Part shown: in pieces, positions 1 through 64,000 of the stretch
How positions within the stretch are numbered: the first letter of the stretch is position 1
Layout: every line of letters starts with the position of its first letter
The notes under the pieces: model-generated
The model's database searches: none
What the model saw: the letters and a program-made list of their open reading frames with translations, nothing else
What the model was told of the DNA's origin: nothing
Made by a program: the position numbers and the translations under genes
Origin: a candidate division WOR-3 bacterium
Lineage (GTDB): Bacteria > Hydrothermota > Hydrothermia > Hydrothermales > JAJRUZ01
Direction of reading: 5' to 3'
NCBI GenBank assembly: GCA_039803925.1
Contig: JBDRZL010000003.1
Span: forward strand, 67,855 to 131,854
DNA: 64,000 bases

Positions 1-937
1 ATATTTTAAGACTTGTTTTTTCCCAAGTAAAGTTTTTTGCGATTTCGTAACCTTTAAGAACTTTGTTTTTAATATTCTCCTCACTTTCTTGAATAAAATT
101 AATTATACCCTCTTTTATAGAGTTTTTATCAAATCCCTTTAAATAAAAAATACTATCTTGAGCAAACTCTTTAAAAACCGGAAGAGGTGTTGCTATTACA
201 GGTTTTTTTGAAATCATTGCTTCAAGAACAGGAAGACCAAAACCTTCACAGAAGCTCGGGTAAATGAGGCTAGTACAATTTTTATATAGAAAAAATATTT
301 CTTCCTGAGTTAAATTTCTTTTTAACCAGATTACATTACCACCTATTTCTCTTTCAATTTCTTCAAAACCAAATCCCCTTTCACCTGCTAATAAAAGGTA
401 AAATTCTTTTAAACTCAATTCTTTAAAAGCTTTAATAAGATTAATAAGATTTTTTCTCTTTTGAACCGTTCCTACAAATAAAAAGAATTTTTCAGGAACA
501 TCAAAGGTTTTTTTTATATTTTCAGGAATTTTAACTCCAGGATAAACAATTTCTATTTTATTTTCAAATCCGTAAAATTTTTTTATATTTTCTTTTGTAA
601 ATTCTGATGGAACAAAAATAACATCTGATTTTAAAAGAGCTCTTTTTACTTTTTTCCTTGCGAGTTTTATTGAATTAGAAGGAAATAAAGAAGGCTCTGT
701 TTCAAAACATATATCATGAATTATTGTGCTTATAATCTTAAATTTTTTTAAAAAAGGTATTCTCCCATCCGGCCCTAAATAAACATCTCCTTTAGAGAAA
801 ATTAATCTTATAAAAGGTTTTTTTATTTCAATTACCTCTTCTCCCATTTTTTTAAATTCCTTTATAAGATTCAAAGTAAAAACCTGAATTCCAGAAAAGG
901 TGTATCTTAAAGGAGTTATATCAATAAAAATTTTCAT
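1..937 (-). CDS. Glycosyltransferase family 4 (GT1-group); the 3' end runs off the window edge.
   Basis: Reverse-strand ATG at 937..935. Translation MKIFIDITPLRYTFSGIQ...EGFGLPVLEAMISKKPVIAT is the GT4 retaining-GT C-terminal signature. Start lies 2 nt after the stop of the upstream minus-strand gene. Confidence 0.7.
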   Translation of the reverse strand, partial: MKIFIDITPLRYTFSGIQVFTLNLIKEFKKMGEEVIEIKKPFIRLIFSKGDVYLGPDGRIPFLKKFKIISTIIHDICFETEPSLFPSNSIKLARKKVKRALLKSDVIFVPSEFTKENIKKFYGFENKIEIVYPGVKIPENIKKTFDVPEKFFLFVGTVQKRKNLINLIKAFKELSLKEFYLLLAGERGFGFEEIEREIGGNVIWLKRNLTQEEIFFLYKNCTSLIYPSFCEGFGLPVLEAMISKKPVIATPLPVFKEFAQDSIFYLKGFDKNSIKEGIINFIQESEENIKNKVLKGYEIAKNFTWEKTSLKI

Positions 938-939
938 TT

Positions 940-1998
940 TTAATAAGGAAATTTTTTAAGTTTTTTTCTAATTTTTATTAAGAATTCAATCCAAAAATTT
1001 TGAATTAATTTTTTAAATTTTAAAATTTTAAGAAAATCTTTAAGAACAAAGTATTTTCTGAAAGGTTTTTTAGTCTTTAAATAGTAAAAATCAAAATAAC
1101 TGATCTTTCCTTTATCTTTTTCTTCCTTAATTTTACCCAAAAAATCTATTACCCTTTTAAGATAACTATGCTCCTTCAAAACTTTTTCCTTTCCCCTTTT
1201 TCTCTTTTCTTCCCATTCTTCTTTATTTTCTAAATAAAATTCTATTTTTCTAAAAATATCTTTTTTGTTTTTGTAAATAACTATTTCCTCTTCATTAAAA
1301 ATTTCTTCAAGGTGTTTTATATAGGGAGAAAATAAAAGACAGCCACAGGCAGGAACTTCAAAGGTTCTCATATTTATATCCTTTCTAACAGGTAAATTAA
1401 AACCTATTTTTCCCTTACTCTGCATTTTTGCCATTTCTTCAAGATATATCTTTTCCATTACCTTTAACTTTATTCCTTTAAAATTTTTTTCGATTTCTTT
1501 TAAAAATTTTTCCCTTTCTTTATTTAGGTGACCTATAAAAACAATATCATACTCTTTTTCATTAAACCATTCTTTATGTATTTCAGGATCACAGGCAAGG
1601 GGTAAAAAAAGGGGAGTTAATCCATATTTCTTAAACCATGGGATAAGGGATTTTTGTGCCACAAAAACATAATCAAAGAGTTTAGCAAAATTTTTATGCC
1701 AGATAAAATTTAAGTGGTTATCAATGAGCCAGCATGCCTTTTTAACCTTTGCCTCATTTATATCCTCAATCCAGAAACCATTTCCAGGATCTGTTTCAAC
1801 ATAAATAAATAAATCAGGTTCAAATATTTCTTTGAATATTTTTTTTAAAAATATTTTTCTTGAATTTATAAAATAATCTGTTCCCTCGTCATATGACACA
1901 AAGATTGTATCAGGGTTTATTCTTTTGAGATACTTATAAAAATAACTAACAGTAGCATAGGGTTTATACCCTGAATAAAGAATTATTTTCATCTTCAC
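940..1998 (-). CDS. CgeB-like / DUF3880-type glycosyltransferase-associated protein.
   Basis: 352-aa ORF in tight operon between the O-antigen-ligase-like gene and a GT4 gene. Its C-terminal half resembles the CgeB family. No catalytic motif was verified. Confidence 0.45.
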   Translation of the reverse strand: MKMKIILYSGYKPYATVSYFYKYLKRINPDTIFVSYDEGTDYFINSRKIFLKKIFKEIFEPDLFIYVETDPGNGFWIEDINEAKVKKACWLIDNHLNFIWHKNFAKLFDYVFVAQKSLIPWFKKYGLTPLFLPLACDPEIHKEWFNEKEYDIVFIGHLNKEREKFLKEIEKNFKGIKLKVMEKIYLEEMAKMQSKGKIGFNLPVRKDINMRTFEVPACGCLLFSPYIKHLEEIFNEEEIVIYKNKKDIFRKIEFYLENKEEWEEKRKRGKEKVLKEHSYLKRVIDFLGKIKEEKDKGKISYFDFYYLKTKKPFRKYFVLKDFLKILKFKKLIQNFWIEFLIKIRKKLKKFPY

Positions 1999-3139
1999 TT
2001 AAGGAAATTCCAATAAAATAAAAAAGTGGTAAAAAAATTTCCTCAGCAAAAATGTTTATTTCAAAAAAGCCATGAATAAGAAAGGCTAAAAGATTTGTAA
2101 AGGTTAAAAAAGATAGAATTGTTTTTTTTGAATATAAAGTTTTTAAAAGATAAAAATAAATGAAATATAAAATTAAAAAACCTATAATTCCAAAATAAAA
2201 AATTATTTGAAGAAAACTGTTATGAAAGTGGTTCATTTCTCTTAAAATTTTAACGCTATCTTCTTTATATTTTTTTTTATCAATAGTTTTAATCCATTTT
2301 TCTGTGTAGACTCTTCCATATCCGAAAATTGGTTTTTTAAAAAAGAATTCAGGAAAAGCCTTTATTAAAAGAGTTCTTTTTTTTATACTTTCCTTTCTTA
2401 ATCCAATTTTTCTTATATTAAGAGGATTTTTTATTAAAAATAGAATCAGAAATAAAGTAAAAATTAAAAAAATTGGTAAAATTAGTTTTTTCTTTAATTT
2501 AAAAATTAAAATTATTGAGGAAATAAAAAGAGAAAAAAGGGCTCCCCTTGAATCTGTTAATATCAAAGCTGTTATAAGCAAAAAAAAGGAAAATAGATAA
2601 AAAACTTTTCCTTTTTTCCTTGAAGTTAAGAGAAACCCCATTGAAAATATAATGGGAATAATTAAAAAGCCTGAATAGGTTAAATGATGAAGAAAAAAAC
2701 CGTGAGCCCTAATTTCATCACCTTTTCCCTTTAGAATTTGAAAGAAGGAATAGAAAGCACTTAAAAGGGAAAATAAAATAAAAATTTTTAAAATTCTTTC
2801 CCTTTTTTTATATCCCTGAAAAATAAATATAGTGGAAGGAATTGCAAGGTAAAATAAAAATTCCCGGATTTTTTTCAAGCTGTATAGGGGATTATAGGAA
2901 AAAATAGAAGAAAATATATAGGAAATAAAAAAAAGAAAAAGAAGAATATAAAAGATCCTGTATTTTTTTGAGAAGTTTAAAAATTCCTTAAATTTTAAAA
3001 CTGGAGATATTATAAGAAGAATAAACAAAACTGATGAAACTGAAACAGACAAGGGAAAGAAAATGGGAGGTACAAGGGAAAAAAATTCTGCAAGGATTTT
3101 CATTTTGAAATTATAAAAATTTAGAATAATAAAATGCAT
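1964..3139 (-). CDS. O-antigen ligase / Wzy_C-family polytopic membrane protein.
   Basis: 391 aa and highly hydrophobic with about 10 predicted helices. Motif ITALILTDSRGALFSLFISSIIL resembles the Wzy_C (O-antigen ligase) loop. Sits in an operon with glycosyltransferases. Confidence 0.55.
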   Translation of the reverse strand: MHFIILNFYNFKMKILAEFFSLVPPIFFPLSVSVSSVLFILLIISPVLKFKEFLNFSKKYRIFYILLFLFFISYIFSSIFSYNPLYSLKKIREFLFYLAIPSTIFIFQGYKKRERILKIFILFSLLSAFYSFFQILKGKGDEIRAHGFFLHHLTYSGFLIIPIIFSMGFLLTSRKKGKVFYLFSFFLLITALILTDSRGALFSLFISSIILIFKLKKKLILPIFLIFTLFLILFLIKNPLNIRKIGLRKESIKKRTLLIKAFPEFFFKKPIFGYGRVYTEKWIKTIDKKKYKEDSVKILREMNHFHNSFLQIIFYFGIIGFLILYFIYFYLLKTLYSKKTILSFLTFTNLLAFLIHGFFEINIFAEEIFLPLFYFIGISLSEDENNSLFRV

Positions 3140-3721
3140 TTTAAATTAATTTATTTGGTTCTTTCCTACCTTTCAGGTTCTGTTCCATACGGATTTATAT
3201 TTGTTAAAATTTTCAAGGGTGAGGATATTAGAAAATTCGGAAGCGGTAATATAGGTGCTACAAATGTTCTCAGGTTTGATAAAAAGCTCGGTATTTTAAC
3301 ACTATTTTTTGATTTAAGTAAAGCCTTTTTCCCAACCTTTTTTGCCTTAAAACTTTTTTCCTTTGATTTTGCAAGTTTAGTTGCCTTTTTAACTGTTTTG
3401 GGTCATATAACCTCTCCTTTTTTTTTATTTAAAGGTGGAAAGGGTGTTGCAACTTTATTTGGAGCCTTTTTAGCTTTAATTCCCTTTCCTATATTAATAG
3501 GTGCTATAGTTTTTGTTGCAGTTATTCTTCTATTCAGAATGGTTTCCCTTGGCTCCCTTTCTGCCTCTCTTACTATTTTAATTGTAAGTATATTTGTTGA
3601 AAGCTACCCTCTTTACTTTGATATTTTACTTTTTATAACAGTATTTTTTATTTTCTTTACTCACAGGTCAAATATTAAAAGAATAATTGAGGGTAAGGAG
3701 AGAAAAATTAGTTTTAGGTGA
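3134..3721 (+). CDS. plsY: Glycerol-3-phosphate acyltransferase PlsY.
   Basis: Motif GSGNIGATNVLR and the SGSVPYGF N-terminus. 195-aa polytopic membrane protein. Confidence 0.85.
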   Translation: MHFKLIYLVLSYLSGSVPYGFIFVKIFKGEDIRKFGSGNIGATNVLRFDKKLGILTLFFDLSKAFFPTFFALKLFSFDFASLVAFLTVLGHITSPFFLFKGGKGVATLFGAFLALIPFPILIGAIVFVAVILLFRMVSLGSLSASLTILIVSIFVESYPLYFDILLFITVFFIFFTHRSNIKRIIEGKERKISFR

Positions 3722-4560
3722 ATCCTTATAAGAATTTTATTATTGGAATTGAAGATTTTGAGGAAGGATTTGAAATTGTTAAAAACATAAAACCCTTTGC
3801 TATTTTTTTAAAAAGCTGTTTTAGAAATAAGGATTTAAAAGAAATTAAGGAATTTTTAAGGGATGTAAAAAATTTTGCTCAATACGATTTAAAAATTGCC
3901 ACAGACCAAGAAGGTGGATATGCTTCATGGATTCTTGATGGTTTTCCTTCACCTAAGGAATGGAGCAAAATGCCTTTTATAGAGTATGAAAAAGATGTTA
4001 GAGAAATGGCAAGGAAAATGAAAGATCTGGGTATTGATATAAATTTTGCTCCATGTGTTGATATTTGTTTTGATAGTGAAAATGAAGTTATATGTAAAAA
4101 GGGAAGAAGTTTTGGAAATGATCCTAAAATTGTGTCAGAGTATTCTCTTAAATTTTTTAGAATAATGAAAGAAGAAGGAGTTTCTTGCTGTGCTAAACAT
4201 TTTATAAATCAGGCAAGAGCAAAGGAAGATCCTCACAGAGAGCTTCCTGTTTCATATTGTTTTCTTTTGGAACTTGAAAGAGATTTTTTACCCTATGAGG
4301 TTCTAATAAAAAATGGTATTGAGTATATAATGGCTGGATTTATTAAATATGAAAAAATATCAGAAGATCCTGTTTTATTTTCTGAATTTTTTTTAAAGGA
4401 AATTTTAAGAAAAAAACTTTTATTTAAAGGTAAAATAATAACTGATGATTTATTAATGGGAGGTATAAAAAAATATTATTCTTTAAGGGAAAGTATTGAA
4501 TTTTCTTTAAAAGCAGGTTGTAACCTTATTTTAATTTCTAAATTTTCAGAAATCTTTTGA
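3718..4560 (+). CDS. Glycoside hydrolase family 3 N-terminal-domain protein (NagZ-like, short and divergent).
   Basis: Motifs IATDQEGG, NFAPCVDI and KIITDDLLMGGI match GH3/NagZ blocks. The KHFPGHG block is replaced by KHFINQAR. GTG start. Confidence 0.55.
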   Translation: MNPYKNFIIGIEDFEEGFEIVKNIKPFAIFLKSCFRNKDLKEIKEFLRDVKNFAQYDLKIATDQEGGYASWILDGFPSPKEWSKMPFIEYEKDVREMARKMKDLGIDINFAPCVDICFDSENEVICKKGRSFGNDPKIVSEYSLKFFRIMKEEGVSCCAKHFINQARAKEDPHRELPVSYCFLLELERDFLPYEVLIKNGIEYIMAGFIKYEKISEDPVLFSEFFLKEILRKKLLFKGKIITDDLLMGGIKKYYSLRESIEFSLKAGCNLILISKFSEIF

Positions 4561-4594
4561 AAATTCTATAAGTTTAATCATAAAATTTTTCAAT

Positions 4595-5284
4595 ATGAGA
4601 AAATTTCTTTTCATTTTTCCAAGTATTCTATTTTCCCTTTCCTTATCACCAGGAGATTTTCCTTTTGCAAAGATTCTTTCAAGAGGTGAGTTTAAATTTG
4701 ACATAAGGTTTCAAAAAAAAGGAGGCCTACTATTTTCCCTTGATGCTAGTATTCTTGATAAATTTTCTTTTGGTTTGAGGTATGGAGGACTTGGTATTGT
4801 AGGGGATCAAAAAGTAGAGTTTTATCCATTCCCAGGTATTAATGTATCTTATCTTCTTATTGAAGAATCTATCTATTTACCTTCTGTTTTACTCGGTATT
4901 GAAACACAGGGTTTTGATGAATATTTTGAGTTAACAGAAAGATACTTTGTTAAATCAAAGGGTATTTTCCTTGCTATTAGCAAGGATTTAAATATTTTAA
5001 GAGGATTTATTTTAAATGGAGGAATAAATAGAACCTTTGAAACAAAGGATGAAAAAAACGGAATGGATGTTTTTTCTTCCCTTATTTTAAATTTTTCCCC
5101 TGAATTTTCAATATTTTCAGAATATTCCTTTGGTTTTAATGATCCCATTCACAAAAAGGGAATTTTTAATGCTGGGGTTCTTTTTAATCTTCAGGATCAA
5201 TTTTTCTTTTCTTTTTCTTTCAGAGATCTTTTATCAGATAATCATATAAGAACCTTTTCTGTTGGTTATAAGGGATACCTTTGA
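4595..5284 (+). CDS. Hypothetical secreted protein, possibly an outer-membrane beta-barrel.
   Basis: N-terminal signal-like segment. Alternating hydrophobic/polar beta-strand pattern with an aromatic-rich C-terminus (VGYKGYL). Confidence 0.3.
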   Translation: MRKFLFIFPSILFSLSLSPGDFPFAKILSRGEFKFDIRFQKKGGLLFSLDASILDKFSFGLRYGGLGIVGDQKVEFYPFPGINVSYLLIEESIYLPSVLLGIETQGFDEYFELTERYFVKSKGIFLAISKDLNILRGFILNGGINRTFETKDEKNGMDVFSSLILNFSPEFSIFSEYSFGFNDPIHKKGIFNAGVLFNLQDQFFFSFSFRDLLSDNHIRTFSVGYKGYL

Positions 5285-6216
5285 AAAAGCTTAAAGTCGG
5301 GGTAATTGGTGTTGGTTATCTCGGCTCAATTCATGCTAAACTATTAAAGGAAATTGAAGAAGCAGAACTTATCGGAGTTTATGATATAAGGGAGGAAAGG
5401 ACAAAAGAGGTTGCAAGAGAGCTTTCAGTTTATCCTGCTAAAACTCCCTATGATCTTATGGAAAAAGTTGAGGCTATAACCTGTGCTGTTCCAACACTTA
5501 ATCATTATGAAGTTGGTTTAATGGTTTTAAAGAATAATAAGCACTTATTTATGGAAAAACCTTTAACAACTAAAATGAGTGAAGCAAAAAGACTTATAAA
5601 GGAAGCGGGAAGTAGAAATTTAATTTTGCAAGTTGGATTTGTTGAAAGGTTAAATCCTGGTATTTTAAGTGTAAAAAATATAATAAAAAATCCAATGTTT
5701 ATTGAGGCAGAGAGACTATCTACCTTTGTGGGAAGGGGAACAGATGTGGATGTAATCCTTGATCTTATGATTCACGATATAGATCTTCTCTTTATTTTTA
5801 AAGAATCACAAATTAAGAAAATAGATGCAGTTGGTGTGCCTGTTATAACTGATAAGATTGATATTGCAAATGTAAGGATAGAATTTGAGGATGGCTCTGT
5901 TTGTAATTTAACAGCTTCAAGGATTTCAAGGGAGCCTTTCAGAAAAATCAGGTTTTTCCAGAAGGATACATATATTTCCGTTGATTTAAAGGAAAAGGAT
6001 GCACAGGTATATATAAAGAGAAATTCTCATATCTTGCCTTATCCTGTTGATGTTATAAATATCAATCCACTTAAAGAAGAATTAAAAAGTTTCGTAAGAG
6101 CTTGCTTATATAATGAAAAAGTTCTGGTTGATGGTAAAGAGGCTTTAAAAAGTTTAAAGGTTGCGCTCAGAATAAAGAAGATAATTGAAAATAACTTAAA
6201 AAGGATAAAATTTTGA
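5281..6216 (+). CDS. Gfo/Idh/MocA-family NAD(P)-dependent oxidoreductase (GnnA-like?).
   Basis: N-terminal Rossmann motif KVGVIGVGYLGSIHAK and the EKPLT block. TTG start overlapping the previous stop. Confidence 0.8.
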   Translation: MKKLKVGVIGVGYLGSIHAKLLKEIEEAELIGVYDIREERTKEVARELSVYPAKTPYDLMEKVEAITCAVPTLNHYEVGLMVLKNNKHLFMEKPLTTKMSEAKRLIKEAGSRNLILQVGFVERLNPGILSVKNIIKNPMFIEAERLSTFVGRGTDVDVILDLMIHDIDLLFIFKESQIKKIDAVGVPVITDKIDIANVRIEFEDGSVCNLTASRISREPFRKIRFFQKDTYISVDLKEKDAQVYIKRNSHILPYPVDVININPLKEELKSFVRACLYNEKVLVDGKEALKSLKVALRIKKIIENNLKRIKF

Positions 6217-6782
6217 AAAAGATTGGTAAATTTCTTTACAAAAATAGGGATAAAACAGGAATACCCTTTTTTATAATAATTTTATTTTTTATAAATCCTA
6301 ATGTAAAAAATTTTTTTCTTTCACTTCCTCTTTTAATTTTAGGAGAGCTTTTGAGAATTTACAGTTTAATGTATGCGGGTGAATCGACAAGGGCAAAAGA
6401 TCTTAAAGCTAACTTTCTTGTGACAGGTGGTCCTTATGCTTTTTTAAGAAACCCAATATATCTTGGAAATTTTTTCATATCCCTTTCTATTATGATTTTT
6501 TATAACCCTCCCTTATATTTCTTTTTGCTTTTTATCTTTCTTTTTTTCCTTCAGTATTTTCTTATAGTTCTTGAGGAAGAAAATTTTCTTGAAAAGGAAT
6601 TTGGAGAGGAATATAAAAGTTATAAAAAAAATACTTACAGATTTTTTCCAAAATTAAAACCTTATTCAAAAAGAACAAAAAAGTTATATAATTTTCTTGA
6701 AGTTTTTAAATTTGAAAAATCAACCATTTTTTTAATTCTTTTTCTTATTCTTTTAGGGTTTTTAATTATTTATTTAAAATGA
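6213..6782 (+). CDS. ICMT/PEMT-family membrane methyltransferase (LmtA-like?).
   Basis: RNPIYLGNF motif and the C-terminal EE..L...FG.EY..Y block characteristic of isoprenylcysteine carboxyl methyltransferase-like enzymes. 189-aa membrane protein. Confidence 0.6.
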   Translation: MKKIGKFLYKNRDKTGIPFFIIILFFINPNVKNFFLSLPLLILGELLRIYSLMYAGESTRAKDLKANFLVTGGPYAFLRNPIYLGNFFISLSIMIFYNPPLYFFLLFIFLFFLQYFLIVLEEENFLEKEFGEEYKSYKKNTYRFFPKLKPYSKRTKKLYNFLEVFKFEKSTIFLILFLILLGFLIIYLK

Positions 6783-7855
6783 AAATACTTTTTGTAGCAG
6801 GTGAAATCTCAGGTGATAAGAATGCTTCTTATCTAATTGAAAAGATTTTAGAAAAAAGAAAAGATATTGAGATTTTTGCCTATGGCGGTAAAGAAATGGA
6901 GAAAAAGGGTGCTCTTCTTATAAAAGATATAACGGAAAAAGCAGTTGTTGGATTTACAGAGGCAATAAGTATAGTGAGCTTTTTTAAAAATTTACTAAAA
7001 GAAATTATATACTTTGTCAGAAAGAATGATATAAAAAAAATAGTTCTTGTTGATTTTCCTGGTTTCAATTTGGTTCTTGCAAAATATTTAAAGAAAATAG
7101 AAAGGGAAGTTTTTTACTACATTCCTCCTCAGGTCTGGGCGTGGGGATCATGGAGAATTAAGGATTTAAGAAGATATACTGACAGAGTTTTATCTACCTT
7201 TCCTTTTGAAGCAGACTTTTTAAGAAAAAAAGGGGTTCCCGCTTTTTTTGTAGGCACTCCTATTGCCGAAAGAATTAAGTGGAATTTAAATAAAGAAAAA
7301 TGGATTATTTTCCTTCCGGGCTCAAGGAAAAAAGAAATAGAAAGACATATTATTGATATGATAAAAATAAGGGATTATATAGAAGAAGATTTTAAAGACT
7401 ATAAGTTTTTAATATCCATTATTTATCCTGAAAAAGATATTTTAGAGAGGATAAAAAATAAGTTTGAAGTTATAGATAAGGATCCAACCCCTTATATAGA
7501 AAAATCTAAATTTGCTATAACAGTTAGTGGAACAGCTTCTCTTGAATGTGCCCTTGCGGGAACTCCCATGGTTGTGATTTATAAGGTATCAGAACTTACA
7601 TATTACCTTGCCAGAATTTTAACAAAAGTTCCTTATGTGTCTCTTGTAAACATAATAAGTGGAAAGAAAATAATACCTGAATATATTCAACATATAAAAC
7701 TTAAAGATATAAGAGATTTTTTAGTTTCACTTTCTAAAGATGAAAAAAAATTAGAAAGAATTTTGTGTGAACTTGAAACGATAAGAAAAATGCTCTCTAA
7801 CAATGAAAAATTTAATCCAGTTTATTTGATACTAAATAACATAAATGAAAAATAG
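6779..7855 (+). CDS. lpxB: Lipid-A-disaccharide synthase.
   Basis: N-terminus MKILFVAGEISGD, internal IPPQVWAWG, and C-terminal SGTASLECALAGTPMVVIYK match LpxB blocks. Confidence 0.85.
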   Translation: MKILFVAGEISGDKNASYLIEKILEKRKDIEIFAYGGKEMEKKGALLIKDITEKAVVGFTEAISIVSFFKNLLKEIIYFVRKNDIKKIVLVDFPGFNLVLAKYLKKIEREVFYYIPPQVWAWGSWRIKDLRRYTDRVLSTFPFEADFLRKKGVPAFFVGTPIAERIKWNLNKEKWIIFLPGSRKKEIERHIIDMIKIRDYIEEDFKDYKFLISIIYPEKDILERIKNKFEVIDKDPTPYIEKSKFAITVSGTASLECALAGTPMVVIYKVSELTYYLARILTKVPYVSLVNIISGKKIIPEYIQHIKLKDIRDFLVSLSKDEKKLERILCELETIRKMLSNNEKFNPVYLILNNINEK

Positions 7856-7912
7856 TATTTATAATGGTTTTAAAAACTAATTTTTGAAAATGTGCTTTTT
7901 CAACATTAAGAC

Positions 7913-7941
7913 TTGACAAAAGTTTTCTTTTATGTTATAAT
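7913..7941 (+). promoter_or_regulatory. Consensus sigma70-type promoter for hup.
   Basis: TTGACA at 7913-7918, a 17-nt spacer, and TATAAT at 7936-7941. Predicted TSS about 7948, about 54 nt upstream of the hup ATG. Confidence 0.6.
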
Positions 7942-7948
7942 TAAATAT

Positions 7949-7963
7949 GAACCCGGGGGACGG
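7949..7963 (+). repeat. Left arm of a GC-rich inverted repeat flanking hup (GAACCCGGGGGACGG).
   Basis: Reverse complement of 8291-8304 apart from one extra C. It is a GC island in AT-rich DNA, at the predicted 5' end of the hup transcript. Confidence 0.6.
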
Positions 7964-8001
7964 AAAATCTTTAAAATTAAATAAAAAAAAGGAGGTGAAA
8001 T

Positions 8002-8277
8002 ATGAATAAAGCTGAACTTATTGACCATGTTGCCAGTAAGGCAAAAATAGCAAAAAAAGCCGCAGCAGCGGCTGTTGATGCTTTTATTGATGCAGTAAAA
8101 CAAACCCTTAAAAAGGGAGAAGAGCTAAGACTTGTTGGATTTGGAACTTTTGGAGTTAAAAAGAGAAAACAGAGAAAAGGAAGAAATCCAAGAACAGGGG
8201 CAGAAATAACAATTCCTGCCCAGAAGGTTCCTTTCTTCAGACCTTCTTCAGAACTTAAAAACCTTGTAAAGAAGTAA
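8002..8277 (+). CDS. hup: DNA-binding protein HU.
   Basis: MNKAELIDHVA...GFGTFGVKKRKQRKGRNPRTGAEITIPA is the HU/IHF signature. RBS AAGGAGGTG. Confidence 0.9.
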   Translation: MNKAELIDHVASKAKIAKKAAAAAVDAFIDAVKQTLKKGEELRLVGFGTFGVKKRKQRKGRNPRTGAEITIPAQKVPFFRPSSELKNLVKK

Positions 8278-8290
8278 TATAATTAGAAAA

Positions 8291-8304
8291 CCGTCCCCCG
8301 GTTC
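8291..8304 (+). repeat. Right arm of the inverted repeat flanking hup (CCGTCCCCCGGTTC), followed by a T-run.
   Basis: Starts 12 nt after the hup stop codon. Followed by TAAAATTTTTTACTTT. Confidence 0.6.
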
Positions 8305-8610
8305 TAAAATTTTTTACTTTATTTTATTTTTCCTTATACCTTATTTAATTTCCTTGTTTTTGCCCCTTTATTTAAGAGAAATAAGATTCCTTTCTCTTTT
8401 TGTTTCAATTTTTTTGTTTTTTTATTCTCTTTTATTTTTAGAAATTTTTCCCTTATATAGGTTTTATAAAAAAATTATTAATGAGGAAAAGGTTTTATAT
8501 ATATTAAGATTTTCAACTCTTTCTCTTTCTGCTGTTATTTTTAACATTTCTTTTAAAAATTTTTATATTTCTCTTTTTTACCTTGTTATTTCTATTTATT
8601 ATATTAAGAA

Positions 8611-9864
8611 GTGAAAAAAATTCCCTTTTTTGTAATTGTAGGAAGGGTTAATGTAGGAAAGAGCACCCTTTTTAATTCAATAGTTGGCAAAAATATAGCT
8701 GTAACCCACAGGTTACCTGGAATTACAAGGGATGTTTTGAGAAAGAGAGTTTTATATGATGGAAATATTTTTGAGATTTGTGATACAGGTGGTCTTTTTG
8801 GTCCTGAGGATGAGTTAAAAGAAGAGGTAAAGTCAAAGGTTTTCAAAATAATAGATGAGGCTGACCTTTATCTCTTTGTAGTTGACGCCAAGGAGGGTTT
8901 GACAGAGGGAGATAAAGAGATCATGAATTTGCTGAGAACTAAAAATAAACCGATCTATCTTATCATAAATAAAATTGATGTTAAAGATAAAAAAATTCTT
9001 GATTTTTATGAACTTTCAATACCTGAAGAGAAAATTTTTAAAATATCAGCCACTCAAAAGTGGGGTATTTCTGAGATAATTGAAAGCCTAATTAAAGATT
9101 TCCCCTTTAAGGTAACCGAAGAGAAAAGGATTCCTGTAACAATAATTGGAAGACCCAATGTGGGTAAGTCCTCACTCTTAAATTCCCTTATAGGAGAAGA
9201 TTATGCGATTGTATCACCTGTTCCAGGAACAACAAGGGATCCTGTTGAAGCTTTTAAAGATGAATTTATATTTATTGATACTGCAGGAATTAGAAAAAAA
9301 TTTAATAATGATCTTGAATATTTTTCCTATATAAAAACATCTCACTCTATTGATTACTCATTAATTGTTATATTTGTGATAGATATCCGTGAACCCTTTA
9401 CAAAAATTGAAAGAAAAATTTTCTCATTAATTGAGGAAAAGGGTAAAGGTATAATTATTGCTTTAAACAAGATTGATCTTTTAAAAGAAAAAGAGGTTGA
9501 AAAAATTTATAAGGATTTGAAGGAAATCTATCCTTATATTTCTTATGTTCCAATAATCCTCGTTTCTGCAAAAGAAAAGCTCGGTATTGAAACCCTTTAT
9601 TTAACTATAAGAAGTGTCTGGAAAGAGATGAATAAAGTAATTAAAAAATCGCTTCTTAAAAAATTTTTGTCAAAAGTTGTGAAAGAAAATTCCCCTCCTT
9701 TTTTTATTAAGGATATAAGAGAGAAAAGCAAAATTCCGAGAGTTTATGAAGTTATTTCAGAGGATTATTTACCAACTTATTATATAAGATATATAAAAAA
9801 TCAGATGAGGAAAGATTTTGGGTTAATGGGGGTTCCTTTAAAAATTTTGAATACTCTATATTGA
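8611..9864 (+). CDS. der: Ribosome-associated GTPase Der/EngA (tandem GTPase domains plus KH-like C-terminus).
   Basis: Two G1 motifs (GRVNVGKST, GRPNVGKSS) and two DTGG/DTAG motifs. GTG start. Confidence 0.9.
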   Translation: MKKIPFFVIVGRVNVGKSTLFNSIVGKNIAVTHRLPGITRDVLRKRVLYDGNIFEICDTGGLFGPEDELKEEVKSKVFKIIDEADLYLFVVDAKEGLTEGDKEIMNLLRTKNKPIYLIINKIDVKDKKILDFYELSIPEEKIFKISATQKWGISEIIESLIKDFPFKVTEEKRIPVTIIGRPNVGKSSLLNSLIGEDYAIVSPVPGTTRDPVEAFKDEFIFIDTAGIRKKFNNDLEYFSYIKTSHSIDYSLIVIFVIDIREPFTKIERKIFSLIEEKGKGIIIALNKIDLLKEKEVEKIYKDLKEIYPYISYVPIILVSAKEKLGIETLYLTIRSVWKEMNKVIKKSLLKKFLSKVVKENSPPFFIKDIREKSKIPRVYEVISEDYLPTYYIRYIKNQMRKDFGLMGVPLKILNTLY

Positions 9865-9899
9865 AAATTAATAATTTTTAATAATAAAATTAAAGATTA

Positions 9900-11150
9900 A
9901 TGGAATCTAATCTGGCTGAAATTGCCTTCCATCTTGTAGCCCAGATCTCTGTAATAATATTTTTTGCCAAAATAGGTGGAGAAATTTTTGAAAGATTTTT
10001 TAAACAACCTGCTGTTCTTGGTGAACTTTTAGCAGGAGTCTTAATAAGTCCCTTTTTTTTGGGTAAGCACATAAATTTACCTCACGCATCTCCCCTCTTT
10101 CCCTTGGTTAATTCAAATATACTTGGTATATCACCTGAACTTTACTCCCTTGCCCAGGTTTCTGTAATAATACTTCTTTTTATTTCAGGAGTTGAGACAG
10201 AACTTTCTCTTTTCTTAAGATATTCCTTGCCTGCCTTTATAGTAGCAGTAGGTGGAGTTATTTTTCCTTTTTTCCTTGGTAACCTTTTTACAATCTGGTT
10301 TGGTTTTGCTGATTCCTTCATGAGTCCGGAGAGTCTTTTTATGGGTGCAATTTTAACAGCCACATCCGTTGGAATAACCGCAAGAATTTTATCTGATCTT
10401 GGGAAGATTAATACTCCTGAGGGTGTTACAATACTTGCAGCTGCTGTTGTAGATGATGTTCTGGGTATTTTGGTTCTTACCATTGTAATCAGCATAATAG
10501 ATATGGGTCATGTTTCAATAAATAAAGCAATCTTTATTACCTTTAAAGCTATATCAATCTGGTTTATAATTCTTATTATTGGTATATTTATTGCCAAACC
10601 CCTAACAAAAATTTTAAAAAAACTTAAATCTGAAGGAGCATGGCTTTCTATAATACTTGCTCTTACTTATTTTGCTTCTTATCTTGCTGAATCCTTTGGT
10701 CTTGCTATGATAATTGGAGCTTATGCAATGGGTCTTGCTTTTTCAACTACAGAATTGAAGGAAGAAATTATTGAAGATTTAAAAGGTGCTTACCATTTTC
10801 TTGTACCTATATTCTTTGTTGTTATGGGTATGCTTGTTGATTTAAATGCAATGGGGAAATCAATTTTATTTGGTATTGTAATTACATTTATCGCAATTAT
10901 AACAAAGATTTTTGGTTGTGGAATCCCTGCTCTATTAATAAGATTCAATTTTATAGGAGCATTAAGGGTTGGATCAGGTATGATACCGAGGGGTGAAGTA
11001 GCACTGATTGTTGCTGGAGTTGCTCTTGCAAGGGGTGCTATAACTCATGATATTTACGGAGTTAGTATAATGGTAACAGCAATTACAACTTTTCTTGCCC
11101 CGATTTTACTTGTTCCTATTTTAAAAATAAAAAAAGAAGGAATAAGATGA
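9900..11150 (+). CDS. Monovalent cation:proton antiporter, CPA2 family (KefB/NapA-like membrane domain only).
   Basis: 416-aa polytopic protein. N-terminus ...QPAVLGELLAGVLISP is typical of Na_H_Exchanger-family transporters. Confidence 0.75.
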   Translation: MESNLAEIAFHLVAQISVIIFFAKIGGEIFERFFKQPAVLGELLAGVLISPFFLGKHINLPHASPLFPLVNSNILGISPELYSLAQVSVIILLFISGVETELSLFLRYSLPAFIVAVGGVIFPFFLGNLFTIWFGFADSFMSPESLFMGAILTATSVGITARILSDLGKINTPEGVTILAAAVVDDVLGILVLTIVISIIDMGHVSINKAIFITFKAISIWFIILIIGIFIAKPLTKILKKLKSEGAWLSIILALTYFASYLAESFGLAMIIGAYAMGLAFSTTELKEEIIEDLKGAYHFLVPIFFVVMGMLVDLNAMGKSILFGIVITFIAIITKIFGCGIPALLIRFNFIGALRVGSGMIPRGEVALIVAGVALARGAITHDIYGVSIMVTAITTFLAPILLVPILKIKKEGIR

Positions 11151-11482
11151 AAGAATTAAAATTTAAAGGAAAGGATAATTTTATATCAGGTTTTTTTGAA
11201 GTTTTTAAGAATAATTTAGAAAATAGAGGATTCAAAAAAATTCTTGATACACATACTGAAAAGGAAAAGATAATTGAATATGAGAAGAAAAAAGATAAAA
11301 TTGTTGTGGAAATAAAAGATATAGAACCTTTTGAATCAGAATTAAAAATATCTGGGGAAAATATTGATTTTATTATTTATGAATCTCTTAAAGTTTATAT
11401 TAAAGAAAATATTTTACCAATTATAAGGTTTATCAATTTTGAAAAGGCAAAAAAATTTGAAGATTTTATAGACAGTCTATGA
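11147..11482 (+). CDS. Hypothetical protein.
   Basis: 111-aa ORF translationally coupled to the antiporter. No recognisable motif. Confidence 0.3.
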   Translation: MKELKFKGKDNFISGFFEVFKNNLENRGFKKILDTHTEKEKIIEYEKKKDKIVVEIKDIEPFESELKISGENIDFIIYESLKVYIKENILPIIRFINFEKAKKFEDFIDSL

Positions 11483-11624
11483 TTTATTTTATTATATTAA
11501 GAAAAGGAAAGCAAGGAGAAGAAATTAATAAAATATCAATTTTAAAGTACATTTTAAGGAGGGGTTTTAATGTTTTTTTTAAAAAATATATTGGGTTAAA
11601 TTCCCTATAAACAATTTTTTAAAA

Positions 11625-12551
11625 ATGGCTGGATTAAAGGAAGCAAAATATATATGGATGAATGGTAAATTTGTGCCATGGAAAGATGCAAAGATCCATG
11701 TATTAACACATGCTCTTCATTATGCCTCTTCTGTCTTTGAAGGAATAAGGTGTTATAAAACAAAAAAAGGCTCATTTATTTTCAGATTAAGGGAACATAT
11801 TAGGAGACTTTTTGATTCTGCTAAAATATACAGAATGGAAATACCTTACTCCATGGAAGAAATCATGAATGCCTGTAAAGAGACAGTTATTAAAAATGAT
11901 TTATCTGAATGTTATATAAGACCAATTGTTTATAGGGGGTATCATTCCCTGGGTGTTAACCCTATTGATTGTCCTGTGGAAGTTGCCATTGCAGTGTGGG
12001 AATGGGGTAAATATTTAGGTCCTGAAGCCCTTGAAAAAGGTGTTGATGTTATGGTCTCTTCATGGACAAGAATAGCACCAAATACTGTTCCACCTCTTGC
12101 GAAAGCTTCTGGAAATTATGCAAATGGACAGCTCATTAAAATGGAAGCGGTTCTTTATGGATTTTCAGAAGGAATTGCTCTTGATGCAATGGGATTTGTT
12201 TCAGAAGGTTCAGGGGAAAATATATTTGCAGTAAGGGATGGAATAATTTATACTCCTTTTCTTGATGCCTGCATTTTACCGGGTATAACAAGGGATACAG
12301 TAATAAGACTTGCTCGTGATGCTGGTTATGAAGTTAGAGAAGTTATGTTACCGAGAGAATTTCTTTATATAGCTGATGAAGTTTTCTTTACAGGAACTGC
12401 TGCAGAGATTACACCCATAAGAAGTATTGATAAAATGATAATAGGTAAAGGTGAAAGAGGTCCTGTAACAAAGCATCTTCAAGAACTATTTTTCAGTTAT
12501 GTAAATGGCGAGATAGAGGATAAATACGGATGGCTGACGCCTTTAAAATAA
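11625..12551 (+). CDS. ilvE: Branched-chain amino acid aminotransferase.
   Basis: [34 protein letters not shown] is the class IV aminotransferase signature. Confidence 0.85.
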
Positions 12552-13006
12552 AAATTGCTATTGGTGCTGATCACAGGGGTTTCAAAATAAAAGAAATTAT
12601 AAAAAAAATTTTAGAGGAAAAAGACTTTGAAGTAATTGATCTCGGAAGTTTTTCAGAAGAATCATCTGATTATCCTGACTTCGCAATAAGAGTCGGAGAA
12701 GAAATAAAGGGAGGTAAAGCTCATTTTGGAATCCTCATATGTATGACAGGAATCGGAATGATGATTGCTGCTAATAAGGTGAAGGGAATAAGAGCTGCTT
12801 TATGCAGGGATGAAGAAGATGCCTATCTTGCAAGAGCTCATAATGATGCAAATGTTTTAGCTCTCGGCTCAAAGAATTTTAAAGATGAGGAGGAATTAAA
12901 AAGGATTGTCCTTAAATTTGTTGAGACTCCTTTTGAAGGTGGAAGACACGAGAGAAGAATTAAAAAAATTTTGGATTATGAAAATTGTCCCACTGGGAGC
13001 AGATAG
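12530..13006 (+). CDS. rpiB: Ribose-5-phosphate isomerase B.
   Basis: [17 protein letters not shown]...[22 protein letters not shown] matches the RpiB/LacAB family. Confidence 0.85.
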
Positions 13007-13820
13007 TCTTGGAACAAGGTCTTTTGCTCTTTTCATTGAAACTGGTGATTTAAAAATTATAGTTGACCCATCCTGTGCCCTTGCACCGAGAAGAAATAAT
13101 TATCCCCCTTCCCCCCTTGAAATTAAAAAGTTAAATGAAACCTACAGAAAAATAAGAGAGCATGTTAAAGAGAGTGATATTGTGATAATTACCCATTATC
13201 ATAATGACCATTTTCCCTTTTTTGATACAGATATTTTTATAAATAAAAGACTTTTTATAAAAGATTATAAAAGAGATATGAATCATATGCAGATTATCCG
13301 TGCAAAAAGATTTATAGAAGATTTAGAAAAAAAAGCTATTAAATATTTTTTTGCTGATTCAAAGGATTTTATTTTTGGAAAAACAAAAATTACTTTTTCG
13401 GGTGGACTTTGGCATGGTAAAGAAAAAAAACAAGGTAAAGTTATAGGTTTTTTTTTAGAGGAAGAGGAAAAATTTTTCTATTCCTCGGACACACAGGGTT
13501 TATGGGATTTAACATTAAAAGATTTTTTAAGGGGTAAAAGACTTGATTATTTTTTTCTTGATGGACCCTCCCTATATCAGAGTAAAAAAAAGGATATAGA
13601 AGAATTTATAAATGATCTATCGGATTTTTTAAAAGAAAATGAGAAAAGCAAAGTAATAATTGATCATCATTTTATTAGAGATTTAAGTTATAAGGATTAC
13701 ATTAAAAAATTTAAGGAAATTTTTGGTGAAAGAATTTTAACCTGTGCTATGTTTTCAGGGGAAGAGGATTCCCCTTTGGAAAGCTTAAGGAGGAAATACT
13801 ATGAAGGAAAAAATTTGTAA
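12978..13820 (+). CDS. Metallo-beta-lactamase-fold hydrolase.
   Basis: HxHxDH motif (ITHYHNDHF). The ATG at 12978 fits better than the ORF-track start at 12906, which lies inside rpiB. Confidence 0.5.
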   Translation: MKIVPLGADSLGTRSFALFIETGDLKIIVDPSCALAPRRNNYPPSPLEIKKLNETYRKIREHVKESDIVIITHYHNDHFPFFDTDIFINKRLFIKDYKRDMNHMQIIRAKRFIEDLEKKAIKYFFADSKDFIFGKTKITFSGGLWHGKEKKQGKVIGFFLEEEEKFFYSSDTQGLWDLTLKDFLRGKRLDYFFLDGPSLYQSKKKDIEEFINDLSDFLKENEKSKVIIDHHFIRDLSYKDYIKKFKEIFGERILTCAMFSGEEDSPLESLRRKYYEGKNL

Positions 13821-14910
13821 ATTAATCAAAGAACATTTAATTGACCTCACACCTTATGAGCCAGGAAAGCCAATAGAAGAGGTTAAAAGGGAGCTCGGTC
13901 TTTCTGAAGTTATAAAATTAGCATCAAATGAAAATCTTTACGGAGTTTCTCCCCTTGCTTTAAAGGCTATGAGAAAATTTTTAAAGGAAATGAATTACTA
14001 TCCTGATGATACATCATATTATTTAAGAAAAAAAATTGCAAAAAAACACGATGTTAGTGAAGAGGAAGTGCTCATTGGTAATGGTTCAGTTGAGCTTCTT
14101 TACTATATTGGTTTGGCTTTTATTGATAATAAAGTTTCAGTTATTTTTAATACTGGTTCTTTCCCAATGTATAAAATAGTTTCAAAAATTTACAATGCTA
14201 AAATTATTGAAGTTCCTTTAAAAGAAGAAAATTTGGCCTGTGACCCTGTTAAAATTGCAGAAAATCTAAGAGATGATACGAAAGTTATATTTTTAGCAAA
14301 TCCAAATAACCCTACTGGAACAAGTTTTTCCCATGATGAAGCTTTATATCTTTTAAAAAAGGTCAGTGAAGATACTCTTGTTATATTTGATGAAGCTTAC
14401 AATCATTTTGTAGAAAGCAAAAGTTTTCCTGACAGTATGAAACTTTACAGAGAATATAAAAATCTTATAATTATAAGGACACTTTCAAAGGCTTACGGCT
14501 TGGCAGGTTTAAGGGTTGGATATATGCTTGCAAGACCAGAAATAATAAATGCCCTTTTAAAGGTAAAAATTCCATTTAATGTGAATAGATTAGCTCAAAT
14601 TGCAGCTCTTTATGCTCTTGATGATGAAAAATTTTTAGAGGAATCAAGAAAAAGGATTAAAAGGGAAAAGGAATTTTTATACAAAAATTTTGATAAAATG
14701 AACCTATTTTATTTAAAATCTGATACCAATTTTATTTTTGTAAGGTTTAATATGGATGTAAGAAAAATTTATGAGGAACTTCTTAAAAGAGGTATAATAA
14801 CAAGACCTTTGCCAGGGAGTATTTTCCCCAATTCTTTGAGAATTACGGTTGGAAGAAGGAAGGATAACATAAAACTTATTAAAGCCCTTCATGAAATCCT
14901 TAAGAATTAG
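13801..14910 (+). CDS. hisC: Histidinol-phosphate aminotransferase (class II aminotransferase).
   Basis: LASNENLYGVSP N-terminal block, the SKAYGLAGLRVGY PLP-lysine block, and about 365 aa. Confidence 0.8.
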   Translation: MKEKICKLIKEHLIDLTPYEPGKPIEEVKRELGLSEVIKLASNENLYGVSPLALKAMRKFLKEMNYYPDDTSYYLRKKIAKKHDVSEEEVLIGNGSVELLYYIGLAFIDNKVSVIFNTGSFPMYKIVSKIYNAKIIEVPLKEENLACDPVKIAENLRDDTKVIFLANPNNPTGTSFSHDEALYLLKKVSEDTLVIFDEAYNHFVESKSFPDSMKLYREYKNLIIIRTLSKAYGLAGLRVGYMLARPEIINALLKVKIPFNVNRLAQIAALYALDDEKFLEESRKRIKREKEFLYKNFDKMNLFYLKSDTNFIFVRFNMDVRKIYEELLKRGIITRPLPGSIFPNSLRITVGRRKDNIKLIKALHEILKN

Positions 14911-15301
14911 ATTCAAGAAAAAAACAAAGGCAAGACTTTTGGCTATAAATTTACTTTATAGATTTGAGCTTTTAGGAGATAATCCCCTTGAATTGGTTGA
15001 GAAAGAAAAGGTTGAAGAGACTACATTAGCAAGGGAATATTTAGAAAAAATTTTAAAAAATTTGAATGTTATAGATGATTTAATAAAAAAAAATTTAAAA
15101 AACTGGGATTTTGAAAGAATTTTACCCTATGAAAAATCAATATTGAGGTTTGGAGTGGGTGAAATACTTTTTTATCCAGATACTCCTTTAAATGTTATAA
15201 TTGAAGAACTTTTAAAAATTGCCAATAGTTTTATAGATGAAAATGCGGTTAAATTTATAAACGGTGTCCTTGATAGTATTGGGAAATCTTTAAGAAAATG
15301 A
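14891..15301 (+). CDS. nusB: Transcription antitermination factor NusB.
   Basis: ARLLAINLLYRFELLG... is a NusB-like helical fold signature. 136 aa. Confidence 0.7.
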   Translation: MKSLRIRFKKKTKARLLAINLLYRFELLGDNPLELVEKEKVEETTLAREYLEKILKNLNVIDDLIKKNLKNWDFERILPYEKSILRFGVGEILFYPDTPLNVIIEELLKIANSFIDENAVKFINGVLDSIGKSLRK

Positions 15302-16068
15302 GATATCTTGTAATTTCTGATATACATTCTAACTTTGAATCTTTAAGTAAGGTAATTGAAGTGGCGAAAAAAGAAGGTTATGATGAGATTCTATGCCTGG
15401 GTGATATAATAGGTTACGGAGCTGATCCAAATTTATGTACCGATTTTATAAGGGAGAATTCAAAACTCACAGTTTGTGGTAATCATGATTACTCCTTGAT
15501 AAATTATGAAGAAAGAAATAACCTTAATGAGTATGCATTAAAAGCAATTGAGTGGACTGAAAAAGTTTTAACATATGAGAACAGAAAATTCATAGAAAAA
15601 TTAAATTTTAAGGAAGAAGTTAATAAGGAAGTTGATATTGTTCATACAGCCCCTTCAGCTCCAGAATCCTTTGTATATATCTTTTCCCTTGAAGAGGCAA
15701 TTTTTGAATTTCAAAGTATAGATAAAAGAATTACTTTCTTTGGACACTCCCACATACCTGTGATTTTTAAAAGAAAAAAAGAAGGAGAATATCAAAAATT
15801 TGGGTTTCAGGATATCTTTTATGAAGAAAAAAAAGATTTTTTTATTTTTAAATTTTCTTTAGAAAAAAATACAGATTACCTTATTAATCCAGGGAGTGTT
15901 GGTCAACCGAGAGATGGTGATCCAAGAGCTTCTTTTTTAATTTTTGATTTAGAAAAAAAAGAGATTTTTTTTTACAGGGTTTTATATGATGTTGAAAAAG
16001 CAAGAAAAAAGATAATTGATGCTGGTTTGCCACAATTTTTAGGTGATAGGCTTCTTTACGGAAGATGA
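15298..16068 (+). CDS. Calcineurin-like metallophosphoesterase.
   Basis: MRYLVISDIHSN...LCLGDIIGYG...GNHD...GHSH motifs. Confidence 0.75.
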   Translation: MRYLVISDIHSNFESLSKVIEVAKKEGYDEILCLGDIIGYGADPNLCTDFIRENSKLTVCGNHDYSLINYEERNNLNEYALKAIEWTEKVLTYENRKFIEKLNFKEEVNKEVDIVHTAPSAPESFVYIFSLEEAIFEFQSIDKRITFFGHSHIPVIFKRKKEGEYQKFGFQDIFYEEKKDFFIFKFSLEKNTDYLINPGSVGQPRDGDPRASFLIFDLEKKEIFFYRVLYDVEKARKKIIDAGLPQFLGDRLLYGR

Positions 16069-16598
16069 TTCTTTTAATTTTTTTAATTTTTGATAATTCC
16101 TTTGATAGAAGTGTAAGGGATATCTTTCAGAGGAATAGAACTCCTTTTCTTGATAAAACTTTTTTAGTTATAACAGAAAGTGCTGATAAGGAGTTTTTCC
16201 TTTTAACTCATGTTTTACTTTCCACTCTTTTTTCAGAGCATGAAAGGGATGACGCAAAACTCTCTTTTATTGGAGTAAGCTCTGTTTCCTTTTTAACCCT
16301 TTTGATTAAATACATTACAAGGAGGGAAAGACCTTCAGGTGGAAATGAAAATCCTTTTAATTCTTCTTTTCCCTCAGGCCATGCATCAGGTTCTTTTGCT
16401 TTTTCCTATATTTTATCTAAAAGGCATAAAAATTTAACTATTCCATTTTTTTTATGGTCAAGTCTTGTTGGAGTATCAAGAATATACTTGGATAGACACT
16501 GGACAACGGATGTTTTAGCAGGTTCACTTCTTGGTATTTCTTTTGGTATAATTATAATGAAATACGAAAGTAATCTATTAAAATTTAAAATTAAATAA
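16065..16598 (+). CDS. PAP2-family phosphatase (phosphatidic acid / undecaprenyl-PP phosphatase-like).
   Basis: KxxxxxxRP (YITRRERP), PSGH (FPSGHAS) and SRxxxxxHxxxD (SRIYLDRHWTTD) motifs. Confidence 0.75.
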   Translation: MILLIFLIFDNSFDRSVRDIFQRNRTPFLDKTFLVITESADKEFFLLTHVLLSTLFSEHERDDAKLSFIGVSSVSFLTLLIKYITRRERPSGGNENPFNSSFPSGHASGSFAFSYILSKRHKNLTIPFFLWSSLVGVSRIYLDRHWTTDVLAGSLLGISFGIIIMKYESNLLKFKIK

Positions 16599-18217
16599 TG
16601 GATACAGGAATTCTTCTTTCTTTTTTAAAAGAAATTTCAGCAGAAACTGATCTTGAGAGGGTAAAAAGATTCCTTGATGCCTTTTTAAGGAATTTTTTTA
16701 AAGGTTATTTATCCTTTGATGTATTTATTGGTGAAAAAGAAGAGGAGATAAAGCCTTTATTCAGAAAGTATGAAAATGAAGATAAAATTAAAAATTTTCT
16801 TTTTAATTCAAAGGAGGTTTTTTTCCTTTCTGTAAAGAGTATTCCTTTTTACGAAGGTTTAAGTCCAGAATGCAATTACATTTTTTATTTTCCCTTTTAT
16901 CACTTTGGAAAACTTTTTGGTTTTATATTGATTGATTTCAGGGATGATCTTTCAGAGGAGGTTTTTAATGACCTTAAAATTCTTTCCTCCTTTATAGGTC
17001 CTTTATTTTTTTCTTCCTATTTGCATAAAAAGAGGAAAGAATCAATTGAGAGGCTTGAATTGAGTTATGACCTTGTTCTGTTTTCAACAAGGGTTTTAGA
17101 TGAAGATAGGCTTCTTGAGTATGTTATAAAAAATATTTACGAAAATCTTTATGATATTGAATCTTTATGTTTTTATAAGGTTAAGGGTAATGTTTTAATT
17201 CCGGTTATGTTCAGGGGTAAAAGGGAGTTTGATATTTTAAATATAGAGTTTTCCTTTCCTGGGGAGGCAATTAAGAAGATGAAGACAGTTTTAAAAGAAG
17301 GGGAACTTGCAATACTTGTTCCTACAAAGGATTTTGTTCATGGTGTTTTTTATATAAAAAGGAAAAGGGGGACTTTTGATGAAGAGGAGATTAAAACCTT
17401 TGAGATGATTTCAAATGCTTTATCTATTGCAATTGAAAATATAAATTTTATAAAGGAAATAAGGGAAAGGAAGGAAACGCTTGAAGAGGAAATCAAATAT
17501 CTTGTTGAAAGAAGATCTCAGGAAGAGAAGATGGCTTTTATAGGAAAAATAACAGCAGGATTAATTCATGAACTTAAGAATTTAATTTCAGGAGTTTTGG
17601 GGGTTAGTGAAATTATAGAGTTAAGGGTTAAGGATGAAAAAATTAAAGAACTTATAAAGGCATTAAAAGAAGAAGGAGAGATAATGCACTATGTTTTAAT
17701 GTCTCTACTTGAAATATCAAAGCCATTCAAACTCAATATAACCTTAAATTCTTTAAAAGAAATGGCTCAAAAAATAGTCTCAATCTCCCATTTTTTTGTT
17801 AAAGGTAAAAATATAGAGTTTTTCATAGATATACCTGATGATATAAACTTACTTTGTGATGAGATTAAGTTTGAACTTACCCTTTTAAATCTTATTAAAA
17901 ATTCAATTGAAGCAATTGAAAAGGAGGGTAAAATTTTTGTTAATTTTAAAAAGAATAAGGATTTTGTTCTTGAGATTGAGGATACTGGTAAAGGAATAGA
18001 GAGTAAATATTTAGATAAAATTTTTGAGCCTTTCTTTACTACAAAGGAAAAAGGAGCAGGACTTGGACTTTCTTTTGTAAAAAAAGTAATAGAAGCTCAT
18101 GGATTTACTATTTATGTTTCAAGTATAATAGGAAAAGGAACAAAATTTATGATTTATATTCCTGAGAAATTTATTAAAGGTTCAAATCCTACTAAAATTA
18201 AAGAATATGAAACCTGA
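16598..18217 (+). CDS. Cytoplasmic sensor histidine kinase (GAF-like N-terminal region plus HisKA plus HATPase_c).
   Basis: H-box IHELKNLISGV. N/G1/G2 boxes (NLIKNSIEA, IEDTGKGI, GAGLGLSFVKK). No transmembrane segment. Confidence 0.8.
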   Translation: MDTGILLSFLKEISAETDLERVKRFLDAFLRNFFKGYLSFDVFIGEKEEEIKPLFRKYENEDKIKNFLFNSKEVFFLSVKSIPFYEGLSPECNYIFYFPFYHFGKLFGFILIDFRDDLSEEVFNDLKILSSFIGPLFFSSYLHKKRKESIERLELSYDLVLFSTRVLDEDRLLEYVIKNIYENLYDIESLCFYKVKGNVLIPVMFRGKREFDILNIEFSFPGEAIKKMKTVLKEGELAILVPTKDFVHGVFYIKRKRGTFDEEEIKTFEMISNALSIAIENINFIKEIRERKETLEEEIKYLVERRSQEEKMAFIGKITAGLIHELKNLISGVLGVSEIIELRVKDEKIKELIKALKEEGEIMHYVLMSLLEISKPFKLNITLNSLKEMAQKIVSISHFFVKGKNIEFFIDIPDDINLLCDEIKFELTLLNLIKNSIEAIEKEGKIFVNFKKNKDFVLEIEDTGKGIESKYLDKIFEPFFTTKEKGAGLGLSFVKKVIEAHGFTIYVSSIIGKGTKFMIYIPEKFIKGSNPTKIKEYET

Positions 18218-18599
18218 AAAAAGAATTTTAATTGTAGAAGATGAAAAATTGCTCGGGATGACTCTTTATGATATACTCTTTTCAGCAACAGGAACTTTTG
18301 AAGTTGTTCTCTGTGAAACTGCTGAAGAGGGATTAGAGAAGATAAAGGAAAAAAAGTTTGACCTTATAGTTTCAGATTTAAAACTTCCCGGGCATATGAA
18401 TGGGATGGATCTTCTGAAGGCTGCAAAAGAAATAAGCCCTGATACTCATCTGATTTTGATGACTGCTTATGGTTCAGATGCTGTAAGAAAGGAGGCTGAA
18501 AATATTGGTGTTGAGGCATACTTTGAAAAACCTTTTAAACTGAAAGAGTTTCTCTCAAGAGTTCTTAAAATTCTCGGGGTTGAAATAAAAAAGGAGTGA
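18207..18599 (+). CDS. Single-domain response regulator (CheY-like receiver).
   Basis: ILIVEDE...LIVSDLKLPG (phospho-acceptor Asp)...LMTAYG...YFEKPF. 130 aa. Confidence 0.8.
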   Translation: MKPEKRILIVEDEKLLGMTLYDILFSATGTFEVVLCETAEEGLEKIKEKKFDLIVSDLKLPGHMNGMDLLKAAKEISPDTHLILMTAYGSDAVRKEAENIGVEAYFEKPFKLKEFLSRVLKILGVEIKKE

Positions 18600-18602
18600 A
18601 AA

Positions 18603-18905
18603 ATGGCACTTATAGGTGATTTAAGAGATGTAAAAATTGAAGATATCTTAAAGTTTATAAAAAGGCTTTCCAAATCCGGTAAACTGATTATAGATGGTGC
18701 CACAAGAAAAGGTGAGATATATTTTACAAAGGGAATGATTGTTGCTGTTAAGAAACAGGGAGAAAGCATAAAAAAGGAATATCTTGAACAGGAGGTTCTT
18801 GAACTTTTAAGACAGGAGGAAGGAACTTTTACCCTTGAACCAACAGAAGAACAGATGGATACTGTCTCTTTTATTGACCCAGATGAGGTTATTTTGAAAT
18901 TGTAA
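18603..18905 (+). CDS. DUF4388 / PATAN-domain protein.
   Basis: MALIGDLRDVKIEDILKFI...SGKLII matches the start of DUF4388 (GxL.dfsL.DvLQ...sG.L). Confidence 0.55.
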   Translation: MALIGDLRDVKIEDILKFIKRLSKSGKLIIDGATRKGEIYFTKGMIVAVKKQGESIKKEYLEQEVLELLRQEEGTFTLEPTEEQMDTVSFIDPDEVILKL

Positions 18906-18910
18906 AGGAA

Positions 18911-19324
18911 ATTTTTACAATTGGACATTCAAACAGAAAGATAGATGAGTTTATTGACATACTTTTATTTTATAAGATTAAAAACCTCATTGATATTAGA
19001 AGATTTCCTTCATCTAAAAAATTTTTTTGGTTTAACAAAGAAAACCTTGAAAAAGAGCTTAAAAAACATAATATACTATATTTCTGGCTTGGTGAGGAGT
19101 TAGGTGGATTTAGAAGAAGAGGTTATGAAAATTATATGAATACTCAGAATTATAAGTTAGGAATTGAAAAACTTATTGATATATCAAGGGAAAGGTCATG
19201 TATTATGTGTGCTGAGAAATTATTTTTTAGATGTCACAGAAAATTTTTATCTAAGACCCTTAAAGAATTAAATTATAAAGTTATACATATAATGGATAAG
19301 AATAAATTTTTTGAATTCAAATGA
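18911..19324 (+). CDS. DUF488-family protein. No canonical start codon (possible ATT start or pseudogene).
   Basis: The frame reads IFTIGHSNRKIDEFIDIL...WLGEELGGFR..., the DUF488 signature. The frame opens only at 18887 (after a TGA) with no ATG/GTG/TTG before GHSN. The ORF track reports only the C-terminal 62 aa. Confidence 0.45.
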   Translation: MFTIGHSNRKIDEFIDILLFYKIKNLIDIRRFPSSKKFFWFNKENLEKELKKHNILYFWLGEELGGFRRRGYENYMNTQNYKLGIEKLIDISRERSCIMCAEKLFFRCHRKFLSKTLKELNYKVIHIMDKNKFFEFK

Positions 19325-20418
19325 AAATTTTTACAAATGGCGGGGAACTTATTGCCAAGGGAGCAATTGATGCAGGTGTAAGATTTTTTGCAGGTTACCC
19401 CATAACTCCTGCTTCTGTTATATATGAACCAATGATGAGAGATCTCCCAAAAGTGGAAGGTATAGCAGTTGGTGCCTCTGATGAAATTTCTGCAATATCT
19501 TATTGTATTGGTGCCTCTTTAAGAGGTATAAAATCAATGACTGCAACCTCAGGACCTGGATTTTCCCTTATGATAGAATCCCTTTCCTATGCTATTATGT
19601 CTGAAATTCCTATTACAATTGTTCTTGCCCAGAGACTCGGTCCTGCAACAGGTGGTGCTACAACTTCTTCACAGGGAGACCTTTTATTTTCAGCTTTTTC
19701 AAGTTCCGGTAGTTATCCATTGCCTATCATTTCTCCTTCAAGCATAGAAGAGTGTTATGAATTAATAATTCATTCTGTAAATGTTTCTGAATTTCTGAGA
19801 ACACCTGTTGTTTTTTTAACAGAAAAGGAAATAACGATGACAAAAAAGAGTATAGATTTAAACTCCTTAAAAAAACCAGAAGTTTTGGAACGTAAATATT
19901 TTTCCGGAAATGGACAATTTAAGACCTATAATTTTAAAGATTTAAAGGATGTTCCTGATTTTTCACCAGTTGGAGGTAAATTCCTTACCAGGTATACAGG
20001 TAGTGCCCATGATAAAAAAGGTGAGTTAAAAAAAGATGACCCCGAGGTAATTGAAGTTCTTTATCATCTTAAAGAAAAAATATTAAAAAATATTGATAAA
20101 TTTTTATTTTATGAATATTTTGAAAAAAAATCTGATATTTTAATTGTTTCTTATGGTGTAACATCTGAATCTGTAAGAGAGGTAGCAGAATCAAAAAAGG
20201 TAAGTTATTTAATTTTAAAAACTCTTTATCCCTTGAATGAAGAATTTTTAAAATCAATTTTTGGTAGATATAAGAAAATTCTTGTTGTAGAAGAGAATAT
20301 AATGGGTAACCTTTACATTTTGATAAGGCATCTTTTGGGGACAAAGGGTTATTCTTTAACAAAAATAGGTTCTTTAATATCACCAGGAGAAATAAAAAAT
20401 TTTCTTGAGTCAATATGA
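19321..20418 (+). CDS. 2-oxoacid:ferredoxin oxidoreductase alpha subunit (KorA/PorA-like).
   Basis: FAGYPITPAS and TATSGPGFSLM blocks of PFOR domain I, plus a C-terminal transketolase-like domain II. Confidence 0.8.
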   Translation: MKIFTNGGELIAKGAIDAGVRFFAGYPITPASVIYEPMMRDLPKVEGIAVGASDEISAISYCIGASLRGIKSMTATSGPGFSLMIESLSYAIMSEIPITIVLAQRLGPATGGATTSSQGDLLFSAFSSSGSYPLPIISPSSIEECYELIIHSVNVSEFLRTPVVFLTEKEITMTKKSIDLNSLKKPEVLERKYFSGNGQFKTYNFKDLKDVPDFSPVGGKFLTRYTGSAHDKKGELKKDDPEVIEVLYHLKEKILKNIDKFLFYEYFEKKSDILIVSYGVTSESVREVAESKKVSYLILKTLYPLNEEFLKSIFGRYKKILVVEENIMGNLYILIRHLLGTKGYSLTKIGSLISPGEIKNFLESI

Positions 20419-21716
20419 AAGATCTTTTTGAAATTATAGATAAACCGCAGAATTTTCCTTATTGCCCTGGTTGCGGGCATACTTCAATTGATATGGCTCT
20501 TGCAAGGGCAATTTTTGAACTCAATCTTGAAAAGGAAGATGTTTTAATTGTTTCAGATATAGGTTGTGTTGGCCTTGTTGATAAACTTTTTAATGTTCAT
20601 ACTTTACATACCTTGCATGGAAGATCAACAGCTGTTGCATCTGGTGTAAAGATGGTTGATGAAGTTCTTTTTGATAACAAATTAAAAACAATAGTTATGA
20701 TAGGTGATGGAGGAGCAACAATAGGACTTCTTCATCTTGTTGAATCTGCAAAGTTAAATGTTGATATTACAGTTCTTATTCATAACAATTTTCTTTATGG
20801 AATGACAGGTGGTCAGCATTCTGGTTTAACTCCAAAAGAGTTTAAGACCTCAACCACAAGGATAGGTAACCCTTTTGAAGCTTTAAGAATTATTGATATT
20901 CTGAAAAATTCAGGTGCTTCCTTTTATGCAAGAACCTTTTCTCAGGATCCTGATTTAAAAGATATAATAAAAGAAGCTTTATCCCACAGAGGTTTTTCTG
21001 TTATTGAAGTTCTTGAATTATGTACAGGTTATGCCACGAGATATAATGATTTAAAGGGAAGTGATTTAAAGATAATTCTTGAAAATTCAGGTGGAAAAAT
21101 TAAGGAAAAAATTGAAAGGGAAAGTTTTTGTTTTTTGTATAAAAATAAATTTTTTGATAAAAAGGGTGAATTTGAATTTACAGAGATTGAAGTGGAAAAG
21201 AAAATAGAGTTAAAAGATTCACTAAAAATAGTTATAGCAGGTTCAGCAGGTGAAGGGGTTCAGCTTGCTTCTTCTCTTTTATGCATTTCTGCAATTTTAG
21301 GAGGACTAAATTCCACTCAGAAAAATGATAATCCGGTTACAGTTGGAAGCGGTTTTTCTGTTTCAGAAATTATAATAAAGGACGGAGATATAAAATACAC
21401 TGGCATTGAAGAGCCTGATTATCTTATTATTACCAGTATAGATGGTTTAAAAAGGGCAAAAGGTTTTATAGAGAGGTCTAAAAATATAATTATAGATGAA
21501 TCTTTAACTGATAATAAAAATTTTATAAAAGTTCCAGCAAGGAAATATATAAAATTAAGAGGTGGACCCACTTACTTTTCTCTTGGTGTTCTTTTTGGAA
21601 AATTTAATCCTTTTGATTTTGAACTTTATGAGAAAGCTATTTTAAAATATGGAAAGGCTAAAGATGAGACCTTAACCTGTTTTAGAGAAGGATTAAATTT
21701 TGGAAGAAGATTATAG
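20415..21716 (+). CDS. 2-oxoacid:ferredoxin oxidoreductase beta subunit (TPP-binding) fused to a gamma-like domain.
   Basis: CPGCGH and GDGG (MIGDGGATIG) TPP motifs in the N-terminal 250 aa. The C-terminal 180 aa (IAGSAGEGVQLAS...) resemble PFOR domain III (gamma). Confidence 0.75.
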   Translation: MKDLFEIIDKPQNFPYCPGCGHTSIDMALARAIFELNLEKEDVLIVSDIGCVGLVDKLFNVHTLHTLHGRSTAVASGVKMVDEVLFDNKLKTIVMIGDGGATIGLLHLVESAKLNVDITVLIHNNFLYGMTGGQHSGLTPKEFKTSTTRIGNPFEALRIIDILKNSGASFYARTFSQDPDLKDIIKEALSHRGFSVIEVLELCTGYATRYNDLKGSDLKIILENSGGKIKEKIERESFCFLYKNKFFDKKGEFEFTEIEVEKKIELKDSLKIVIAGSAGEGVQLASSLLCISAILGGLNSTQKNDNPVTVGSGFSVSEIIIKDGDIKYTGIEEPDYLIITSIDGLKRAKGFIERSKNIIIDESLTDNKNFIKVPARKYIKLRGGPTYFSLGVLFGKFNPFDFELYEKAILKYGKAKDETLTCFREGLNFGRRL

Positions 21717-21747
21717 GGTTCTAATCCCATTAAAAAAGGGAGTTTTT

Positions 21748-24728
21748 ATGCTTAATTTACTATTAGTAATACTATCATTCTTCACTCCCTCATGGGAGAA
21801 AGTTCCCCCTGACCTTCAGGAAAAACTCAGAAGATCTTCAGAGGATGAAGTGCTGACTGTAATAGTTCTTATGAATCCTTTTCCTGATTATGAGTATTTG
21901 AAAACTATACCTGATATAAAGACAAGAGCAGATTATCTTAAACTTCTTGCATCTGAGTCTCAGAGAGAAATTCTTAACTTTCTATCGCAGAAATCAACTT
22001 CAGATGTAGTTTTATATGAGAGCTACTGGGTATATAATGGAATAAGACTTAAAGCAAAACCAGATGTTATAAAAGAAATCTTACAGAGGGATGATGTATT
22101 AAGAGTTGAACTTGAACCCGAGGTTTTTCTTATAAAACCTGAAAAAGTGGATAATACTCTTAATCCTGAACCTTTAGCTGCTCCTTGGAATATGCAGATG
22201 GTAGGAGCTGATTCAGCCTGGGCTAATGGTTTCAGGGGTGAAGGAGTTATAATAGGGAGTATGGATTCAGGTGTTGACAGAACTCATCCTGCCTTTTCTG
22301 GTGTTACCTTTAAAGGAAGAGATTTTACATCAGATGGAAATCCCTTTTCTGATGGTTGTCAGCATGGAACTCATACGACAGGGACAGCAATAGGAGGGAC
22401 AGGTAATTTTGGACCAAATGATATAGGTGTTGCGCCGAATGTTCCTACTTTTGTTATGGCAAAGATATTTGATAATAGTTGTTATGCCGGTAATATATCA
22501 GGTGGATTTCAATGGATTGCTTCTTTAAAGGCAGATTCAGGATTAAATATCAGGGCAGTTAATAATTCCTGGGGTTCCTGTACACAGACTTCACTTGCTT
22601 ACTGGTCAGCAATTCAGACATGGAGATCTCTTGAAATATTCCCAGTTTTTGCTATTGGAAATAATGCTAATTGTGGAACTTCCTGTACTTCCACAGGAAC
22701 AGCAGGAACACCTGGAAACTATCCAATTGTTATAGGTGTTGGCACAGTGGGTTCAGGAGCCTGTCATGATTGTGTTGGTCAGAGGGGACCTGCTCCTAAT
22801 CAATCCCCCTGGAATAATCCGGCAAACTGGTTTTATCCAACATGGAATTTGTTATAGGTGTTGGAACAGTGGGTTCAGGAGCCTGTCATGATTGTGTTGG
22901 TCAGAGGGGACCTGCTCCTAATCAATCCCCCTGGAATAATCCGGCAAACTGGTTTTATCCAACATGGAATTTATTAAAGCCTGATATAGCAGCACCTGGT
23001 TCAGGGGTTAGGTCATCTGTTCCTGGTGGTGGTTATGCTACATGGGATGGTTCATCAATGGCAACTCCTCATGTTACAGGAGCCCTTGCACTTATATTTC
23101 AGGCTAATCCTACACTTACTGTTGATAGTGCTTATTCTCTGCTTGTAAATACAACTTCAAAACCTAATAACTGTGGATACAGTTATCCAAATGATAGGGT
23201 TGGATGGGGTATTGTTAATGTATGGCATGCAATAAAGACACAACTTGGGCAGCCTGTTGTTACAATAGTTTCCTGGGATACCTCAGGAACTGGTTCTGTT
23301 TGGGATCCTGGTGAAACTGTTATTATTGATTTTGTTGCCAAGAATGTTGGTCAGGATACAGCTCTTACGCTCACAGGGAAATTAAGAACTACGAGTCCCT
23401 ATGTTACAGTTGTGGATTCTCTTGGTGCATGGCCTGATTTGGTTCCCAATCAGAGTGCTCCTAATACTGATAATTTTTCTGCCTATGCTGATCCTGGGGC
23501 ACCTATTGGAACGAATGTGAATTTTGTTCTTTATATTTATGGGTATGATGATAATGGTAATCCTAAAACCTGGACATACTACTTTTCACTTCAAATTGGC
23601 CAACTTGGTTCTACCACTTTTGATATTCCTGCAGGAAATGCTATTTTAACAGTTTCAAATAAAGGTGGGTTTCCTTCAGCAGATGAAGGGGGGAGTATAG
23701 GTCCAGGGACAGGTTTTAAGTGGCCAAAAACTGGTGCTAATCATCTTTATTATGGCTCTTTTGCAATTGGAAACAGTTCCACTTATGTTGTTGATGCTTT
23801 TTACAATGCAAGTGATGTATTTGATAGTGATTTTGCACCAAGGGATGGTTTGTGGTGGGTGAGTCCCTTTGTGGGAGATACTATGGCAAGGTCAGGTTAT
23901 GATGATTTAAGTCACGCAAGTCCTAAAAATATTTATGTAACACAATATGCTTTTGCTTTTTCTCAGACAGGTAATCCTGGGTGTGGTAATGGTGTTCTTG
24001 TTGAGCTTGATTTAATTAACAAGGGATCAAATCAGGTATCAGGGGTTTATGCTGGATTATTTATGGATTTTGATATAAATCCTTATAATCAAAATCAGGG
24101 AAATAAAGATTTAACAAGGAAACTTATTTATATGTATTATGGAAGCACTTATGTTGGTGTTTCACTTCTTGAATCTCAGGCTAATTTTATAGGTAAGTTT
24201 TTACATAATCCAACATATGTTTATCCTACTGGAAGACCGACAGAGACTGATAAGTATCAATTTCTTGCAGGACAGATTGGGAATGATCAGACTTCTGCTG
24301 CTGATGACTGGACAATTGTTGCTTCTTCAGGACCTTTTACACTTAATCCTAATGATACACAGAGGGTTGTTTTTGCCATAGTGGGAGGAAGCAGTCTAAC
24401 GAATTTACAGCAGAATGTTGATGCAATCATAAACTGTTATTCTACACTTGTAAAGGAAACAAAGGTTAATTTAAAAAAGGTTCTCTTTTTGAAGGCTGAA
24501 AGAAATCCTAAAGGTATAAATATAATTTACAGCTTACCATACAACTCAAAAATTACTCTTGATATTGTTGATGTGGCAGGAAGAATAATTAAAAATATTG
24601 AGAAGGGTGAAAGGAATACAGGTTTATACTTTGTAAATCTGAAGAAAGAAGAAGTTGGAAAGGGAGTTTTCTTCCTGAGATTGAAAACCGATAAGGAAAG
24701 TCGCGTTGTTAAATTCCTTAATTACTAA
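21748..24728 (+). pseudogene. S8 subtilisin-like serine protease with a T9SS-type C-terminal domain, disrupted by a 122-bp tandem duplication (reported as two ORFs).
   Basis: Asp (DSGVDRTHPAF), His (HGTHTTGTAIGG) and Asn (NNSWG) motifs are in ORF 21700..22857. Ser (GSSMATPHV) and the CTD are in ORF 22842..24728. The frames join if one copy of the repeat is removed. Likely true start is the ATG at 21748 after AAAAAAGGGAG. Confidence 0.8.
22729..22972 (+). repeat. Two-copy tandem direct repeat with a 122-bp unit (121/122 identical).
   Basis: Copy 1 at 22729-22850 and copy 2 at 22851-22972, read directly. The single C/A difference at unit position 15 is silent. 122 is not divisible by 3, so there is a frameshift and a TAG at 22855-57. 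Confidence 0.9.
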
Positions 24729-24754
24729 AATATAAGAAAAAGAAGTTAAAAGAG

Positions 24755-24779
24755 AGGGGGAGGAAATTACCCTCCCCCT
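24755..24779 (+). terminator. GC-rich stem-loop downstream of the protease gene (AGGGGGAGG-aaattac-CCTCCCCCT).
   Basis: 9-bp perfect stem with a 7-nt loop in AT-rich DNA. The downstream T-tract is weak. Confidence 0.45.
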
Positions 24780-24787
24780 TCATTAAA

Positions 24788-25867
24788 TTGAAGTTTCTTT
24801 TTATTTCTTATTATTTTCCACCAGAATCATTTGCTGCATCTATAAGAGCATATAACTATATTAAATATTTAAAAGATTTTACTGAACCTGTTGTTCTAAC
24901 AAAAAAATTGCCTTCAAAAATTTTAAAAGATAATTCTTTAATAGAGGATTTGATAAATGTAAAAATAGAGAGAGTTTTTGATTACTTAATTTTTTTAAAA
25001 ATGCCTTTAGGAATCAGAAATAAAGGTGGAAGGGAATTAAAAAGATATTTAAGACCATTTTATAAAAGAGCAAAAATGCTTTTAAAGGAAGAAAATTTTA
25101 AATTCATATTTGTTACAATTCCGCCCTTTGAACTTTTAAAAGTTGCTCTATCCCTAAAAAGAAGATTTAATTTACCCCTTATATGTGAGATAAGGGATCC
25201 TGCAGATTTTGAGAGCGGAAAGAAATTTAAAAAATTTATTAAAAATTCAGAAAATATAGTTGATTTATTTATAGGTTCCCATTTTTATGTTTTGAAAAGT
25301 TTTGGTATAAAGGGCTATGTTTTGCATGGAGGCATAATAGAGTTTGAAAGGAGAGCTCATGAGGGATTTAACATAATTTATACAGGAACCCTAAAAAATG
25401 CTATGGAAAGTTTTGTAAGATTTGTGAAGTTTACAGAATCTATTAATTACAATCTTTATCTTTTGGGTCCTGAGGTAAGATTAAAAGATAAAAGAATTAA
25501 AAACATTGGCTATGTGGAATATAAAAATTTAAAAAATTATTTTGAAATTGCAGATTTATTTATAATTTTTAGGGATAGTGATACTAAAAATTATATTCCT
25601 CTTAAATTTTTTGAATATTCTGGAAGTTCTGTTCCTGTTCTTGCTTATTTTAAAAATTTTTCAAATCTTTTTTCTTACCTTGAGAAATATAAAAAAGGTA
25701 AGGGTTTTGTTTGGGGAGAAGAAGATAAAATGCTAAAATTTATTGAAGATATAAAAAAAGGTAAGTTATTTTTTGAAAAAGCTTTTAAACCCTGGAAGGA
25801 TGTTTCTCTTGAGCTTTTAAAGGTAATAAATGAAAAAGTTCTTAACAGGAATAACCGTTTGTTTTAA
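24788..25867 (+). CDS. Glycosyltransferase (GT4-like).
   Basis: The N-terminus FISYYFPPESFAASIRAYNYIKYL resembles the GT4 N-domain. The C-terminal motif was not verified. Confidence 0.45.
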   Translation: MKFLFISYYFPPESFAASIRAYNYIKYLKDFTEPVVLTKKLPSKILKDNSLIEDLINVKIERVFDYLIFLKMPLGIRNKGGRELKRYLRPFYKRAKMLLKEENFKFIFVTIPPFELLKVALSLKRRFNLPLICEIRDPADFESGKKFKKFIKNSENIVDLFIGSHFYVLKSFGIKGYVLHGGIIEFERRAHEGFNIIYTGTLKNAMESFVRFVKFTESINYNLYLLGPEVRLKDKRIKNIGYVEYKNLKNYFEIADLFIIFRDSDTKNYIPLKFFEYSGSSVPVLAYFKNFSNLFSYLEKYKKGKGFVWGEEDKMLKFIEDIKKGKLFFEKAFKPWKDVSLELLKVINEKVLNRNNRLF

Positions 25868-26621
25868 TAGCAGTGAAGTTATAATTAATTTAATTAATTC
25901 CATAAGGAAAATTTTAAATAATGAAATCGAATGGATAATTGTTGATTCAGGTTCAAAGGATAAAACCCCATCAATTTTAAAAAAAATAAAAAATGTTAAA
26001 ATTTTCTTATTTAAAAAAAATATTGGCTTTTCAAAAGGTAATAATTTCGCTTTTAGATTGTCTTTAGGTGAATATGTTTTTTTCTGTAACCCTGACATTT
26101 CTTTTGATAAATCTAACTTTGAAAGAATTATCTATGAATTAAAAAAATATAAACCTCTGATTTTGGTTCCCCTTTTAAGAAAAGATGATAAATATTATTA
26201 TTTTTTAAGAGCCTTACCCTCTATAGAAAATATACTGAGATTCAGATGGCATAAAGGGATAATTAAAAAGGTTGAAAAAATTCAACCTGCTTTTTCTGCA
26301 ATTTTTTTAAAAAGAGAAGTTTTTGAAAAACTTTTTGGTTTTGATGAAAAATTTTTTGTTTATTTTACAGATGTTGAATTTTTTAAAAGATTTTATAATA
26401 AAGGATTTAAAGTTAAGGATATTTATTTTTCAAAAAATTACTTTTCCCACAAGGGTTCATCTATTCTTTTAAGTAGAAAAAATGAATTTTTGAAAAAATT
26501 TGATTTTGCGAGAGGTTTTTTAATTTATTTTTTAAAATATGGGAATTTAATTGAAAAAAATTTTTCTATTTTTTTATTTATTTTTTTGCTTTTAAGGGCT
26601 TTTTATTATTATTTTAAATGA
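25830..26621 (+). CDS. Glycosyltransferase family 2.
   Basis: ITVCFNSS...EWIIVDSGSKDKT (the DxD-preceding GT2 block) and the FFCNPDISF block. Confidence 0.6.
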   Translation: MKKFLTGITVCFNSSEVIINLINSIRKILNNEIEWIIVDSGSKDKTPSILKKIKNVKIFLFKKNIGFSKGNNFAFRLSLGEYVFFCNPDISFDKSNFERIIYELKKYKPLILVPLLRKDDKYYYFLRALPSIENILRFRWHKGIIKKVEKIQPAFSAIFLKREVFEKLFGFDEKFFVYFTDVEFFKRFYNKGFKVKDIYFSKNYFSHKGSSILLSRKNEFLKKFDFARGFLIYFLKYGNLIEKNFSIFLFIFLLLRAFYYYFK

Positions 26622-28842
26622 AGTTTTTTTCTTTTAGGAAATTAAGAATTTCTTCCTCATTCATTTTTACTGGAAAAGTTTTTAAATTAAACCTAATATA
26701 AAAAATAAGTGAATTTGTATTTTTAATTTTCTTATTAATTATCTTAAATTCATTTTCCGCTTTATCAAATTGTTTTGTATGATATAAATATAAAAAATAA
26801 GGTATTCTATAAGTTGTTTGTCTATAAATATTTTCTTTGCAAATTTCAATTGCCTTTTTGAAATATTCCTCTGTTTTCTCATATTCTTCTTTTTTAAAAT
26901 AAATTTTTGCAAGAAGCATATTTTTTTCACTTTCAAGAATTTTTCTTTCTGTCTGTAAGGATAGTGCAATCTCTAAGGCTTTTTCTGTATTGCAATTTAT
27001 AAGATTGTAAAAAGATTCAAAAAGATTCATATCAAAGATAATTTCAGGATCTTTATATTCCTCATAAATTTCTTTTAACTTTTCATTAATTGAGTAAGCT
27101 TCTTCAAAATTCTCCATAAAAACATAGTAATCTCTTAGAACAGTGTAATATGTATTTAAATAGTAATAACTTTTTGATTTTTCAATTGATTTTTTCATTT
27201 CATTTAATGTACTTAAAGCCTTTTCTATGTTTCCAGAATAAAAATAGCTTTGAGATAACCAGCCGAGGGTATAGGCAATTAGGTCTTCATCAGATGTGTG
27301 ACTTAAGGCTTCTTTATAATTTTTTTCAGCAAGTTCATATTCTCCTTTTCTTAGATAAATTGAGGCAAGGTTTGTAAGTAATAGGGAAAGTCCTCTTTTT
27401 GATATTTTAATATTTTTTGCTATTTTTAATGCTTCTTCATAAAATTTTTCTGCTTCTTCTAAATTTTCCTTCATTGAATTAATTGCTCCGAGTAGATTAT
27501 TTAAGCGATAAAGAATTCTTTTTTCGATTTTTTCTTTATAGAAAAGGCCATTATAGGCATTTTTTTCTGCTTCTTCATAATTACTTAAATAGTATAATCC
27601 GGCTCCTTTCAGATAGTAATAAACACCCAAGTATAAAGGTTCCAGTTTATTTATATCAATTTTTTCAATCTCCTTCAGAGTTTCTTCAAATTTATGTTCT
27701 AAGAGATAGATCTGTGCTCTGATTAATATTATAAGGAAGTTCTGACGGATTTCTTCTGGTAATTTATCGAGAATTGGTTCTATTTCAAGGACTCTATTTG
27801 TTTCGAGTATATCTAAGAATTTTTTATTTAAAATATCAAGAATTTTTGAATAAAATTTTAGTTTTTCAAGATAAAAGAGTGCCTGGAAAAAATCTTCCTT
27901 TTCAAGGTAATATTCAATGGCGTTGTCAAGTATCCATTTTTTTAGCAATAGTCCCTTTGGGCTTTTTTCAAGTTCCTTTTGAAGGTATTCTCTGAAAAGG
28001 GGATTTAAGTAATAGTAGTCACCAGCTTTTTCTACAAAAAGGAATTTTTTAGTTATTTCATCAATAAATTTTTCTGGTTCTTTCAATCCAAAAATTCTTT
28101 CAAGGTCTTCTTTTTTAAATCTTTCAAGACAGGAAATTCCCATAACTAAGCTTTTTTTATCTGGTTCAAGAGACATAAATTTTTCTTTTAAAATATTTTC
28201 AATATAATCTGATTCTATTTTTTCTGGTATTATATTTTTAGATAAATACTCTGATAAGAAGATTCTTGTAAAAAGTCCATGTCCGCCAGTTTTTGACAAA
28301 ATTTTCTCAATATCTTTTTTTTTGAAAGTTATATTATTCTTTATTAAAAAATCAATTACTTCTTCCTCGGTTAAAAGGAGATAGTTTCTATCAATCCTTT
28401 CTGTTTGGGTTTCAAGAGGTGTTTTTATTTCTTCTCTTGTTTCTATTAAAAAGCTTATTTCAGGGTTTGAATTTATACTTATATTCCATAATAAACTTTC
28501 AGTTTCAGACCCCTTTATTTCTTCAAATCTCTCAAATATAAAAAGTTTAATTTTTTTTTCTTCTCTGAAAAAATTAATAAGTGAATTTTTCATTCCCTCT
28601 AAGCTTTCCGCTTCACCTCTTATGAATTTTTCACTAAGTCTTCTAAGGAAATAAGCTGGTTTTTCGTCTTCCTTTGTTAAAACAAATCTTTCATAAGGAA
28701 TTTTTGTTTCTAAAGTAAATTTCTCTATTAATTCACTTTTTAAAAGCCCTGGTTCTCCGCAGATTATTATATATTTTTTCCCTATGCTACTCTTTAATTT
28801 ATTTAATGCTTTTAAGGGAATAAGATCTTTAATTACTTCCAC
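26614..28842 (-). CDS. STAND/MalT-like protein with a degenerate P-loop and C-terminal TPR repeats. No DNA-binding domain.
   Basis: N-terminus IIICGEPGLLKSE (GxPGxxKS where GxPGxGKT/S is expected), then a Walker-B-like LFIFERFEE, then about 450 aa of TPR-like repeats (YYxLGxxYxxxGxYEEAxxxY pattern). Confidence 0.55.
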   Translation of the reverse strand: MEVIKDLIPLKALNKLKSSIGKKYIIICGEPGLLKSELIEKFTLETKIPYERFVLTKEDEKPAYFLRRLSEKFIRGEAESLEGMKNSLINFFREEKKIKLFIFERFEEIKGSETESLLWNISINSNPEISFLIETREEIKTPLETQTERIDRNYLLLTEEEVIDFLIKNNITFKKKDIEKILSKTGGHGLFTRIFLSEYLSKNIIPEKIESDYIENILKEKFMSLEPDKKSLVMGISCLERFKKEDLERIFGLKEPEKFIDEITKKFLFVEKAGDYYYLNPLFREYLQKELEKSPKGLLLKKWILDNAIEYYLEKEDFFQALFYLEKLKFYSKILDILNKKFLDILETNRVLEIEPILDKLPEEIRQNFLIILIRAQIYLLEHKFEETLKEIEKIDINKLEPLYLGVYYYLKGAGLYYLSNYEEAEKNAYNGLFYKEKIEKRILYRLNNLLGAINSMKENLEEAEKFYEEALKIAKNIKISKRGLSLLLTNLASIYLRKGEYELAEKNYKEALSHTSDEDLIAYTLGWLSQSYFYSGNIEKALSTLNEMKKSIEKSKSYYYLNTYYTVLRDYYVFMENFEEAYSINEKLKEIYEEYKDPEIIFDMNLFESFYNLINCNTEKALEIALSLQTERKILESEKNMLLAKIYFKKEEYEKTEEYFKKAIEICKENIYRQTTYRIPYFLYLYHTKQFDKAENEFKIINKKIKNTNSLIFYIRFNLKTFPVKMNEEEILNFLKEKNFI

Positions 28843-28851
28843 CTATAAATT

Positions 28852-29955
28852 TTATTTTTTTTGATTTAAAATTTTCAATATAAAGGTTAAAATAGGTAAA
28901 AAAATCAATATAGAAAGATATAAGTAGTTTATTTTTTCAGTATAAATAAAAATACTTTTACTTGATAAAAAATTTAAAAGAAAAAAAATTGTTTTTTTTG
29001 TTATCTCTGTAAAAATTAAAAATCTTTCTGTCAAAAATCCAAAAGGTGAAATTAAACTTATTATTCCTCCAAGTATAGATAAAAAAATAAGGGGTGAGAG
29101 AATAATATTTGATAATGGAGCAATAAGTGAAATATTTTTGAAAAAAAAGTAAATATAAGGAAAAACAAATAGCTGTGCAGAAAGTGAAACAGAAAAGGGA
29201 AGGTATAAGAAGTTTCTTAAAAAATAGTTTTTAATTTTCATTTTGTTAAAAAGGGGGAATAAAACTATTATTCCTGTTGTTGCAAGATAGGATAGATGAA
29301 AGCCTGGGTCAAAAGCGCTTTCAGGGAAAAATGTAAGGGATAAAAGTCCAGCATTTCCCAGAATAGAAAGTGGATGTACCTTTATATTTAAAGAAAAAGT
29401 TAAAAGAAAAGATACTATCATTATATAGGATCTCAAAACAGAAGGTCTTAATGGAATAATTGATGTATAAAAAGTGAGTCCTAAAACTGAAAGTATCATC
29501 GCCTTTTTAAAGTTTAGTCTTAAAAAAATAAAAAAGAAAATAAAAATAGATGCTATTATTGCCATATGAAGACCTGAAATAGCAAGAAAGTGAAGTGTTC
29601 CTGTTTTTATAAATTTTTTTAAATTTTCTTTATTTAATTTGCTTCTTTCACCTAATAAAAGGGTAAGTAAGAATTCCTTTGTTTCCGATTCAAAGTTTTT
29701 TTCTATTTTGTTTTTAAAGTATTTGTTTAAATTTTTTAGCAAAATAGGATAATTCAAATTTTTACTTTCTTTTTCATTTAAATAAAAATGCAGACTTCCA
29801 AGTGGAATAAAGGTTAAATATTTAAATGGTGAAATTAAAAATATTAAAAAAACTAAAATACTCAAAAAAAAATTTTTAATGTTTTTACCTAAAATTATTC
29901 CAGAAAAAAAGAGTATAAAGATAATAAAACTTGGGTATTTTTTAAATATTTGCAT
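28852..29955 (-). CDS. ComEC/Rec2-family competence-domain membrane protein (short form).
   Basis: LLLGERSKLNKENLKKFIKTGTLHFLAISGLHMAIIAS matches the ComEC competence-domain signature (...G..HLLAISGLHV...). Polytopic. No C-terminal MBL domain. Confidence 0.6.
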   Translation of the reverse strand: MQIFKKYPSFIIFILFFSGIILGKNIKNFFLSILVFLIFLISPFKYLTFIPLGSLHFYLNEKESKNLNYPILLKNLNKYFKNKIEKNFESETKEFLLTLLLGERSKLNKENLKKFIKTGTLHFLAISGLHMAIIASIFIFFFIFLRLNFKKAMILSVLGLTFYTSIIPLRPSVLRSYIMIVSFLLTFSLNIKVHPLSILGNAGLLSLTFFPESAFDPGFHLSYLATTGIIVLFPLFNKMKIKNYFLRNFLYLPFSVSLSAQLFVFPYIYFFFKNISLIAPLSNIILSPLIFLSILGGIISLISPFGFLTERFLIFTEITKKTIFFLLNFLSSKSIFIYTEKINYLYLSILIFLPILTFILKILNQKK

Positions 29956-30038
29956 TTTTAAAAAATATATGGTATTTTATAGAGATTTATTTTAAAGGTT
30001 CAAATCCTAAAGTTTTTTAATCAAAAGGAGTTTTTAAG

Positions 30039-30245
30039 ATGCGTCTCACAGGTCGTGTAAAGTGGTTCAACGCAAAAAAAGGATATGGATTCATTGTTCC
30101 TGACGATGGATCTGAAGAGCTTTTTGTCCATTACTCGGACATAGAGATAGATGGATTTAAAACCTTAAGACAGGGTGAAGCTGTGAGTTTTGAAAAAGTA
30201 GATTCACCAAAAGGCCCCAAGGCTGTAAAAGTAAAAAGAGCCTAA
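30039..30245 (+). CDS. cspA: Cold-shock protein.
   Basis: [31 protein letters not shown] with RNP1/RNP2 motifs. Confidence 0.9.
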
Positions 30246-30270
30246 ATAGAATTTTATAGTTCTATAAAGG

Positions 30271-31284
30271 GTGGAAAAAATTGGGTTGGTGGGTTTCCCA
30301 AATTCAGGGAAATCCACCTTCTTTTATATTGTAACAGGGAAGGAAGTAGAGAGAAATATCTATCCATTCACAACCATTGGTAAAAATGAAGGAAAGGCAG
30401 AGATTGAAGATGAGCTTTTAAAAAAACTCGCTCTTAAGGCTCAGTCAAAGGAGATAAGAAATTTTAAGATAAATGTTTATGATATTGCAGGGATAATTGA
30501 GGGTGCCCATAAAGGAGAAGGTCTTGGTAATGAGTTTCTTTCTTATATAAGAGAAGCTGATTTATTAATATTTATTTTAAGGGGTTTTAGTGATGAAAGA
30601 GTTTCTTCTTATTTAAAAGAAATAAATCCTGATAAGGAAAGAGAAATTCTTTTAATAGAACTTTCTATTTCAGATATGGAAAGAATAGAAAAAAAATTGA
30701 AAGAGAAAAATTTAAATAAGGATTTAAGGGAAAAATTAATTGAAGCAAAGGAAAAAATTGAAAAGGGTCTTGAACCAGAAGATATAAAAGATTTTCCCCT
30801 TTTAATGGCAAAGAAGAAGATTTTTGTTATAAATTCTGATGATAAAAAGAAAGATTATAAACTTGATATTAAGGATAAATATTTTATTTCTCCTTTAAAA
30901 ATATATGAAGAATTAAAAGATCTAAGTGAAGAAGAAAGGGAAGAAATTTTAAAAGAATTAAAAAAAGAAGGTTTTTCTTCTCCCTTTGAAATTCTGGAAT
31001 ATACCTTTAATTTTCTTGGGTTTATAAGATTTTATACATTAAAGGGTGAGATTGCAAGTGCCTTTCCACTTAAAAAAGGAAAGAATGCTTATGAAGCAGC
31101 AGGTAAGATTCATAGTGATATTCAGAAGGGATTTATAAAAGTAGAAGTTGCAAACCCTTTTGACTTTCTTGAAATTCCTTCTTGGAAAGAACTTAAGGAA
31201 AAGGGAAAAATAGAGATTCACGGACCGGATTATATTGTTAAGGATAGAGATATTCTTGAATTTAAGTTTAGTTCAACTGTATAA
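30271..31284 (+). CDS. ychF: Ribosome-binding ATPase YchF (Obg-like, TGS-domain C-terminus).
   Basis: GFPNSGKST, NYPFTTI, and DIAGIIEGAHKGEGLGNEFLSYIREADL blocks. C-terminal TGS-like domain. GTG start. Confidence 0.85.
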   Translation: MEKIGLVGFPNSGKSTFFYIVTGKEVERNIYPFTTIGKNEGKAEIEDELLKKLALKAQSKEIRNFKINVYDIAGIIEGAHKGEGLGNEFLSYIREADLLIFILRGFSDERVSSYLKEINPDKEREILLIELSISDMERIEKKLKEKNLNKDLREKLIEAKEKIEKGLEPEDIKDFPLLMAKKKIFVINSDDKKKDYKLDIKDKYFISPLKIYEELKDLSEEEREEILKELKKEGFSSPFEILEYTFNFLGFIRFYTLKGEIASAFPLKKGKNAYEAAGKIHSDIQKGFIKVEVANPFDFLEIPSWKELKEKGKIEIHGPDYIVKDRDILEFKFSSTV

Positions 31285-31296
31285 TTAACTTTTAAA

Positions 31297-31353
31297 CTTG
31301 TCTCAGGACCCGTAGGTAAAAATTACGGGTTCCATACCCAACCTGAGACATTT
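31297..31353 (+). promoter_or_regulatory. Nested stem-loop between ychF and rpsF. Candidate ychF terminator and/or an S6:S18-binding rpsF leader.
   Basis: Outer stem TGTCTCAGG (31299-31307) pairs with CCTGAGACA (31342-31350). Inner stem ACCCGTA / TACGGGT with loop GGTAAAAAT. Followed by TTTT and then the rpsF RBS. Confidence 0.4.
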
Positions 31354-31372
31354 TAAACAAAAGGAGGAAAAA

Positions 31373-31699
31373 TTGCGAGAGTATGAAATGATGTTTATTT
31401 TAGACCCTGAACTGGATGTTGAGAAAAGAAAGGAAATCTATAATAAATTGGAAAATCTTATAAAGGAAAATGGTGGAGAAATTTTAAAGGTGGATGACTG
31501 GGGAATCAGGGAGTTTGCTTATCCTATAAGGCATAAAAATTCCGGTTTTTACAGTGTATGGGAATTTAAATCAGGTCCAGAGCTTCCCATTTTTTTAAGA
31601 AATCAGATTCGTCTGATTAGAGAAATATTTCGTGTAATGATATTGAGAAAGGAAAATGTAAAATCTTTTAAAGGAAAGAAGGAGGTGGAAGTTGGCTGA
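31373..31699 (+). CDS. rpsF: 30S ribosomal protein S6.
   Basis: (M)REYEMMFILDPELD... TTG start 5 nt after AAGGAGG. Confidence 0.9.
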   Translation: MREYEMMFILDPELDVEKRKEIYNKLENLIKENGGEILKVDDWGIREFAYPIRHKNSGFYSVWEFKSGPELPIFLRNQIRLIREIFRVMILRKENVKSFKGKKEVEVG

Positions 31700-31716
31700 T
31701 ATAAAGATTCCGAATA

Positions 31717-32120
31717 TGAATTTAGTAATTCTTTCAGGGAGACTTGTCCAGAGTCCTGAAATAAGATTTACCCCTCAGGGTAGGGCAATATCAAGATTTA
31801 GGCTTGCTTCTACTAGACCTTACAGAGATCCTTCAACAGGTGATTGGAAAGAGGATACTCTTTTTATAAATGTAGTAACCTTTGGTGCGCTTGCTGAAAG
31901 AGTAAACCAGAAACTTTCTAAAGGTTCACCTGTTTTTATTGAAGGTAGATTACAATCAAGAACCTTTGAGACTCAAAATGGTGAAAAAAGGAGTGTTGTT
32001 GAAGTTGTTGGTTTAAGGGTTCAATTTTTAGAAAAGGAAAAGACAGAAGAGATATCTGTTGCACCTGAAGAAGAATTACCACCTGAGGAGATACCACCTG
32101 AGGATGATTTACCTTTTTAA
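31717..32120 (+). CDS. ssb: Single-stranded DNA-binding protein.
   Basis: [31 protein letters not shown] (OB-fold SSB). Acidic C-terminal tail ending DDLPF. The ATG at 31717 is preferred over the upstream TTG at 31692. Confidence 0.85.
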
Positions 32121-32133
32121 AAGGAGGGAAAAT

Positions 32134-32349
32134 ATGAAATCAAAAAAATGTAGGTTTTGTAAAGAAGGAATAGGAATAATAGATTACAAAGATGTTGAAA
32201 CTTTGAAAAATTATCTTACTCCAAGAGGTAAGATAATGACAATAAGACAGACAAAGCTCTGTGCATACCATCAGAGGAAGCTTGCCCTTGCATTAAAAAG
32301 AGCAAGACAGATGGCACTTTTACCATTTGTAAAAGAATATGTAATCTAA
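32134..32349 (+). CDS. rpsR: 30S ribosomal protein S18.
   Basis: [61 protein letters not shown] lies after AAGGAGGG. The ORF-track start at 32059 is inside ssb. Confidence 0.9.
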
Positions 32350-32351
32350 TT

Positions 32352-32798
32352 ATGAAGGTTATACTTTTGAAAGATATAAAAGGACTTGGTAAAGAAGGTG
32401 AGATAAAAGTAGTAAAAGATGGATTTGCTAGAAATTTTTTGATACCAAAGGGTTTAGCAGTTCCGGCAACGGAAGGTATAATAAGGCATTTAAAGGAAGT
32501 TGAAAAACAGAAATTAAATAAAGAAAAGCATTTAATAGAACAGGCAGAAAGGCTTAAAGATTCTTTATCTTCAATATCTATTTCCTTTACCTTAAAGGGT
32601 AAAGAAAAAACTTACGGAGCTGTGACAAAGGTTGATATAGTTAAAGCCCTTGAAGAAAGAGGTTTTAAAAATATTGAAAAGACTCAGATTGAACTTGATT
32701 CACCTTTAAAAGAACCAGGTTTATATGAAATTCCAATAAAACTTTACAAAAATATTGAAGGAATAATAAAGGTCTGGGTTATAAGGGAAGAATCTTGA
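32352..32798 (+). CDS. rplI: 50S ribosomal protein L9.
   Basis: [37 protein letters not shown]. Confidence 0.9.
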
Positions 32799-33493
32799 AT
32801 TCTTTTTTTTTCTGGCATTTAACTTTTGCTCATTTTCTTACAGATTATCCTCTTCAAACAGATAAACTTTTTGAAAAGAAAACTAAAAGTGTCTTAGGCA
32901 TTTTAATTCATGGTCTTTTGCTTTTTTCTTCAATGTTCTTATTTCTTTTGCCTTTTTCTTTTTCTTTAAATGTTCTTTTTGGGATTATTCTTATAACAAT
33001 TTTGCATATACTTCAGGATAAATTTAAGGTATTCTTATCTTATAGAGAAGAAATTGGAGAAAATTTTTTTTATTATGTAATTGATCAGCTATTGCATATA
33101 TTTATCATTTTCATTTTTTCTAAGTATTATTCGCTTCCTGAAGTAAAGGAAAAGGGTTTATGGTTTGAGCCCTTTTTTTTTAAAATTTTAACATTTATTA
33201 TTATTGTTACTTATGCTTACTGGATTCTTTTATATTCAATAGAATATACATTTTTTAAGTACAATAATCTTATTCAGGGAAAAATGAAATTTTGGGGATT
33301 TGTTGAAAGGGGTTCTTCCTTTTTTCTTTATTTTTTAAATCCTTTTCTTTCTTTAATTCCTTTTATTTCAACCCTTTATTTTATATTTAACTTTAAAGAA
33401 AAAGAAGTTAAGTTTTTTTATGTTTTTAGATCTTTTTCAGGTATAATTTTAACAATTTTGACTGCTTTTTTATTTTATAATTTTATATTATGA
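32795..33493 (+). CDS. DUF3307-family membrane protein.
   Basis: The N-terminus [16 protein letters not shown] matches the H..DF.LQ motif of DUF3307. Polytopic. Confidence 0.5.
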
Positions 33494-33942
33494 ATGAACC
33501 TCAAATTGTAGAAGTAGAAGTTTTTTCAATTTATCAACAAACCCTTGGTCCTGAGGGTGCTTTAAGTGAAGAGACTTTTGTGGTTGTTTTAAAAGAGAAA
33601 AACAGGAACCGTTTTCTTCCCATATGGATTGGAAAACCAGAGGCACAAGCAATTTATATGGGTATGAAAGGTATAGTTTATGAAAGACCTTTAACCCATG
33701 ATTTGATTAAATCAATTCTTGATGCTTTTGATATTCAGTTAGAGAAAATTATTATTAATGCTTTAAAAGATACAACTTATTATGCAAGACTTCTGTTTAA
33801 AGATAAAGAAGGAAACATTTATTCTATTGATGCAAGACCCTCTGATTCAATAGCAATTGCTTTAAGAACAGGCTCAAAGATTTTTGTAGCTGAGGAAATT
33901 ATGCAAAAAGGTGAAGAATTTGATTTAAAAGAGGGATTTTAA
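33490..33942 (+). CDS. Bifunctional nuclease family protein (BFN / DUF151 domain).
   Basis: FLPIWIGKPEAQAI...RPLTHDL...DARPSDSIAIALR is the BFN signature. Confidence 0.7.
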   Translation: MNEPQIVEVEVFSIYQQTLGPEGALSEETFVVVLKEKNRNRFLPIWIGKPEAQAIYMGMKGIVYERPLTHDLIKSILDAFDIQLEKIIINALKDTTYYARLLFKDKEGNIYSIDARPSDSIAIALRTGSKIFVAEEIMQKGEEFDLKEGF

Positions 33943-33965
33943 TAATTTTAAAAAAGGAGGGAACC

Positions 33966-35459
33966 ATGAAGGAGTATTTAAATTACATTGATGGTAAATG
34001 GAAACCTTCAAAGTCAGGGAAGTTTTTTGAAAATAGAAATCCTGCAAACTGGGATGAAGTTATTGGAATTTTCCCTAAATCAGTAAGAGAAGATGTAGAA
34101 GAAGCTGTTTTAGCTGCAAAAAAGGCTTTTAAGATGTGGTCAAAAGTTCCAGCACCTAAGAGAGCTGAAGTAATGAGAAAAGCTGCTCAAATTCTTCTTG
34201 AAAGAAAAGAAGAAGTTGCTAAACTTCTTGCAAGGGAAAATGGAAAGATAATGAAGGAGGCAAGAGGTGATGTACAGGAAGGAATTGATACTGCTTTCTA
34301 TGCCTTTGGAGAAGGAAGAAGACTATTCTCTTATAACACTCCCTCAGAACTTCCTGATAAATTTGCTTTGACATTCAGAATGCCTGTTGGTGTTTTTGCT
34401 GTTATAACACCATGGAATTTTCCAATTGCTCTTCCTGCATGGAAAATTTTCCCTGCTCTTTTAGCAGGTAATACTCTTGTTTTTAAACCACCTTCTGATG
34501 CTCCAGCCTGTGCTTACGAACTTGTTAAGATTTTAGAAGAAGCAGGAGCACCTCCTGGTGTTATAAATCTTGTATTCGGAGGAGGTAGTGAAGTTGGAGA
34601 AATTTTACTTTCTCATCCTGATATAAGGGGTGTTGCTTTTACTGGTTCTTCAGAAGTAGGTTCTAGAATAGCAGAGGTTGCTGGAAAAAATCTTAAGAAA
34701 GTTTCCCTTGAACTTGGTGGTAAGAATGCCCAAATTGTCATGCCTGATGCAAATCTTGAACTTGCCCTTGAAGGAGCCTTATGGGGAGCTTATGCAACAG
34801 CAGGTCAGAGATGCACTGCTACATCAAGGATAATTGTTCATCAGGATATTTATGATAAGTTTATTGAGATGTTTGTGGAGAGAGCAAAGCTTTTAAAAAT
34901 CGGAAACCCTCTTGATGAAAGAACTGAAATGGGTCCTGTTATTAATGAAGCTCAGAGGAATAAGATTCATTCATATGTAGAAATTGGTAATAAGGAAGGT
35001 GCAAAACTTATTCTTGGTGGAGAACCTTTAAAGGGAGATGAATATGATAAAGGTTTCTTTTATAAACCTACTGTATTTAAAGATGCTGAACCTTCTATGA
35101 GGATCTGTCAGGAAGAGATATTTGGACCTGTTGTTGCTTTTATAAAGGCTAAAAATCTTGATGAGGCTATTGATATATTAAATGGAACAAAATATGGTCT
35201 TTCTTCTTCAATTTATACACAGGATATAAATAATGCAATGAAAGCAATAGAGAAGATTGAAGCTGGTATTACTTATGTAAATGGACCAACAATAGGAGCA
35301 GAGTGTCATCTTCCCTTTGGAGGAATAAAGGCTACTGGTAATGGACACAGGGAAGGCGGGTGGACGGTTTATGATATTTTTACAGAGATAAAAACAGTTT
35401 ATATAGATTATTCAGGAAAACTTCAAAAAGCTCAGATTGATACATGGGAAAATAAATAA
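33966..35459 (+). CDS. NAD(P)-dependent aldehyde dehydrogenase.
   Basis: The ALDH glutamate and cysteine active-site blocks are present (LELGGKNA and ...GQRCTATSR). Confidence 0.85.
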   Translation: MKEYLNYIDGKWKPSKSGKFFENRNPANWDEVIGIFPKSVREDVEEAVLAAKKAFKMWSKVPAPKRAEVMRKAAQILLERKEEVAKLLARENGKIMKEARGDVQEGIDTAFYAFGEGRRLFSYNTPSELPDKFALTFRMPVGVFAVITPWNFPIALPAWKIFPALLAGNTLVFKPPSDAPACAYELVKILEEAGAPPGVINLVFGGGSEVGEILLSHPDIRGVAFTGSSEVGSRIAEVAGKNLKKVSLELGGKNAQIVMPDANLELALEGALWGAYATAGQRCTATSRIIVHQDIYDKFIEMFVERAKLLKIGNPLDERTEMGPVINEAQRNKIHSYVEIGNKEGAKLILGGEPLKGDEYDKGFFYKPTVFKDAEPSMRICQEEIFGPVVAFIKAKNLDEAIDILNGTKYGLSSSIYTQDINNAMKAIEKIEAGITYVNGPTIGAECHLPFGGIKATGNGHREGGWTVYDIFTEIKTVYIDYSGKLQKAQIDTWENK

Positions 35460-35462
35460 CTT

Positions 35463-35491
35463 TTGACATTTATAAAAATTTGACTTAAAAT
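35463..35491 (+). promoter_or_regulatory. Candidate sigma70-like promoter upstream of the second S8 protease.
   Basis: TTGACA at 35463-35468, a 17-nt spacer, and TAAAAT at 35486-35491. Confidence 0.35.
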
Positions 35492-35587
35492 AAAAATAAT
35501 TTATAAAGGGTTTAAAGGAAAAAATATAAAAAATTTAATTAGGGGAGCAAGTTTATATAATATATATAGGTTAAGAAGGAGGTATAA

Positions 35588-38443
35588 ATGTTTAAATTTT
35601 TATTAATAATATGGGGGTTAACTCCCCCCTCTTTACCTTTTGAGGGTAAAATAACACCCTCACTAAGAGAAAAATTAAAATCTCTTTTACAGAATGATAG
35701 AATACATGTTGTTGTCCATCTTTCTGATATTTATCCCTATGAAGAAATAGAGATTCTTTCAACAGAAGAAAAAGTTCGGTTTTTTAAGGAATATTCCAAA
35801 AATTCTCAGTCAAAAGTAATAAAATGGCTTGAAGATAATTTTAAGGGTGAATATGAAATTTTAATGCAGAATTTTGCTTATAATGGTTTTCATATGGAGG
35901 CTACTAAAAAAGTTATTTATGCACTTGAAAAAAATGATGATATCTGGTTTATAGATGAAAATCGCGAGGTAAAGATAATATACACAAAAACTGAAAAGGA
36001 TAATACCTATCCAGCAGCTATTGAGTGGAATGTTTCAAAGGTTAAAGCTGATTCCTGCTGGTATGCTGGTTATAATGGACAGGATGTTATAATAGGTCAT
36101 ATTGATACAGGGGTAGAGGTATCTCATCCTGCTCTTTCAGGTAAATGGGTTACAGGTTACTGGTTTGATGGTGTAAATGGAAATCCTAATCCATATGATG
36201 ATAACGGACATGGAACCCATACAATGGGAACTATTCTCGGAGGAGATGGTCCTGGTCCTTTTACAGAAGATATAGGAGTTGCTCCTGGTGCGAAATTTGT
36301 TACAGCCAAGGCTTTTACTTCTGGCGGTTCTGGAAATTATGCAACTATAGACCCATGTATGGACTCAATGGTTTCGTGGAAAGCAAGGGTTGATATAAGG
36401 GCTGTTTCAAACTCATGGGGAGGTTCTGGAACTGATACCCACTGGTGGCAGGTTGTTTATACTTGGCTTTCCCTTGGTATGCTTCCTGTTTTTGCAGCAG
36501 GAAATGAAGGATTTTCTGGTCTAAGAGCCCCTGGAAGTTATCCCCATAATTTATGTGTTGGTGCAACTGATATAAATGATAATATTGCAAGTTTTTCAAG
36601 TAGAGGACCAGCACCAAATCAATCGCCTTGGAATGATACAACCTATTGGTTAAGAAATGACTGGAACTTTATTAAACCACAGATAAGCGCACCTGGGGTA
36701 AATGTTCGGTCCTCTGTTCCAGGTGGGGGTTATGGAGCCTTGAATGGAACTTCAATGGCAACTCCCCATGTAGCCGGTGCAGTTGCAATTATTGTTCAAA
36801 AAAATAATCTGCTTACACCAAAACAGATATACAGTTTAATAATTGATTATCCTGACAAACCTACTCAGGGTTCACCTTATCCAAATAATAATTATGGATG
36901 GGGTAGATTGAATATATGGAAAGCCTTAAAAAATACTCCTTTACCGAATAGACCCTCTATTTTATTTTCAAGGTATAGAGTTGATGATGAAAATGGTAAT
37001 GGAAACGGTATATTTGACCCGGGTGAAACTGTAAATCTTTTTATTACATTGAGAAATATAGGTATTAATGCCACAAATGTAAACGCTGTTTTAAAAACTT
37101 CAGACTCATATGTTAGTGTTTTAGACTCAACTGCACTTTATCCTGATATGCCTGCAGAAAGTTCAAAGGTAAACATTGATCCTTTTGTTGTGACATCTTC
37201 ACCTTCAACTCCACTGGGATATCAGGCTCCCATGGTTCTTAAAATAAATTCCAATGATTCTATCTATGATTTCAGAAATTTCAATTTGAAGGTTGGACTT
37301 ATACCAGTTCTTTACGGAAATCATGATGTTGGTGAAATTTTGCTAACAGTCACAGCTCTTGGAGCAATAGGATTTACAAATAGTAACCAGAATGAAGGTA
37401 GTGGACTTCATTATCCTAAAAATAGTCAAAATTATCTTAAAATTGGTTCAATCTGGGCTGGTAATTCAAATACCTATGTCTTAAACACAGACTATTCAGC
37501 TGATAACGCAGATTGGATGTATTTACCAAATGGATTATTACAGATAGGAGCCACTAAATATTCAGATCAGGATGCAAGTGCAAGGTATGATGATTCAGGA
37601 CACCCCAATTCAAGAGGTGTTGAGGTGCATCAGGAAAGTTTTGCCTGGGCCCTTCCACCCTATAACGATTTTATAATTTTTAAATACACAATAAAAAATA
37701 ACTGGAATTACGATTTGATTGATTTTTACTCAGGAATGTTTCTTGATATTGATATAAGTCCAAATTCTGATACAGGTGGAAGAGATCTTGGAAGGAAAGC
37801 TATTTATTTAAGTAATGGTAACCCTACTCATAACAAATGTCTTGGAATTGCACTTCTTGAACCACAGAACCCGAGAAATATAACATTTATACAGAATTCC
37901 GTTTATGTTGACCCTAATGGCTATATCACGGATGCCTATAAATTTCAATTTCTTAAGGGTTTAATTGGAATTCCTAATACATACCAGAAGGATAACTGGT
38001 CTACTCTTATTTCAGCGGGTCCATTTACAATCCCTTCAGGTGATAGTATTGTTTTAGCATTTGCTGTTGTTGCAGGTGATAGTCTTTTTGATTTTCAGGG
38101 AAATGCTGATACTGCAAGAGATGTCTGGAATGGATTAAGTATTAGAGAAAAACCTGTTTCCTTTATTTATTCAAATAGTCCTTATATCATATCAACTTTT
38201 GGTTTAAAAAATAATGAATTAAAACTTTTTGTTCCTCACTCAGGTAAATATTATGTTTCAATTTATAACCAAACAGGTAGAAGACTCGGTAAAACCTTTA
38301 AATTTTATGAAAAAGAGGGAATTTATACCCTTTCACTTTCAGAAATTATTTCAAAATCAAATAAACTATCCAAGGGCACTTACTTTATAAAACTTAGCTC
38401 GAATTCAAGGGACTTTTTAGGTAAGTTTATTATATTTAAATGA
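35588..38443 (+). CDS. S8 subtilisin-like serine protease with a T9SS-type C-terminal sorting domain (intact paralog of 21748..24728).
   Basis: Asp (GHIDTGVEVSHPAL), His (HGTHTMGTILGG), Asn (SNSWGG) and Ser (GTSMATPHVAGA) motifs. Signal peptide. RBS AAGAAGGAGG. Confidence 0.85.
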   Translation: MFKFLLIIWGLTPPSLPFEGKITPSLREKLKSLLQNDRIHVVVHLSDIYPYEEIEILSTEEKVRFFKEYSKNSQSKVIKWLEDNFKGEYEILMQNFAYNGFHMEATKKVIYALEKNDDIWFIDENREVKIIYTKTEKDNTYPAAIEWNVSKVKADSCWYAGYNGQDVIIGHIDTGVEVSHPALSGKWVTGYWFDGVNGNPNPYDDNGHGTHTMGTILGGDGPGPFTEDIGVAPGAKFVTAKAFTSGGSGNYATIDPCMDSMVSWKARVDIRAVSNSWGGSGTDTHWWQVVYTWLSLGMLPVFAAGNEGFSGLRAPGSYPHNLCVGATDINDNIASFSSRGPAPNQSPWNDTTYWLRNDWNFIKPQISAPGVNVRSSVPGGGYGALNGTSMATPHVAGAVAIIVQKNNLLTPKQIYSLIIDYPDKPTQGSPYPNNNYGWGRLNIWKALKNTPLPNRPSILFSRYRVDDENGNGNGIFDPGETVNLFITLRNIGINATNVNAVLKTSDSYVSVLDSTALYPDMPAESSKVNIDPFVVTSSPSTPLGYQAPMVLKINSNDSIYDFRNFNLKVGLIPVLYGNHDVGEILLTVTALGAIGFTNSNQNEGSGLHYPKNSQNYLKIGSIWAGNSNTYVLNTDYSADNADWMYLPNGLLQIGATKYSDQDASARYDDSGHPNSRGVEVHQESFAWALPPYNDFIIFKYTIKNNWNYDLIDFYSGMFLDIDISPNSDTGGRDLGRKAIYLSNGNPTHNKCLGIALLEPQNPRNITFIQNSVYVDPNGYITDAYKFQFLKGLIGIPNTYQKDNWSTLISAGPFTIPSGDSIVLAFAVVAGDSLFDFQGNADTARDVWNGLSIREKPVSFIYSNSPYIISTFGLKNNELKLFVPHSGKYYVSIYNQTGRRLGKTFKFYEKEGIYTLSLSEIISKSNKLSKGTYFIKLSSNSRDFLGKFIIFK

Positions 38444-38489
38444 AAGTTAATGAAGGGTTTAATCCCCTGAAAAAATAAGGAGGAAAAGC

Positions 38490-41423
38490 ATGAGGAGTCT
38501 CATTTTAGCCCTTTTAGTAGCAGGGCTTATAGCTGGCGAAGGTGTTACAGTAAAAACAGGTTCTTTACCTACCTCTAAAAAAGATGAACTTTTAAAAGCA
38601 GGTGCCTCTCTACTTCAAAATGGAAAACCTTCAGAGGTTTATAAAAATCTTTTAAAGATTCCTCTATGGGATGTTGTTGATTCCTTCCCTGCTCCAGGTT
38701 TATATCACATGGGTCTTGGATTTGATGGGACTTACCTTTATAATGTTTCAAATGCAACTACCCCTGTTATAGTTTATGTTATTGATCCCTCAACCGGTAA
38801 TGTGGTTAATCAGTGGCAACTTTCAAGTAGCGGTTATTGTCTTGGAATCACATATTTTCAGGGTTATTTATGGATAGCTGATTATAGCTATGGATACATA
38901 TATAAATACCAGACAAATGGAACCTATGTTCAAACATATTCTTCACCTGTTGGATCATATATAAGGGGTCTTACAAATGATAATAATTATTTATGGCTTG
39001 CAAGTGTTGGTGGTGGGGTTGGATTAGGCTCTCTTGTTCAATGGGATCCTTCCAACAATCAGATTATTAGAACTGTAAGTGTTGGAAGCATTATTGATTG
39101 GCCAATGGATATAAGTTATGATTCAAGAACAGGAAATATGTGGGTTAATGATGATAATGGAGCTTCTGCTGAGATAAATGAGGTTGATATTTCAGGCTCA
39201 AACGGTGTAATTGTGGCTCAGTATGCTCCACCCGGGGGTTACGGTCTTATTCCAGAGGGTATAGTTTTTGATGGTGGCACTTATATATACTATACTGCCT
39301 TTTATGCCTCTTATATATGGAAAATATTGGCAGCCACTTTCAATAACGATGTCAGCACCTATCAAATAATATCACCTTCCTCAACTACTCTGCCCTATAC
39401 TCCTACTGATATTAAAGCTATAGTTAAAAATATAGGTCAAACAAATGCAGGTAGTTTTAATGTTTATTGTGTTGTTGAATCTCTCGGTGTCCAGGTTTAC
39501 TCTTCATCTCAAACAATACCTTCTCTTTCTGCTGGAGCATCTGATACTATTACTTTTTCTCCACAGTGGACACCATCAGAATTTACTTATGAGATAATTG
39601 TATGGCACGATTATGCTGATGATTTTGCCGGGGATGACACTTTGACAAAACAAGTTAAAGCTTCTTCAGGTGAATGGATATGTTATAATGATGGAGTGAT
39701 GGCAAATGCTTGGGCATTTTATGCTGCTGGTAATGCATGGGGACACAGAATTTCCCCAGCAACATATCCTTATTATGTAGATACAGTTAAAGTTTATATT
39801 CTATCAGAAGGAGACCCTTACTGGCCATGGCCTGATGCAACCCATCAGAATTTCCAGATTTCTGTATTTGATGAAAATGCAGGTTATCCTGGAAATGAAA
39901 TTTTTGTTGATACCGTGAATGTTACAACAGACTCACTTGACCCTTCAGGCTCAAGGTCCTGGGTTTATGCTTTTCCAAAAGTAAAGATTAATTCAGGAGA
40001 TTTCTGGATAGGTCATGTTCAGCTTTATCCTTATCCTGGAACAGAGGGTCAGGGTGTGGATGCTTCTCTTAATTATCCATCAAGAACTTGGGCAAGAATT
40101 GGAGGAACCTGGCAGCAGTATGCACTTTCTGGAGATCTTATGATGTGTGCCTTTGTAAGATATCCTTATGCACATGATGTTGGAGTATTTAGTATTGAAA
40201 AACCAAAACCCTTTGCTCCTGCCTATTCTTCAATTCAGATTCAGGCCAAGATAGTTAATGAAGGATTAAATACAGAAAGTTTTAATGTGGAAGCCAAAAT
40301 AGACTCTGCTGGTTTTACTGTATATGCTGATACTGTTCCTGTAAATAACTTAATCAGTGACGACACTGTGCTTGTAAGTTTTGCTCCTTTCACTACTGGT
40401 GCTAATAACCTCAATTATACTCTCACTATAAAAACCCTTCTTCCAACTGATGTAAAACCTACAAATAATTTTAAGTCTCTTTCCTTTACAACAGTGGAAG
40501 TTCCAAGATTTATTACTGTTCCTGTTTCTCAGGTTATGCCAATTATTGATGGATTTATTGATACTTTGAGTGAATGGAATGATGCTATAAAACTTGATGC
40601 CTCAGATGTATTTCAGATGCATGGATTACTTAATCCCCCTGGTTCTGCTTTCATTTATTTAAAATACGATGGTGATTATCTCTATGCAGCTGTGAGAGCT
40701 CCCTTTGATATGACAAGAACTCAATTTGATAGAATATTCCTTTATTTTGATGATAATAACGATGGTCAATTTCCTCCTCCAGGTATTAAAAAAGAAGGTA
40801 GAGTTGCCCTCTATTATACTTCAATTCTTGATATAGCAGCTTTCACACCTATTTTTGTAGATAGAACACTTGGACAGACAAAAAGCGTTGGATTCCCTTG
40901 TGCTTCTGCTATGCCTCTTGGTTACGAACAGTATGAAATTGCTATCCCTTTTGGGTCCCTTGATGAGGAGCTGGATGTTTCTTTCCCTGACACTGTTGGA
41001 TTTTTCTTCCAAGTAGGTGATACTTTTGCTAATAAAATAGAATATGGAGGATGGTTCCCTCAGGATAATGATAGCATAAGGGTCCCGTCCTATTATACAA
41101 AACTTATTTTCCCTGTTGTTGCTGTCAAAGAAGGTAAAAAGCCAATTAATATAAAAGAAAGACTTGAACTTGCTCTTAATATTCCCAATTCAATTTCTAA
41201 AAATCCTGAAATTAATTTTACAATTCCATATGCTTCCCCTGTGAAGATAAATCTTTACAATGTAAATGGTGTAAAAGTTGCAAATCTAATTGATAACAAA
41301 TTTATGACACCAGGTAAATATAGTGTAAAGATTGATAGAGACAAACTTTCTTCAGGTGTATACTTCATAAGACTTGAAACAAATACAAAAGATATCACAA
41401 AGAAACTTGTATTTGTGAAATAA
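38490..41423 (+). CDS. Large secreted multi-domain protein (repeat N-terminal region, CARDB/Ig-like domains, CBM9/DOMON-like region) with a T9SS-type C-terminal domain.
   Basis: Signal peptide MRSLILALLVAGLIAG. C-terminus INFTIPYASPVKINLYNVNGVKVANLID...GVYFIRLETNTKDITKKLVFVK fits the Por_Secre_tail pattern. RBS AAGGAGG. Confidence 0.6.
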   Translation: MRSLILALLVAGLIAGEGVTVKTGSLPTSKKDELLKAGASLLQNGKPSEVYKNLLKIPLWDVVDSFPAPGLYHMGLGFDGTYLYNVSNATTPVIVYVIDPSTGNVVNQWQLSSSGYCLGITYFQGYLWIADYSYGYIYKYQTNGTYVQTYSSPVGSYIRGLTNDNNYLWLASVGGGVGLGSLVQWDPSNNQIIRTVSVGSIIDWPMDISYDSRTGNMWVNDDNGASAEINEVDISGSNGVIVAQYAPPGGYGLIPEGIVFDGGTYIYYTAFYASYIWKILAATFNNDVSTYQIISPSSTTLPYTPTDIKAIVKNIGQTNAGSFNVYCVVESLGVQVYSSSQTIPSLSAGASDTITFSPQWTPSEFTYEIIVWHDYADDFAGDDTLTKQVKASSGEWICYNDGVMANAWAFYAAGNAWGHRISPATYPYYVDTVKVYILSEGDPYWPWPDATHQNFQISVFDENAGYPGNEIFVDTVNVTTDSLDPSGSRSWVYAFPKVKINSGDFWIGHVQLYPYPGTEGQGVDASLNYPSRTWARIGGTWQQYALSGDLMMCAFVRYPYAHDVGVFSIEKPKPFAPAYSSIQIQAKIVNEGLNTESFNVEAKIDSAGFTVYADTVPVNNLISDDTVLVSFAPFTTGANNLNYTLTIKTLLPTDVKPTNNFKSLSFTTVEVPRFITVPVSQVMPIIDGFIDTLSEWNDAIKLDASDVFQMHGLLNPPGSAFIYLKYDGDYLYAAVRAPFDMTRTQFDRIFLYFDDNNDGQFPPPGIKKEGRVALYYTSILDIAAFTPIFVDRTLGQTKSVGFPCASAMPLGYEQYEIAIPFGSLDEELDVSFPDTVGFFFQVGDTFANKIEYGGWFPQDNDSIRVPSYYTKLIFPVVAVKEGKKPINIKERLELALNIPNSISKNPEINFTIPYASPVKINLYNVNGVKVANLIDNKFMTPGKYSVKIDRDKLSSGVYFIRLETNTKDITKKLVFVK

Positions 41424-41428
41424 TTCAT

Positions 41429-41456
41429 AAAGGGGGGAACTATCCCCCCTTTTTTA
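41429..41456 (+). terminator. Rho-independent terminator (AAAGGGGGG-aactat-CCCCCCTTTTTT).
   Basis: 6 G:C pairs with A/T flanks that extend the stem, followed by TTTTTTATTT. Starts 6 nt after the stop codon. Confidence 0.65.
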
Positions 41457-42356
41457 TTTATCCTTATAGATTTTTGTATTGTACTTTTTTAATAAATTTT
41501 CTTTTATTTTATCTTTTTTTTCTTTAAATTTTTCCATTTTTAAAGCCTTTTCTATATAACTCTTTGCATCTTCAAAGGTTTTATTTTCTGCTTTGAATTT
41601 ATCTAAGTGTTTATTATAATAATTTTTAATATCTTCTTCTTTTATATTTATTGTATCAGCAATCTTTTTAAAATATAACTTTATTAAATTTTCCTCTTTT
41701 AAATTTTTTAATTCCTTATTATATTCATAATCCCAAAAAAGTCCTTCTTTTAAGGATTCAATTAAAATTATTTTTTTTAATAATAAATCTTCAATAACTT
41801 TTTTTTCTTCCTCTTTATTTTTAGGTTTTTTATAAGGTGGTAAATTCTTTACATAATTTTCATATTCCAATTTTGTTAATTTTATATTTTCAGCTTCTGC
41901 AACATATTCTTTTAACCTTTTTTCAAAAATTTTATCTATCTCCTTTTCTGCAATTTCTTTCAAAATACTTTCTTTGTAATCTATTAAAATTTTTTGAAAG
42001 TACTTTAAGGCACTGTCTGTTTCACCTATATTTTCAAATGTTAATCCCAGTTTATAAAAAATAGAATCTCTATTTCCTTTTTCTCTTATCTTATTTAAAG
42101 TTTTTAAATAATTTATTGCCAGATTATAATCGCCTGTAAAATAAGCTATATCAATAATTTTTGAGATAATTTTTTCTTTTTCTTCCTTCGAAAGGGATTT
42201 TTGTAAGGCTTTTTCACATAAGACAATTGCCTTTTTAAATTCAAAAGATGCAAAAAGAGAATCAGCCTTTTTAAGTATAGAAACTTCTGTTTTTAAGAAA
42301 ATTAGATAAATTATTAGAATCATACTAATAATTTTAAAAGAAAATGTGAAATTCAT
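41454..42356 (-). CDS. Hypothetical Lys-rich protein with an N-terminal membrane anchor and TPR-like helical repeats.
   Basis: Hydrophobic segment ISMILIIYLIFL followed by helical-repeat-like sequence. No firm family assignment. Confidence 0.35.
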   Translation of the reverse strand: MNFTFSFKIISMILIIYLIFLKTEVSILKKADSLFASFEFKKAIVLCEKALQKSLSKEEKEKIISKIIDIAYFTGDYNLAINYLKTLNKIREKGNRDSIFYKLGLTFENIGETDSALKYFQKILIDYKESILKEIAEKEIDKIFEKRLKEYVAEAENIKLTKLEYENYVKNLPPYKKPKNKEEEKKVIEDLLLKKIILIESLKEGLFWDYEYNKELKNLKEENLIKLYFKKIADTINIKEEDIKNYYNKHLDKFKAENKTFEDAKSYIEKALKMEKFKEKKDKIKENLLKKYNTKIYKDK

Positions 42357-42413
42357 TCTATATTAATTATGAGTTTATTTTTAATTTTTTATTTTTTTGT
42401 TTTAAAATAGATT

Positions 42414-43340
42414 ATGGAAAATTATAAAATATTAATAACTGATAAAATTCATGAAGAAGGGAAAAATTATTTAATTTCAAAAGGATTTGAAGTTAAAGAA
42501 ATATTAAATCTTTCTGAAGAAGAACTGGTAAAATTAATTAAAGATTTTCATGTTCTTATTGTTAGAAGTGCTACAAAGGTAACAAAAAAGATTATTGAAA
42601 ATGCTTCTAATCTTAAAATAATTGGAAGAGCTGGTGTTGGCCTGGATAATATAGATGTTAAAGCTGCAGAGGAAAGAGGAATAAAAGTTATAAACTCACC
42701 CGAAGCCTCCTCAGTTGCTGTTGCTGAGCTTACAATACTCTTTATACTTTCTGCTCTAAGAAGTTTTCCTCATGCCCATATTTCAATGAAAGAAGGTAAA
42801 TGGGAAAAATCTAAATTTATGGGATTAGAATTAAAAGGAAAAAAAGTTGGAATTATCGGATACGGAAGAATCGGTAAGGAAGTTGCAAAAAGATTAAAAT
42901 GTTTTGAAACTGAAATATTAGTTTATGATCCTTTTATAAATGGAAACAAAAATGAAAATTTTGTTCAAACTCTTGAAGAAATTTTTTCAAATTGCGATAT
43001 TATTACTATTCATACTCCTCTCACAGAAGAAACTAAATACATGATAAATAAAAAAATTCTTGAGAAAGCTAAAAGAGGGATAATAATAGTTAACTGTGCA
43101 AGAGGAGGTATAATTAATGAAAAGGATCTTTTATGGGCTTTAAATGAAGGAATAGTTTCCTATGCTTGTCTTGATGTTTATGAAAATGAACCCCCTAAAA
43201 ATTTTGAACTTTTAAATCATCCAAATGTAATATTAACACCTCATATTGGAGCTCAAACTTCAGAGGCTCAAAGTAAGGCAAGTTTAATTCTTGCTGAAAA
43301 AATTTATAAAGAACTTATTGAGTTTTCTTCAAAAGTTTAA
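42414..43340 (+). CDS. D-isomer-specific 2-hydroxyacid dehydrogenase (short SerA-like phosphoglycerate dehydrogenase without an ACT domain).
   Basis: GRAGVGLDNIDVKAA, the NAD-binding GIIGYGRIGKEVA block, and the catalytic HIGAQT block. Confidence 0.8.
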   Translation: MENYKILITDKIHEEGKNYLISKGFEVKEILNLSEEELVKLIKDFHVLIVRSATKVTKKIIENASNLKIIGRAGVGLDNIDVKAAEERGIKVINSPEASSVAVAELTILFILSALRSFPHAHISMKEGKWEKSKFMGLELKGKKVGIIGYGRIGKEVAKRLKCFETEILVYDPFINGNKNENFVQTLEEIFSNCDIITIHTPLTEETKYMINKKILEKAKRGIIIVNCARGGIINEKDLLWALNEGIVSYACLDVYENEPPKNFELLNHPNVILTPHIGAQTSEAQSKASLILAEKIYKELIEFSSKV

Positions 43341-44385
43341 AGCAGTTTTTTTTGAAGATAAAGTAAGAGAAAAAATTAAGATAAGATTAGAGAATTATTT
43401 TTCTTTTCTTGAAGAGAAAGATTTTCTAAAAAATCACCCTTTTTATGAATTTGTTAAAAAAGTTAATGAGGATGGCTTTAAATATATAGAAAGTCTCTTT
43501 AAAAGGGAAATTCTTAAAATGGATGAAAAAGAGAATTTTTATGTTTATGAGCAAGAGTTTAAAATATTTGAAAAAAATTATTTGAGAAAGGGTCTTTTAT
43601 GTAGCTTCAATATGGATTATGAAAATAAAATTTTTCCCCACGAACAAATTTTTGATTTTGCGGCAGAAATTCACAAGGATTTCTATGAGAAATCAAAATT
43701 AAATTTTGAGCCTGTTCTTCTTTTATATAAAGGTGAAAAGATAAATAATTTTATTGAAAAAGAAGAATTTCTTTTTGAAACTCAAGATGAATATGGTGAA
43801 ATACATAGAATAAAAAGGTGTGATTTAAGAAAAGATTTTTTTGATATAATAAATAAAAGTGAACTTGTTATTGCTGATGGGCATCACAGATTTGAAGCAA
43901 TTAGAAAATCTAAATTTAAAAAGAGACTAACCCTTATATTTTCTATTGAGGATGAAAATTTAAAAGTTTTACCAACACACAGGGGCGCATTTATTAATAA
44001 AAAATATCTTGAGCATCTTATAAATAAATCTACAAAAATTGAAGAATCAGAATTTGAAAATTTCCTAAAAAATTTAAAAAATCCCTATCTAATTTTTTTT
44101 AATGGTCATAATTTCTATTTACTAAAGGGAGAAAAAAATCTTTCAGTAGAGTATCTTCATAATGATATTCTTAAAGATAATAAAGAAAAAATTGGATTTT
44201 ATAGGGATTATAAAAGTTTAGTTAATGATGTTAAATTAAAAAAATTTAATGTTGCCTTTTTCTTGCCTCCAATAACACCTGAGATCGTTTTTGAATACGC
44301 AATTAAAAAAATTAAATTTCCTCCAAAATCAACAGATTTTTATCCAAAAACACTATGTGGTTTTATTGGGCTCAAACTTGTATAG
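43291..44385 (+). CDS. DUF1015-family protein.
   Basis: The ADGHHRFEAI motif is diagnostic of DUF1015, which is commonly linked to serA. Confidence 0.65.
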   Translation: MLKKFIKNLLSFLQKFKAVFFEDKVREKIKIRLENYFSFLEEKDFLKNHPFYEFVKKVNEDGFKYIESLFKREILKMDEKENFYVYEQEFKIFEKNYLRKGLLCSFNMDYENKIFPHEQIFDFAAEIHKDFYEKSKLNFEPVLLLYKGEKINNFIEKEEFLFETQDEYGEIHRIKRCDLRKDFFDIINKSELVIADGHHRFEAIRKSKFKKRLTLIFSIEDENLKVLPTHRGAFINKKYLEHLINKSTKIEESEFENFLKNLKNPYLIFFNGHNFYLLKGEKNLSVEYLHNDILKDNKEKIGFYRDYKSLVNDVKLKKFNVAFFLPPITPEIVFEYAIKKIKFPPKSTDFYPKTLCGFIGLKLV

Positions 44386-44424
44386 TTTTTTGAAATTTTA
44401 AAAACAAGGTTATAAAATAATATC

Positions 44425-47079
44425 ATGAAAATAATAATTTTTATTTTTATCCTTTTATCAAACTGTTTATATATTCATCATTATCAGCATCTTCCAAAAC
44501 CAGAAGAAAAAAAGGAAATTAAAGAAAAAGGTCCCTTTAAACCCTGGGATGAAGTTCTTAAGGATACAAAACTTGAGGAAGGATTTTTAAAGATTTATAT
44601 AAAAAGGGATAACACATTATACCTTGAACTCTCTCCTTCAGATTTTGAAAAGGATTTTGGTCTTATCATGCACCTTTCCTTTGGTCTTGGAGATTTAAAT
44701 ATAATTGAAGGTCTCCCTTTAAGTGATACAAGGCTTTTAAGATTTAGAAGAATCGGAGACAAAGTTTATTTAATTCATAGAAATGCAAAATTCAGAGCTG
44801 AAAGAGAAGAATTCAAACATTTTCTTGAGGAAAATGTTGGACACTCAGTTTTAGCCTCATTTAAAATAGAAAGTGAAAATGAAAAAACTAAAAATGTTTT
44901 GATTAATATAACAGATTTTTTAGTTTCCGATTACCCTGATCTTTCAAGATATCTTAAATATTATTATAGAAATAAACCTTTAAGGTTTGATAAAAATAAT
45001 AGCACAGTTTATAAAGTAAAGAATTTTCCTGAAAACACTGAAATAGATGTTTTCTTGAATTACGAAACATCTGATACTCCCATTTCTGGAGGAGAAGGTA
45101 TTTCAGATTACAGATATTTAACTATAGGCGTTAGATTTTCCTTCTATAAATTACCTGAAAAACCCATGAGAATAAGATTGGCTGATGAAAGGATGGGTTA
45201 CTTTTTAGAAGCTTTTATGGATTTTGATAGAGAAAAAGAAGAATCGCCCTTTTTAAGAATAATTAATAGATGGAGACTTGAAAAAAAGGACAATTCAAAG
45301 GAAATATCAGAACCTGTAAAGCCAATTGTGTTTTATCTTGATAAAAGTATACCTCAGGAATATAAGAAATATGTTAAGGAAGGAATTTTGGCTTGGAATG
45401 AGGCTTTTGAAGAAGCAGGCTTTAAGGACGCAATAGTTGTCAAAGATGCCCCTGATGATCCAAACTGGGACTCTGAAGATATAAGATATTCAACAGTAAG
45501 ATGGATTTCTGCAAGAGAAATGGGCTATGCGATAGGACCCTCACAGGTAGATCCAAGAACAGGTGAGATATTGAATGCAGATATTTTGATTTCAAGTAGT
45601 TTTGTAAGAGGTTGGCTTTTTGATTACGAGGAACTTATTGAACCTTTAAAAAATCAAAAGGAAATAGAAAGATTTACTAATGCTTTGCCAGAAGATTTGA
45701 AAAAAAGAATTTGTTTATATGAATATGGCTTAAAACAACAAATAGGTTTTCAATATGCTGTTCTAAAAACTTTAGGTTTAATAAAAGAAGATAGAGAATT
45801 TCCAGAAAAATTTATTGGTGATGCGATTAGAGAACTTGTAATGCATGAAGTAGGACACACCCTTGGTTTGAGGCATAATTTTAAAGCCTCTTCCAGCATA
45901 CCCTTTGAAAAATTGAATGATACATCCTTTACCCATAAATATGGCCTTTCCTTATCAGTTATGGATTATAATCCTGTTAATATTTCTTTGGATAGAAAAA
46001 AACAGGGAGATTTCTGGAACAAAAAAGTTGGAGAATACGATAAATGGGTTATAAAGTATGGATATGCTCCATGCTACAAACAGAAAGAAGATGGTCCTTT
46101 TCCTATGAAAGGAGAGCTCATTGAGGATCCAGTAGAAGAATTTAAATATTTAAAAAAGATAGCAAGAGAGAATACTTTACCCTTTTATGCTTATGGAACA
46201 GATGAAGATGCAAGTTTTTATTATGGTGTTGACCCTCTTACTTCTACATGGGATCTTTCAGATAATCTTTTAAAATACGCAGAAGAAAGAGCCTTTATAA
46301 CGAAAAATGTGTTACCAAAACTTGAAGATGTGCTGATTCAGGAGGATGAAAGTTATCTCAGATTAAGGAACGCATTTGTAAGGGTAAATTATGAAAAGTA
46401 TATAGCATCTTTACCACTTATTAAATTCATTGGAGGAGTCCATTTTAACAGATTTCATAAAGGATATGAAAAACCTCCTCTTGAACCAGTTCCTTCTGAA
46501 AATCAAAGAAAAGCAATAAATTTTCTCCTTAAAAATTTCTTTTTACAGAATTCTTTCAATTTTGATGAAAATTTATTGAATAAACTGGCTCCTAACAGAT
46601 GGGCACATTGGGGAATGTGGAATTCCTTTTATCCTACAGATTTTCCAGTTCACGATTTTGTTTTGTTCCTTCAAAAAAGTATCTTAGAATTTTTATTTTA
46701 TCCTGAAAGATTAAAGAGAGTTATTGATAATGTTGTGAGAACTAAAGACAAAAATCCCTTTACTTTAAGCGAACTATTTGAAAATGTAACAAATTCAATT
46801 TTTGAAGAGGTTTTAAAGGATGAAATTATTATTATAAACTCTTTCAGAAGGAATCTTCAAAGGGCGTATGTGGAAAAACTTGGAGAAGTTCTTTTAAGTG
46901 AAAAATATCCAAACGATGCAAAATCCCTTTCAAGATATGAATTGACTAAGGTAAAAGATAAAATTGAAAAAAAGATTGATAAAATAGAAGACCTTGATAC
47001 AAAAGCACACCTTATAGAACTTAAAGAGAAAATTAAAAAGTTTCTTGAAAGTTCTTTAACTATAGAGGTTAAATATTAG
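44425..47079 (+). CDS. Secreted, possibly lipoprotein, zinc metalloprotease of the metzincin type.
   Basis: HEVGHTLGLRHNF is the HExxHxxGxxH motif. Signal peptide with a Cys (LLSNC). Confidence 0.7.
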   Translation: MKIIIFIFILLSNCLYIHHYQHLPKPEEKKEIKEKGPFKPWDEVLKDTKLEEGFLKIYIKRDNTLYLELSPSDFEKDFGLIMHLSFGLGDLNIIEGLPLSDTRLLRFRRIGDKVYLIHRNAKFRAEREEFKHFLEENVGHSVLASFKIESENEKTKNVLINITDFLVSDYPDLSRYLKYYYRNKPLRFDKNNSTVYKVKNFPENTEIDVFLNYETSDTPISGGEGISDYRYLTIGVRFSFYKLPEKPMRIRLADERMGYFLEAFMDFDREKEESPFLRIINRWRLEKKDNSKEISEPVKPIVFYLDKSIPQEYKKYVKEGILAWNEAFEEAGFKDAIVVKDAPDDPNWDSEDIRYSTVRWISAREMGYAIGPSQVDPRTGEILNADILISSSFVRGWLFDYEELIEPLKNQKEIERFTNALPEDLKKRICLYEYGLKQQIGFQYAVLKTLGLIKEDREFPEKFIGDAIRELVMHEVGHTLGLRHNFKASSSIPFEKLNDTSFTHKYGLSLSVMDYNPVNISLDRKKQGDFWNKKVGEYDKWVIKYGYAPCYKQKEDGPFPMKGELIEDPVEEFKYLKKIARENTLPFYAYGTDEDASFYYGVDPLTSTWDLSDNLLKYAEERAFITKNVLPKLEDVLIQEDESYLRLRNAFVRVNYEKYIASLPLIKFIGGVHFNRFHKGYEKPPLEPVPSENQRKAINFLLKNFFLQNSFNFDENLLNKLAPNRWAHWGMWNSFYPTDFPVHDFVLFLQKSILEFLFYPERLKRVIDNVVRTKDKNPFTLSELFENVTNSIFEEVLKDEIIIINSFRRNLQRAYVEKLGEVLLSEKYPNDAKSLSRYELTKVKDKIEKKIDKIEDLDTKAHLIELKEKIKKFLESSLTIEVKY

Positions 47080-47856
47080 TTAATAAAAACCTTCTCTAAC
47101 AGTGGCAATTTTAATATTAATAGAACTTCCCTTTTTCACCTTTGTTCCAGGTTTTGGATTTTGATCAATTATTTTATTTTCAGGATATTCTGCACTTATT
47201 TCTTTTTCTACTTCTCCTAATTTTAATCCTTCTTTTTCTAATATTTGGTTAGCTTGGTTCAGATACTTCCCAATAAGGTTTGGAACAATTACAAGTTCTT
47301 CTCCAGAAGAAATATAAATTGTAATTTTTGAACCCTTTGGAATTTCACTCCCTTGTTCTGGGTATGTTTTAACAACACGACCCTCAGGTATCTCAGAGTT
47401 TTTTACTTTTTCTATATCACCAATTAAAAATCCATAATCAATGAGAACCTTCTGTGCAGAAGCAAGGTCTAGACCTAAAACAGGGGGCACTTTAACAAAT
47501 TCTTCTTTTTTACCTTTTGCTATTTTTACATAAATAGGAGTTCCTTTTGAAACAATTGAACCTGCAAGTGGTCTTTGTTCTGCTATTACCCCCTCTGGAA
47601 CTTCAATTGTTTCTACTTCTCCTTCAATAACAAGTGATAAACCAAGTTGTGAGAGAACAAGTTTTGCTTGCTGGGGTAAGGTCCCCTTTAAATCAGGAAC
47701 CTCAATATTTTTTAATTCTTCAGTTTTTTCTGATACAGTACCTTTTTTTGCTTCAAGAGCAGGTTCAATTAAATAGTAGAAAGCAAAGTTAACTCCAATT
47801 GCCACAAAAAGTGAAGTTATAAGAGAAATTAAAAATGCTGTTCCCCTGTCAACCAT
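47080..47856 (-). CDS. Stand-alone PASTA-domain protein (N-terminal membrane anchor plus three PASTA repeats).
   Basis: Three ~65-aa repeats of the form VP(D/N)L.G........L...GL...I, which is the PASTA consensus. Single N-terminal transmembrane segment. Confidence 0.7.
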   Translation of the reverse strand: MVDRGTAFLISLITSLFVAIGVNFAFYYLIEPALEAKKGTVSEKTEELKNIEVPDLKGTLPQQAKLVLSQLGLSLVIEGEVETIEVPEGVIAEQRPLAGSIVSKGTPIYVKIAKGKKEEFVKVPPVLGLDLASAQKVLIDYGFLIGDIEKVKNSEIPEGRVVKTYPEQGSEIPKGSKITIYISSGEELVIVPNLIGKYLNQANQILEKEGLKLGEVEKEISAEYPENKIIDQNPKPGTKVKKGSSINIKIATVREGFY

Positions 47857-49195
47857 AATTTATTCTTGAGAGTATAATTCCAAGGTTAAAAAGAATTCCG
47901 AAGTAAAGATGTAATTGAGCTGTAAATAAATCGAGGAGTCCGAATTGAAGGTAGTTTGGTTTAAAGGAAAGTCTTATATTTCTGTAGGCTATTGGTAAGG
48001 AAAACAAAACAAGAATTGTTTGCCAGGGAAGCATTCTTAAAAATATGAAAACAATCGTTAAAATATATGAAAAAGAGATAAGTAAAAGGTAATAATAAGA
48101 TGAACCTTTTATACCCAAATAGGATGCAATAGTTTTATAACCTGCTTTTATATCTTCAACAAGGTCTCTGAAGTTATTTCCGTGGAGAATTCCTATTACA
48201 AGAAGTCCTATCGGTATGGATATAATAAAGGGTAAAATTGAGATTTCTCCAGTTTGAACATAGTATGAACCAAGTGCAAGAAGTGGACCGAATCCAAGAA
48301 ATACAGAAATATCACCAAGGGCCCTGTATTTTAAACCTATAGGTTTTATCTGATAAAAAACACCAAGGAAAAATCCTATTATTCCTATTATTAAAACCCA
48401 AATTCCCTTTAAGAAAGTTAAAAATATTCCTATAAGAGAGCCAATTATTAATAGAGAAATAACAAGAATTGTTTGTTCCTTAACAGTTAGTAACTTATCC
48501 TGGAGCATTCTTGAAGCACCAAGAACAAGCCAGTCATCAACACCGTATTTATAGTCCATAAGGTCATTCAAGGCATTTACTCCAGCGTGAATGAAAAGGA
48601 CACCGAAAAATGTGAGCAAAAGGAGGGGTATATTAACTTTTGGGGCAATAAATGCTCCTACAAGAACCGATATAAGTGTTGCTGTAAAAGCAAAAGGTCT
48701 TGTTGCCCTGAAGAATCTTTCAATTTTTGGCATTCCCTTATCCAGTTCAAGGGCTTTCTTAAAATCTTCTTCCTGAGGGATAATTTCCTCTCTTGGTTTG
48801 AATACTGTTCTAAAATCAGATAGATAGATTTTTGTTGGCTTAATTTTGATGATAACAAGATCTTTGATCATTTTAACAAAAGGGATAAGTTCAATATTTT
48901 TCTGGAAAAGTAAAGCTCTTTCCTCTTCTCTTTCTTTAGGATTTCCAAGAATTTCTACTTCTCCTTCACCCTGAATAAAAAAGTCCGGTATTCCTTTTTC
49001 AATAACGAAAAAAACTTTGTTGTTTTTGATTAAATTTTTATAGTTGTTGGATTTTTCTATAATTGCATAAATATAAAGCCCTTTACTCGCAAAATAAACT
49101 CTGCTTGACCAAAGATTTTCTCCAAAGGTTGAAATGGTCATGCTTTTATTTTTTTTGAATACTTCAAAAATTATTTTAATAGTTTTTTCTTCCAT
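47849..49195 (-). CDS. Fusion protein: PNPOx-like (FMN-binding split-barrel) N-terminal domain plus a UbiA/MenA-family prenyltransferase.
   Basis: The C-terminal membrane domain carries NDLMDYKYGVDD (NDxxDxxxGxD) and the second motif FRDLVEDIKAG. The N-terminal 140 aa resemble the pyridoxamine-5'-phosphate-oxidase-like fold. Confidence 0.65.
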   Translation of the reverse strand: MEEKTIKIIFEVFKKNKSMTISTFGENLWSSRVYFASKGLYIYAIIEKSNNYKNLIKNNKVFFVIEKGIPDFFIQGEGEVEILGNPKEREEERALLFQKNIELIPFVKMIKDLVIIKIKPTKIYLSDFRTVFKPREEIIPQEEDFKKALELDKGMPKIERFFRATRPFAFTATLISVLVGAFIAPKVNIPLLLLTFFGVLFIHAGVNALNDLMDYKYGVDDWLVLGASRMLQDKLLTVKEQTILVISLLIIGSLIGIFLTFLKGIWVLIIGIIGFFLGVFYQIKPIGLKYRALGDISVFLGFGPLLALGSYYVQTGEISILPFIISIPIGLLVIGILHGNNFRDLVEDIKAGYKTIASYLGIKGSSYYYLLLISFSYILTIVFIFLRMLPWQTILVLFSLPIAYRNIRLSFKPNYLQFGLLDLFTAQLHLYFGILFNLGIILSRINYG

Positions 49196-49463
49196 CCTTT
49201 GAGTTAGATAATTTAAGGATTTGAACCTTAATTAAAAATTATAAAAAAAGAAAAATTTTTTTTCAATTGTCACAAAATTTAAATATAAAAAACAAGAGCG
49301 AAATTCTCTGTTAGCTTTATATTGAATATGTTTTTAAAACTTGTTAATAAGTTTTTAAAACTTTTTTTTATGTTAGGTTATCCTTGTAAAGATGTATAAA
49401 TTCTTTATTCAGGAAGAGAATTTTTGGAAAAGGTTGCATTGATTTAGGTTATACCATACCTTT

Positions 49464-50321
49464 TCACATACTTTTTGCCATTTCATAAAGCTTTTTTATT
49501 CTTTTTTCAACAGGGGGATGGGTTGAGAAAAGCTCAAAGAGGGTTTCACCTTTTAAAGGGTTTTCAATAAATAAGTGGTGAGTTCCCTCATAAATCTCAG
49601 CTGGAGCTATTTTTATTCCCTTTGATATTTTTTCAAGTGCTTTTGCAAGATAAAGAGGATTGAGAGATAGCTTTGCCCCATATTCGTCTGCCATATATTC
49701 CCTTGACCTTGATATTGCAAGCTGTATTAACATAGTAATTATTGGCGTAAATATTAAAAGTATTAAAGCTCCAATAAAAGATAAGGGATTATTCTCCTCC
49801 CTGTCCTTGCTATTAAACCCAAACATTAACCCCCATCTTATCCAGTGTATTATTATTGAAATTGCTCCTGCAATTGTTGCTGCTATTGAGGCTATAAGAA
49901 CATCCCTGTTTTTTATATGGGCAATTTCATGAGCTAAAACCCCCTTTATTTCCTCTTTTGTTAGAATCTGCAATAGCCCCTGAGTAACTGCAACACAAGA
50001 TTTTTCAGGACCCCTTCCTGTTGCAAAGGCATTGGGCTGAATCATCGGTATCAGGTAAATTTCAGGTTTTTTAATACCTGCTCTTGAGGCAAGCTCCTCT
50101 ACAATTTCATGAAGAAAAGGTGCTTCTTCATATCTAATTTTCTTTGCACCATACATAGTAAGAACTATTTTGTCAGAGAAATAGTAGGATACAAAGTTCA
50201 TTATTCCAGCAAGAATTAGAGCATAGATCATACCAGTATAACCACCTAAAAGATTACCAAGAAATATTAAAATTCCTGTCAAAAAACCTAAAAATAAAAC
50301 CGTTTTTATTCTGTAATTCAT
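49464..50321 (-). CDS. htpX: Protease HtpX (M48 family).
   Basis: HEIAHIKNRD HExxH motif. Two N-terminal transmembrane segments. Confidence 0.85.
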   Translation of the reverse strand: MNYRIKTVLFLGFLTGILIFLGNLLGGYTGMIYALILAGIMNFVSYYFSDKIVLTMYGAKKIRYEEAPFLHEIVEELASRAGIKKPEIYLIPMIQPNAFATGRGPEKSCVAVTQGLLQILTKEEIKGVLAHEIAHIKNRDVLIASIAATIAGAISIIIHWIRWGLMFGFNSKDREENNPLSFIGALILLIFTPIITMLIQLAISRSREYMADEYGAKLSLNPLYLAKALEKISKGIKIAPAEIYEGTHHLFIENPLKGETLFELFSTHPPVEKRIKKLYEMAKSM

Positions 50322-50379
50322 AATTTATATATACCACGTAATGTTTTTGTTTTCAATCTTTATGTTTCACGTGAAACAT

Positions 50380-51924
50380 TTAAAGGTAACTTAACCAGTA
50401 TTCTCTGTCGAGTGTTCTATAGTTTATTGCCTCTGCTATATGTTCTTTTTTTATTTTTATGGAACTTTCTAAATCTGCTATTGTTCTTGAAAGTTTTAAT
50501 ATTCTTGAATAAGCCCTTGCGGAGAGGCTTAAATTTTCCATTGCCTTTAAAATAAGGTTTTCGCATTCTCCGTCAATTTTAATGTATTTTTTTATAAGTT
50601 TTGAATTTAAATGGGAATTTGAATATATCCCATTTTCACTTTTATATCTTTCAAGTTGTATTTCTCTTGCCTTAATAACCCTTTCCCTTATTTTTTCTGA
50701 ACATTCCCCCTCCTCTTTATTTTTTAAATCATAAGGAGAAAGGGCTGGTACTTCAATATGTATATCAATTCTGTCAAGGAGTGGTCCAGAAATCTTTCTT
50801 GTATACTTTCTTATCTCCCTTGCAGTGCACCTGCATTCCCTTCTTCTATCTGTTAAATATCCACAGGGACAGGGATTCATTGCAGCAATAAGCATAAATC
50901 TTGCAGGATAAGTTAATGAAGTTTTTGCCCTTGAAATAGTTACAATTCCATCTTCAAGGGGTTGTCTTAATACTTCTAAAACATCTCTTTTAAATTCAGG
51001 GAGTTCATCAAGAAATAAAACTCCATTGTGAGCAAGTGAGACCTCGCCTGGTTTTGGAACCTGTCCTCCTCCAATCATTCCTGCTGTTGATATTGTATGA
51101 TGTGGAGCTCTGAAAGGTCTTCTTGCAATGAGTGGTTCATCTTGTGAAAGTGTTCCTGCAACTGAATGAATTTTTGTTACCTCAAGGGCTTCTTCAAGAG
51201 ATAAGGGAGGGAGTATTGAAGGGACTCTTCTTGAAAGCATTGTTTTACCTGCTCCAGGCGGACCTATCATTAAAACATTGTGTCCTCCAGCAGCTGCTAT
51301 TTCAAGTGCTCTTTTAACATGGTATTGTCCCTTTACCTCTGAAAAATCTTCCTTATAACCTGATAGTTCTTTGAATACCTTAATTTTATCAATATTAACA
51401 GGTTTTAAATTTTCTTCCCCCCTTAATACCCTTATCGTATGATTTAAACTTTTTACTGGATAAATAAGAACATCCTGGACCAAACCCCCTTCTTTAGCAT
51501 TTTCCTCAGGAAGATAAATTTCCCTTATCCCTTTTTCTTTTAATAGAAGGACAATTGGGAGAACACCTTTAATTTTTCTTAATTTTCCATCAAGGGAAAG
51601 TTCGCCTAAGAAAGCTTTATTTTTTAAAACATATGGTTCTATTAAATTACAAGATGCTAAAATTCCAAGAGCAATTGGTAAATCAAAGCCTGCACCTTCT
51701 TTTTTAATATCAGCAGGTGCTAAATTTATAACAATCTTTTTTACAGGAAGACTGAATCCTGAATTTTTTATTGCTGAAAGAACCCTTTCTTTTGATTCCT
51801 TTACTGCAGTTTCAGGTAAACCAACAAGGGTATAGGAAGGGAGTCCTGGTGATAAATCAACTTCAACTTCTACTAAAAAACCATTTATTCCATAATAGGA
51901 GGCTGATAAGACCTTTTCAACCAT
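50380..51924 (-). CDS. YifB/ComM-family Mg-chelatase-like AAA+ ATPase.
   Basis: The N-terminal Lon-like domain (GINGFLVEVEVDLSPGLP) and the Walker A GPPGAGKTM. Confidence 0.85.
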   Translation of the reverse strand: MVEKVLSASYYGINGFLVEVEVDLSPGLPSYTLVGLPETAVKESKERVLSAIKNSGFSLPVKKIVINLAPADIKKEGAGFDLPIALGILASCNLIEPYVLKNKAFLGELSLDGKLRKIKGVLPIVLLLKEKGIREIYLPEENAKEGGLVQDVLIYPVKSLNHTIRVLRGEENLKPVNIDKIKVFKELSGYKEDFSEVKGQYHVKRALEIAAAGGHNVLMIGPPGAGKTMLSRRVPSILPPLSLEEALEVTKIHSVAGTLSQDEPLIARRPFRAPHHTISTAGMIGGGQVPKPGEVSLAHNGVLFLDELPEFKRDVLEVLRQPLEDGIVTISRAKTSLTYPARFMLIAAMNPCPCGYLTDRRRECRCTAREIRKYTRKISGPLLDRIDIHIEVPALSPYDLKNKEEGECSEKIRERVIKAREIQLERYKSENGIYSNSHLNSKLIKKYIKIDGECENLILKAMENLSLSARAYSRILKLSRTIADLESSIKIKKEHIAEAINYRTLDREYWLSYL

Positions 51925-51932
51925 AAAACTTA

Positions 51933-52295
51933 TTATAAATTAAATCCCTCATAAAAAGCATTTTCTAAAATATTTAAATTTTCTCCCTCAATTATTGCAA
52001 CATCAAATCTTACATCAACTTTTTCATACAAATTTTTTCTTTCAAGATAAATTTTTGAAAATTTAATAATTCTATCAATTTTCTTTTTATTTATTGATTG
52101 GATTCCTAATAGAAAATCGCCTTTCTTTCTCTTTTTAACCTCAACAAATACAATTAGATTATCCTTTTTTAAAATTAAATCAATTTCTCCTCCTCTGAAA
52201 TATACATTTCTATCTAAAAGTTTATAACCTTTTTTAAAATATTCCTTTAAGACTAAATCCTCACCCTTATGTCCTTCCTTTAATTTATTCTTCAA
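51933..52295 (-). CDS. yraN: YraN-family (UPF0102) endonuclease.
   Basis: GHKGEDLVLKEYFKKGYKLLDRNVYF..GEIDLI...IVFVEVK. Confidence 0.8.
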   Translation of the reverse strand: MKNKLKEGHKGEDLVLKEYFKKGYKLLDRNVYFRGGEIDLILKKDNLIVFVEVKKRKKGDFLLGIQSINKKKIDRIIKFSKIYLERKNLYEKVDVRFDVAIIEGENLNILENAFYEGFNL

Positions 52296-52779
52296 TATTA
52301 ACTATTTCCACTTCTTTTGTTTTTAAATCAATTATTGCAAAAGTTTTTTTATCATAAAGGTATCCGCAGGCTTCACCAGGATTTAAAAAAATTGTATTTT
52401 CTTTTCTAACATGGATAACCTTGTGCCAGTGCCCAAAAAGTAAAAAATCTATTCCCTTTGTTTCTGCAAAATAATCTTCTGGATAAATATGGAAAAGCAT
52501 AAATTTTATTTTTTTTAATTCGTATAAAAGGGGTGGCTCATAAATTTCAAAATTCAGTGATTTTGCCCTTTCATAAAGACCCTGTTTTTCTCCATCATTG
52601 TTTCCAAAAATAGCCACAAGTTTTCCGGAATATATTTCCCTTATTTTATTTAAAGTGAAAGGTGATATTATGTCACCAAGATGAAATACAAAATCAATTT
52701 TTCTCTGATTTATCTTTTTGAAAGCCTTAACTACGGCTTCTAAGTTATCGTGGGTATCACTTATACAGGCAATTTTCAT
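52285..52779 (-). CDS. YfcE/MJ0936-like metallophosphoesterase.
   Basis: MKIACISDTHDN...FHLGDI...GNND...GHWH motifs. Confidence 0.75.
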   Translation of the reverse strand: MKIACISDTHDNLEAVVKAFKKINQRKIDFVFHLGDIISPFTLNKIREIYSGKLVAIFGNNDGEKQGLYERAKSLNFEIYEPPLLYELKKIKFMLFHIYPEDYFAETKGIDFLLFGHWHKVIHVRKENTIFLNPGEACGYLYDKKTFAIIDLKTKEVEIVNIEE

Positions 52780-53174
52780 TTTATTAAATATTTTTCAAAA
52801 ATTTTTTTTATTTCTTCAGGGATTCTTATTGGTTTAAAATTTCTGTCAGTGAATACATGTCTTGTATAGCCTGTAGCAAGTAAAGCACCATCTCTTAATA
52901 CATCATAGTGAATTTTAAAGGAAGAATTTTTTATTTCCTTTATTCCAAGTTTGATTACAAGTTCTTCATCATAATGAGCAGGTGATTTGTAGTTACAGTA
53001 GGCCTCAATGACAGGTAAAAATAACCCTCTTTTTTCAAGTTCACTGTATGGATAACCGTTTTCCCTCATAAAACTTGACCTTGCTGCTTCAAAATATATA
53101 AAAAAATTTGCGTAATAAACAACTCCCATCTGGTCAGTTTCAGCATATCTAACAAATAATTTGTATTCAAACAT
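52776..53174 (-). CDS. 4HBT-fold acyl-CoA thioesterase (YbgC-like).
   Basis: The N-terminus FVRYAETDQMGVVYYANFFIYFEAARSSF is the hotdog-fold thioesterase signature. Confidence 0.75.
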   Translation of the reverse strand: MFEYKLFVRYAETDQMGVVYYANFFIYFEAARSSFMRENGYPYSELEKRGLFLPVIEAYCNYKSPAHYDEELVIKLGIKEIKNSSFKIHYDVLRDGALLATGYTRHVFTDRNFKPIRIPEEIKKIFEKYLIK

Positions 53175-53198
53175 AATTTTATAATAAAATAAAAAACT

Positions 53199-54611
53199 AT
53201 GATTTTTCTAAAAATTCTTATAATAATTAATTTTTTTGAATTTAGGCCCCATTTTAATAAGGGGTTTATATTTATTCCCTATGAAATTAACTATTTGCAC
53301 TATGGCTCCTACGGTGTAGCTACTGATAATGTTTTTAGTGTAATTTATGATAATCCATTTTATGATATAGGTTTATCATTTTTTTTACTTTTTGATGAGG
53401 GAATTGATTCAAGGATATTTTATGCAGAAAAAATTGTTATGGGAGGTTATGGAGTTGATTTATTTTTGCAGAAAAAATTTATAGGAGGTAATAAAAATTT
53501 ATTTTTACCCTTTGATATAAAACTTAGTTTTGAAGATTTTTATTCACAGTTAAGAACTATAAATTCTTTTAAGCCATCCTTCAAATTTTCTCCATCATAT
53601 TATCAAAATTTTTCAAAAAATCTAAAACCAGGAATAAAGTTAGAGGGAATTTATAATATTCAGGGGGAAAGGGATATTCTGGTTTTAAACCCCTTAATTG
53701 ATCTTATTCTTTTCCCTCAAAAAATTCTCTCTTTATCAATTTCTTTAAATTATAAAAATTTATTTTCTTCTGGTTTAAATTACTCATATCCCGAGGTAAG
53801 GCTAACACTTTTTTCAAATCCTCTTTTGAATATTTTTCTTCTTTTACAGGGTTTTCTTTCTTTAAAATCAGGTGAAAATCCTTTCAGTGGTGGTTTAAAA
53901 GGTGATTATTTATATGGGGAGCCTGTTTTAAAGGAAGGAGCTGGATTTAAATTTCTTCTTGGTTTTGTTATTTATCCTGAAAAGAAGAGGAAAATTCAGA
54001 TTTTTGTAAAAGATGAAGAAGGTAAATACTTATCACCGAATGTAGAGGAAAATCCTGCAATTGGTTTTGAAAGAAGAAAGGAAGGTTTTTATGAAAAAAT
54101 TAATTTAAAGCCTGATACTTATTTAGTAAGATTTAGTTTAGAAGGATATAGGGATACATCAATTTATTTATATCCAGAGGAAATTGAAAAGGATCTGGCA
54201 AAGTATTTTATAACAATGAAAAAGATTGAATTAAGGGAAGAAATTGAAAAGCCTTTAACTATTGAAAGAACTGATTTTTATTTTTATTTTGATTCTGCAA
54301 AGGCTGAAATTAAGGAAATTTACGGGGATACCTTTGATTTAATTTTAAAAATAATTAAAGAAAGTAAAAAGGATACAGTAAATTTACTTGTAAGGGGTAA
54401 TGCATCCCCTGAGGGTGATACTTTATTTAACAGGAGATTATCCTTTGAAAGGGCAAATAGGGTTTTCAATTTTTTGAATCTATTACTTTATAGAGATGTT
54501 TTTATTTTAGGCAAAGTTGAGTCTGAGTATGATTCAAAAACAAAAGTTTCGGATTTGCCAAAATCAGAGTGGAAGTATAAAAGAAGAGTTCATTTAAAGA
54601 TATTGAAATAA
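53199..54611 (+). CDS. OmpA-family protein with a C-terminal OmpA-like peptidoglycan-binding domain.
   Basis: C-terminus VNLLVRGNASPEGDTLFNRRLSFERANRVFNFL matches the OmpA_C core (.G.TD..G....N..LS..RA..V). Confidence 0.6.
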   Translation: MIFLKILIIINFFEFRPHFNKGFIFIPYEINYLHYGSYGVATDNVFSVIYDNPFYDIGLSFFLLFDEGIDSRIFYAEKIVMGGYGVDLFLQKKFIGGNKNLFLPFDIKLSFEDFYSQLRTINSFKPSFKFSPSYYQNFSKNLKPGIKLEGIYNIQGERDILVLNPLIDLILFPQKILSLSISLNYKNLFSSGLNYSYPEVRLTLFSNPLLNIFLLLQGFLSLKSGENPFSGGLKGDYLYGEPVLKEGAGFKFLLGFVIYPEKKRKIQIFVKDEEGKYLSPNVEENPAIGFERRKEGFYEKINLKPDTYLVRFSLEGYRDTSIYLYPEEIEKDLAKYFITMKKIELREEIEKPLTIERTDFYFYFDSAKAEIKEIYGDTFDLILKIIKESKKDTVNLLVRGNASPEGDTLFNRRLSFERANRVFNFLNLLLYRDVFILGKVESEYDSKTKVSDLPKSEWKYKRRVHLKILK

Positions 54612-54662
54612 TTTCTTTAAAAATTTTAAAGAGATATTAGATAATGGGAAAAGGTAAAAATT

Positions 54663-54849
54663 CGCAGGCTAAAGCCTGCGCCTACCATTTTTTTGAAAAT
54701 CTTCTGCTGGGGAGTCACACCTTTTAAGGTATAAAGTAAAAGCATTTTTAGAATATTGTTTCTATTATCCTTCCTATTATCTTCACCCTTAATTTTCCAA
54801 AAAAACAAAGGTTCTATAATTTTATGGTAGCCGCACCCTTTAGGGTGCG
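54663..54849. mobile_element. MITE-like 187-bp element with 26-bp hairpin-forming terminal inverted repeats, flanked by an 8-bp direct repeat TAAAAATT.
   Basis: Left end CGCAGGCTAAAGCCTGCGCCTACCAT matches the reverse complement of the right end ATGGTAGCCGCACCCTTTAGGGTGCG, with compensatory GG/CC changes inside the stem. TAAAAATT at 54655-54662 and 54850-54857. The left hairpin plus the TTTTTTT run also acts as the terminator for the upstream gene. Confidence 0.4.
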
Positions 54850-54947
54850 TAAAAATTCGCTTTAAGATTAAAATATGAAAAATAAAAAAAGTTTAAAAAA
54901 TAATGATAGATAGGAAAATTGAGGTGAAAATGCAAAGGATTTTATAA

Positions 54948-55187
54948 AAAAATGCCTATGTTGAAAGATTTAAAGAGGAGTATACAGGAACATTTTGTAG
55001 AGGCACTTCTTGTAATCTTATTGAGCCAGAAAAATTCAATATTAACTTAATCAATTACCTGCTCTTTTATAACACTAAAAAACCCCATAAATCTTTAAAT
55101 AATTTTTCTCCCCTTGATTATTTTTTAAAAACATATATTAATAATCCTTATCAGTCTAAAATGTTATGGTATTCTACAATAACTTGA
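54948..55187 (+). pseudogene. C-terminal remnant of a DDE transposase (rve integrase-core, IS481/IS3-like).
   Basis: The frame reads NAYVERFKEEYTGTFCRGTSCNLIEPEKFNINLINYLLFYNTKKPHKSLNNFSPLDYF, the conserved end of the rve domain. An in-frame stop lies immediately upstream at 54945. No N-terminal part is present. Confidence 0.7.
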
Positions 55188-55235
55188 AAAAAACTTAAAA
55201 AGAAATTAGAATTCAATATATAGGGAGGTAAAATT

Positions 55236-55448
55236 ATGGAGAAAAAATGGATGGAATATTTATCAAAAGCTGTTGATGCTTTTATTGATGATATGAAAAC
55301 AATTGTTCCTGAAGAAACTAAAACTCACCTAAGAAACTCAGTTAAGGAGTTCATGCTCGCTATTAAAGTCCTTATAGAGAAAAAAATTGAAAAGATTGAA
55401 GGAGAAAAAAAGAAGGAGGGACATAAGGTAGAAATTAAGGAAGCTTAA
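55236..55448 (+). CDS. Small soluble helical protein, co-transcribed with the ArsA-like ATPase.
   Basis: 70 aa with no transmembrane segment and no Cys. An RBS-like GGGAGG lies upstream. 8-nt gap to the next gene. Confidence 0.4.
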   Translation: MEKKWMEYLSKAVDAFIDDMKTIVPEETKTHLRNSVKEFMLAIKVLIEKKIEKIEGEKKKEGHKVEIKEA

Positions 55449-55455
55449 AAAATTA

Positions 55456-56598
55456 ATGAGAATAATACTTTTCACAGGAAAAGGAGGGGTAGGTAAAACT
55501 ACAATTGCCGCTGCAACAGGTGCATACGCCTCTATCCTGAATAAAAAAGTTCTCATTATTTCTGTTGATCCTGCTCACTCTCTTTCGGATGTTCTTGAAG
55601 TAGAGCTTGAAGCAGAACCAAAGGAAGTAAATAAAAATTTTTTTGCTCAAGAAGTTGATGTATATTACTCAGTTGAAAAATTTTGGGGGGAACTAAAAGA
55701 TTACATAAGAGCCCTATTTCAGTGGAAAGGGGTTGACGAAATTTTAGCAGAAGAACTATCTGTTTTACCAGGTATGGAAGAAGTTTCCTCTTTTTTATGG
55801 ATCAATAAACATTTAAAAGACGGAATTTATGATGTTATAATTCTTGATGCTGCACCAACAGGAGAAACTCTCAGATTTCTTTCAATTCCCGATGTTGCTA
55901 AATGGTGGATTGATAAAATCTTACCTATACAGAAAAAGATAGTTAAAGTTGTAAGACCCGCAGTAAAAGCTATCACAGATTTTCCTCTGCCAGAGGATGA
56001 AACATACGATGCCGCAGAAAATCTTTTTAATGACTTATTTTTTTTATATAAAACACTTCAGAATCCTGAAATCTCTTCAATAAGGCTTGTAGCAAACCCT
56101 GAAAAAATGGTTATGAGAGAAACAGAAAGAGCTTTTACCTATCTTCATTTATATGGTTATCCTGTGGATGCGGTTATATTAAATAGGGTTGTTGATGAAA
56201 ATAATTTTCTTTATGAAATTCAGAAAAACTATCTTGAAAGGATAAAAACAAGTTTTGAGCCCCTTCCTTTATTTAAGGTTCCATATTATAACAAAGAAAT
56301 TTTAGGTTTTGATAATCTTGTAAAGCTGGGTGAAGAAATTTATGGTTCAGAGGACCCTTTAAAGGTATTTTACAGGGATAGTCCCTTTGAAATTTTGAGT
56401 ATGGATGGAAAGTATATTTTAAAACTTTATTTCAAGAACTTAAAAAAGGATAAAGCGTCTGTTTTTCAAAGGGGAGAAGACCTTGTTATAAGAATAGGTA
56501 ATCAAAAAAGGCACTTTTATCTGCCAAGAGTTTTAACTTCTAAGATTGCAAAAGAAGCTATTATAAGGGATAATTCTCTTGATGTAATTTTTGAATAA
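55456..56598 (+). CDS. ArsA/Get3-family ATPase (single ATPase domain).
   Basis: P-loop GKGGVGKTT, the DPAHSLSD signature, and LDAAPTGETLRFL (the DTAPTGHTLRLL equivalent). Confidence 0.8.
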   Translation: MRIILFTGKGGVGKTTIAAATGAYASILNKKVLIISVDPAHSLSDVLEVELEAEPKEVNKNFFAQEVDVYYSVEKFWGELKDYIRALFQWKGVDEILAEELSVLPGMEEVSSFLWINKHLKDGIYDVIILDAAPTGETLRFLSIPDVAKWWIDKILPIQKKIVKVVRPAVKAITDFPLPEDETYDAAENLFNDLFFLYKTLQNPEISSIRLVANPEKMVMRETERAFTYLHLYGYPVDAVILNRVVDENNFLYEIQKNYLERIKTSFEPLPLFKVPYYNKEILGFDNLVKLGEEIYGSEDPLKVFYRDSPFEILSMDGKYILKLYFKNLKKDKASVFQRGEDLVIRIGNQKRHFYLPRVLTSKIAKEAIIRDNSLDVIFE

Positions 56599-56602
56599 AT
56601 TA

Positions 56603-57553
56603 TTAAAATTTATTTTCAATAACAGTAGGTCCTTTTATTTCCTCCCCATCTTTTATTATTGAATTCTTTATTGTAACAAAAGGACCAATCTTTGCTCTTT
56701 TTCCTATTTTGGTTTTTCCCATTAAATAAACCATCGGATAAATTACTGTGTCTTTACCAATTTCCACCTCAACTTCTATATAAGTTGTATCCATATCCAT
56801 TATTGTAACGCCCTTTTCCATCCATTCTTTAATTATCCTATTTTTAAAAACTTTAAATACTCTTTCGTAATCTTCCCTTGTATTTATTCCCAAAATTTCT
56901 TCATGATCCTTCAAAGTATAGGTATCCACTTTTTCCTTCTTAGATACAAGTATTTCAATGCAATCAGTTATATAATATTCGCCTTTTAAATTATCAGGTT
57001 TAATTTCAACTATGGCTTCCTTTAATGCATTTACTTTAAAAATATAAACTCCTGCATTAACTTCCTTTATCTCTCTTTCTTTTTCTGTAGCATCTATTTC
57101 CTCAACAATTTTAAAAGGCTTTCCATTTTTTCTCAAAATTCTCCCATATCCAGTTGGGTCAGGTAGGAAAGCAGTTAAAAAGGTGCATGTATTTTTTTCT
57201 TTATTGTGTTTTTCTATTAAATTTTTAAGAGTTTCTGCTTTTAAAAGAGGTGTATCACCTGATAAAACGAGTATATCACTTTCTTCATCTATGTAATCAA
57301 GAGCAACTCTTACAGCATCACCTGTTCCCATGGGGACTTTCTGTTCTATAACTTTAACCTCTTGTGGTAAATTTTTTTTAAGTTCATCATAATTTTTTCC
57401 TGATACCACATATATTGGATTTAAGTTAATTTCTTTTAATTTATCAATAATATGAAATATAACAGGTTTTCCAAGAATTTCATGTAAGACCTTTGATTTT
57501 TCTGAATTAAATCTTTTACTTTTTCCACCTGCTAAAATAACAGGATAAATCAT
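56603..57553 (-). CDS. GlmU-like sugar-1-phosphate nucleotidyltransferase with a short C-terminal hexapeptide-repeat segment.
   Basis: MIYPVILAGGKSKRF...KVLHEILGKPVI...LVLSGDTPLL nucleotidyltransferase blocks. 316 aa, shorter than a canonical GlmU. Confidence 0.6.
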   Translation of the reverse strand: MIYPVILAGGKSKRFNSEKSKVLHEILGKPVIFHIIDKLKEINLNPIYVVSGKNYDELKKNLPQEVKVIEQKVPMGTGDAVRVALDYIDEESDILVLSGDTPLLKAETLKNLIEKHNKEKNTCTFLTAFLPDPTGYGRILRKNGKPFKIVEEIDATEKEREIKEVNAGVYIFKVNALKEAIVEIKPDNLKGEYYITDCIEILVSKKEKVDTYTLKDHEEILGINTREDYERVFKVFKNRIIKEWMEKGVTIMDMDTTYIEVEVEIGKDTVIYPMVYLMGKTKIGKRAKIGPFVTIKNSIIKDGEEIKGPTVIENKF

Positions 57554-57900
57554 TTTACTTTTACAATCTCGTTTTTTTCATTAAAAAATAAAATTTTAGG
57601 TTTAAAATCTTTTATCTTTTCGGGCTCTAAATAAATAAAAGAAAAAACAAGAATTTTGTCACCTTTAATACCGAGCCTTGCAGTTCCGCCGTTTAAAATA
57701 ACTTCTCCTTTCTTCCCTTTTATCACATAGGTTTCAAACCTCTTACCATTTGATAGGTTGACAACATAAACTGCCTCGTATTCTTTTATTCCTGCTTCCT
57801 TTATAACTTCCTCAGGTAAGGTTATTGACCCTTCATAGTTTAAATTTGTGTCTGTAACAATTAAGCCATGTAGTTTTGCTCTCAAAATCTTAATATACAT
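57550..57900 (-). CDS. panD: Aspartate 1-decarboxylase.
   Basis: MYIKILRAKLHGLIVTDTNLNYEGSITLPEE...NGKRFETYVIKG is the PanD signature with the self-cleavage Gly-Ser. Confidence 0.85.
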   Translation of the reverse strand: MYIKILRAKLHGLIVTDTNLNYEGSITLPEEVIKEAGIKEYEAVYVVNLSNGKRFETYVIKGKKGEVILNGGTARLGIKGDKILVFSFIYLEPEKIKDFKPKILFFNEKNEIVKVK

Positions 57901-57901
57901 A

Positions 57902-58378
57902 TTACACTTCTCCCATATTCAGTTCTTCTTTAAGGCATTCTTTTAAATTGTCAAGCATTTCGCCAGGAATAATAAAATTAATGTAATTCATTGCCGTAGA
58001 TGTAGCAAGTATTTTTATTTTGTTTGTTATAAATATATTCAACAAAGCTGCCATAACCCCTTTTTCTTCCATTAAATTTTTACCGTAAAAAGAAACAAGA
58101 GCAACATCCTCAAAACTTCTTAAAAATCCCCATTCGAGACTTTCAAGAATTTCATTAAAAGTCTCCTTTGCTTCATCTTTTAAATAAGGAGGAACTAAAA
58201 CAGTTATCGTTGATTTTCCTCTTGAAGAAGGAGAGGTTAAAATATAGGGAAGTGATATCCCCTTATTACTTATTTTTTCAAAAACATCAAGAATTACACC
58301 TATTTTATCAGGAACATCAAGAAGTGTAAAGAGTGTAAGAGGGTGTTTTATAGTAAAAGAATCTATTTTCTTTTTCAT
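57902..58378 (-). CDS. Tandem ACT-domain protein (aspartokinase regulatory-domain-like).
   Basis: Two ACT-like segments (VPDKIGVILDVFEKISNKGISLPYI and EEKGVMAALLNIFITNKIKIL). Confidence 0.4.
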   Translation of the reverse strand: MKKKIDSFTIKHPLTLFTLLDVPDKIGVILDVFEKISNKGISLPYILTSPSSRGKSTITVLVPPYLKDEAKETFNEILESLEWGFLRSFEDVALVSFYGKNLMEEKGVMAALLNIFITNKIKILATSTAMNYINFIIPGEMLDNLKECLKEELNMGEV

Positions 58379-58382
58379 AATA

Positions 58383-59702
58383 TTAAAATAAAGATATACA
58401 TTCGTTTATTTCACTTTCAATCATTTTTTCTGTTGCACCTATTAGAAGGTAATTTTCCTTGAAACCAAAAATTTTTAAAGGTATTCCAGGCATTATTCCC
58501 TTTTCTGAGATAGCTTTTTTCACAAATTCTTCGGCATCCTCTTTTAATTCAACTACAAATTCTCTGAAAATTTCCCCTTCAAAAACTGTCTTATAACCTT
58601 TGTTTAATAGAGCATTTCTTATTTTTATTGTATTCTGGTGAGTTTTAACTGCAACTTCCCTTAAGCCTTTCTGCCCCATATAGAGAATGTATACAAGAAT
58701 AGCAAGGGCACATAACATCTGATTGGTGCATATATTACTTGTTGCTTTTTCCCTTCTTATATGTTGCTCTCTTGTTTGTAAAACCATCACATAACCTTCT
58801 TTTCCGTCAAGATCACAAGTTCTTCCAGCTATTCTTCCTGGCATCATTCTTATAAATTCTTTTTTAGTTGTAAATATTCCAGCATAGGGTCCTCCAAAAG
58901 AAAGGGGAAGACCAAGTGGTTGTCCCTCACACACAGCTATATCAGCATCATATTCACCAGGAGGCGAAATTATTGATATTGAAATAGGGTCAAATATAGA
59001 AATTAAAAGTATGTTTTTATTTTTTGTGATTCTTCTTATTTCAAAGGGATTTTCAAGAATACCAAAAAAATTTGGATGCTCAAAGGCAAAGCCTATTGTA
59101 TCTTCATCTATTTTACTTTCTAAATCTTCAAAATCAACAGTTCCTTTTTGAGAAGAATATTTAACATATTCAATTTTTAGAGTAAAGGATGCATAGGTTT
59201 CTAAAACTTTCTTATAAAAAGGGTTGATGTTATCTGCTACAAGAATTTTATTTTTTTTGTTAATTCTTTTAGCCATAAGCACTGCTTCTGCAAAGGCTGA
59301 AGCACCATCATACATTGAAGAATTTGCTACATCCATTTGAGTTAATTCACAAATTGCAGTTTGAAATTCATACATTGCTTCAAGCGTTCCCTGAGATACT
59401 TCTGCCTGATAAGGGGTATAAGCTGTAAAAAAGGAAGGGTTTTTAATTATAAATCTTACAACAGGTGGTACGTAATGATCGTATGCTCCAGCTCCCCCAA
59501 AGATTTTCAATACTTTATTTTTAAGAGCAAGATCTTTTACATATTTTTCAATTTCAGATTCTGATAAAGCATAAGGTAAAGGTATTTCTTCTTTTAGTTT
59601 TATTTCATCTGGAATAACCCAGAGAAGCTCTTCAAAACTTTTTATATTTAAAAAATTTAAAATTTTTTTATAAGCTTCTTCCTGATTGGGTATAAATGGC
59701 AT
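58383..59702 (-). CDS. gcvPA: Glycine dehydrogenase (decarboxylating) subunit 1.
   Basis: N-terminal MPFIPNQEE...LSESEIEKYVKDLA and the PLP-domain blocks of the GcvP N-terminal half. Confidence 0.85.
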   Translation of the reverse strand: MPFIPNQEEAYKKILNFLNIKSFEELLWVIPDEIKLKEEIPLPYALSESEIEKYVKDLALKNKVLKIFGGAGAYDHYVPPVVRFIIKNPSFFTAYTPYQAEVSQGTLEAMYEFQTAICELTQMDVANSSMYDGASAFAEAVLMAKRINKKNKILVADNINPFYKKVLETYASFTLKIEYVKYSSQKGTVDFEDLESKIDEDTIGFAFEHPNFFGILENPFEIRRITKNKNILLISIFDPISISIISPPGEYDADIAVCEGQPLGLPLSFGGPYAGIFTTKKEFIRMMPGRIAGRTCDLDGKEGYVMVLQTREQHIRREKATSNICTNQMLCALAILVYILYMGQKGLREVAVKTHQNTIKIRNALLNKGYKTVFEGEIFREFVVELKEDAEEFVKKAISEKGIMPGIPLKIFGFKENYLLIGATEKMIESEINECISLF

Positions 59703-59704
59703 TT

Positions 59705-60103
59705 TTAGCTTTCTCCTATATGCTTTTTGTATTCCTCAGCAGAAAGAAGATTTTTAATTTCTTCTGTATCCTTTATTCTAATTTTAAAAATCCATCCATG
59801 TCCATAAGGGTCAGAATTTATTATACCAGGTTCACTTTCAAGTTCTTCATTTACTTCAATCACCTCTCCTGAAAGGGGAGAAAAAATATCTGCAACTGTT
59901 TTCACAGCTTCAATAGTTCCACAGGGCTCAAATTGCGTTACTTCTTGCCCAACAGAGGGAGGCTCTACATAAACTATATCAGAAAGTTCACTCTGAGCAA
60001 AATCAGTGATTCCAACTGTTGCAGTTTCACCTTCTATTTTAACCCATTCGTGCTCCTTTGTATATTTTAAATCTTCTGGTATATGCATTTTTCCCTCCTT
60101 CAA
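59705..60103 (-). CDS. gcvH: Glycine cleavage system H protein.
   Basis: YTKEHEWVKIEG..ATVGITDFAQ..L.DIVYVE lipoyl-Lys region (EAVKTV). Confidence 0.85.
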   Translation of the reverse strand: MKEGKMHIPEDLKYTKEHEWVKIEGETATVGITDFAQSELSDIVYVEPPSVGQEVTQFEPCGTIEAVKTVADIFSPLSGEVIEVNEELESEPGIINSDPYGHGWIFKIRIKDTEEIKNLLSAEEYKKHIGES

Positions 60104-60205
60104 TTTTGATTTAAATTTAAGGGATTTAAACCCAATTTTAAATTTTATAATATAGGATTATAATTGAAAAAATCAAAAAAATTTGGCATAATAGAAAATT
60201 AAAAA

Positions 60206-61246
60206 ATGAAAGTTATACTTGCCATCTCAGGTGGAATAGATTCAAGTACTGCTTTATTTTTGCTTAAAAATATGGGAGCAGAAATTGAAGCAATAACTTT
60301 ATTTCTATGGGATAAAAATTCCCATAAAAGATCATGTTGTTCTATTGAAGCTGTTCAGAGAGCAAGGAGAATATGTTATAGGTTAAAAGTTAAGCATACT
60401 GTAATTGATTCAAGAAGGGATTTTGAAGAAATTATAGTAAATAAAAGTTTTGTTGAAGAATATAAAAAAGGACTTACACCTAACCCCTGTGTTTTCTGTA
60501 ATAGATTTTTTAAATTTGGGGCTTTATTAGAAGAAATGAAAAAAAGAAATTTTGATTACCTTGCTACAGGTCATTATGCAAGAATATATAAGGAAAATGG
60601 AAAATATTTCATAAGAAAAGCAAAAGATAAGGAGAAAGATCAGAGTTATTTTCTTTCAATGATTTTGCCTTTAGTTGTAAAACACCTAATTTTTCCTCTT
60701 GGTGATTTAACAAAAAAAGAAGTTTTAAATATTGCTGAAAGAGAAAATTTGCTTTTACCTTCCTATGAGGAATCCCAGGATTTATGTTTCATAGAAAAAA
60801 GCATTCAGGATTTTTTAAAGGAAAGACTGGGGGAAAAAAAAGGTTTTATTTTTTTTAAAGATAATGCAATAAAAGAGCACAGTGGTTTTTATAACTTTAC
60901 AATAGGTCAAAGAAAAGGTTTAAATTTAAGTCTTGGTGAGAGAGTTTATGTTAAAAGTATTGATCCTGAAAAAAATGTTGTTGAAGTTGATGTTAAGAAA
61001 AATGTTATGAAAAAAGAAATATTAGTTGTTAAATTGAACCTGTTTGATAAAATAAAAGGAGAAAAAAAATTGAAGGTTAAAATAAGAAATTTACACAGGG
61101 AAAGTGATGCAAGAGTAAAATTTTATGATGATTATGCAGAGGTTAATTTTGAAGAGGAACAATTTGCACCTACTCCAGGACAGATAGCAGCATTTTATGA
61201 TGATGATATACTTCTCGGGGGTGGGGTAATTTATGAAAAGAGATAA
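60206..61246 (+). CDS. mnmA: tRNA-specific 2-thiouridylase.
   Basis: PP-loop [13 protein letters not shown], plus the CCS..E and [10 protein letters not shown] blocks. Confidence 0.85.
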
Positions 61247-62786
61247 GATTCTTATTATTGATTTTGGCTCACAATATACAATGTTAATTGCAAGAAGAAT
61301 AAGAGAGCTTAATGTTTATTCAGTTATTCTTTCACCTTTTGAAGAAAATTTAATAGAAAAAGTAAATGCTGATGATGTAAAGGGAATAATTCTATCAGGT
61401 GGTCCAAGTAGTGTTTATGATGAGTCTGCTCCTAAAATTCCTATTGAGATTTTTAATTCAGAAAAACCTATACTTGGAATCTGTTATGGTTTACAGCTTA
61501 TTGCCCATTTACTCGGTGGAAAGGTTTCAAAATCAAAAAAGAGAGAATATGGTTATGCTCTCTTTAAAGTTATAAGAAATTCAATACTTTTTGATGGGGT
61601 AGAAAGAAAATTTCAAGTGTGGATGAGTCACGGAGATTATGTGGAAAAGCTTCCAGAAGGTTTTGTATGTACAGGAAAAACAGAAGATTCGCCTTATGCA
61701 TCCATAGAGAATAAAAAATTAAAAATCTACGGAACTCAATTTCATCCAGAGGTTTATCATACGAAAAATGGGAAAAAGATAATTAAAAATTTTATTTTTA
61801 AAATAGCAGGTGCTAAAAGAGAATGGAAGATTGGTAGGTTTATTGAAGAAAAAATAAAAGAAATAAGAGAGAAGGTTAGAGATAAACCCTGTTTTCTTGC
61901 TCTATCGGGTGGTGTTGATTCTTCTGTTCTTGCTTTTCTTCTCAGAAAATCAATACCAGAAAATTTTTATCCAATTTTTGTGGATACAGGTTTATTAAAG
62001 GAAAAGGAAAAAGAAAGAGTTGAAAGAATTTTTAAAGATTTCAAAAATTTGAAAATTGTGGAGGCAAAGGATGATTTTTTAAATGCACTCAAAGGTGTTA
62101 AGGATCCTGAAGAAAAGAGAAAAATAATAGGTAAAGTTTTTTTTGAAGTATTTGAAAGAGAAGCAAGAAGTATTAGTAAGGAAAAAGGTGAAAAAATTGG
62201 TTTTTTAGCCCAAGGAACTCTTTATCCTGATTTGATTGAGTCAAAAAGCTATAAGGGACCCTCAAGTAAAATAAAAACCCATCATAATGTGGGTGGTGTT
62301 CCAGAAAAGCATCCCTTTATTTTAATTGAGCCCTTTAAAGAACTTTTTAAGGATGAGGTAAGAACTATAGGTAAAAAATTAAAAGTTCCTGATGAGATAA
62401 TTAAAAGACATCCTTTTCCCGGTCCTGGTATGGCAGTGAGAATAATTGGTGAAATTAATGAAGAGAAACTGGAAATTATAAAAAAAGCAGATTTAATTGT
62501 AGAGGAAGAAATAAAAAGAGCAAAGCTTTACGATAAATTGTGGCAGGTTTTTCCTGTTCTTTTACCTGTAAAATCAGTAGGAGTAATGGGTGATACAAGG
62601 ACTTATGAAAATGTTATTGCCATAAGGGCTGTTAAAAGTGTTGATGGAATGACTGCTGATTGGGCAAAACTCCCCTATTTTTTACTTGATAAAATAGCAA
62701 GGAGAATAATCGGAGAAATAAAAGGTGTCAATAGGGTGGTTTATGATATAACTTCAAAACCTCCTTCAACAATAGAATGGGAGTGA
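61233..62786 (+). CDS. guaA: GMP synthase (glutamine-hydrolysing).
   Basis: GATase block [10 protein letters not shown], the ATP-PPase PP-loop [11 protein letters not shown], and the C-terminal dimerisation domain. Confidence 0.9.
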
Positions 62787-63961
62787 TTGAAGTAGCTTAT
62801 AAAATATTATCATTTTTAAGTTATCCTTTAGGCAAGAATAGAATTAAAGATTTCAGAGCAGATAAAGATTCAATATGGTTTCATGCTGCTTCTCTTGGTG
62901 AAGTTATTTCAATAAAGCCTTTAATAGATTATTTTAAAGGAAAAGGTATATCTTTTTTTTTAACCACAATGACAGAATCAGGAAAAAAATTAGCAGAAGA
63001 AGATTTTAAAGGTAATGTTTTTTTGTTTCCTTATGATAATCCCCTTTTTATAAAAGAAATTTTAAAAAAATCTAAGTTAATAGTTTTTGCTGAAAGTGAG
63101 TTCTGGCCGAATACAATTCTTGAAATAAGGAAAAATAAAAAAAGAATAATTCTTGTTAATGGTAGAATTTCTGAGAACTCTTTTAGAAAGTGGAAGGTTT
63201 TTAAAAATTTTTTTAAGAAAATTTTATTTTGTTTTGATAGATTTTTTGTAATAAGCAGTAAAGAAAAAAAATATTTAAAATATTTCGGAGCCGATAATAA
63301 AAAGATTTTTGTATCCGGAAATTTGAAACTTTTAAGTATAAAAAGAGAAGTCCTTCCTCTTTTTGATAAGCCCTTTGATTTTACCATCACTTTTGCAAGT
63401 GTAAGATCAGGTGAGTTTAAGGGTTTAGTAAATTTTATAGAAAAAGTTATAAAGATAAATGAAAAGATTGGTTTTATAATAGCTGTTAGACATTTAAGCA
63501 CCCTAATTTTACTTGAAAACATTTTAAGGGTTAAAAATATTGAATATGTGAAATTTACTGAAAATAGAGAAAAAATAAAAGAAAAAAAGAGGGTTTTAAT
63601 TCTTGATACTCTCGGAGACTTGATAAGAGTTTATCCTGTAAGTGATGCTGTTATTGTAGGTGGAACTTTTGCTCCCTATGGTGGTCACAATTTACTTGAA
63701 CCAGCACAGTTTGGTGTCCCTGTTTTTTTTGGACCATATACTTCTAATGTCAAAGGTATGGAGGAAATTTTGTTAAAGGAAAGGGGCGGAATAAAGTGTA
63801 AAACTTTTGATGAACTTTTTGAAATTTTTTTGAAATTCGTAAATGACAAAAAGGAAATAGAAAATTTAGGCAGGAATGCAAAAAGGGCTTTTGAAAGGGC
63901 AAGAAAGATTACTGAGAATGGTTTTAATGAGATAGTAAAGTATCTGGAAAGTAATTTATGA
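62777..63961 (+). CDS. waaA: 3-deoxy-D-manno-octulosonic acid (Kdo) transferase.
   Basis: The [11 protein letters not shown]-terminal block and the overall WaaA/KdtA architecture. Confidence 0.8.
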
Positions 63962-64000
63962 GGAAGATAGTTATTGCGATAGATGGAACAGCTGGAAGTG
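63958..64000 (+). CDS. 5' end of a cytidylate-kinase-like gene (partial).
   Basis: [14 protein letters not shown] is a P-loop start typical of Cmk. Only 14 codons are in the window. Confidence 0.3.
   Translation, partial: MRKIVIAIDGTAGS

Follow-up and report, generated by a model that had tools for sequence, protein, structure and literature searches.

We found that the gene of a secreted S8 family protease in the assembled genome of an uncultured, hot-spring-type bacterium of candidate division WOR-3 is split into two ORFs by a head-to-tail 122-bp duplication, located at positions 22729 to 22972 of the 64,000-nucleotide stretch of DNA that was analysed (hereafter the window). On the sequence evidence, this duplication is best read as probably a local mis-assembly or a chimeric consensus of co-existing strains, and most likely it is not present in the dominant genome of the sample. 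The true gene would then encode an intact secreted subtilase of 968 amino acids that ends in a T9SS type A sorting tail. A preliminary description of the window had posed the question as one between a real mutation and an assembly artefact, which proved to be the correct frame for it.

The duplication and the split protease gene

By direct comparison, copy 1 of the unit (22729 to 22850, forward strand) and copy 2 (22851 to 22972, same strand) are equal at 121 of 122 positions. The sole mismatch is C at 22743 versus A at 22865, which gives the codons GGC and GGA and leaves Gly in each copy's frame; the single silent C/A change of the preliminary description was thus confirmed. TRF reported the repeat in the window with a period of 122, 2.0 copies, 98% matches and a score of 486. 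The period-122 identity begins at 22727, two nucleotides ('TT') before 22729, and copy 1 may equally be taken to begin there. This leaves an uncertainty of 2 nt in the register of the repeat and limits junction microhomology to 2 bp. The junction across the two copies reads CCAACATGGAATTT followed by GTTATAGGTGTTGG (junction string CCAACATGGAATTTGTTATAGGTGTTGG), and the wild-type, single-copy joints at the edges of the unit are CCAATTGTTATAGG and GGAATTTATTAAAGCC. There is no N at the junction or elsewhere in the window. No second long near-perfect repeat was found within the 64 kb, and TRF over 139.8 kb of related loci gave no tandem repeats and nothing comparable, so the 122-bp repeat is not a matter of chance. 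Neither tRNA genes nor Rfam families at gathering score were found in the window (1 to 64000), and RNA elements and integration sites hence play no part.

ORF1 (21700 to 22857, forward strand) encodes 385 amino acid residues from TTG 21700, and is annotated at NCBI as a 369-residue protein from ATG 21748 (MEO0283980.1). Besides a signal peptide and propeptide region, it encodes the N-terminal two thirds of the S8 domain; it crosses copy 1 and meets its stop codon TAG (22855-22857) five bases into copy 2, in keeping with the earlier remark that the unit is not divisible by 3 and that the upstream frame stops at this TAG. ORF2 (22842 to 24728, forward strand; 628 residues; MEO0283981.1) contains the C-terminal third of the S8 domain, a middle region of about 430 residues and the T9SS C-terminal sorting domain (about 24516 to 24716). 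It had been described as restarting inside copy 2. Its ATG (22842-22844) is instead located at the end of copy 1, and copy 2 is read in the codon phase that ORF1 has in copy 1. Neither a signal peptide of ORF2 nor a Shine-Dalgarno motif upstream of its ATG was found, unlike the neighbours starting at 33966, 35588 and 38490, which have strong Shine-Dalgarno signals. MEO0283980.1 and MEO0283981.1 are encoded on a single contig of 145,637 bp and match ORF1 (from ATG 21748) and ORF2, respectively, without a difference; the window is thus part of that MAG, and in GenBank the split gene appears as two separate proteins.

The start of the protease differs between records. TTG 21700, which gives 968 residues, implies a 17-nt overlap with the upstream oxidoreductase gene. 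The alternative, ATG 21748, gives 952 residues, with AAAAAGGGAG just before it and a hydrophobic signal sequence directly after it. From this arrangement ATG 21748 looks the more plausible of the two.

When either copy was deleted in silico, a single 968-residue ORF was obtained, as had been expected in the preliminary description. PF00082 spans the join in the reconstituted protein, and the residues Asp, His, Asn and Ser stand in the order that had been claimed. In the window the catalytic Asp (22264-22266), the catalytic His (22363-22365) and the oxyanion Asn (22660-22662) are in ORF1 and the catalytic Ser (23055-23057) is in ORF2. As assembled, therefore, Asp, His and Ser are not found in order on one polypeptide; they are after removal of a copy and in all relatives. 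The 40 duplicated residues, VIGVGTVGSGACHDCVGQRGPAPNQSPWNNPANWFYPTWNL, are located between the oxyanion Asn and the catalytic Ser. Each half matched PF00082 by itself, ORF1 with 71.2 bits (profile positions 1 to 180) and ORF2 with 62.1 bits (profile positions 195 to 288), against a gathering cut-off of 21.8. The reconstituted protein matched subtilisins in the PDB at E about 1e-25 and shares 98% identity with MEO0305702.1, a 968-residue 'S8 family peptidase' from a candidate division WOR-3 MAG, and thousands of full-length homologues were obtained in the protein search. An intact paralogous S8 protease (35588 to 38443, forward strand; 951 residues) has one copy of the segment and served as a control for colinearity. 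The two proteins aligned end to end with 34% identity (E 1e-150), which bears out the colinearity proposed earlier.

The sorting tail scored 29.3 bits against NCBIfam TIGR04183 (T9SS type A sorting domain; cut-off 23) and 17.8 bits against Pfam PF18962, under its threshold of 27. From these matches we consider the protease, with moderate confidence, to be a predicted T9SS type A cargo. With PF00082 and TIGR04183 both above cut-off, the reconstituted protein resembles the S8 subtilases with a T9SS type A tail in other WOR-3/Hydrothermae MAGs. Unlike in those proteins, the domain in the window is divided over two ORFs, neither of which has a complete catalytic triad.

Copy number in relatives and the C/A site

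The comparison with orthologous loci that the preliminary description had proposed was made with six further assemblies from the species cluster in which the site is covered. All six have a single copy of the unit and an intact gene of 952 to 970 residues. Five of them share 99.2 to 99.9% identity with the window: the Logan assembly of SRR21619498 (99.9%; here L003), that of SRR21619490 (99.6%), GCA_039803845.1 (99.6%; L002), GCA_039803905.1 (99.3 to 99.8%; L004) and GCA_039803785.1 (99.2%). The sixth, GCA_039804025.1, is about 94% identical. Every other non-truncated member of the 90% protein cluster also has 952 to 970 residues. Among the 129 homologues that match the 40-residue unit (132 were fetched), none has a second copy of it; each matches once. 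On these comparisons the duplication is a feature of one assembly and not of the lineage. The junction string had no exact match in genome or metagenome contig collections. A string internal to the unit was equally absent from them, so this negative shows just that the species is unrepresented there at exact match.

Position 22743 is polymorphic among the relatives. It is C in SRR21619490, L002, L003, GCA_039803785.1 and GCA_039804025.1, and A in L004, a single-copy relative that thus has the same allele as copy 2. Since C and A segregate in the population, the two copies of the window hold two natural alleles. Such a pair is as expected if the sequences of two co-existing strains were stitched together. 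If the unit had been duplicated within one genome, the copies would have been born identical, and a later mutation must then have struck exactly 22743 and given the other natural allele; otherwise, one would have to invoke recombination with another strain or a mixing of alleles by the assembler. The one-nucleotide difference had been taken in the preliminary description as a weak argument that the duplication is real, an argument that is reversed by the segregation of this site.

In a table of variable sites the window resembles L003 at most positions and L004 in short patches (22675-22677, 22865 and 24739/24742), and a few patches are private. This pattern fits a recombinant, or a consensus that may have been built from a strain mixture.

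Across 19016 to 27241 of the window, mosaic SNP patterns were seen among the six relatives of 94 to 99.9% identity, including private triplets at 22434/22446/22449 and 26129/26132/26133. They suggest that co-existing strains often recombine, that the consensus sequences are chimeric, or both. Close by, at 28852 to 29955, is a ComEC-like competence gene. Over the 9 kb compared, the density of strain SNPs peaks at 21671 to 22816, in the 5' half of the protease gene. Microdiversity seems to be concentrated in this gene, and diversifying selection on a secreted or surface protease could be the reason.

In the same neighbourhood, the gene model of one interval is unsettled. At 18941 to 19324 (7242 to 7625 of L002) the sister MAGs carry an NCBI DUF488 protein of 127 to 141 residues, the Logan gene calls give just 62 residues, and a 153-residue ORF is found on the opposite strand at 18467 to 18928. 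Exact look-ups with ORF1, ORF2, the paralog and a neighbouring glycosyltransferase gave no entry.

Assembly evidence and competing explanations

An independent Logan contig (k=31) of SRR21619498 corresponds to window positions 6609 to 34054, with 15 base differences in 27 kb. Thirteen of the 15 fall into five micro-clusters (22434/22446/22449, 22675-22677, 22865, 24739/24742 and 26129/26132/26133), a pattern that would be expected from alternative choices at strain bubbles. The contig, from a run that may be the source of the MAG, goes unbroken through a single copy of the unit. In a k=31 graph, a duplication junction present at full depth should make the path fork at the unit and break the contig. 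The junction is therefore absent or rare in SRR21619498.

Four other assemblies (two NCBI MAGs and two Logan runs) have contig ends in the 5' half of the protease gene. These are located at 22047 (GCA_039803885.1), at about 22274 (a contig of SRR21619491, placed from its record coordinates), at 22526 (SRR27730045) and at about 22584 (the partial protein P0127). They mark this half of the gene as a strain-variable trouble spot for assembly. An anomaly that is confined to one assembly and lies 150 to 700 bases from four contig breaks looks like a local assembly error.

In the reading that we favour, the sampled population would hold at least two co-existing haplotypes, with C or A at 22743. Two sequence ends with a 122-bp overlap, differing at this SNP, were probably laid end to end instead of being merged. 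The step responsible would be one of assembly, scaffolding, gap closing or re-assembly, which we infer from the product. Equivalently, a repeat or loop may have been walked one time too many. The outcome would be a seamless tandem duplication in which each copy carries one allele. The usual maximum k values of assemblers are 99, 127 and 141. The period of 122 differs from the overlap expected at these values, which counts against an artefact, and a simple k-mer overlap artefact was rejected because the copies differ by a SNP and 122 equals neither a usual k nor k-1. A pure de Bruijn graph assembler outputs just the k-mers that are present in the reads and cannot invent a junction k-mer, and a microhomology of 2 bp offers no repeat by which the graph could be misled. 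An artefact therefore has to come from chimeric reads or from a stage after the graph (scaffolding, gap closing or merging).

Where metagenome assemblers go wrong locally, they commonly duplicate sequence at scaffold joins or miscount repeats (Chen et al. 2020, Genome Res, PMC7111523). The window shares with such errors (PMC7111523) a short near-exact duplicate of flanking sequence at a single point, in a strain-variable region where other assemblies stop, and a broken gene that is intact in all the others; its copies differ at a population-polymorphic site alone. In the documented form, however, the duplicate at a scaffold join normally has Ns between the copies (PMC7111523), whereas the join in the window is seamless, which counts against the artefact; support from reads is the defining criterion of this class of error. 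No source paper for the MAG accessions or SRA runs was found in the literature, and hence no assembly pipeline for the MAG. A 2025 mSystems paper on WOR-3 was rejected as the source, its genomes having been deposited in CNSA/ENA.

A serious, though less likely, rival reading is that the duplication is real, a very recent event in one strain or sub-population that inactivates the protease by frameshift and that may be revertible. Replication slippage or illegitimate recombination at the 2-bp microhomology would have produced it, and the C/A pair would come from later recombination with another strain or from an assembler mixing the alleles of co-existing strains. The seamless junction speaks for such an event, given that graph assemblers normally emit read k-mers alone, and the undamaged remainder of the gene is consistent with a very young lesion. 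The protease is also highly polymorphic among strains and may face diversifying selection that tolerates loss or switching. Against this, the duplication is present in only one of the seven assemblies that cover the site, and the near-identical SRR21619498 contig has a single copy and is unbroken. The copies differ at the one site of the unit at which L003 and L004 differ, which within a single genome would be a coincidence unless recombination or allele mixing is invoked. The absence of the junction string from the genome and metagenome collections also stands against it, with the internal string of the unit absent there too. If the duplication is nevertheless real, the protease is knocked out, because ORF1 lacks the Ser and the sorting tail and ORF2 lacks the signal peptide, the Asp, the His and a Shine-Dalgarno motif. 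The copies are 122-bp direct repeats, so a precise deletion would restore the gene.

Phase variation by tandem duplication is an established mechanism, known from cap3A in the type 3 capsule locus of Streptococcus pneumoniae (Waite et al. 2001, as cited in PMC11163986). According to that citation, the gene is turned off when about a hundred bases within it are duplicated in tandem, and the precise loss of a copy turns it on. The duplication in the window is of the same kind, disrupting the frame within a gene (122 is not a multiple of 3) and being revertible by precise deletion. A real duplication might then represent one position of a RecA-type switch by which an uncultured thermophilic WOR-3 bacterium turns a T9SS-secreted subtilase reversibly on and off, an idea to which we give little credence. 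Gain and loss of the 122-bp copy would toggle a protease that is costly or exposed to phages or predators at the surface, and the C/A pair would record recombination between strains. For cap3A, many independent duplications and reversions are cited as having been seen experimentally, whereas the WOR-3 case is one instance in one assembly without recurrence. No other duplication of the gene was found in the relatives or homologues (six assemblies with a single copy; 0 of 129 homologues duplicated), so there is no sign of recurrent switching. It is more improbable still that the two-ORF arrangement is functional, either through a programmed -1 ribosomal frameshift that would yield a protease with a 40-residue internal repeat or as an active enzyme in two pieces. 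ORF2 does lie in the -1 frame with respect to ORF1, and since its frame is open from 22818 the two overlap over 38 nt. However, no slippery heptamer of the form X_XXY_YYZ was found in 22818 to 22855, the ATG of ORF2 has no Shine-Dalgarno motif, and the two-frame arrangement is conserved in no relative. In the alignment to PDB subtilases the repeated segment takes in a core strand together with the loop that precedes the Ser helix, so that a 40-residue repeat would probably disrupt folding, and ORF2, having no signal peptide, could not be expected to reach the T9SS. Programmed frameshifting and a functional split enzyme were rejected for want of a slippery heptamer and of conservation.

Other secreted proteins and implications

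Several further large secreted proteins are encoded in the window. The S8 paralog at 35588 to 38443 has a weak match to Por_Secre_tail, and it is followed by a 977-residue CARDB protein (38490 to 41423) whose Por_Secre_tail match is above cut-off. An 884-residue Met-zincin (DUF4953/DUF5117/DUF5118) is encoded at 44425 to 47079. The G+C content of the protease genes is 0.41 (22001 to 24000) and 0.36 to 0.37 (36001 to 40000), as compared with 0.24 to 0.33 in the remaining window. This could reflect an amino acid composition rich in Gly, Pro and Thr, or a foreign origin. The suggestion that the split gene encodes a virulence protease found no support: the bacterium is an environmental member of WOR-3, and the window encodes several T9SS-tailed secreted hydrolases, this protein among them.

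The duplication is thus primarily a flag on data quality. MEO0283980.1 and MEO0283981.1 most likely represent one intact 968-residue secreted protease, and if the split is left uncorrected, counts of pseudogenes, of the protease repertoire and of T9SS cargo in WOR-3 genomes would err. Should the duplication be true, it would be an ordinary young loss-of-function allele. Clear heterogeneity between the two states, if it exists among the reads, would make it a modest example of phase variation by duplication in an uncultured phylum. Taken with the split gene, the clustered large secreted proteins suggest a T9SS-dependent, extracellular proteolytic lifestyle.

What the first reader, a model, noticed from the sequence alone, without database searches (positions are those of the whole stretch)
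26614..29955. A two-gene operon pairs a short ComEC/Rec2-like membrane protein with a degenerate-P-loop STAND/TPR protein.
On the minus strand, 28852..29955 encodes a ComEC competence-domain protein with the ISGLHM signature but no metallo-beta-lactamase nuclease domain. It is followed 10 nt later by a 742-aa protein with a MalT/STAND-like N-terminal domain whose Walker A is GEPGLLKS (the second Gly is lost). This protein also has a Walker-B-like LFIFE, about 450 aa of TPR repeats, and no HTH or other output domain. A sensor-like STAND/TPR protein coupled to a membrane channel-like protein is not a described competence, defence or regulatory module. It lies in an accessory-looking region between glycosyltransferase genes and cspA. 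This is a candidate uncharacterised signalling or defence pair. I cannot assign it to any known system.
Basis: partly seen in the sequence, partly recalled or inferred. Interest (0 to 1): 0.55.

Follow-up and report, generated by a model that had tools for sequence, protein, structure and literature searches.

The report
Minimal ComEC beside degenerate STAND-TPR protein
In a hot-spring bacterium of candidate division WOR-3, a stripped-down DNA-uptake channel gene (ComEC) sits 9 bases upstream of a MalT-like switch protein that has lost its ATPase catalytic residues and has no output domain; the two genes are real, but they travel together only in one small clade, so this is a modest curiosity and not a new system.

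Summary
Both ORFs and all quoted motifs are real. The 367-aa protein is a channel-only ComEC (Pfam Competence, E 6e-44) with no OB fold and no MBL nuclease. This architecture is already described.

The 742-aa protein is a true MalT-clade STAND: NBD-HD-WHD-arm-TPR, AF2 pLDDT 87, best PDB match 6MFV. It has no effector domain. Its catalytic site is degenerate in every family member: GLLKS where relatives have GxGK[ST], FE[RK] where they have hhhDD, and a variable sensor-I Arg. Among remote relatives, 92 of 94 have the canonical Gly.

The pair keeps a fixed 9-nt spacer in all five lineages with ComEC at least 53% identical. All of these are Hydrothermales MAGs or metagenome contigs, and the whole core-gene neighbourhood is syntenic there. 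The pairing breaks both ways outside that subclade. Three short ComECs at about 40% identity lack the STAND gene. A deep STAND relative (L026) follows a Thi4-like gene and tRNA-Pro instead.

I found no defence, phage, plasmid or island signal.

Most likely this is a lineage-specific operon joining the cell's ComEC to an orphan, hydrolysis-dead STAND-TPR adaptor. A direct ComEC-STAND partnership remains possible (about 0.25-0.3) but is untested.

The parts
28852..29955 (-). Minimal, channel-only ComEC/Rec2 (367 aa). It has 2-3 N-terminal TM helices, about 14-30 residues where the OB fold would sit, then the competence/channel domain. It ends right after the last TM helix, so there is no MBL nuclease.
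   Evidence: Pfam PF03772 E 6.1e-44 over res 99-359, with no DUF4131 or Lactamase_B. TIGR00360 E 1.1e-18. phmmer maps res 90-347 onto res ~227-495 of solved full-length ComECs 30bt and 9vc6. The AF2 model has pLDDT 84.6, is all-helical, and res 42-65 are disordered. Residues G119 H122 S127 G128 R175 F219 S222 F272 are invariant across 37 ComECs.
26614..28842 (-). 742-aa effector-less MalT-clade STAND protein (NBD-HD-WHD-arm-TPR), cytoplasmic, with a GTG start.
   Evidence: AF2 pLDDT 87, pTM 0.68. Foldseek top PDB hit is 6mfv_A (STAND-TPR PH0952), E 4.5e-11 over 695 columns, followed by MalT 8bob_C and Avs3 8dgc. The NOD profile hits about 330 MalT/LAL/BTAD-type STANDs at E 4.5e-15 to 1e-3 over positions ~10-340. 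Precomputed PF25873 WHD_MalT and PF17874 TPR_MalT.
28393..28842 (-). NBD (res 1-150): P-loop-type beta-alpha-beta fold with degenerate catalytic motifs.
   Evidence: Strands E25-29, E50-54, E100-104, E129-133 and E147-150 in the model. Aligned to canonical NBDs of relatives. Mean pairwise identity between lineages is 60%, as high as the rest of the protein.
28735..28758 (-). Degenerate Walker A, G29-E-P-G-L-L-K-S36. The Gly before the Lys is replaced by Leu; the Lys and Ser are kept.
   Evidence: Identical in all 9 full-length family members examined and in deep member P0134. Relatives have G at this position in 92/94 and K in 94/94.
28519..28545 (-). Walker-B-like strand L100-F-I-F-E-R-F-E-E108. 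Relatives have hhhD-D here; this family has E-R (E-K in some members).
   Evidence: Alignment. Relatives have D at the first position in 107/118 and D/E/N at the second in 112/118. FE[RK]F[ED]E is the family-specific pattern.
27961..28392 (-). Helical domain plus winged-helix domain (res 151-294), including the invariant T185-x-G187-H188-G189 where relatives have T[ES]GW.
   Evidence: PF25873 WHD_MalT precomputed.
26677..27960 (-). Arm plus TPR sensor (res 295-722), about 21 helices. The arm motif KWILDN is the most conserved stretch.
   Evidence: Helices H295-H722. TPR_12 E 6.1e-18 and other TPR families. Arm mean identity 68%. KWILDN is retained in L026.
28843..28851 (-). 9-nt spacer between the comEC stop (TAA) and the STAND start. 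There is no terminator, and the length is fixed in five lineages.
29974..30003 (-). Sigma70-like TTGAAC-N18-TAAAAT upstream of comEC, in the 83-nt divergent region shared with cspA.
   Evidence: 9/12 match; not significant alone in this AT-rich DNA. Conserved in window, L008, L009 and L015.
28849..28878 (-). Sigma70-like TTGAAA-N18-TAAAAT inside the 3' end of comEC, ending 6 nt before the STAND start. Possible internal promoter.
   Evidence: 10/12. Both hexamers are conserved in all five lineages while the spacer bases vary. Coding constraint could also explain this.

Best explanation
This is a lineage-specific, probably co-transcribed gene pair in the core genome of one subclade of Hydrothermales (candidate division WOR-3). 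It is not an obligate two-component system.

Gene 1 is the cell's minimal ComEC. It keeps the membrane channel that in studied bacteria passes single-stranded DNA into the cytoplasm. It lacks the periplasmic OB-fold and MBL nuclease modules.

Gene 2 is a cytoplasmic MalT-clade STAND protein (NBD-HD-WHD-arm-TPR). Its nucleotide site has lost the Gly of GK[ST], the Walker B Asp-Asp pair and a fixed sensor-I Arg. It has no fused effector.

Inferred mechanism: the protein no longer cycles by ATP hydrolysis and works as a ligand- or protein-binding adaptor or scaffold. The TPR and arm bind a partner. The NOD supplies a conformational or oligomerisation platform. Output is through protein-protein contact.

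Shown here: gene reality, folds, motif degeneracy, purifying selection, phyletic distribution and synteny.

Inferred only: loss of hydrolysis, the adaptor role, co-transcription, and the DNA-channel function in this organism.

The adjacency to comEC is best read as a clade-specific operon arrangement. ComEC is the obvious candidate partner, but a partnership is not required by the data (I put it at about 0.25-0.3).
For: ComEC identity and minimal architecture. The C-only profile is already described, including in naturally competent species (PMC6299819). TM4-9 form the ssDNA channel, and H. pylori ComEC is similarly reduced (PMC13539106).

STAND fold.

Degenerate catalytic positions are invariant within the family, against 92/94 G, 107/118 D and 97/130 R in relatives. 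The NBD is still 60% conserved between lineages, so it is constrained and not decaying.

No effector domain at E<=1. Several remote relatives are also effector-less (P0139, P0144, P0146, P0147).

The pair, with its 9-nt spacer, is found in every locus with ComEC >=53% identical. There the whole ychF-cspA | comEC-STAND | GT2-GT-POR neighbourhood is syntenic.

The pairing breaks in both directions deeper in the tree. L010, L011 and L016 have the short ComEC at ~40% identity without STAND. L026 has the STAND family at 33-35% identity, still with GEPGLLKSE, FEK and KWILDN, behind a Thi4-like gene and tRNA-Pro.

A conserved promoter-like element directly before the STAND start allows independent expression.

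Degenerate-P-loop STAND/NLR proteins acting as adaptors have precedent (PMC3478704).
Against: - A fixed 9-nt spacer, same strand and no terminator, kept over ~45% protein divergence, is what a functional operon looks like. That argues for some coupling.
- K35 and S36 of the P-loop are retained and invariant, so nucleotide binding without hydrolysis is not excluded. No biochemical test was possible.
- L026 is a short, low-quality contig. It contains Ns and the gene is split 236+494 aa, so it may be a decaying copy and not a free-standing functional orthologue.
- I could not search the whole genomes. I therefore do not know whether this is the only ComEC, or whether the outgroup genomes carry the STAND gene elsewhere.
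Confidence: 0.5

Rival explanations
1. Dedicated ComEC-STAND module. The STAND-TPR protein docks on the cytoplasmic face of the minimal ComEC. There it gates or stabilises the channel, or recruits ssDNA-handling proteins, filling a role that cytoplasmic partners such as ComFA/ComFC play in Firmicutes.
For: Co-directional genes with a fixed 9-nt spacer and no terminator in five lineages down to 53% identity. The STAND has no effector domain of its own, so it must act through another protein. ComEC is known to work with cytoplasmic partner proteins (PMC12663950). In L007 the STAND gene was duplicated in tandem and both copies stayed behind comEC.
Against: The whole neighbourhood is syntenic in the same lineages, so adjacency carries little extra information. 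The nearest outgroup short ComECs lack the STAND gene. A deep STAND member is not next to ComEC. A conserved promoter-like element precedes the STAND start. No interaction evidence of any kind exists, and no literature describes such a pair.
Confidence: 0.27
2. Canonical nucleotide-driven MalT-like switch. Despite the substitutions, the NOD still binds ATP/ADP. It then oligomerises on ligand binding and controls transcription or another process through a separately encoded DNA-binding or enzymatic partner.
For: The P-loop Lys35 and Ser36 are invariant. The NBD is as conserved as the rest of the protein. Homology to MalT/LAL/BTAD regulators extends over the whole NOD. The overall fold matches ADP-bound PH0952 (PMC6468293).
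Against: Leu replaces the Gly preceding the Lys, which 92/94 relatives keep. The second Walker B acidic residue is Arg/Lys. The sensor-I Arg varies R/S/K within the family. From general knowledge of P-loop NTPases (not tested here), a side chain at that Gly position strongly lowers nucleotide affinity. No HTH is present.
Confidence: 0.12
3. Anti-phage defence or abortive-infection pair. A STAND sensor recognises a phage protein through its TPRs and activates a ComEC-like membrane protein as a membrane-disrupting effector.
For: STAND NTPases with TPR sensors include antiviral Avs proteins, and Avs3 appears among the weaker fold matches. The membrane protein is encoded next to a sensor-like protein.
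Against: PADLOC gives only generic TPR hits for the STAND and nothing for ComEC. There are no relatives in viral contigs, phage records or plasmids. The neighbourhood is housekeeping, syntenic and free of mobile or defence genes. The distribution is vertical and confined to one clade, with only 2 GTDB species genomes. The ComEC keeps the invariant channel residues of bona fide ComECs. The nucleotide site, on which Avs-type activation depends, is degenerate.
Confidence: 0.04

Closest known systems
PH0952 of Pyrococcus horikoshii (PDB 6MFV), STAND ATPase with TPR sensor
   Same: It is the best structural match: Foldseek E 4.5e-11 over 695 aligned columns. It has the same NBD-HD-WHD-arm-TPR order.
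   Different: [quoted passage not shown] The window protein has no effector and a degenerate Walker A, Walker B and sensor I. Sequence identity is only 16%.
MalT / LAL (large ATP-binding LuxR-family) and BTAD-type STAND-TPR regulators
   Same: The NOD is homologous over its full length (hmmsearch E 4.5e-15 to 1e-3). There are WHD_MalT and TPR_MalT Pfam hits and a fold match to MalT 8bob_C.
   Different: These regulators carry GerE or BTAD output domains and canonical GxGK[TS] and hhhDD motifs. The window family has neither.
Competence-only ('C profile') ComEC, e.g. Helicobacter pylori ComEC
   Same: It has only the transmembrane competence/channel domain, with no DUF4131/OB fold and no MBL nuclease. 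This profile is described and occurs in naturally competent species (PMC6299819; PMC13539106; PMC12663950).
   Different: At 367 aa the window protein is shorter than the 417-872 aa range reported for known ComECs. It is only distantly related in sequence. Its function in this uncultured organism is untested.
ComEC-ComFA-ComFC tripartite DNA-import complex of Firmicutes
   Same: It is a precedent for cytoplasmic proteins docking on ComEC's cytoplasmic face (PMC12663950). It serves only as an analogy for the module rival.
   Different: ComFA is a DEAD-box helicase-like ATPase and ComFC is a PRT-fold protein. Neither is a STAND or TPR protein. No homology to the 742-aa protein was found.
Plant and animal NLRs with naturally degenerate or dispensable P-loops (rice Pb1, ADR1-L2, NLRC4 helper functions)
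   Same: These STAND-superfamily proteins function as adaptors or scaffolds without the canonical P-loop cycle (PMC3478704).
   Different: They belong to a different clade (NB-ARC/NACHT with LRR sensors), are eukaryotic, and have an immune function. There is no direct homology beyond the superfamily.
Avs antiviral STAND NTPases
   Same: They have a STAND NOD plus a TPR-like sensor. Avs3 (8dgc) is a weak fold match.
   Different: Avs proteins carry fused effector domains, lie in defence islands and are covered by PADLOC models. None of this applies here.

Membership tests
ComEC/Rec2 | Transmembrane Competence domain (PF03772) | tested here: met
   E 6.1e-44, 150.8 bits against a cutoff of 23, res 99-359. 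TIGR00360 at 68.1 bits against a cutoff of 36.5.
ComEC/Rec2 | Conserved channel residues and alignment to the channel region of solved ComECs | tested here: met
   G119 H122 S127 G128 R175 F219 S222 F272 are invariant in 37 ComECs. Res 90-347 align to res 227-495 of 30bt and 9vc6.
ComEC/Rec2 | N-terminal OB fold (DUF4131, PF13567); common but not universal | tested here: not met
   No Pfam hit at E<=1. The AF2 model is all-helical, with only a ~14-30-residue linker at the expected site. Most remote homologues do carry PF13567.
ComEC/Rec2 | C-terminal metallo-beta-lactamase nuclease domain; common but not universal | tested here: not met
   No Lactamase_B hit. The protein ends after the last TM helix, H344-366. 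It falls below the full-length equivalog cutoff for TIGR00361 (65.8 against 190 bits).
ComEC/Rec2 | Required for ssDNA import in natural transformation | not testable with these tools
   The organism is uncultured and known only from MAGs. This needs genetics or heterologous complementation.
STAND NTPase, MalT clade | NBD-HD-WHD core (NOD) followed by arm and repeat sensor | tested here: met
   AF2 model at pLDDT 87. Match to 6mfv_A at E 4.5e-11. NOD profile hits to MalT/LAL/BTAD STANDs. PF25873 and PF17874.
STAND NTPase, MalT clade | Walker A GxxxxGK[ST] | tested here: not met
   The motif is GEPGLLKS. Leu replaces the Gly that 92/94 relatives keep, while K and S are retained. It is invariant in the family.
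STAND NTPase, MalT clade | Walker B hhhhD[DE] | tested here: not met
   The motif is FIFE-R (E-K in some members). Relatives have D in 107/118 and D/E/N in 112/118.
STAND NTPase, MalT clade | Sensor-I-like Arg after strand beta-4 ([ST]R) | tested here: inconclusive
   Arg is present in the window protein (T135-R136), but the position varies R/S/K among orthologues. Relatives have R in 97/130.
STAND NTPase, MalT clade | ATP binding and hydrolysis, and ligand-induced oligomerisation | not testable with these tools
   This needs purified protein.
LAL / MalT transcription regulators | C-terminal LuxR-type HTH (GerE) or other DNA-binding effector | tested here: not met
   No GerE, BTAD or HTH hit at E<=1. 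The model ends with TPR helices and one short helix, 729-738.
Avs / antiviral STAND defence systems | Match to curated defence models | tested here: not met
   PADLOC gives only generic TPR models at E 6.8e-06 and 4.6e-04 for the STAND, and none for ComEC.
Avs / antiviral STAND defence systems | Fused effector domain (nuclease, protease, etc.) | tested here: not met
Avs / antiviral STAND defence systems | Variable, island-like or mobile genomic context with patchy distribution | tested here: not met
   The core neighbourhood is syntenic in all lineages. The window holds housekeeping genes only. There are no viral, phage or plasmid relatives.

The most novel reading that the evidence does not exclude
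The hydrolysis-dead, effector-less STAND-TPR protein is a dedicated cytoplasmic partner of a minimal ComEC channel. It would act as a gate, stabiliser or docking platform for incoming ssDNA-handling proteins. That would be a previously unknown kind of DNA-uptake accessory factor, and the first STAND protein whose 'effector' is a separately encoded membrane channel.
Probability: 0.25. Interest if true: 0.6.

Novelty: new variant of a known kind. Interest (0 to 1): 0.3.

Why it matters
If the two proteins really work together, this would add a new accessory factor to the ComEC DNA-import machinery. The cytoplasmic side of that machinery is poorly understood outside Firmicutes. It would also show a bacterial STAND protein signalling without hydrolysis to a separate membrane protein.

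Even without that link, the family is a clean natural example of a MalT-clade STAND with a conserved, degenerate catalytic site and no effector. That makes it useful for asking what a NOD does when it cannot cycle.

The scope is narrow. The family is confined to a few uncultured Hydrothermales genomes (2 GTDB species representatives), and the ComEC architecture is already described. The general impact is therefore modest.

Tried and rejected
- Defence hypothesis: rejected. PADLOC, viral contigs and tblastn against phage and plasmid records were all negative.
- 'Accessory region': rejected after Pfam annotation of 20 further window ORFs and synteny comparison.
- Sequence-profile search of the NOD against PDB sequences found nothing (best E 0.69). 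Only fold comparison and the 1.84-billion-protein profile search showed the STAND relationship.
- Foldseek of the ComEC model against the PDB copy gave no hit (best E 2.4), apparently because the full-length ComEC cryo-EM entries are not in that library. A sequence search of PDB chains found them instead.
- The L007 paralogue could not be included in the structure job.
- A literature search for ComEC with STAND/TPR gave no relevant paper. The one apparent hit (PMC12799240) only concerns the ComEC MBL nuclease fold.
- The genome-contig scan returned only two species genomes, so a broad co-occurrence statistic was not possible.
- The promoter and terminator consensus scan is not significant by itself in this AT-rich DNA (29 sites found against 20.7 +/- 5.1 expected). 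I rely only on cross-lineage conservation of two sites.

Full report
OBSERVATION. The two minus-strand ORFs exist exactly as reported: 28852..29955 (367 aa, ATG) and 26614..28842 (742 aa, GTG). The quoted motifs ISGLHM, GEPGLLKS and LFIFE are in the translations. The gap between the genes is 9 nt (28843-28851), not 10. These are real genes and not chance ORFs. The local DNA is 23-26% GC and stop-rich. Full-length orthologues of both proteins, with the same lengths, occur at 53-93% identity in other assemblies. The source organism is a candidate division WOR-3 / Hydrothermales MAG, with identical loci in GCA_039804065, GCA_039803885 and GCA_039803965.

THE ComEC PROTEIN. Pfam Competence (PF03772) matches at E 6.1e-44 over residues 99-359. 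No DUF4131/OB-fold or Lactamase_B hit appears even at E<=1. NCBIfam agrees on the ComEC N-terminal/channel subfamily domain, and the protein falls far below the full-length equivalog cutoff. An AlphaFold2 model from a 37-sequence alignment (pLDDT 84.6, pTM 0.81) is entirely helical. It has two clear N-terminal TM helices, a low-confidence stretch at 42-65, and then the helical bundle. There is no beta-barrel and nothing after the last TM helix (344-366). By sequence, residues 90-347 align to residues ~227-495 of solved full-length ComECs 30bt and 9vc6. According to the 2026 cryo-EM paper, that region contains TM4-9, which form the ssDNA channel (PMC13539106). Eight residues invariant over 37 diverse ComECs are retained.

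This 'Competence-only' profile is not new. Pimentel & Zhang describe it as one of four ComEC domain profiles. It is present in 6 ComECs of known competent species, and they infer it as ancestral (PMC6299819). H. pylori ComEC is similarly reduced. Conservation at the protein level extends to residue 1 in all lineages. The 367-aa reading is therefore correct, not the shorter 283-337-aa gene calls found in some annotations.

THE 742-aa PROTEIN. A 10-sequence alignment gave a confident model (pLDDT 87, pTM 0.68). It has an N-terminal beta-alpha-beta domain (strands 25-29, 50-54, 100-104, 129-133, 147-150), a helical domain, and a winged helix with hairpin 270-279. About 21 helices follow, from 295 to 722, and there is a short terminal helix. 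The best solved-structure match is 6MFV, the STAND-TPR protein PH0952 (Foldseek E 4.5e-11, 695 columns). The MalT NOD (8BOB) and Avs3 rank lower.

A profile of the N-terminal 345 residues was searched against 1.84 billion representatives. It found one 50% cluster for the family itself plus fragments, and then about 330 weaker relatives (E 4.5e-15 to 1e-3) matching over positions ~10-340. The ten I scanned are MalT/LAL-type (GerE), BTAD-type or effector-less STAND-TPR proteins. The precomputed Pfam hits WHD_MalT and TPR_MalT agree. No HTH or other output domain is detectable.

DEGENERATE CATALYTIC SITE. I aligned 147 remote relatives to the family profile.
- The Gly preceding the P-loop Lys is G in 92 of 94 relatives. 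The only other Leu is P0140, a fragment of the same family. The Lys is present in 94 of 94.
- The Walker B first acidic residue is D in 107 of 118 relatives, and the second is D/E/N in 112 of 118.
- The [ST]R sensor-I-like Arg is present in 97 of 130 relatives.

The query family has Leu, Lys, Glu, Arg/Lys and R/S/K at these positions. GEPGLLKSE and F[IV]FE[RK]F[ED]E are invariant in every member with an N-terminus, including the 33-35%-identical L026 protein. The NBD is nevertheless as conserved between lineages (60%) as the rest of the protein (52-68%). So it is constrained and not decaying.

I infer, from general knowledge of P-loop NTPases and not from any test here, that hydrolysis is lost and nucleotide affinity is at least strongly altered. 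Retention of Lys35 and Ser36 leaves binding possible. STAND/NLR proteins that function with natural or engineered P-loop defects as adaptors have precedent: Pb1, ADR1-L2 and NLRC4 (PMC3478704).

IS THE PAIR A UNIT? The two genes are co-directional, with no terminator between them. The TAA + 9 nt + GTG/TTG junction has a fixed length in five lineages. Every locus whose ComEC is at least 53% identical carries the STAND gene immediately downstream. These are the window lineage (L001-L006), L007, L008/L014, L009/L012 and L015. In L007 the STAND gene is tandemly duplicated. The copies are 70.7% identical, and P0010 from another MAG is the orthologue of the second copy at 78%.

Three observations limit what this adjacency means.

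(i) In those same lineages the entire neighbourhood is syntenic: rpsF-ssb-rpsR-rplI, ychF, cspA | comEC-STAND | GT2, a 359-aa gene, POR subunits. Gene order has simply not been randomised at this depth.

(ii) The nearest outgroup ComECs have the same short architecture at about 40% identity (L010, L011, L016). They sit at a different locus with no STAND gene nearby.

(iii) The only deeper member of the STAND family I could place, L026, follows a Thi4-like gene and tRNA-Pro, not ComEC. That contig is short, contains Ns, and its gene is split 236+494 aa.

In addition, a TTGAAA-N18-TAAAAT element ends 6 nt before the STAND start. It is conserved in all five lineages while its spacer bases vary. 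That would allow expression independent of comEC, though coding constraint could also explain it.

The family is rare. It occurs in only two GTDB species-representative genomes.

NOT A DEFENCE ISLAND. PADLOC gave only generic TPR models. There are no relatives in IMG/VR contigs, INPHARED phages or PLSDB plasmids. The remaining window genes are housekeeping: Wzy-like, PlsY, GH3, LpxB, Der, a Na+/H+ exchanger, aminotransferases, RpiB, T9SS-sorted S8 proteases and dehydrogenases. No integrase, transposase or known defence gene was seen. The pair has somewhat lower GC (0.23 and 0.26) than the window (0.30). The same mild trend holds in all lineages, so it is a property of these genes and not a sign of recent transfer.

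VERDICT. The most likely reading (about 0.5) is a lineage-specific operon that places the cell's minimal ComEC next to an orphan, effector-less, hydrolysis-dead MalT-clade STAND-TPR adaptor. A dedicated ComEC-STAND module is the main rival (about 0.27) and the most novel reading not excluded. A still-functional nucleotide switch with an unlinked partner (about 0.12) and a defence system (about 0.04) follow.

The ComEC architecture is already known. The STAND family is a new variant of a known kind. Interest is modest (0.3). It would rise to about 0.6 if an interaction with ComEC were shown.

Noticed in passing
window 22727-22970 (within 21700-24728): A near-exact (99%) 122-nt tandem duplication (22727-22848 and 22849-22970) splits a subtilisin-like S8 protease gene into 385-aa and 628-aa ORFs. 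Because 122 is not a multiple of 3, it causes a frameshift. In the otherwise identical contig L001 the gene is a single 968-aa ORF. This is either an assembly artefact or a very recent disrupting duplication. The same 22-24 kb stretch has the highest GC of the window (0.41 against 0.30).
   Followed up: partly
window 28849-28878 (-); same position in L007, L008, L009, L015: A sigma70-like TTGAAA-N18-TAAAAT lies inside the 3' end of comEC. Its -10 overlaps the comEC stop codon and ends 6 nt before the STAND start. Both hexamers are conserved in five lineages while the spacer bases vary. All five STAND orthologues start with GTG or TTG and have no Shine-Dalgarno sequence. This could be an internal promoter giving a near-leaderless mRNA.
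   Followed up: partly
L007 8001-10226 and 10250-12478; L013 3-1793: The STAND-TPR gene is tandemly duplicated in GCA_039630235. The copies are 70.7% identical, and both keep GEPGLLKSE and FVFE[KR]FEE. P0010 from a second MAG (DT_Bin_18) is 78% identical to the second copy, so the duplication predates those two genomes and both copies were retained.
   Followed up: partly
L026 1-3318 (JGI 3300002481): This is a deep-branching member of the STAND family (33-35% identity) that retains the motifs GEPGLLKSE, FEK and KWILDN. It sits after a Thi4-like gene and tRNA-Pro(CGG) at 401-476. The gene is split into 236-aa and 494-aa ORFs and the contig contains Ns, so it could be a sequencing error or a pseudogene.
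   Followed up: partly
L010 6556-6918, L011 724-1086, L016 5634-5996: The outgroup short ComECs (~40% identity) are each preceded by a 120-aa ORF, and a V-type ATPase A subunit gene lies convergently downstream (Pfam-annotated in L010 and L011; a 584-aa convergent ORF at the matching position in L016). The 120-aa ORF has no Pfam hit in L010 and L011. It may be a different conserved partner of minimal ComEC in that lineage.
   Followed up: no
window 29974-30003 (-) and 29956-30038: comEC and cspA are divergently transcribed from an 83-nt intergenic region. A TTGAAC-N18-TAAAAT element upstream of comEC is conserved in four of five lineages. This suggests a short, SD-less 5' UTR.
   Followed up: partly
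window 26614-26621: The 3' end of the STAND gene overlaps the 3' end of the convergent GT2 glycosyltransferase gene (25830-26621, +) by 8 nt. The same convergent overlap is seen in L001-L009, so no terminator space exists between the two transcription units.
   Followed up: no
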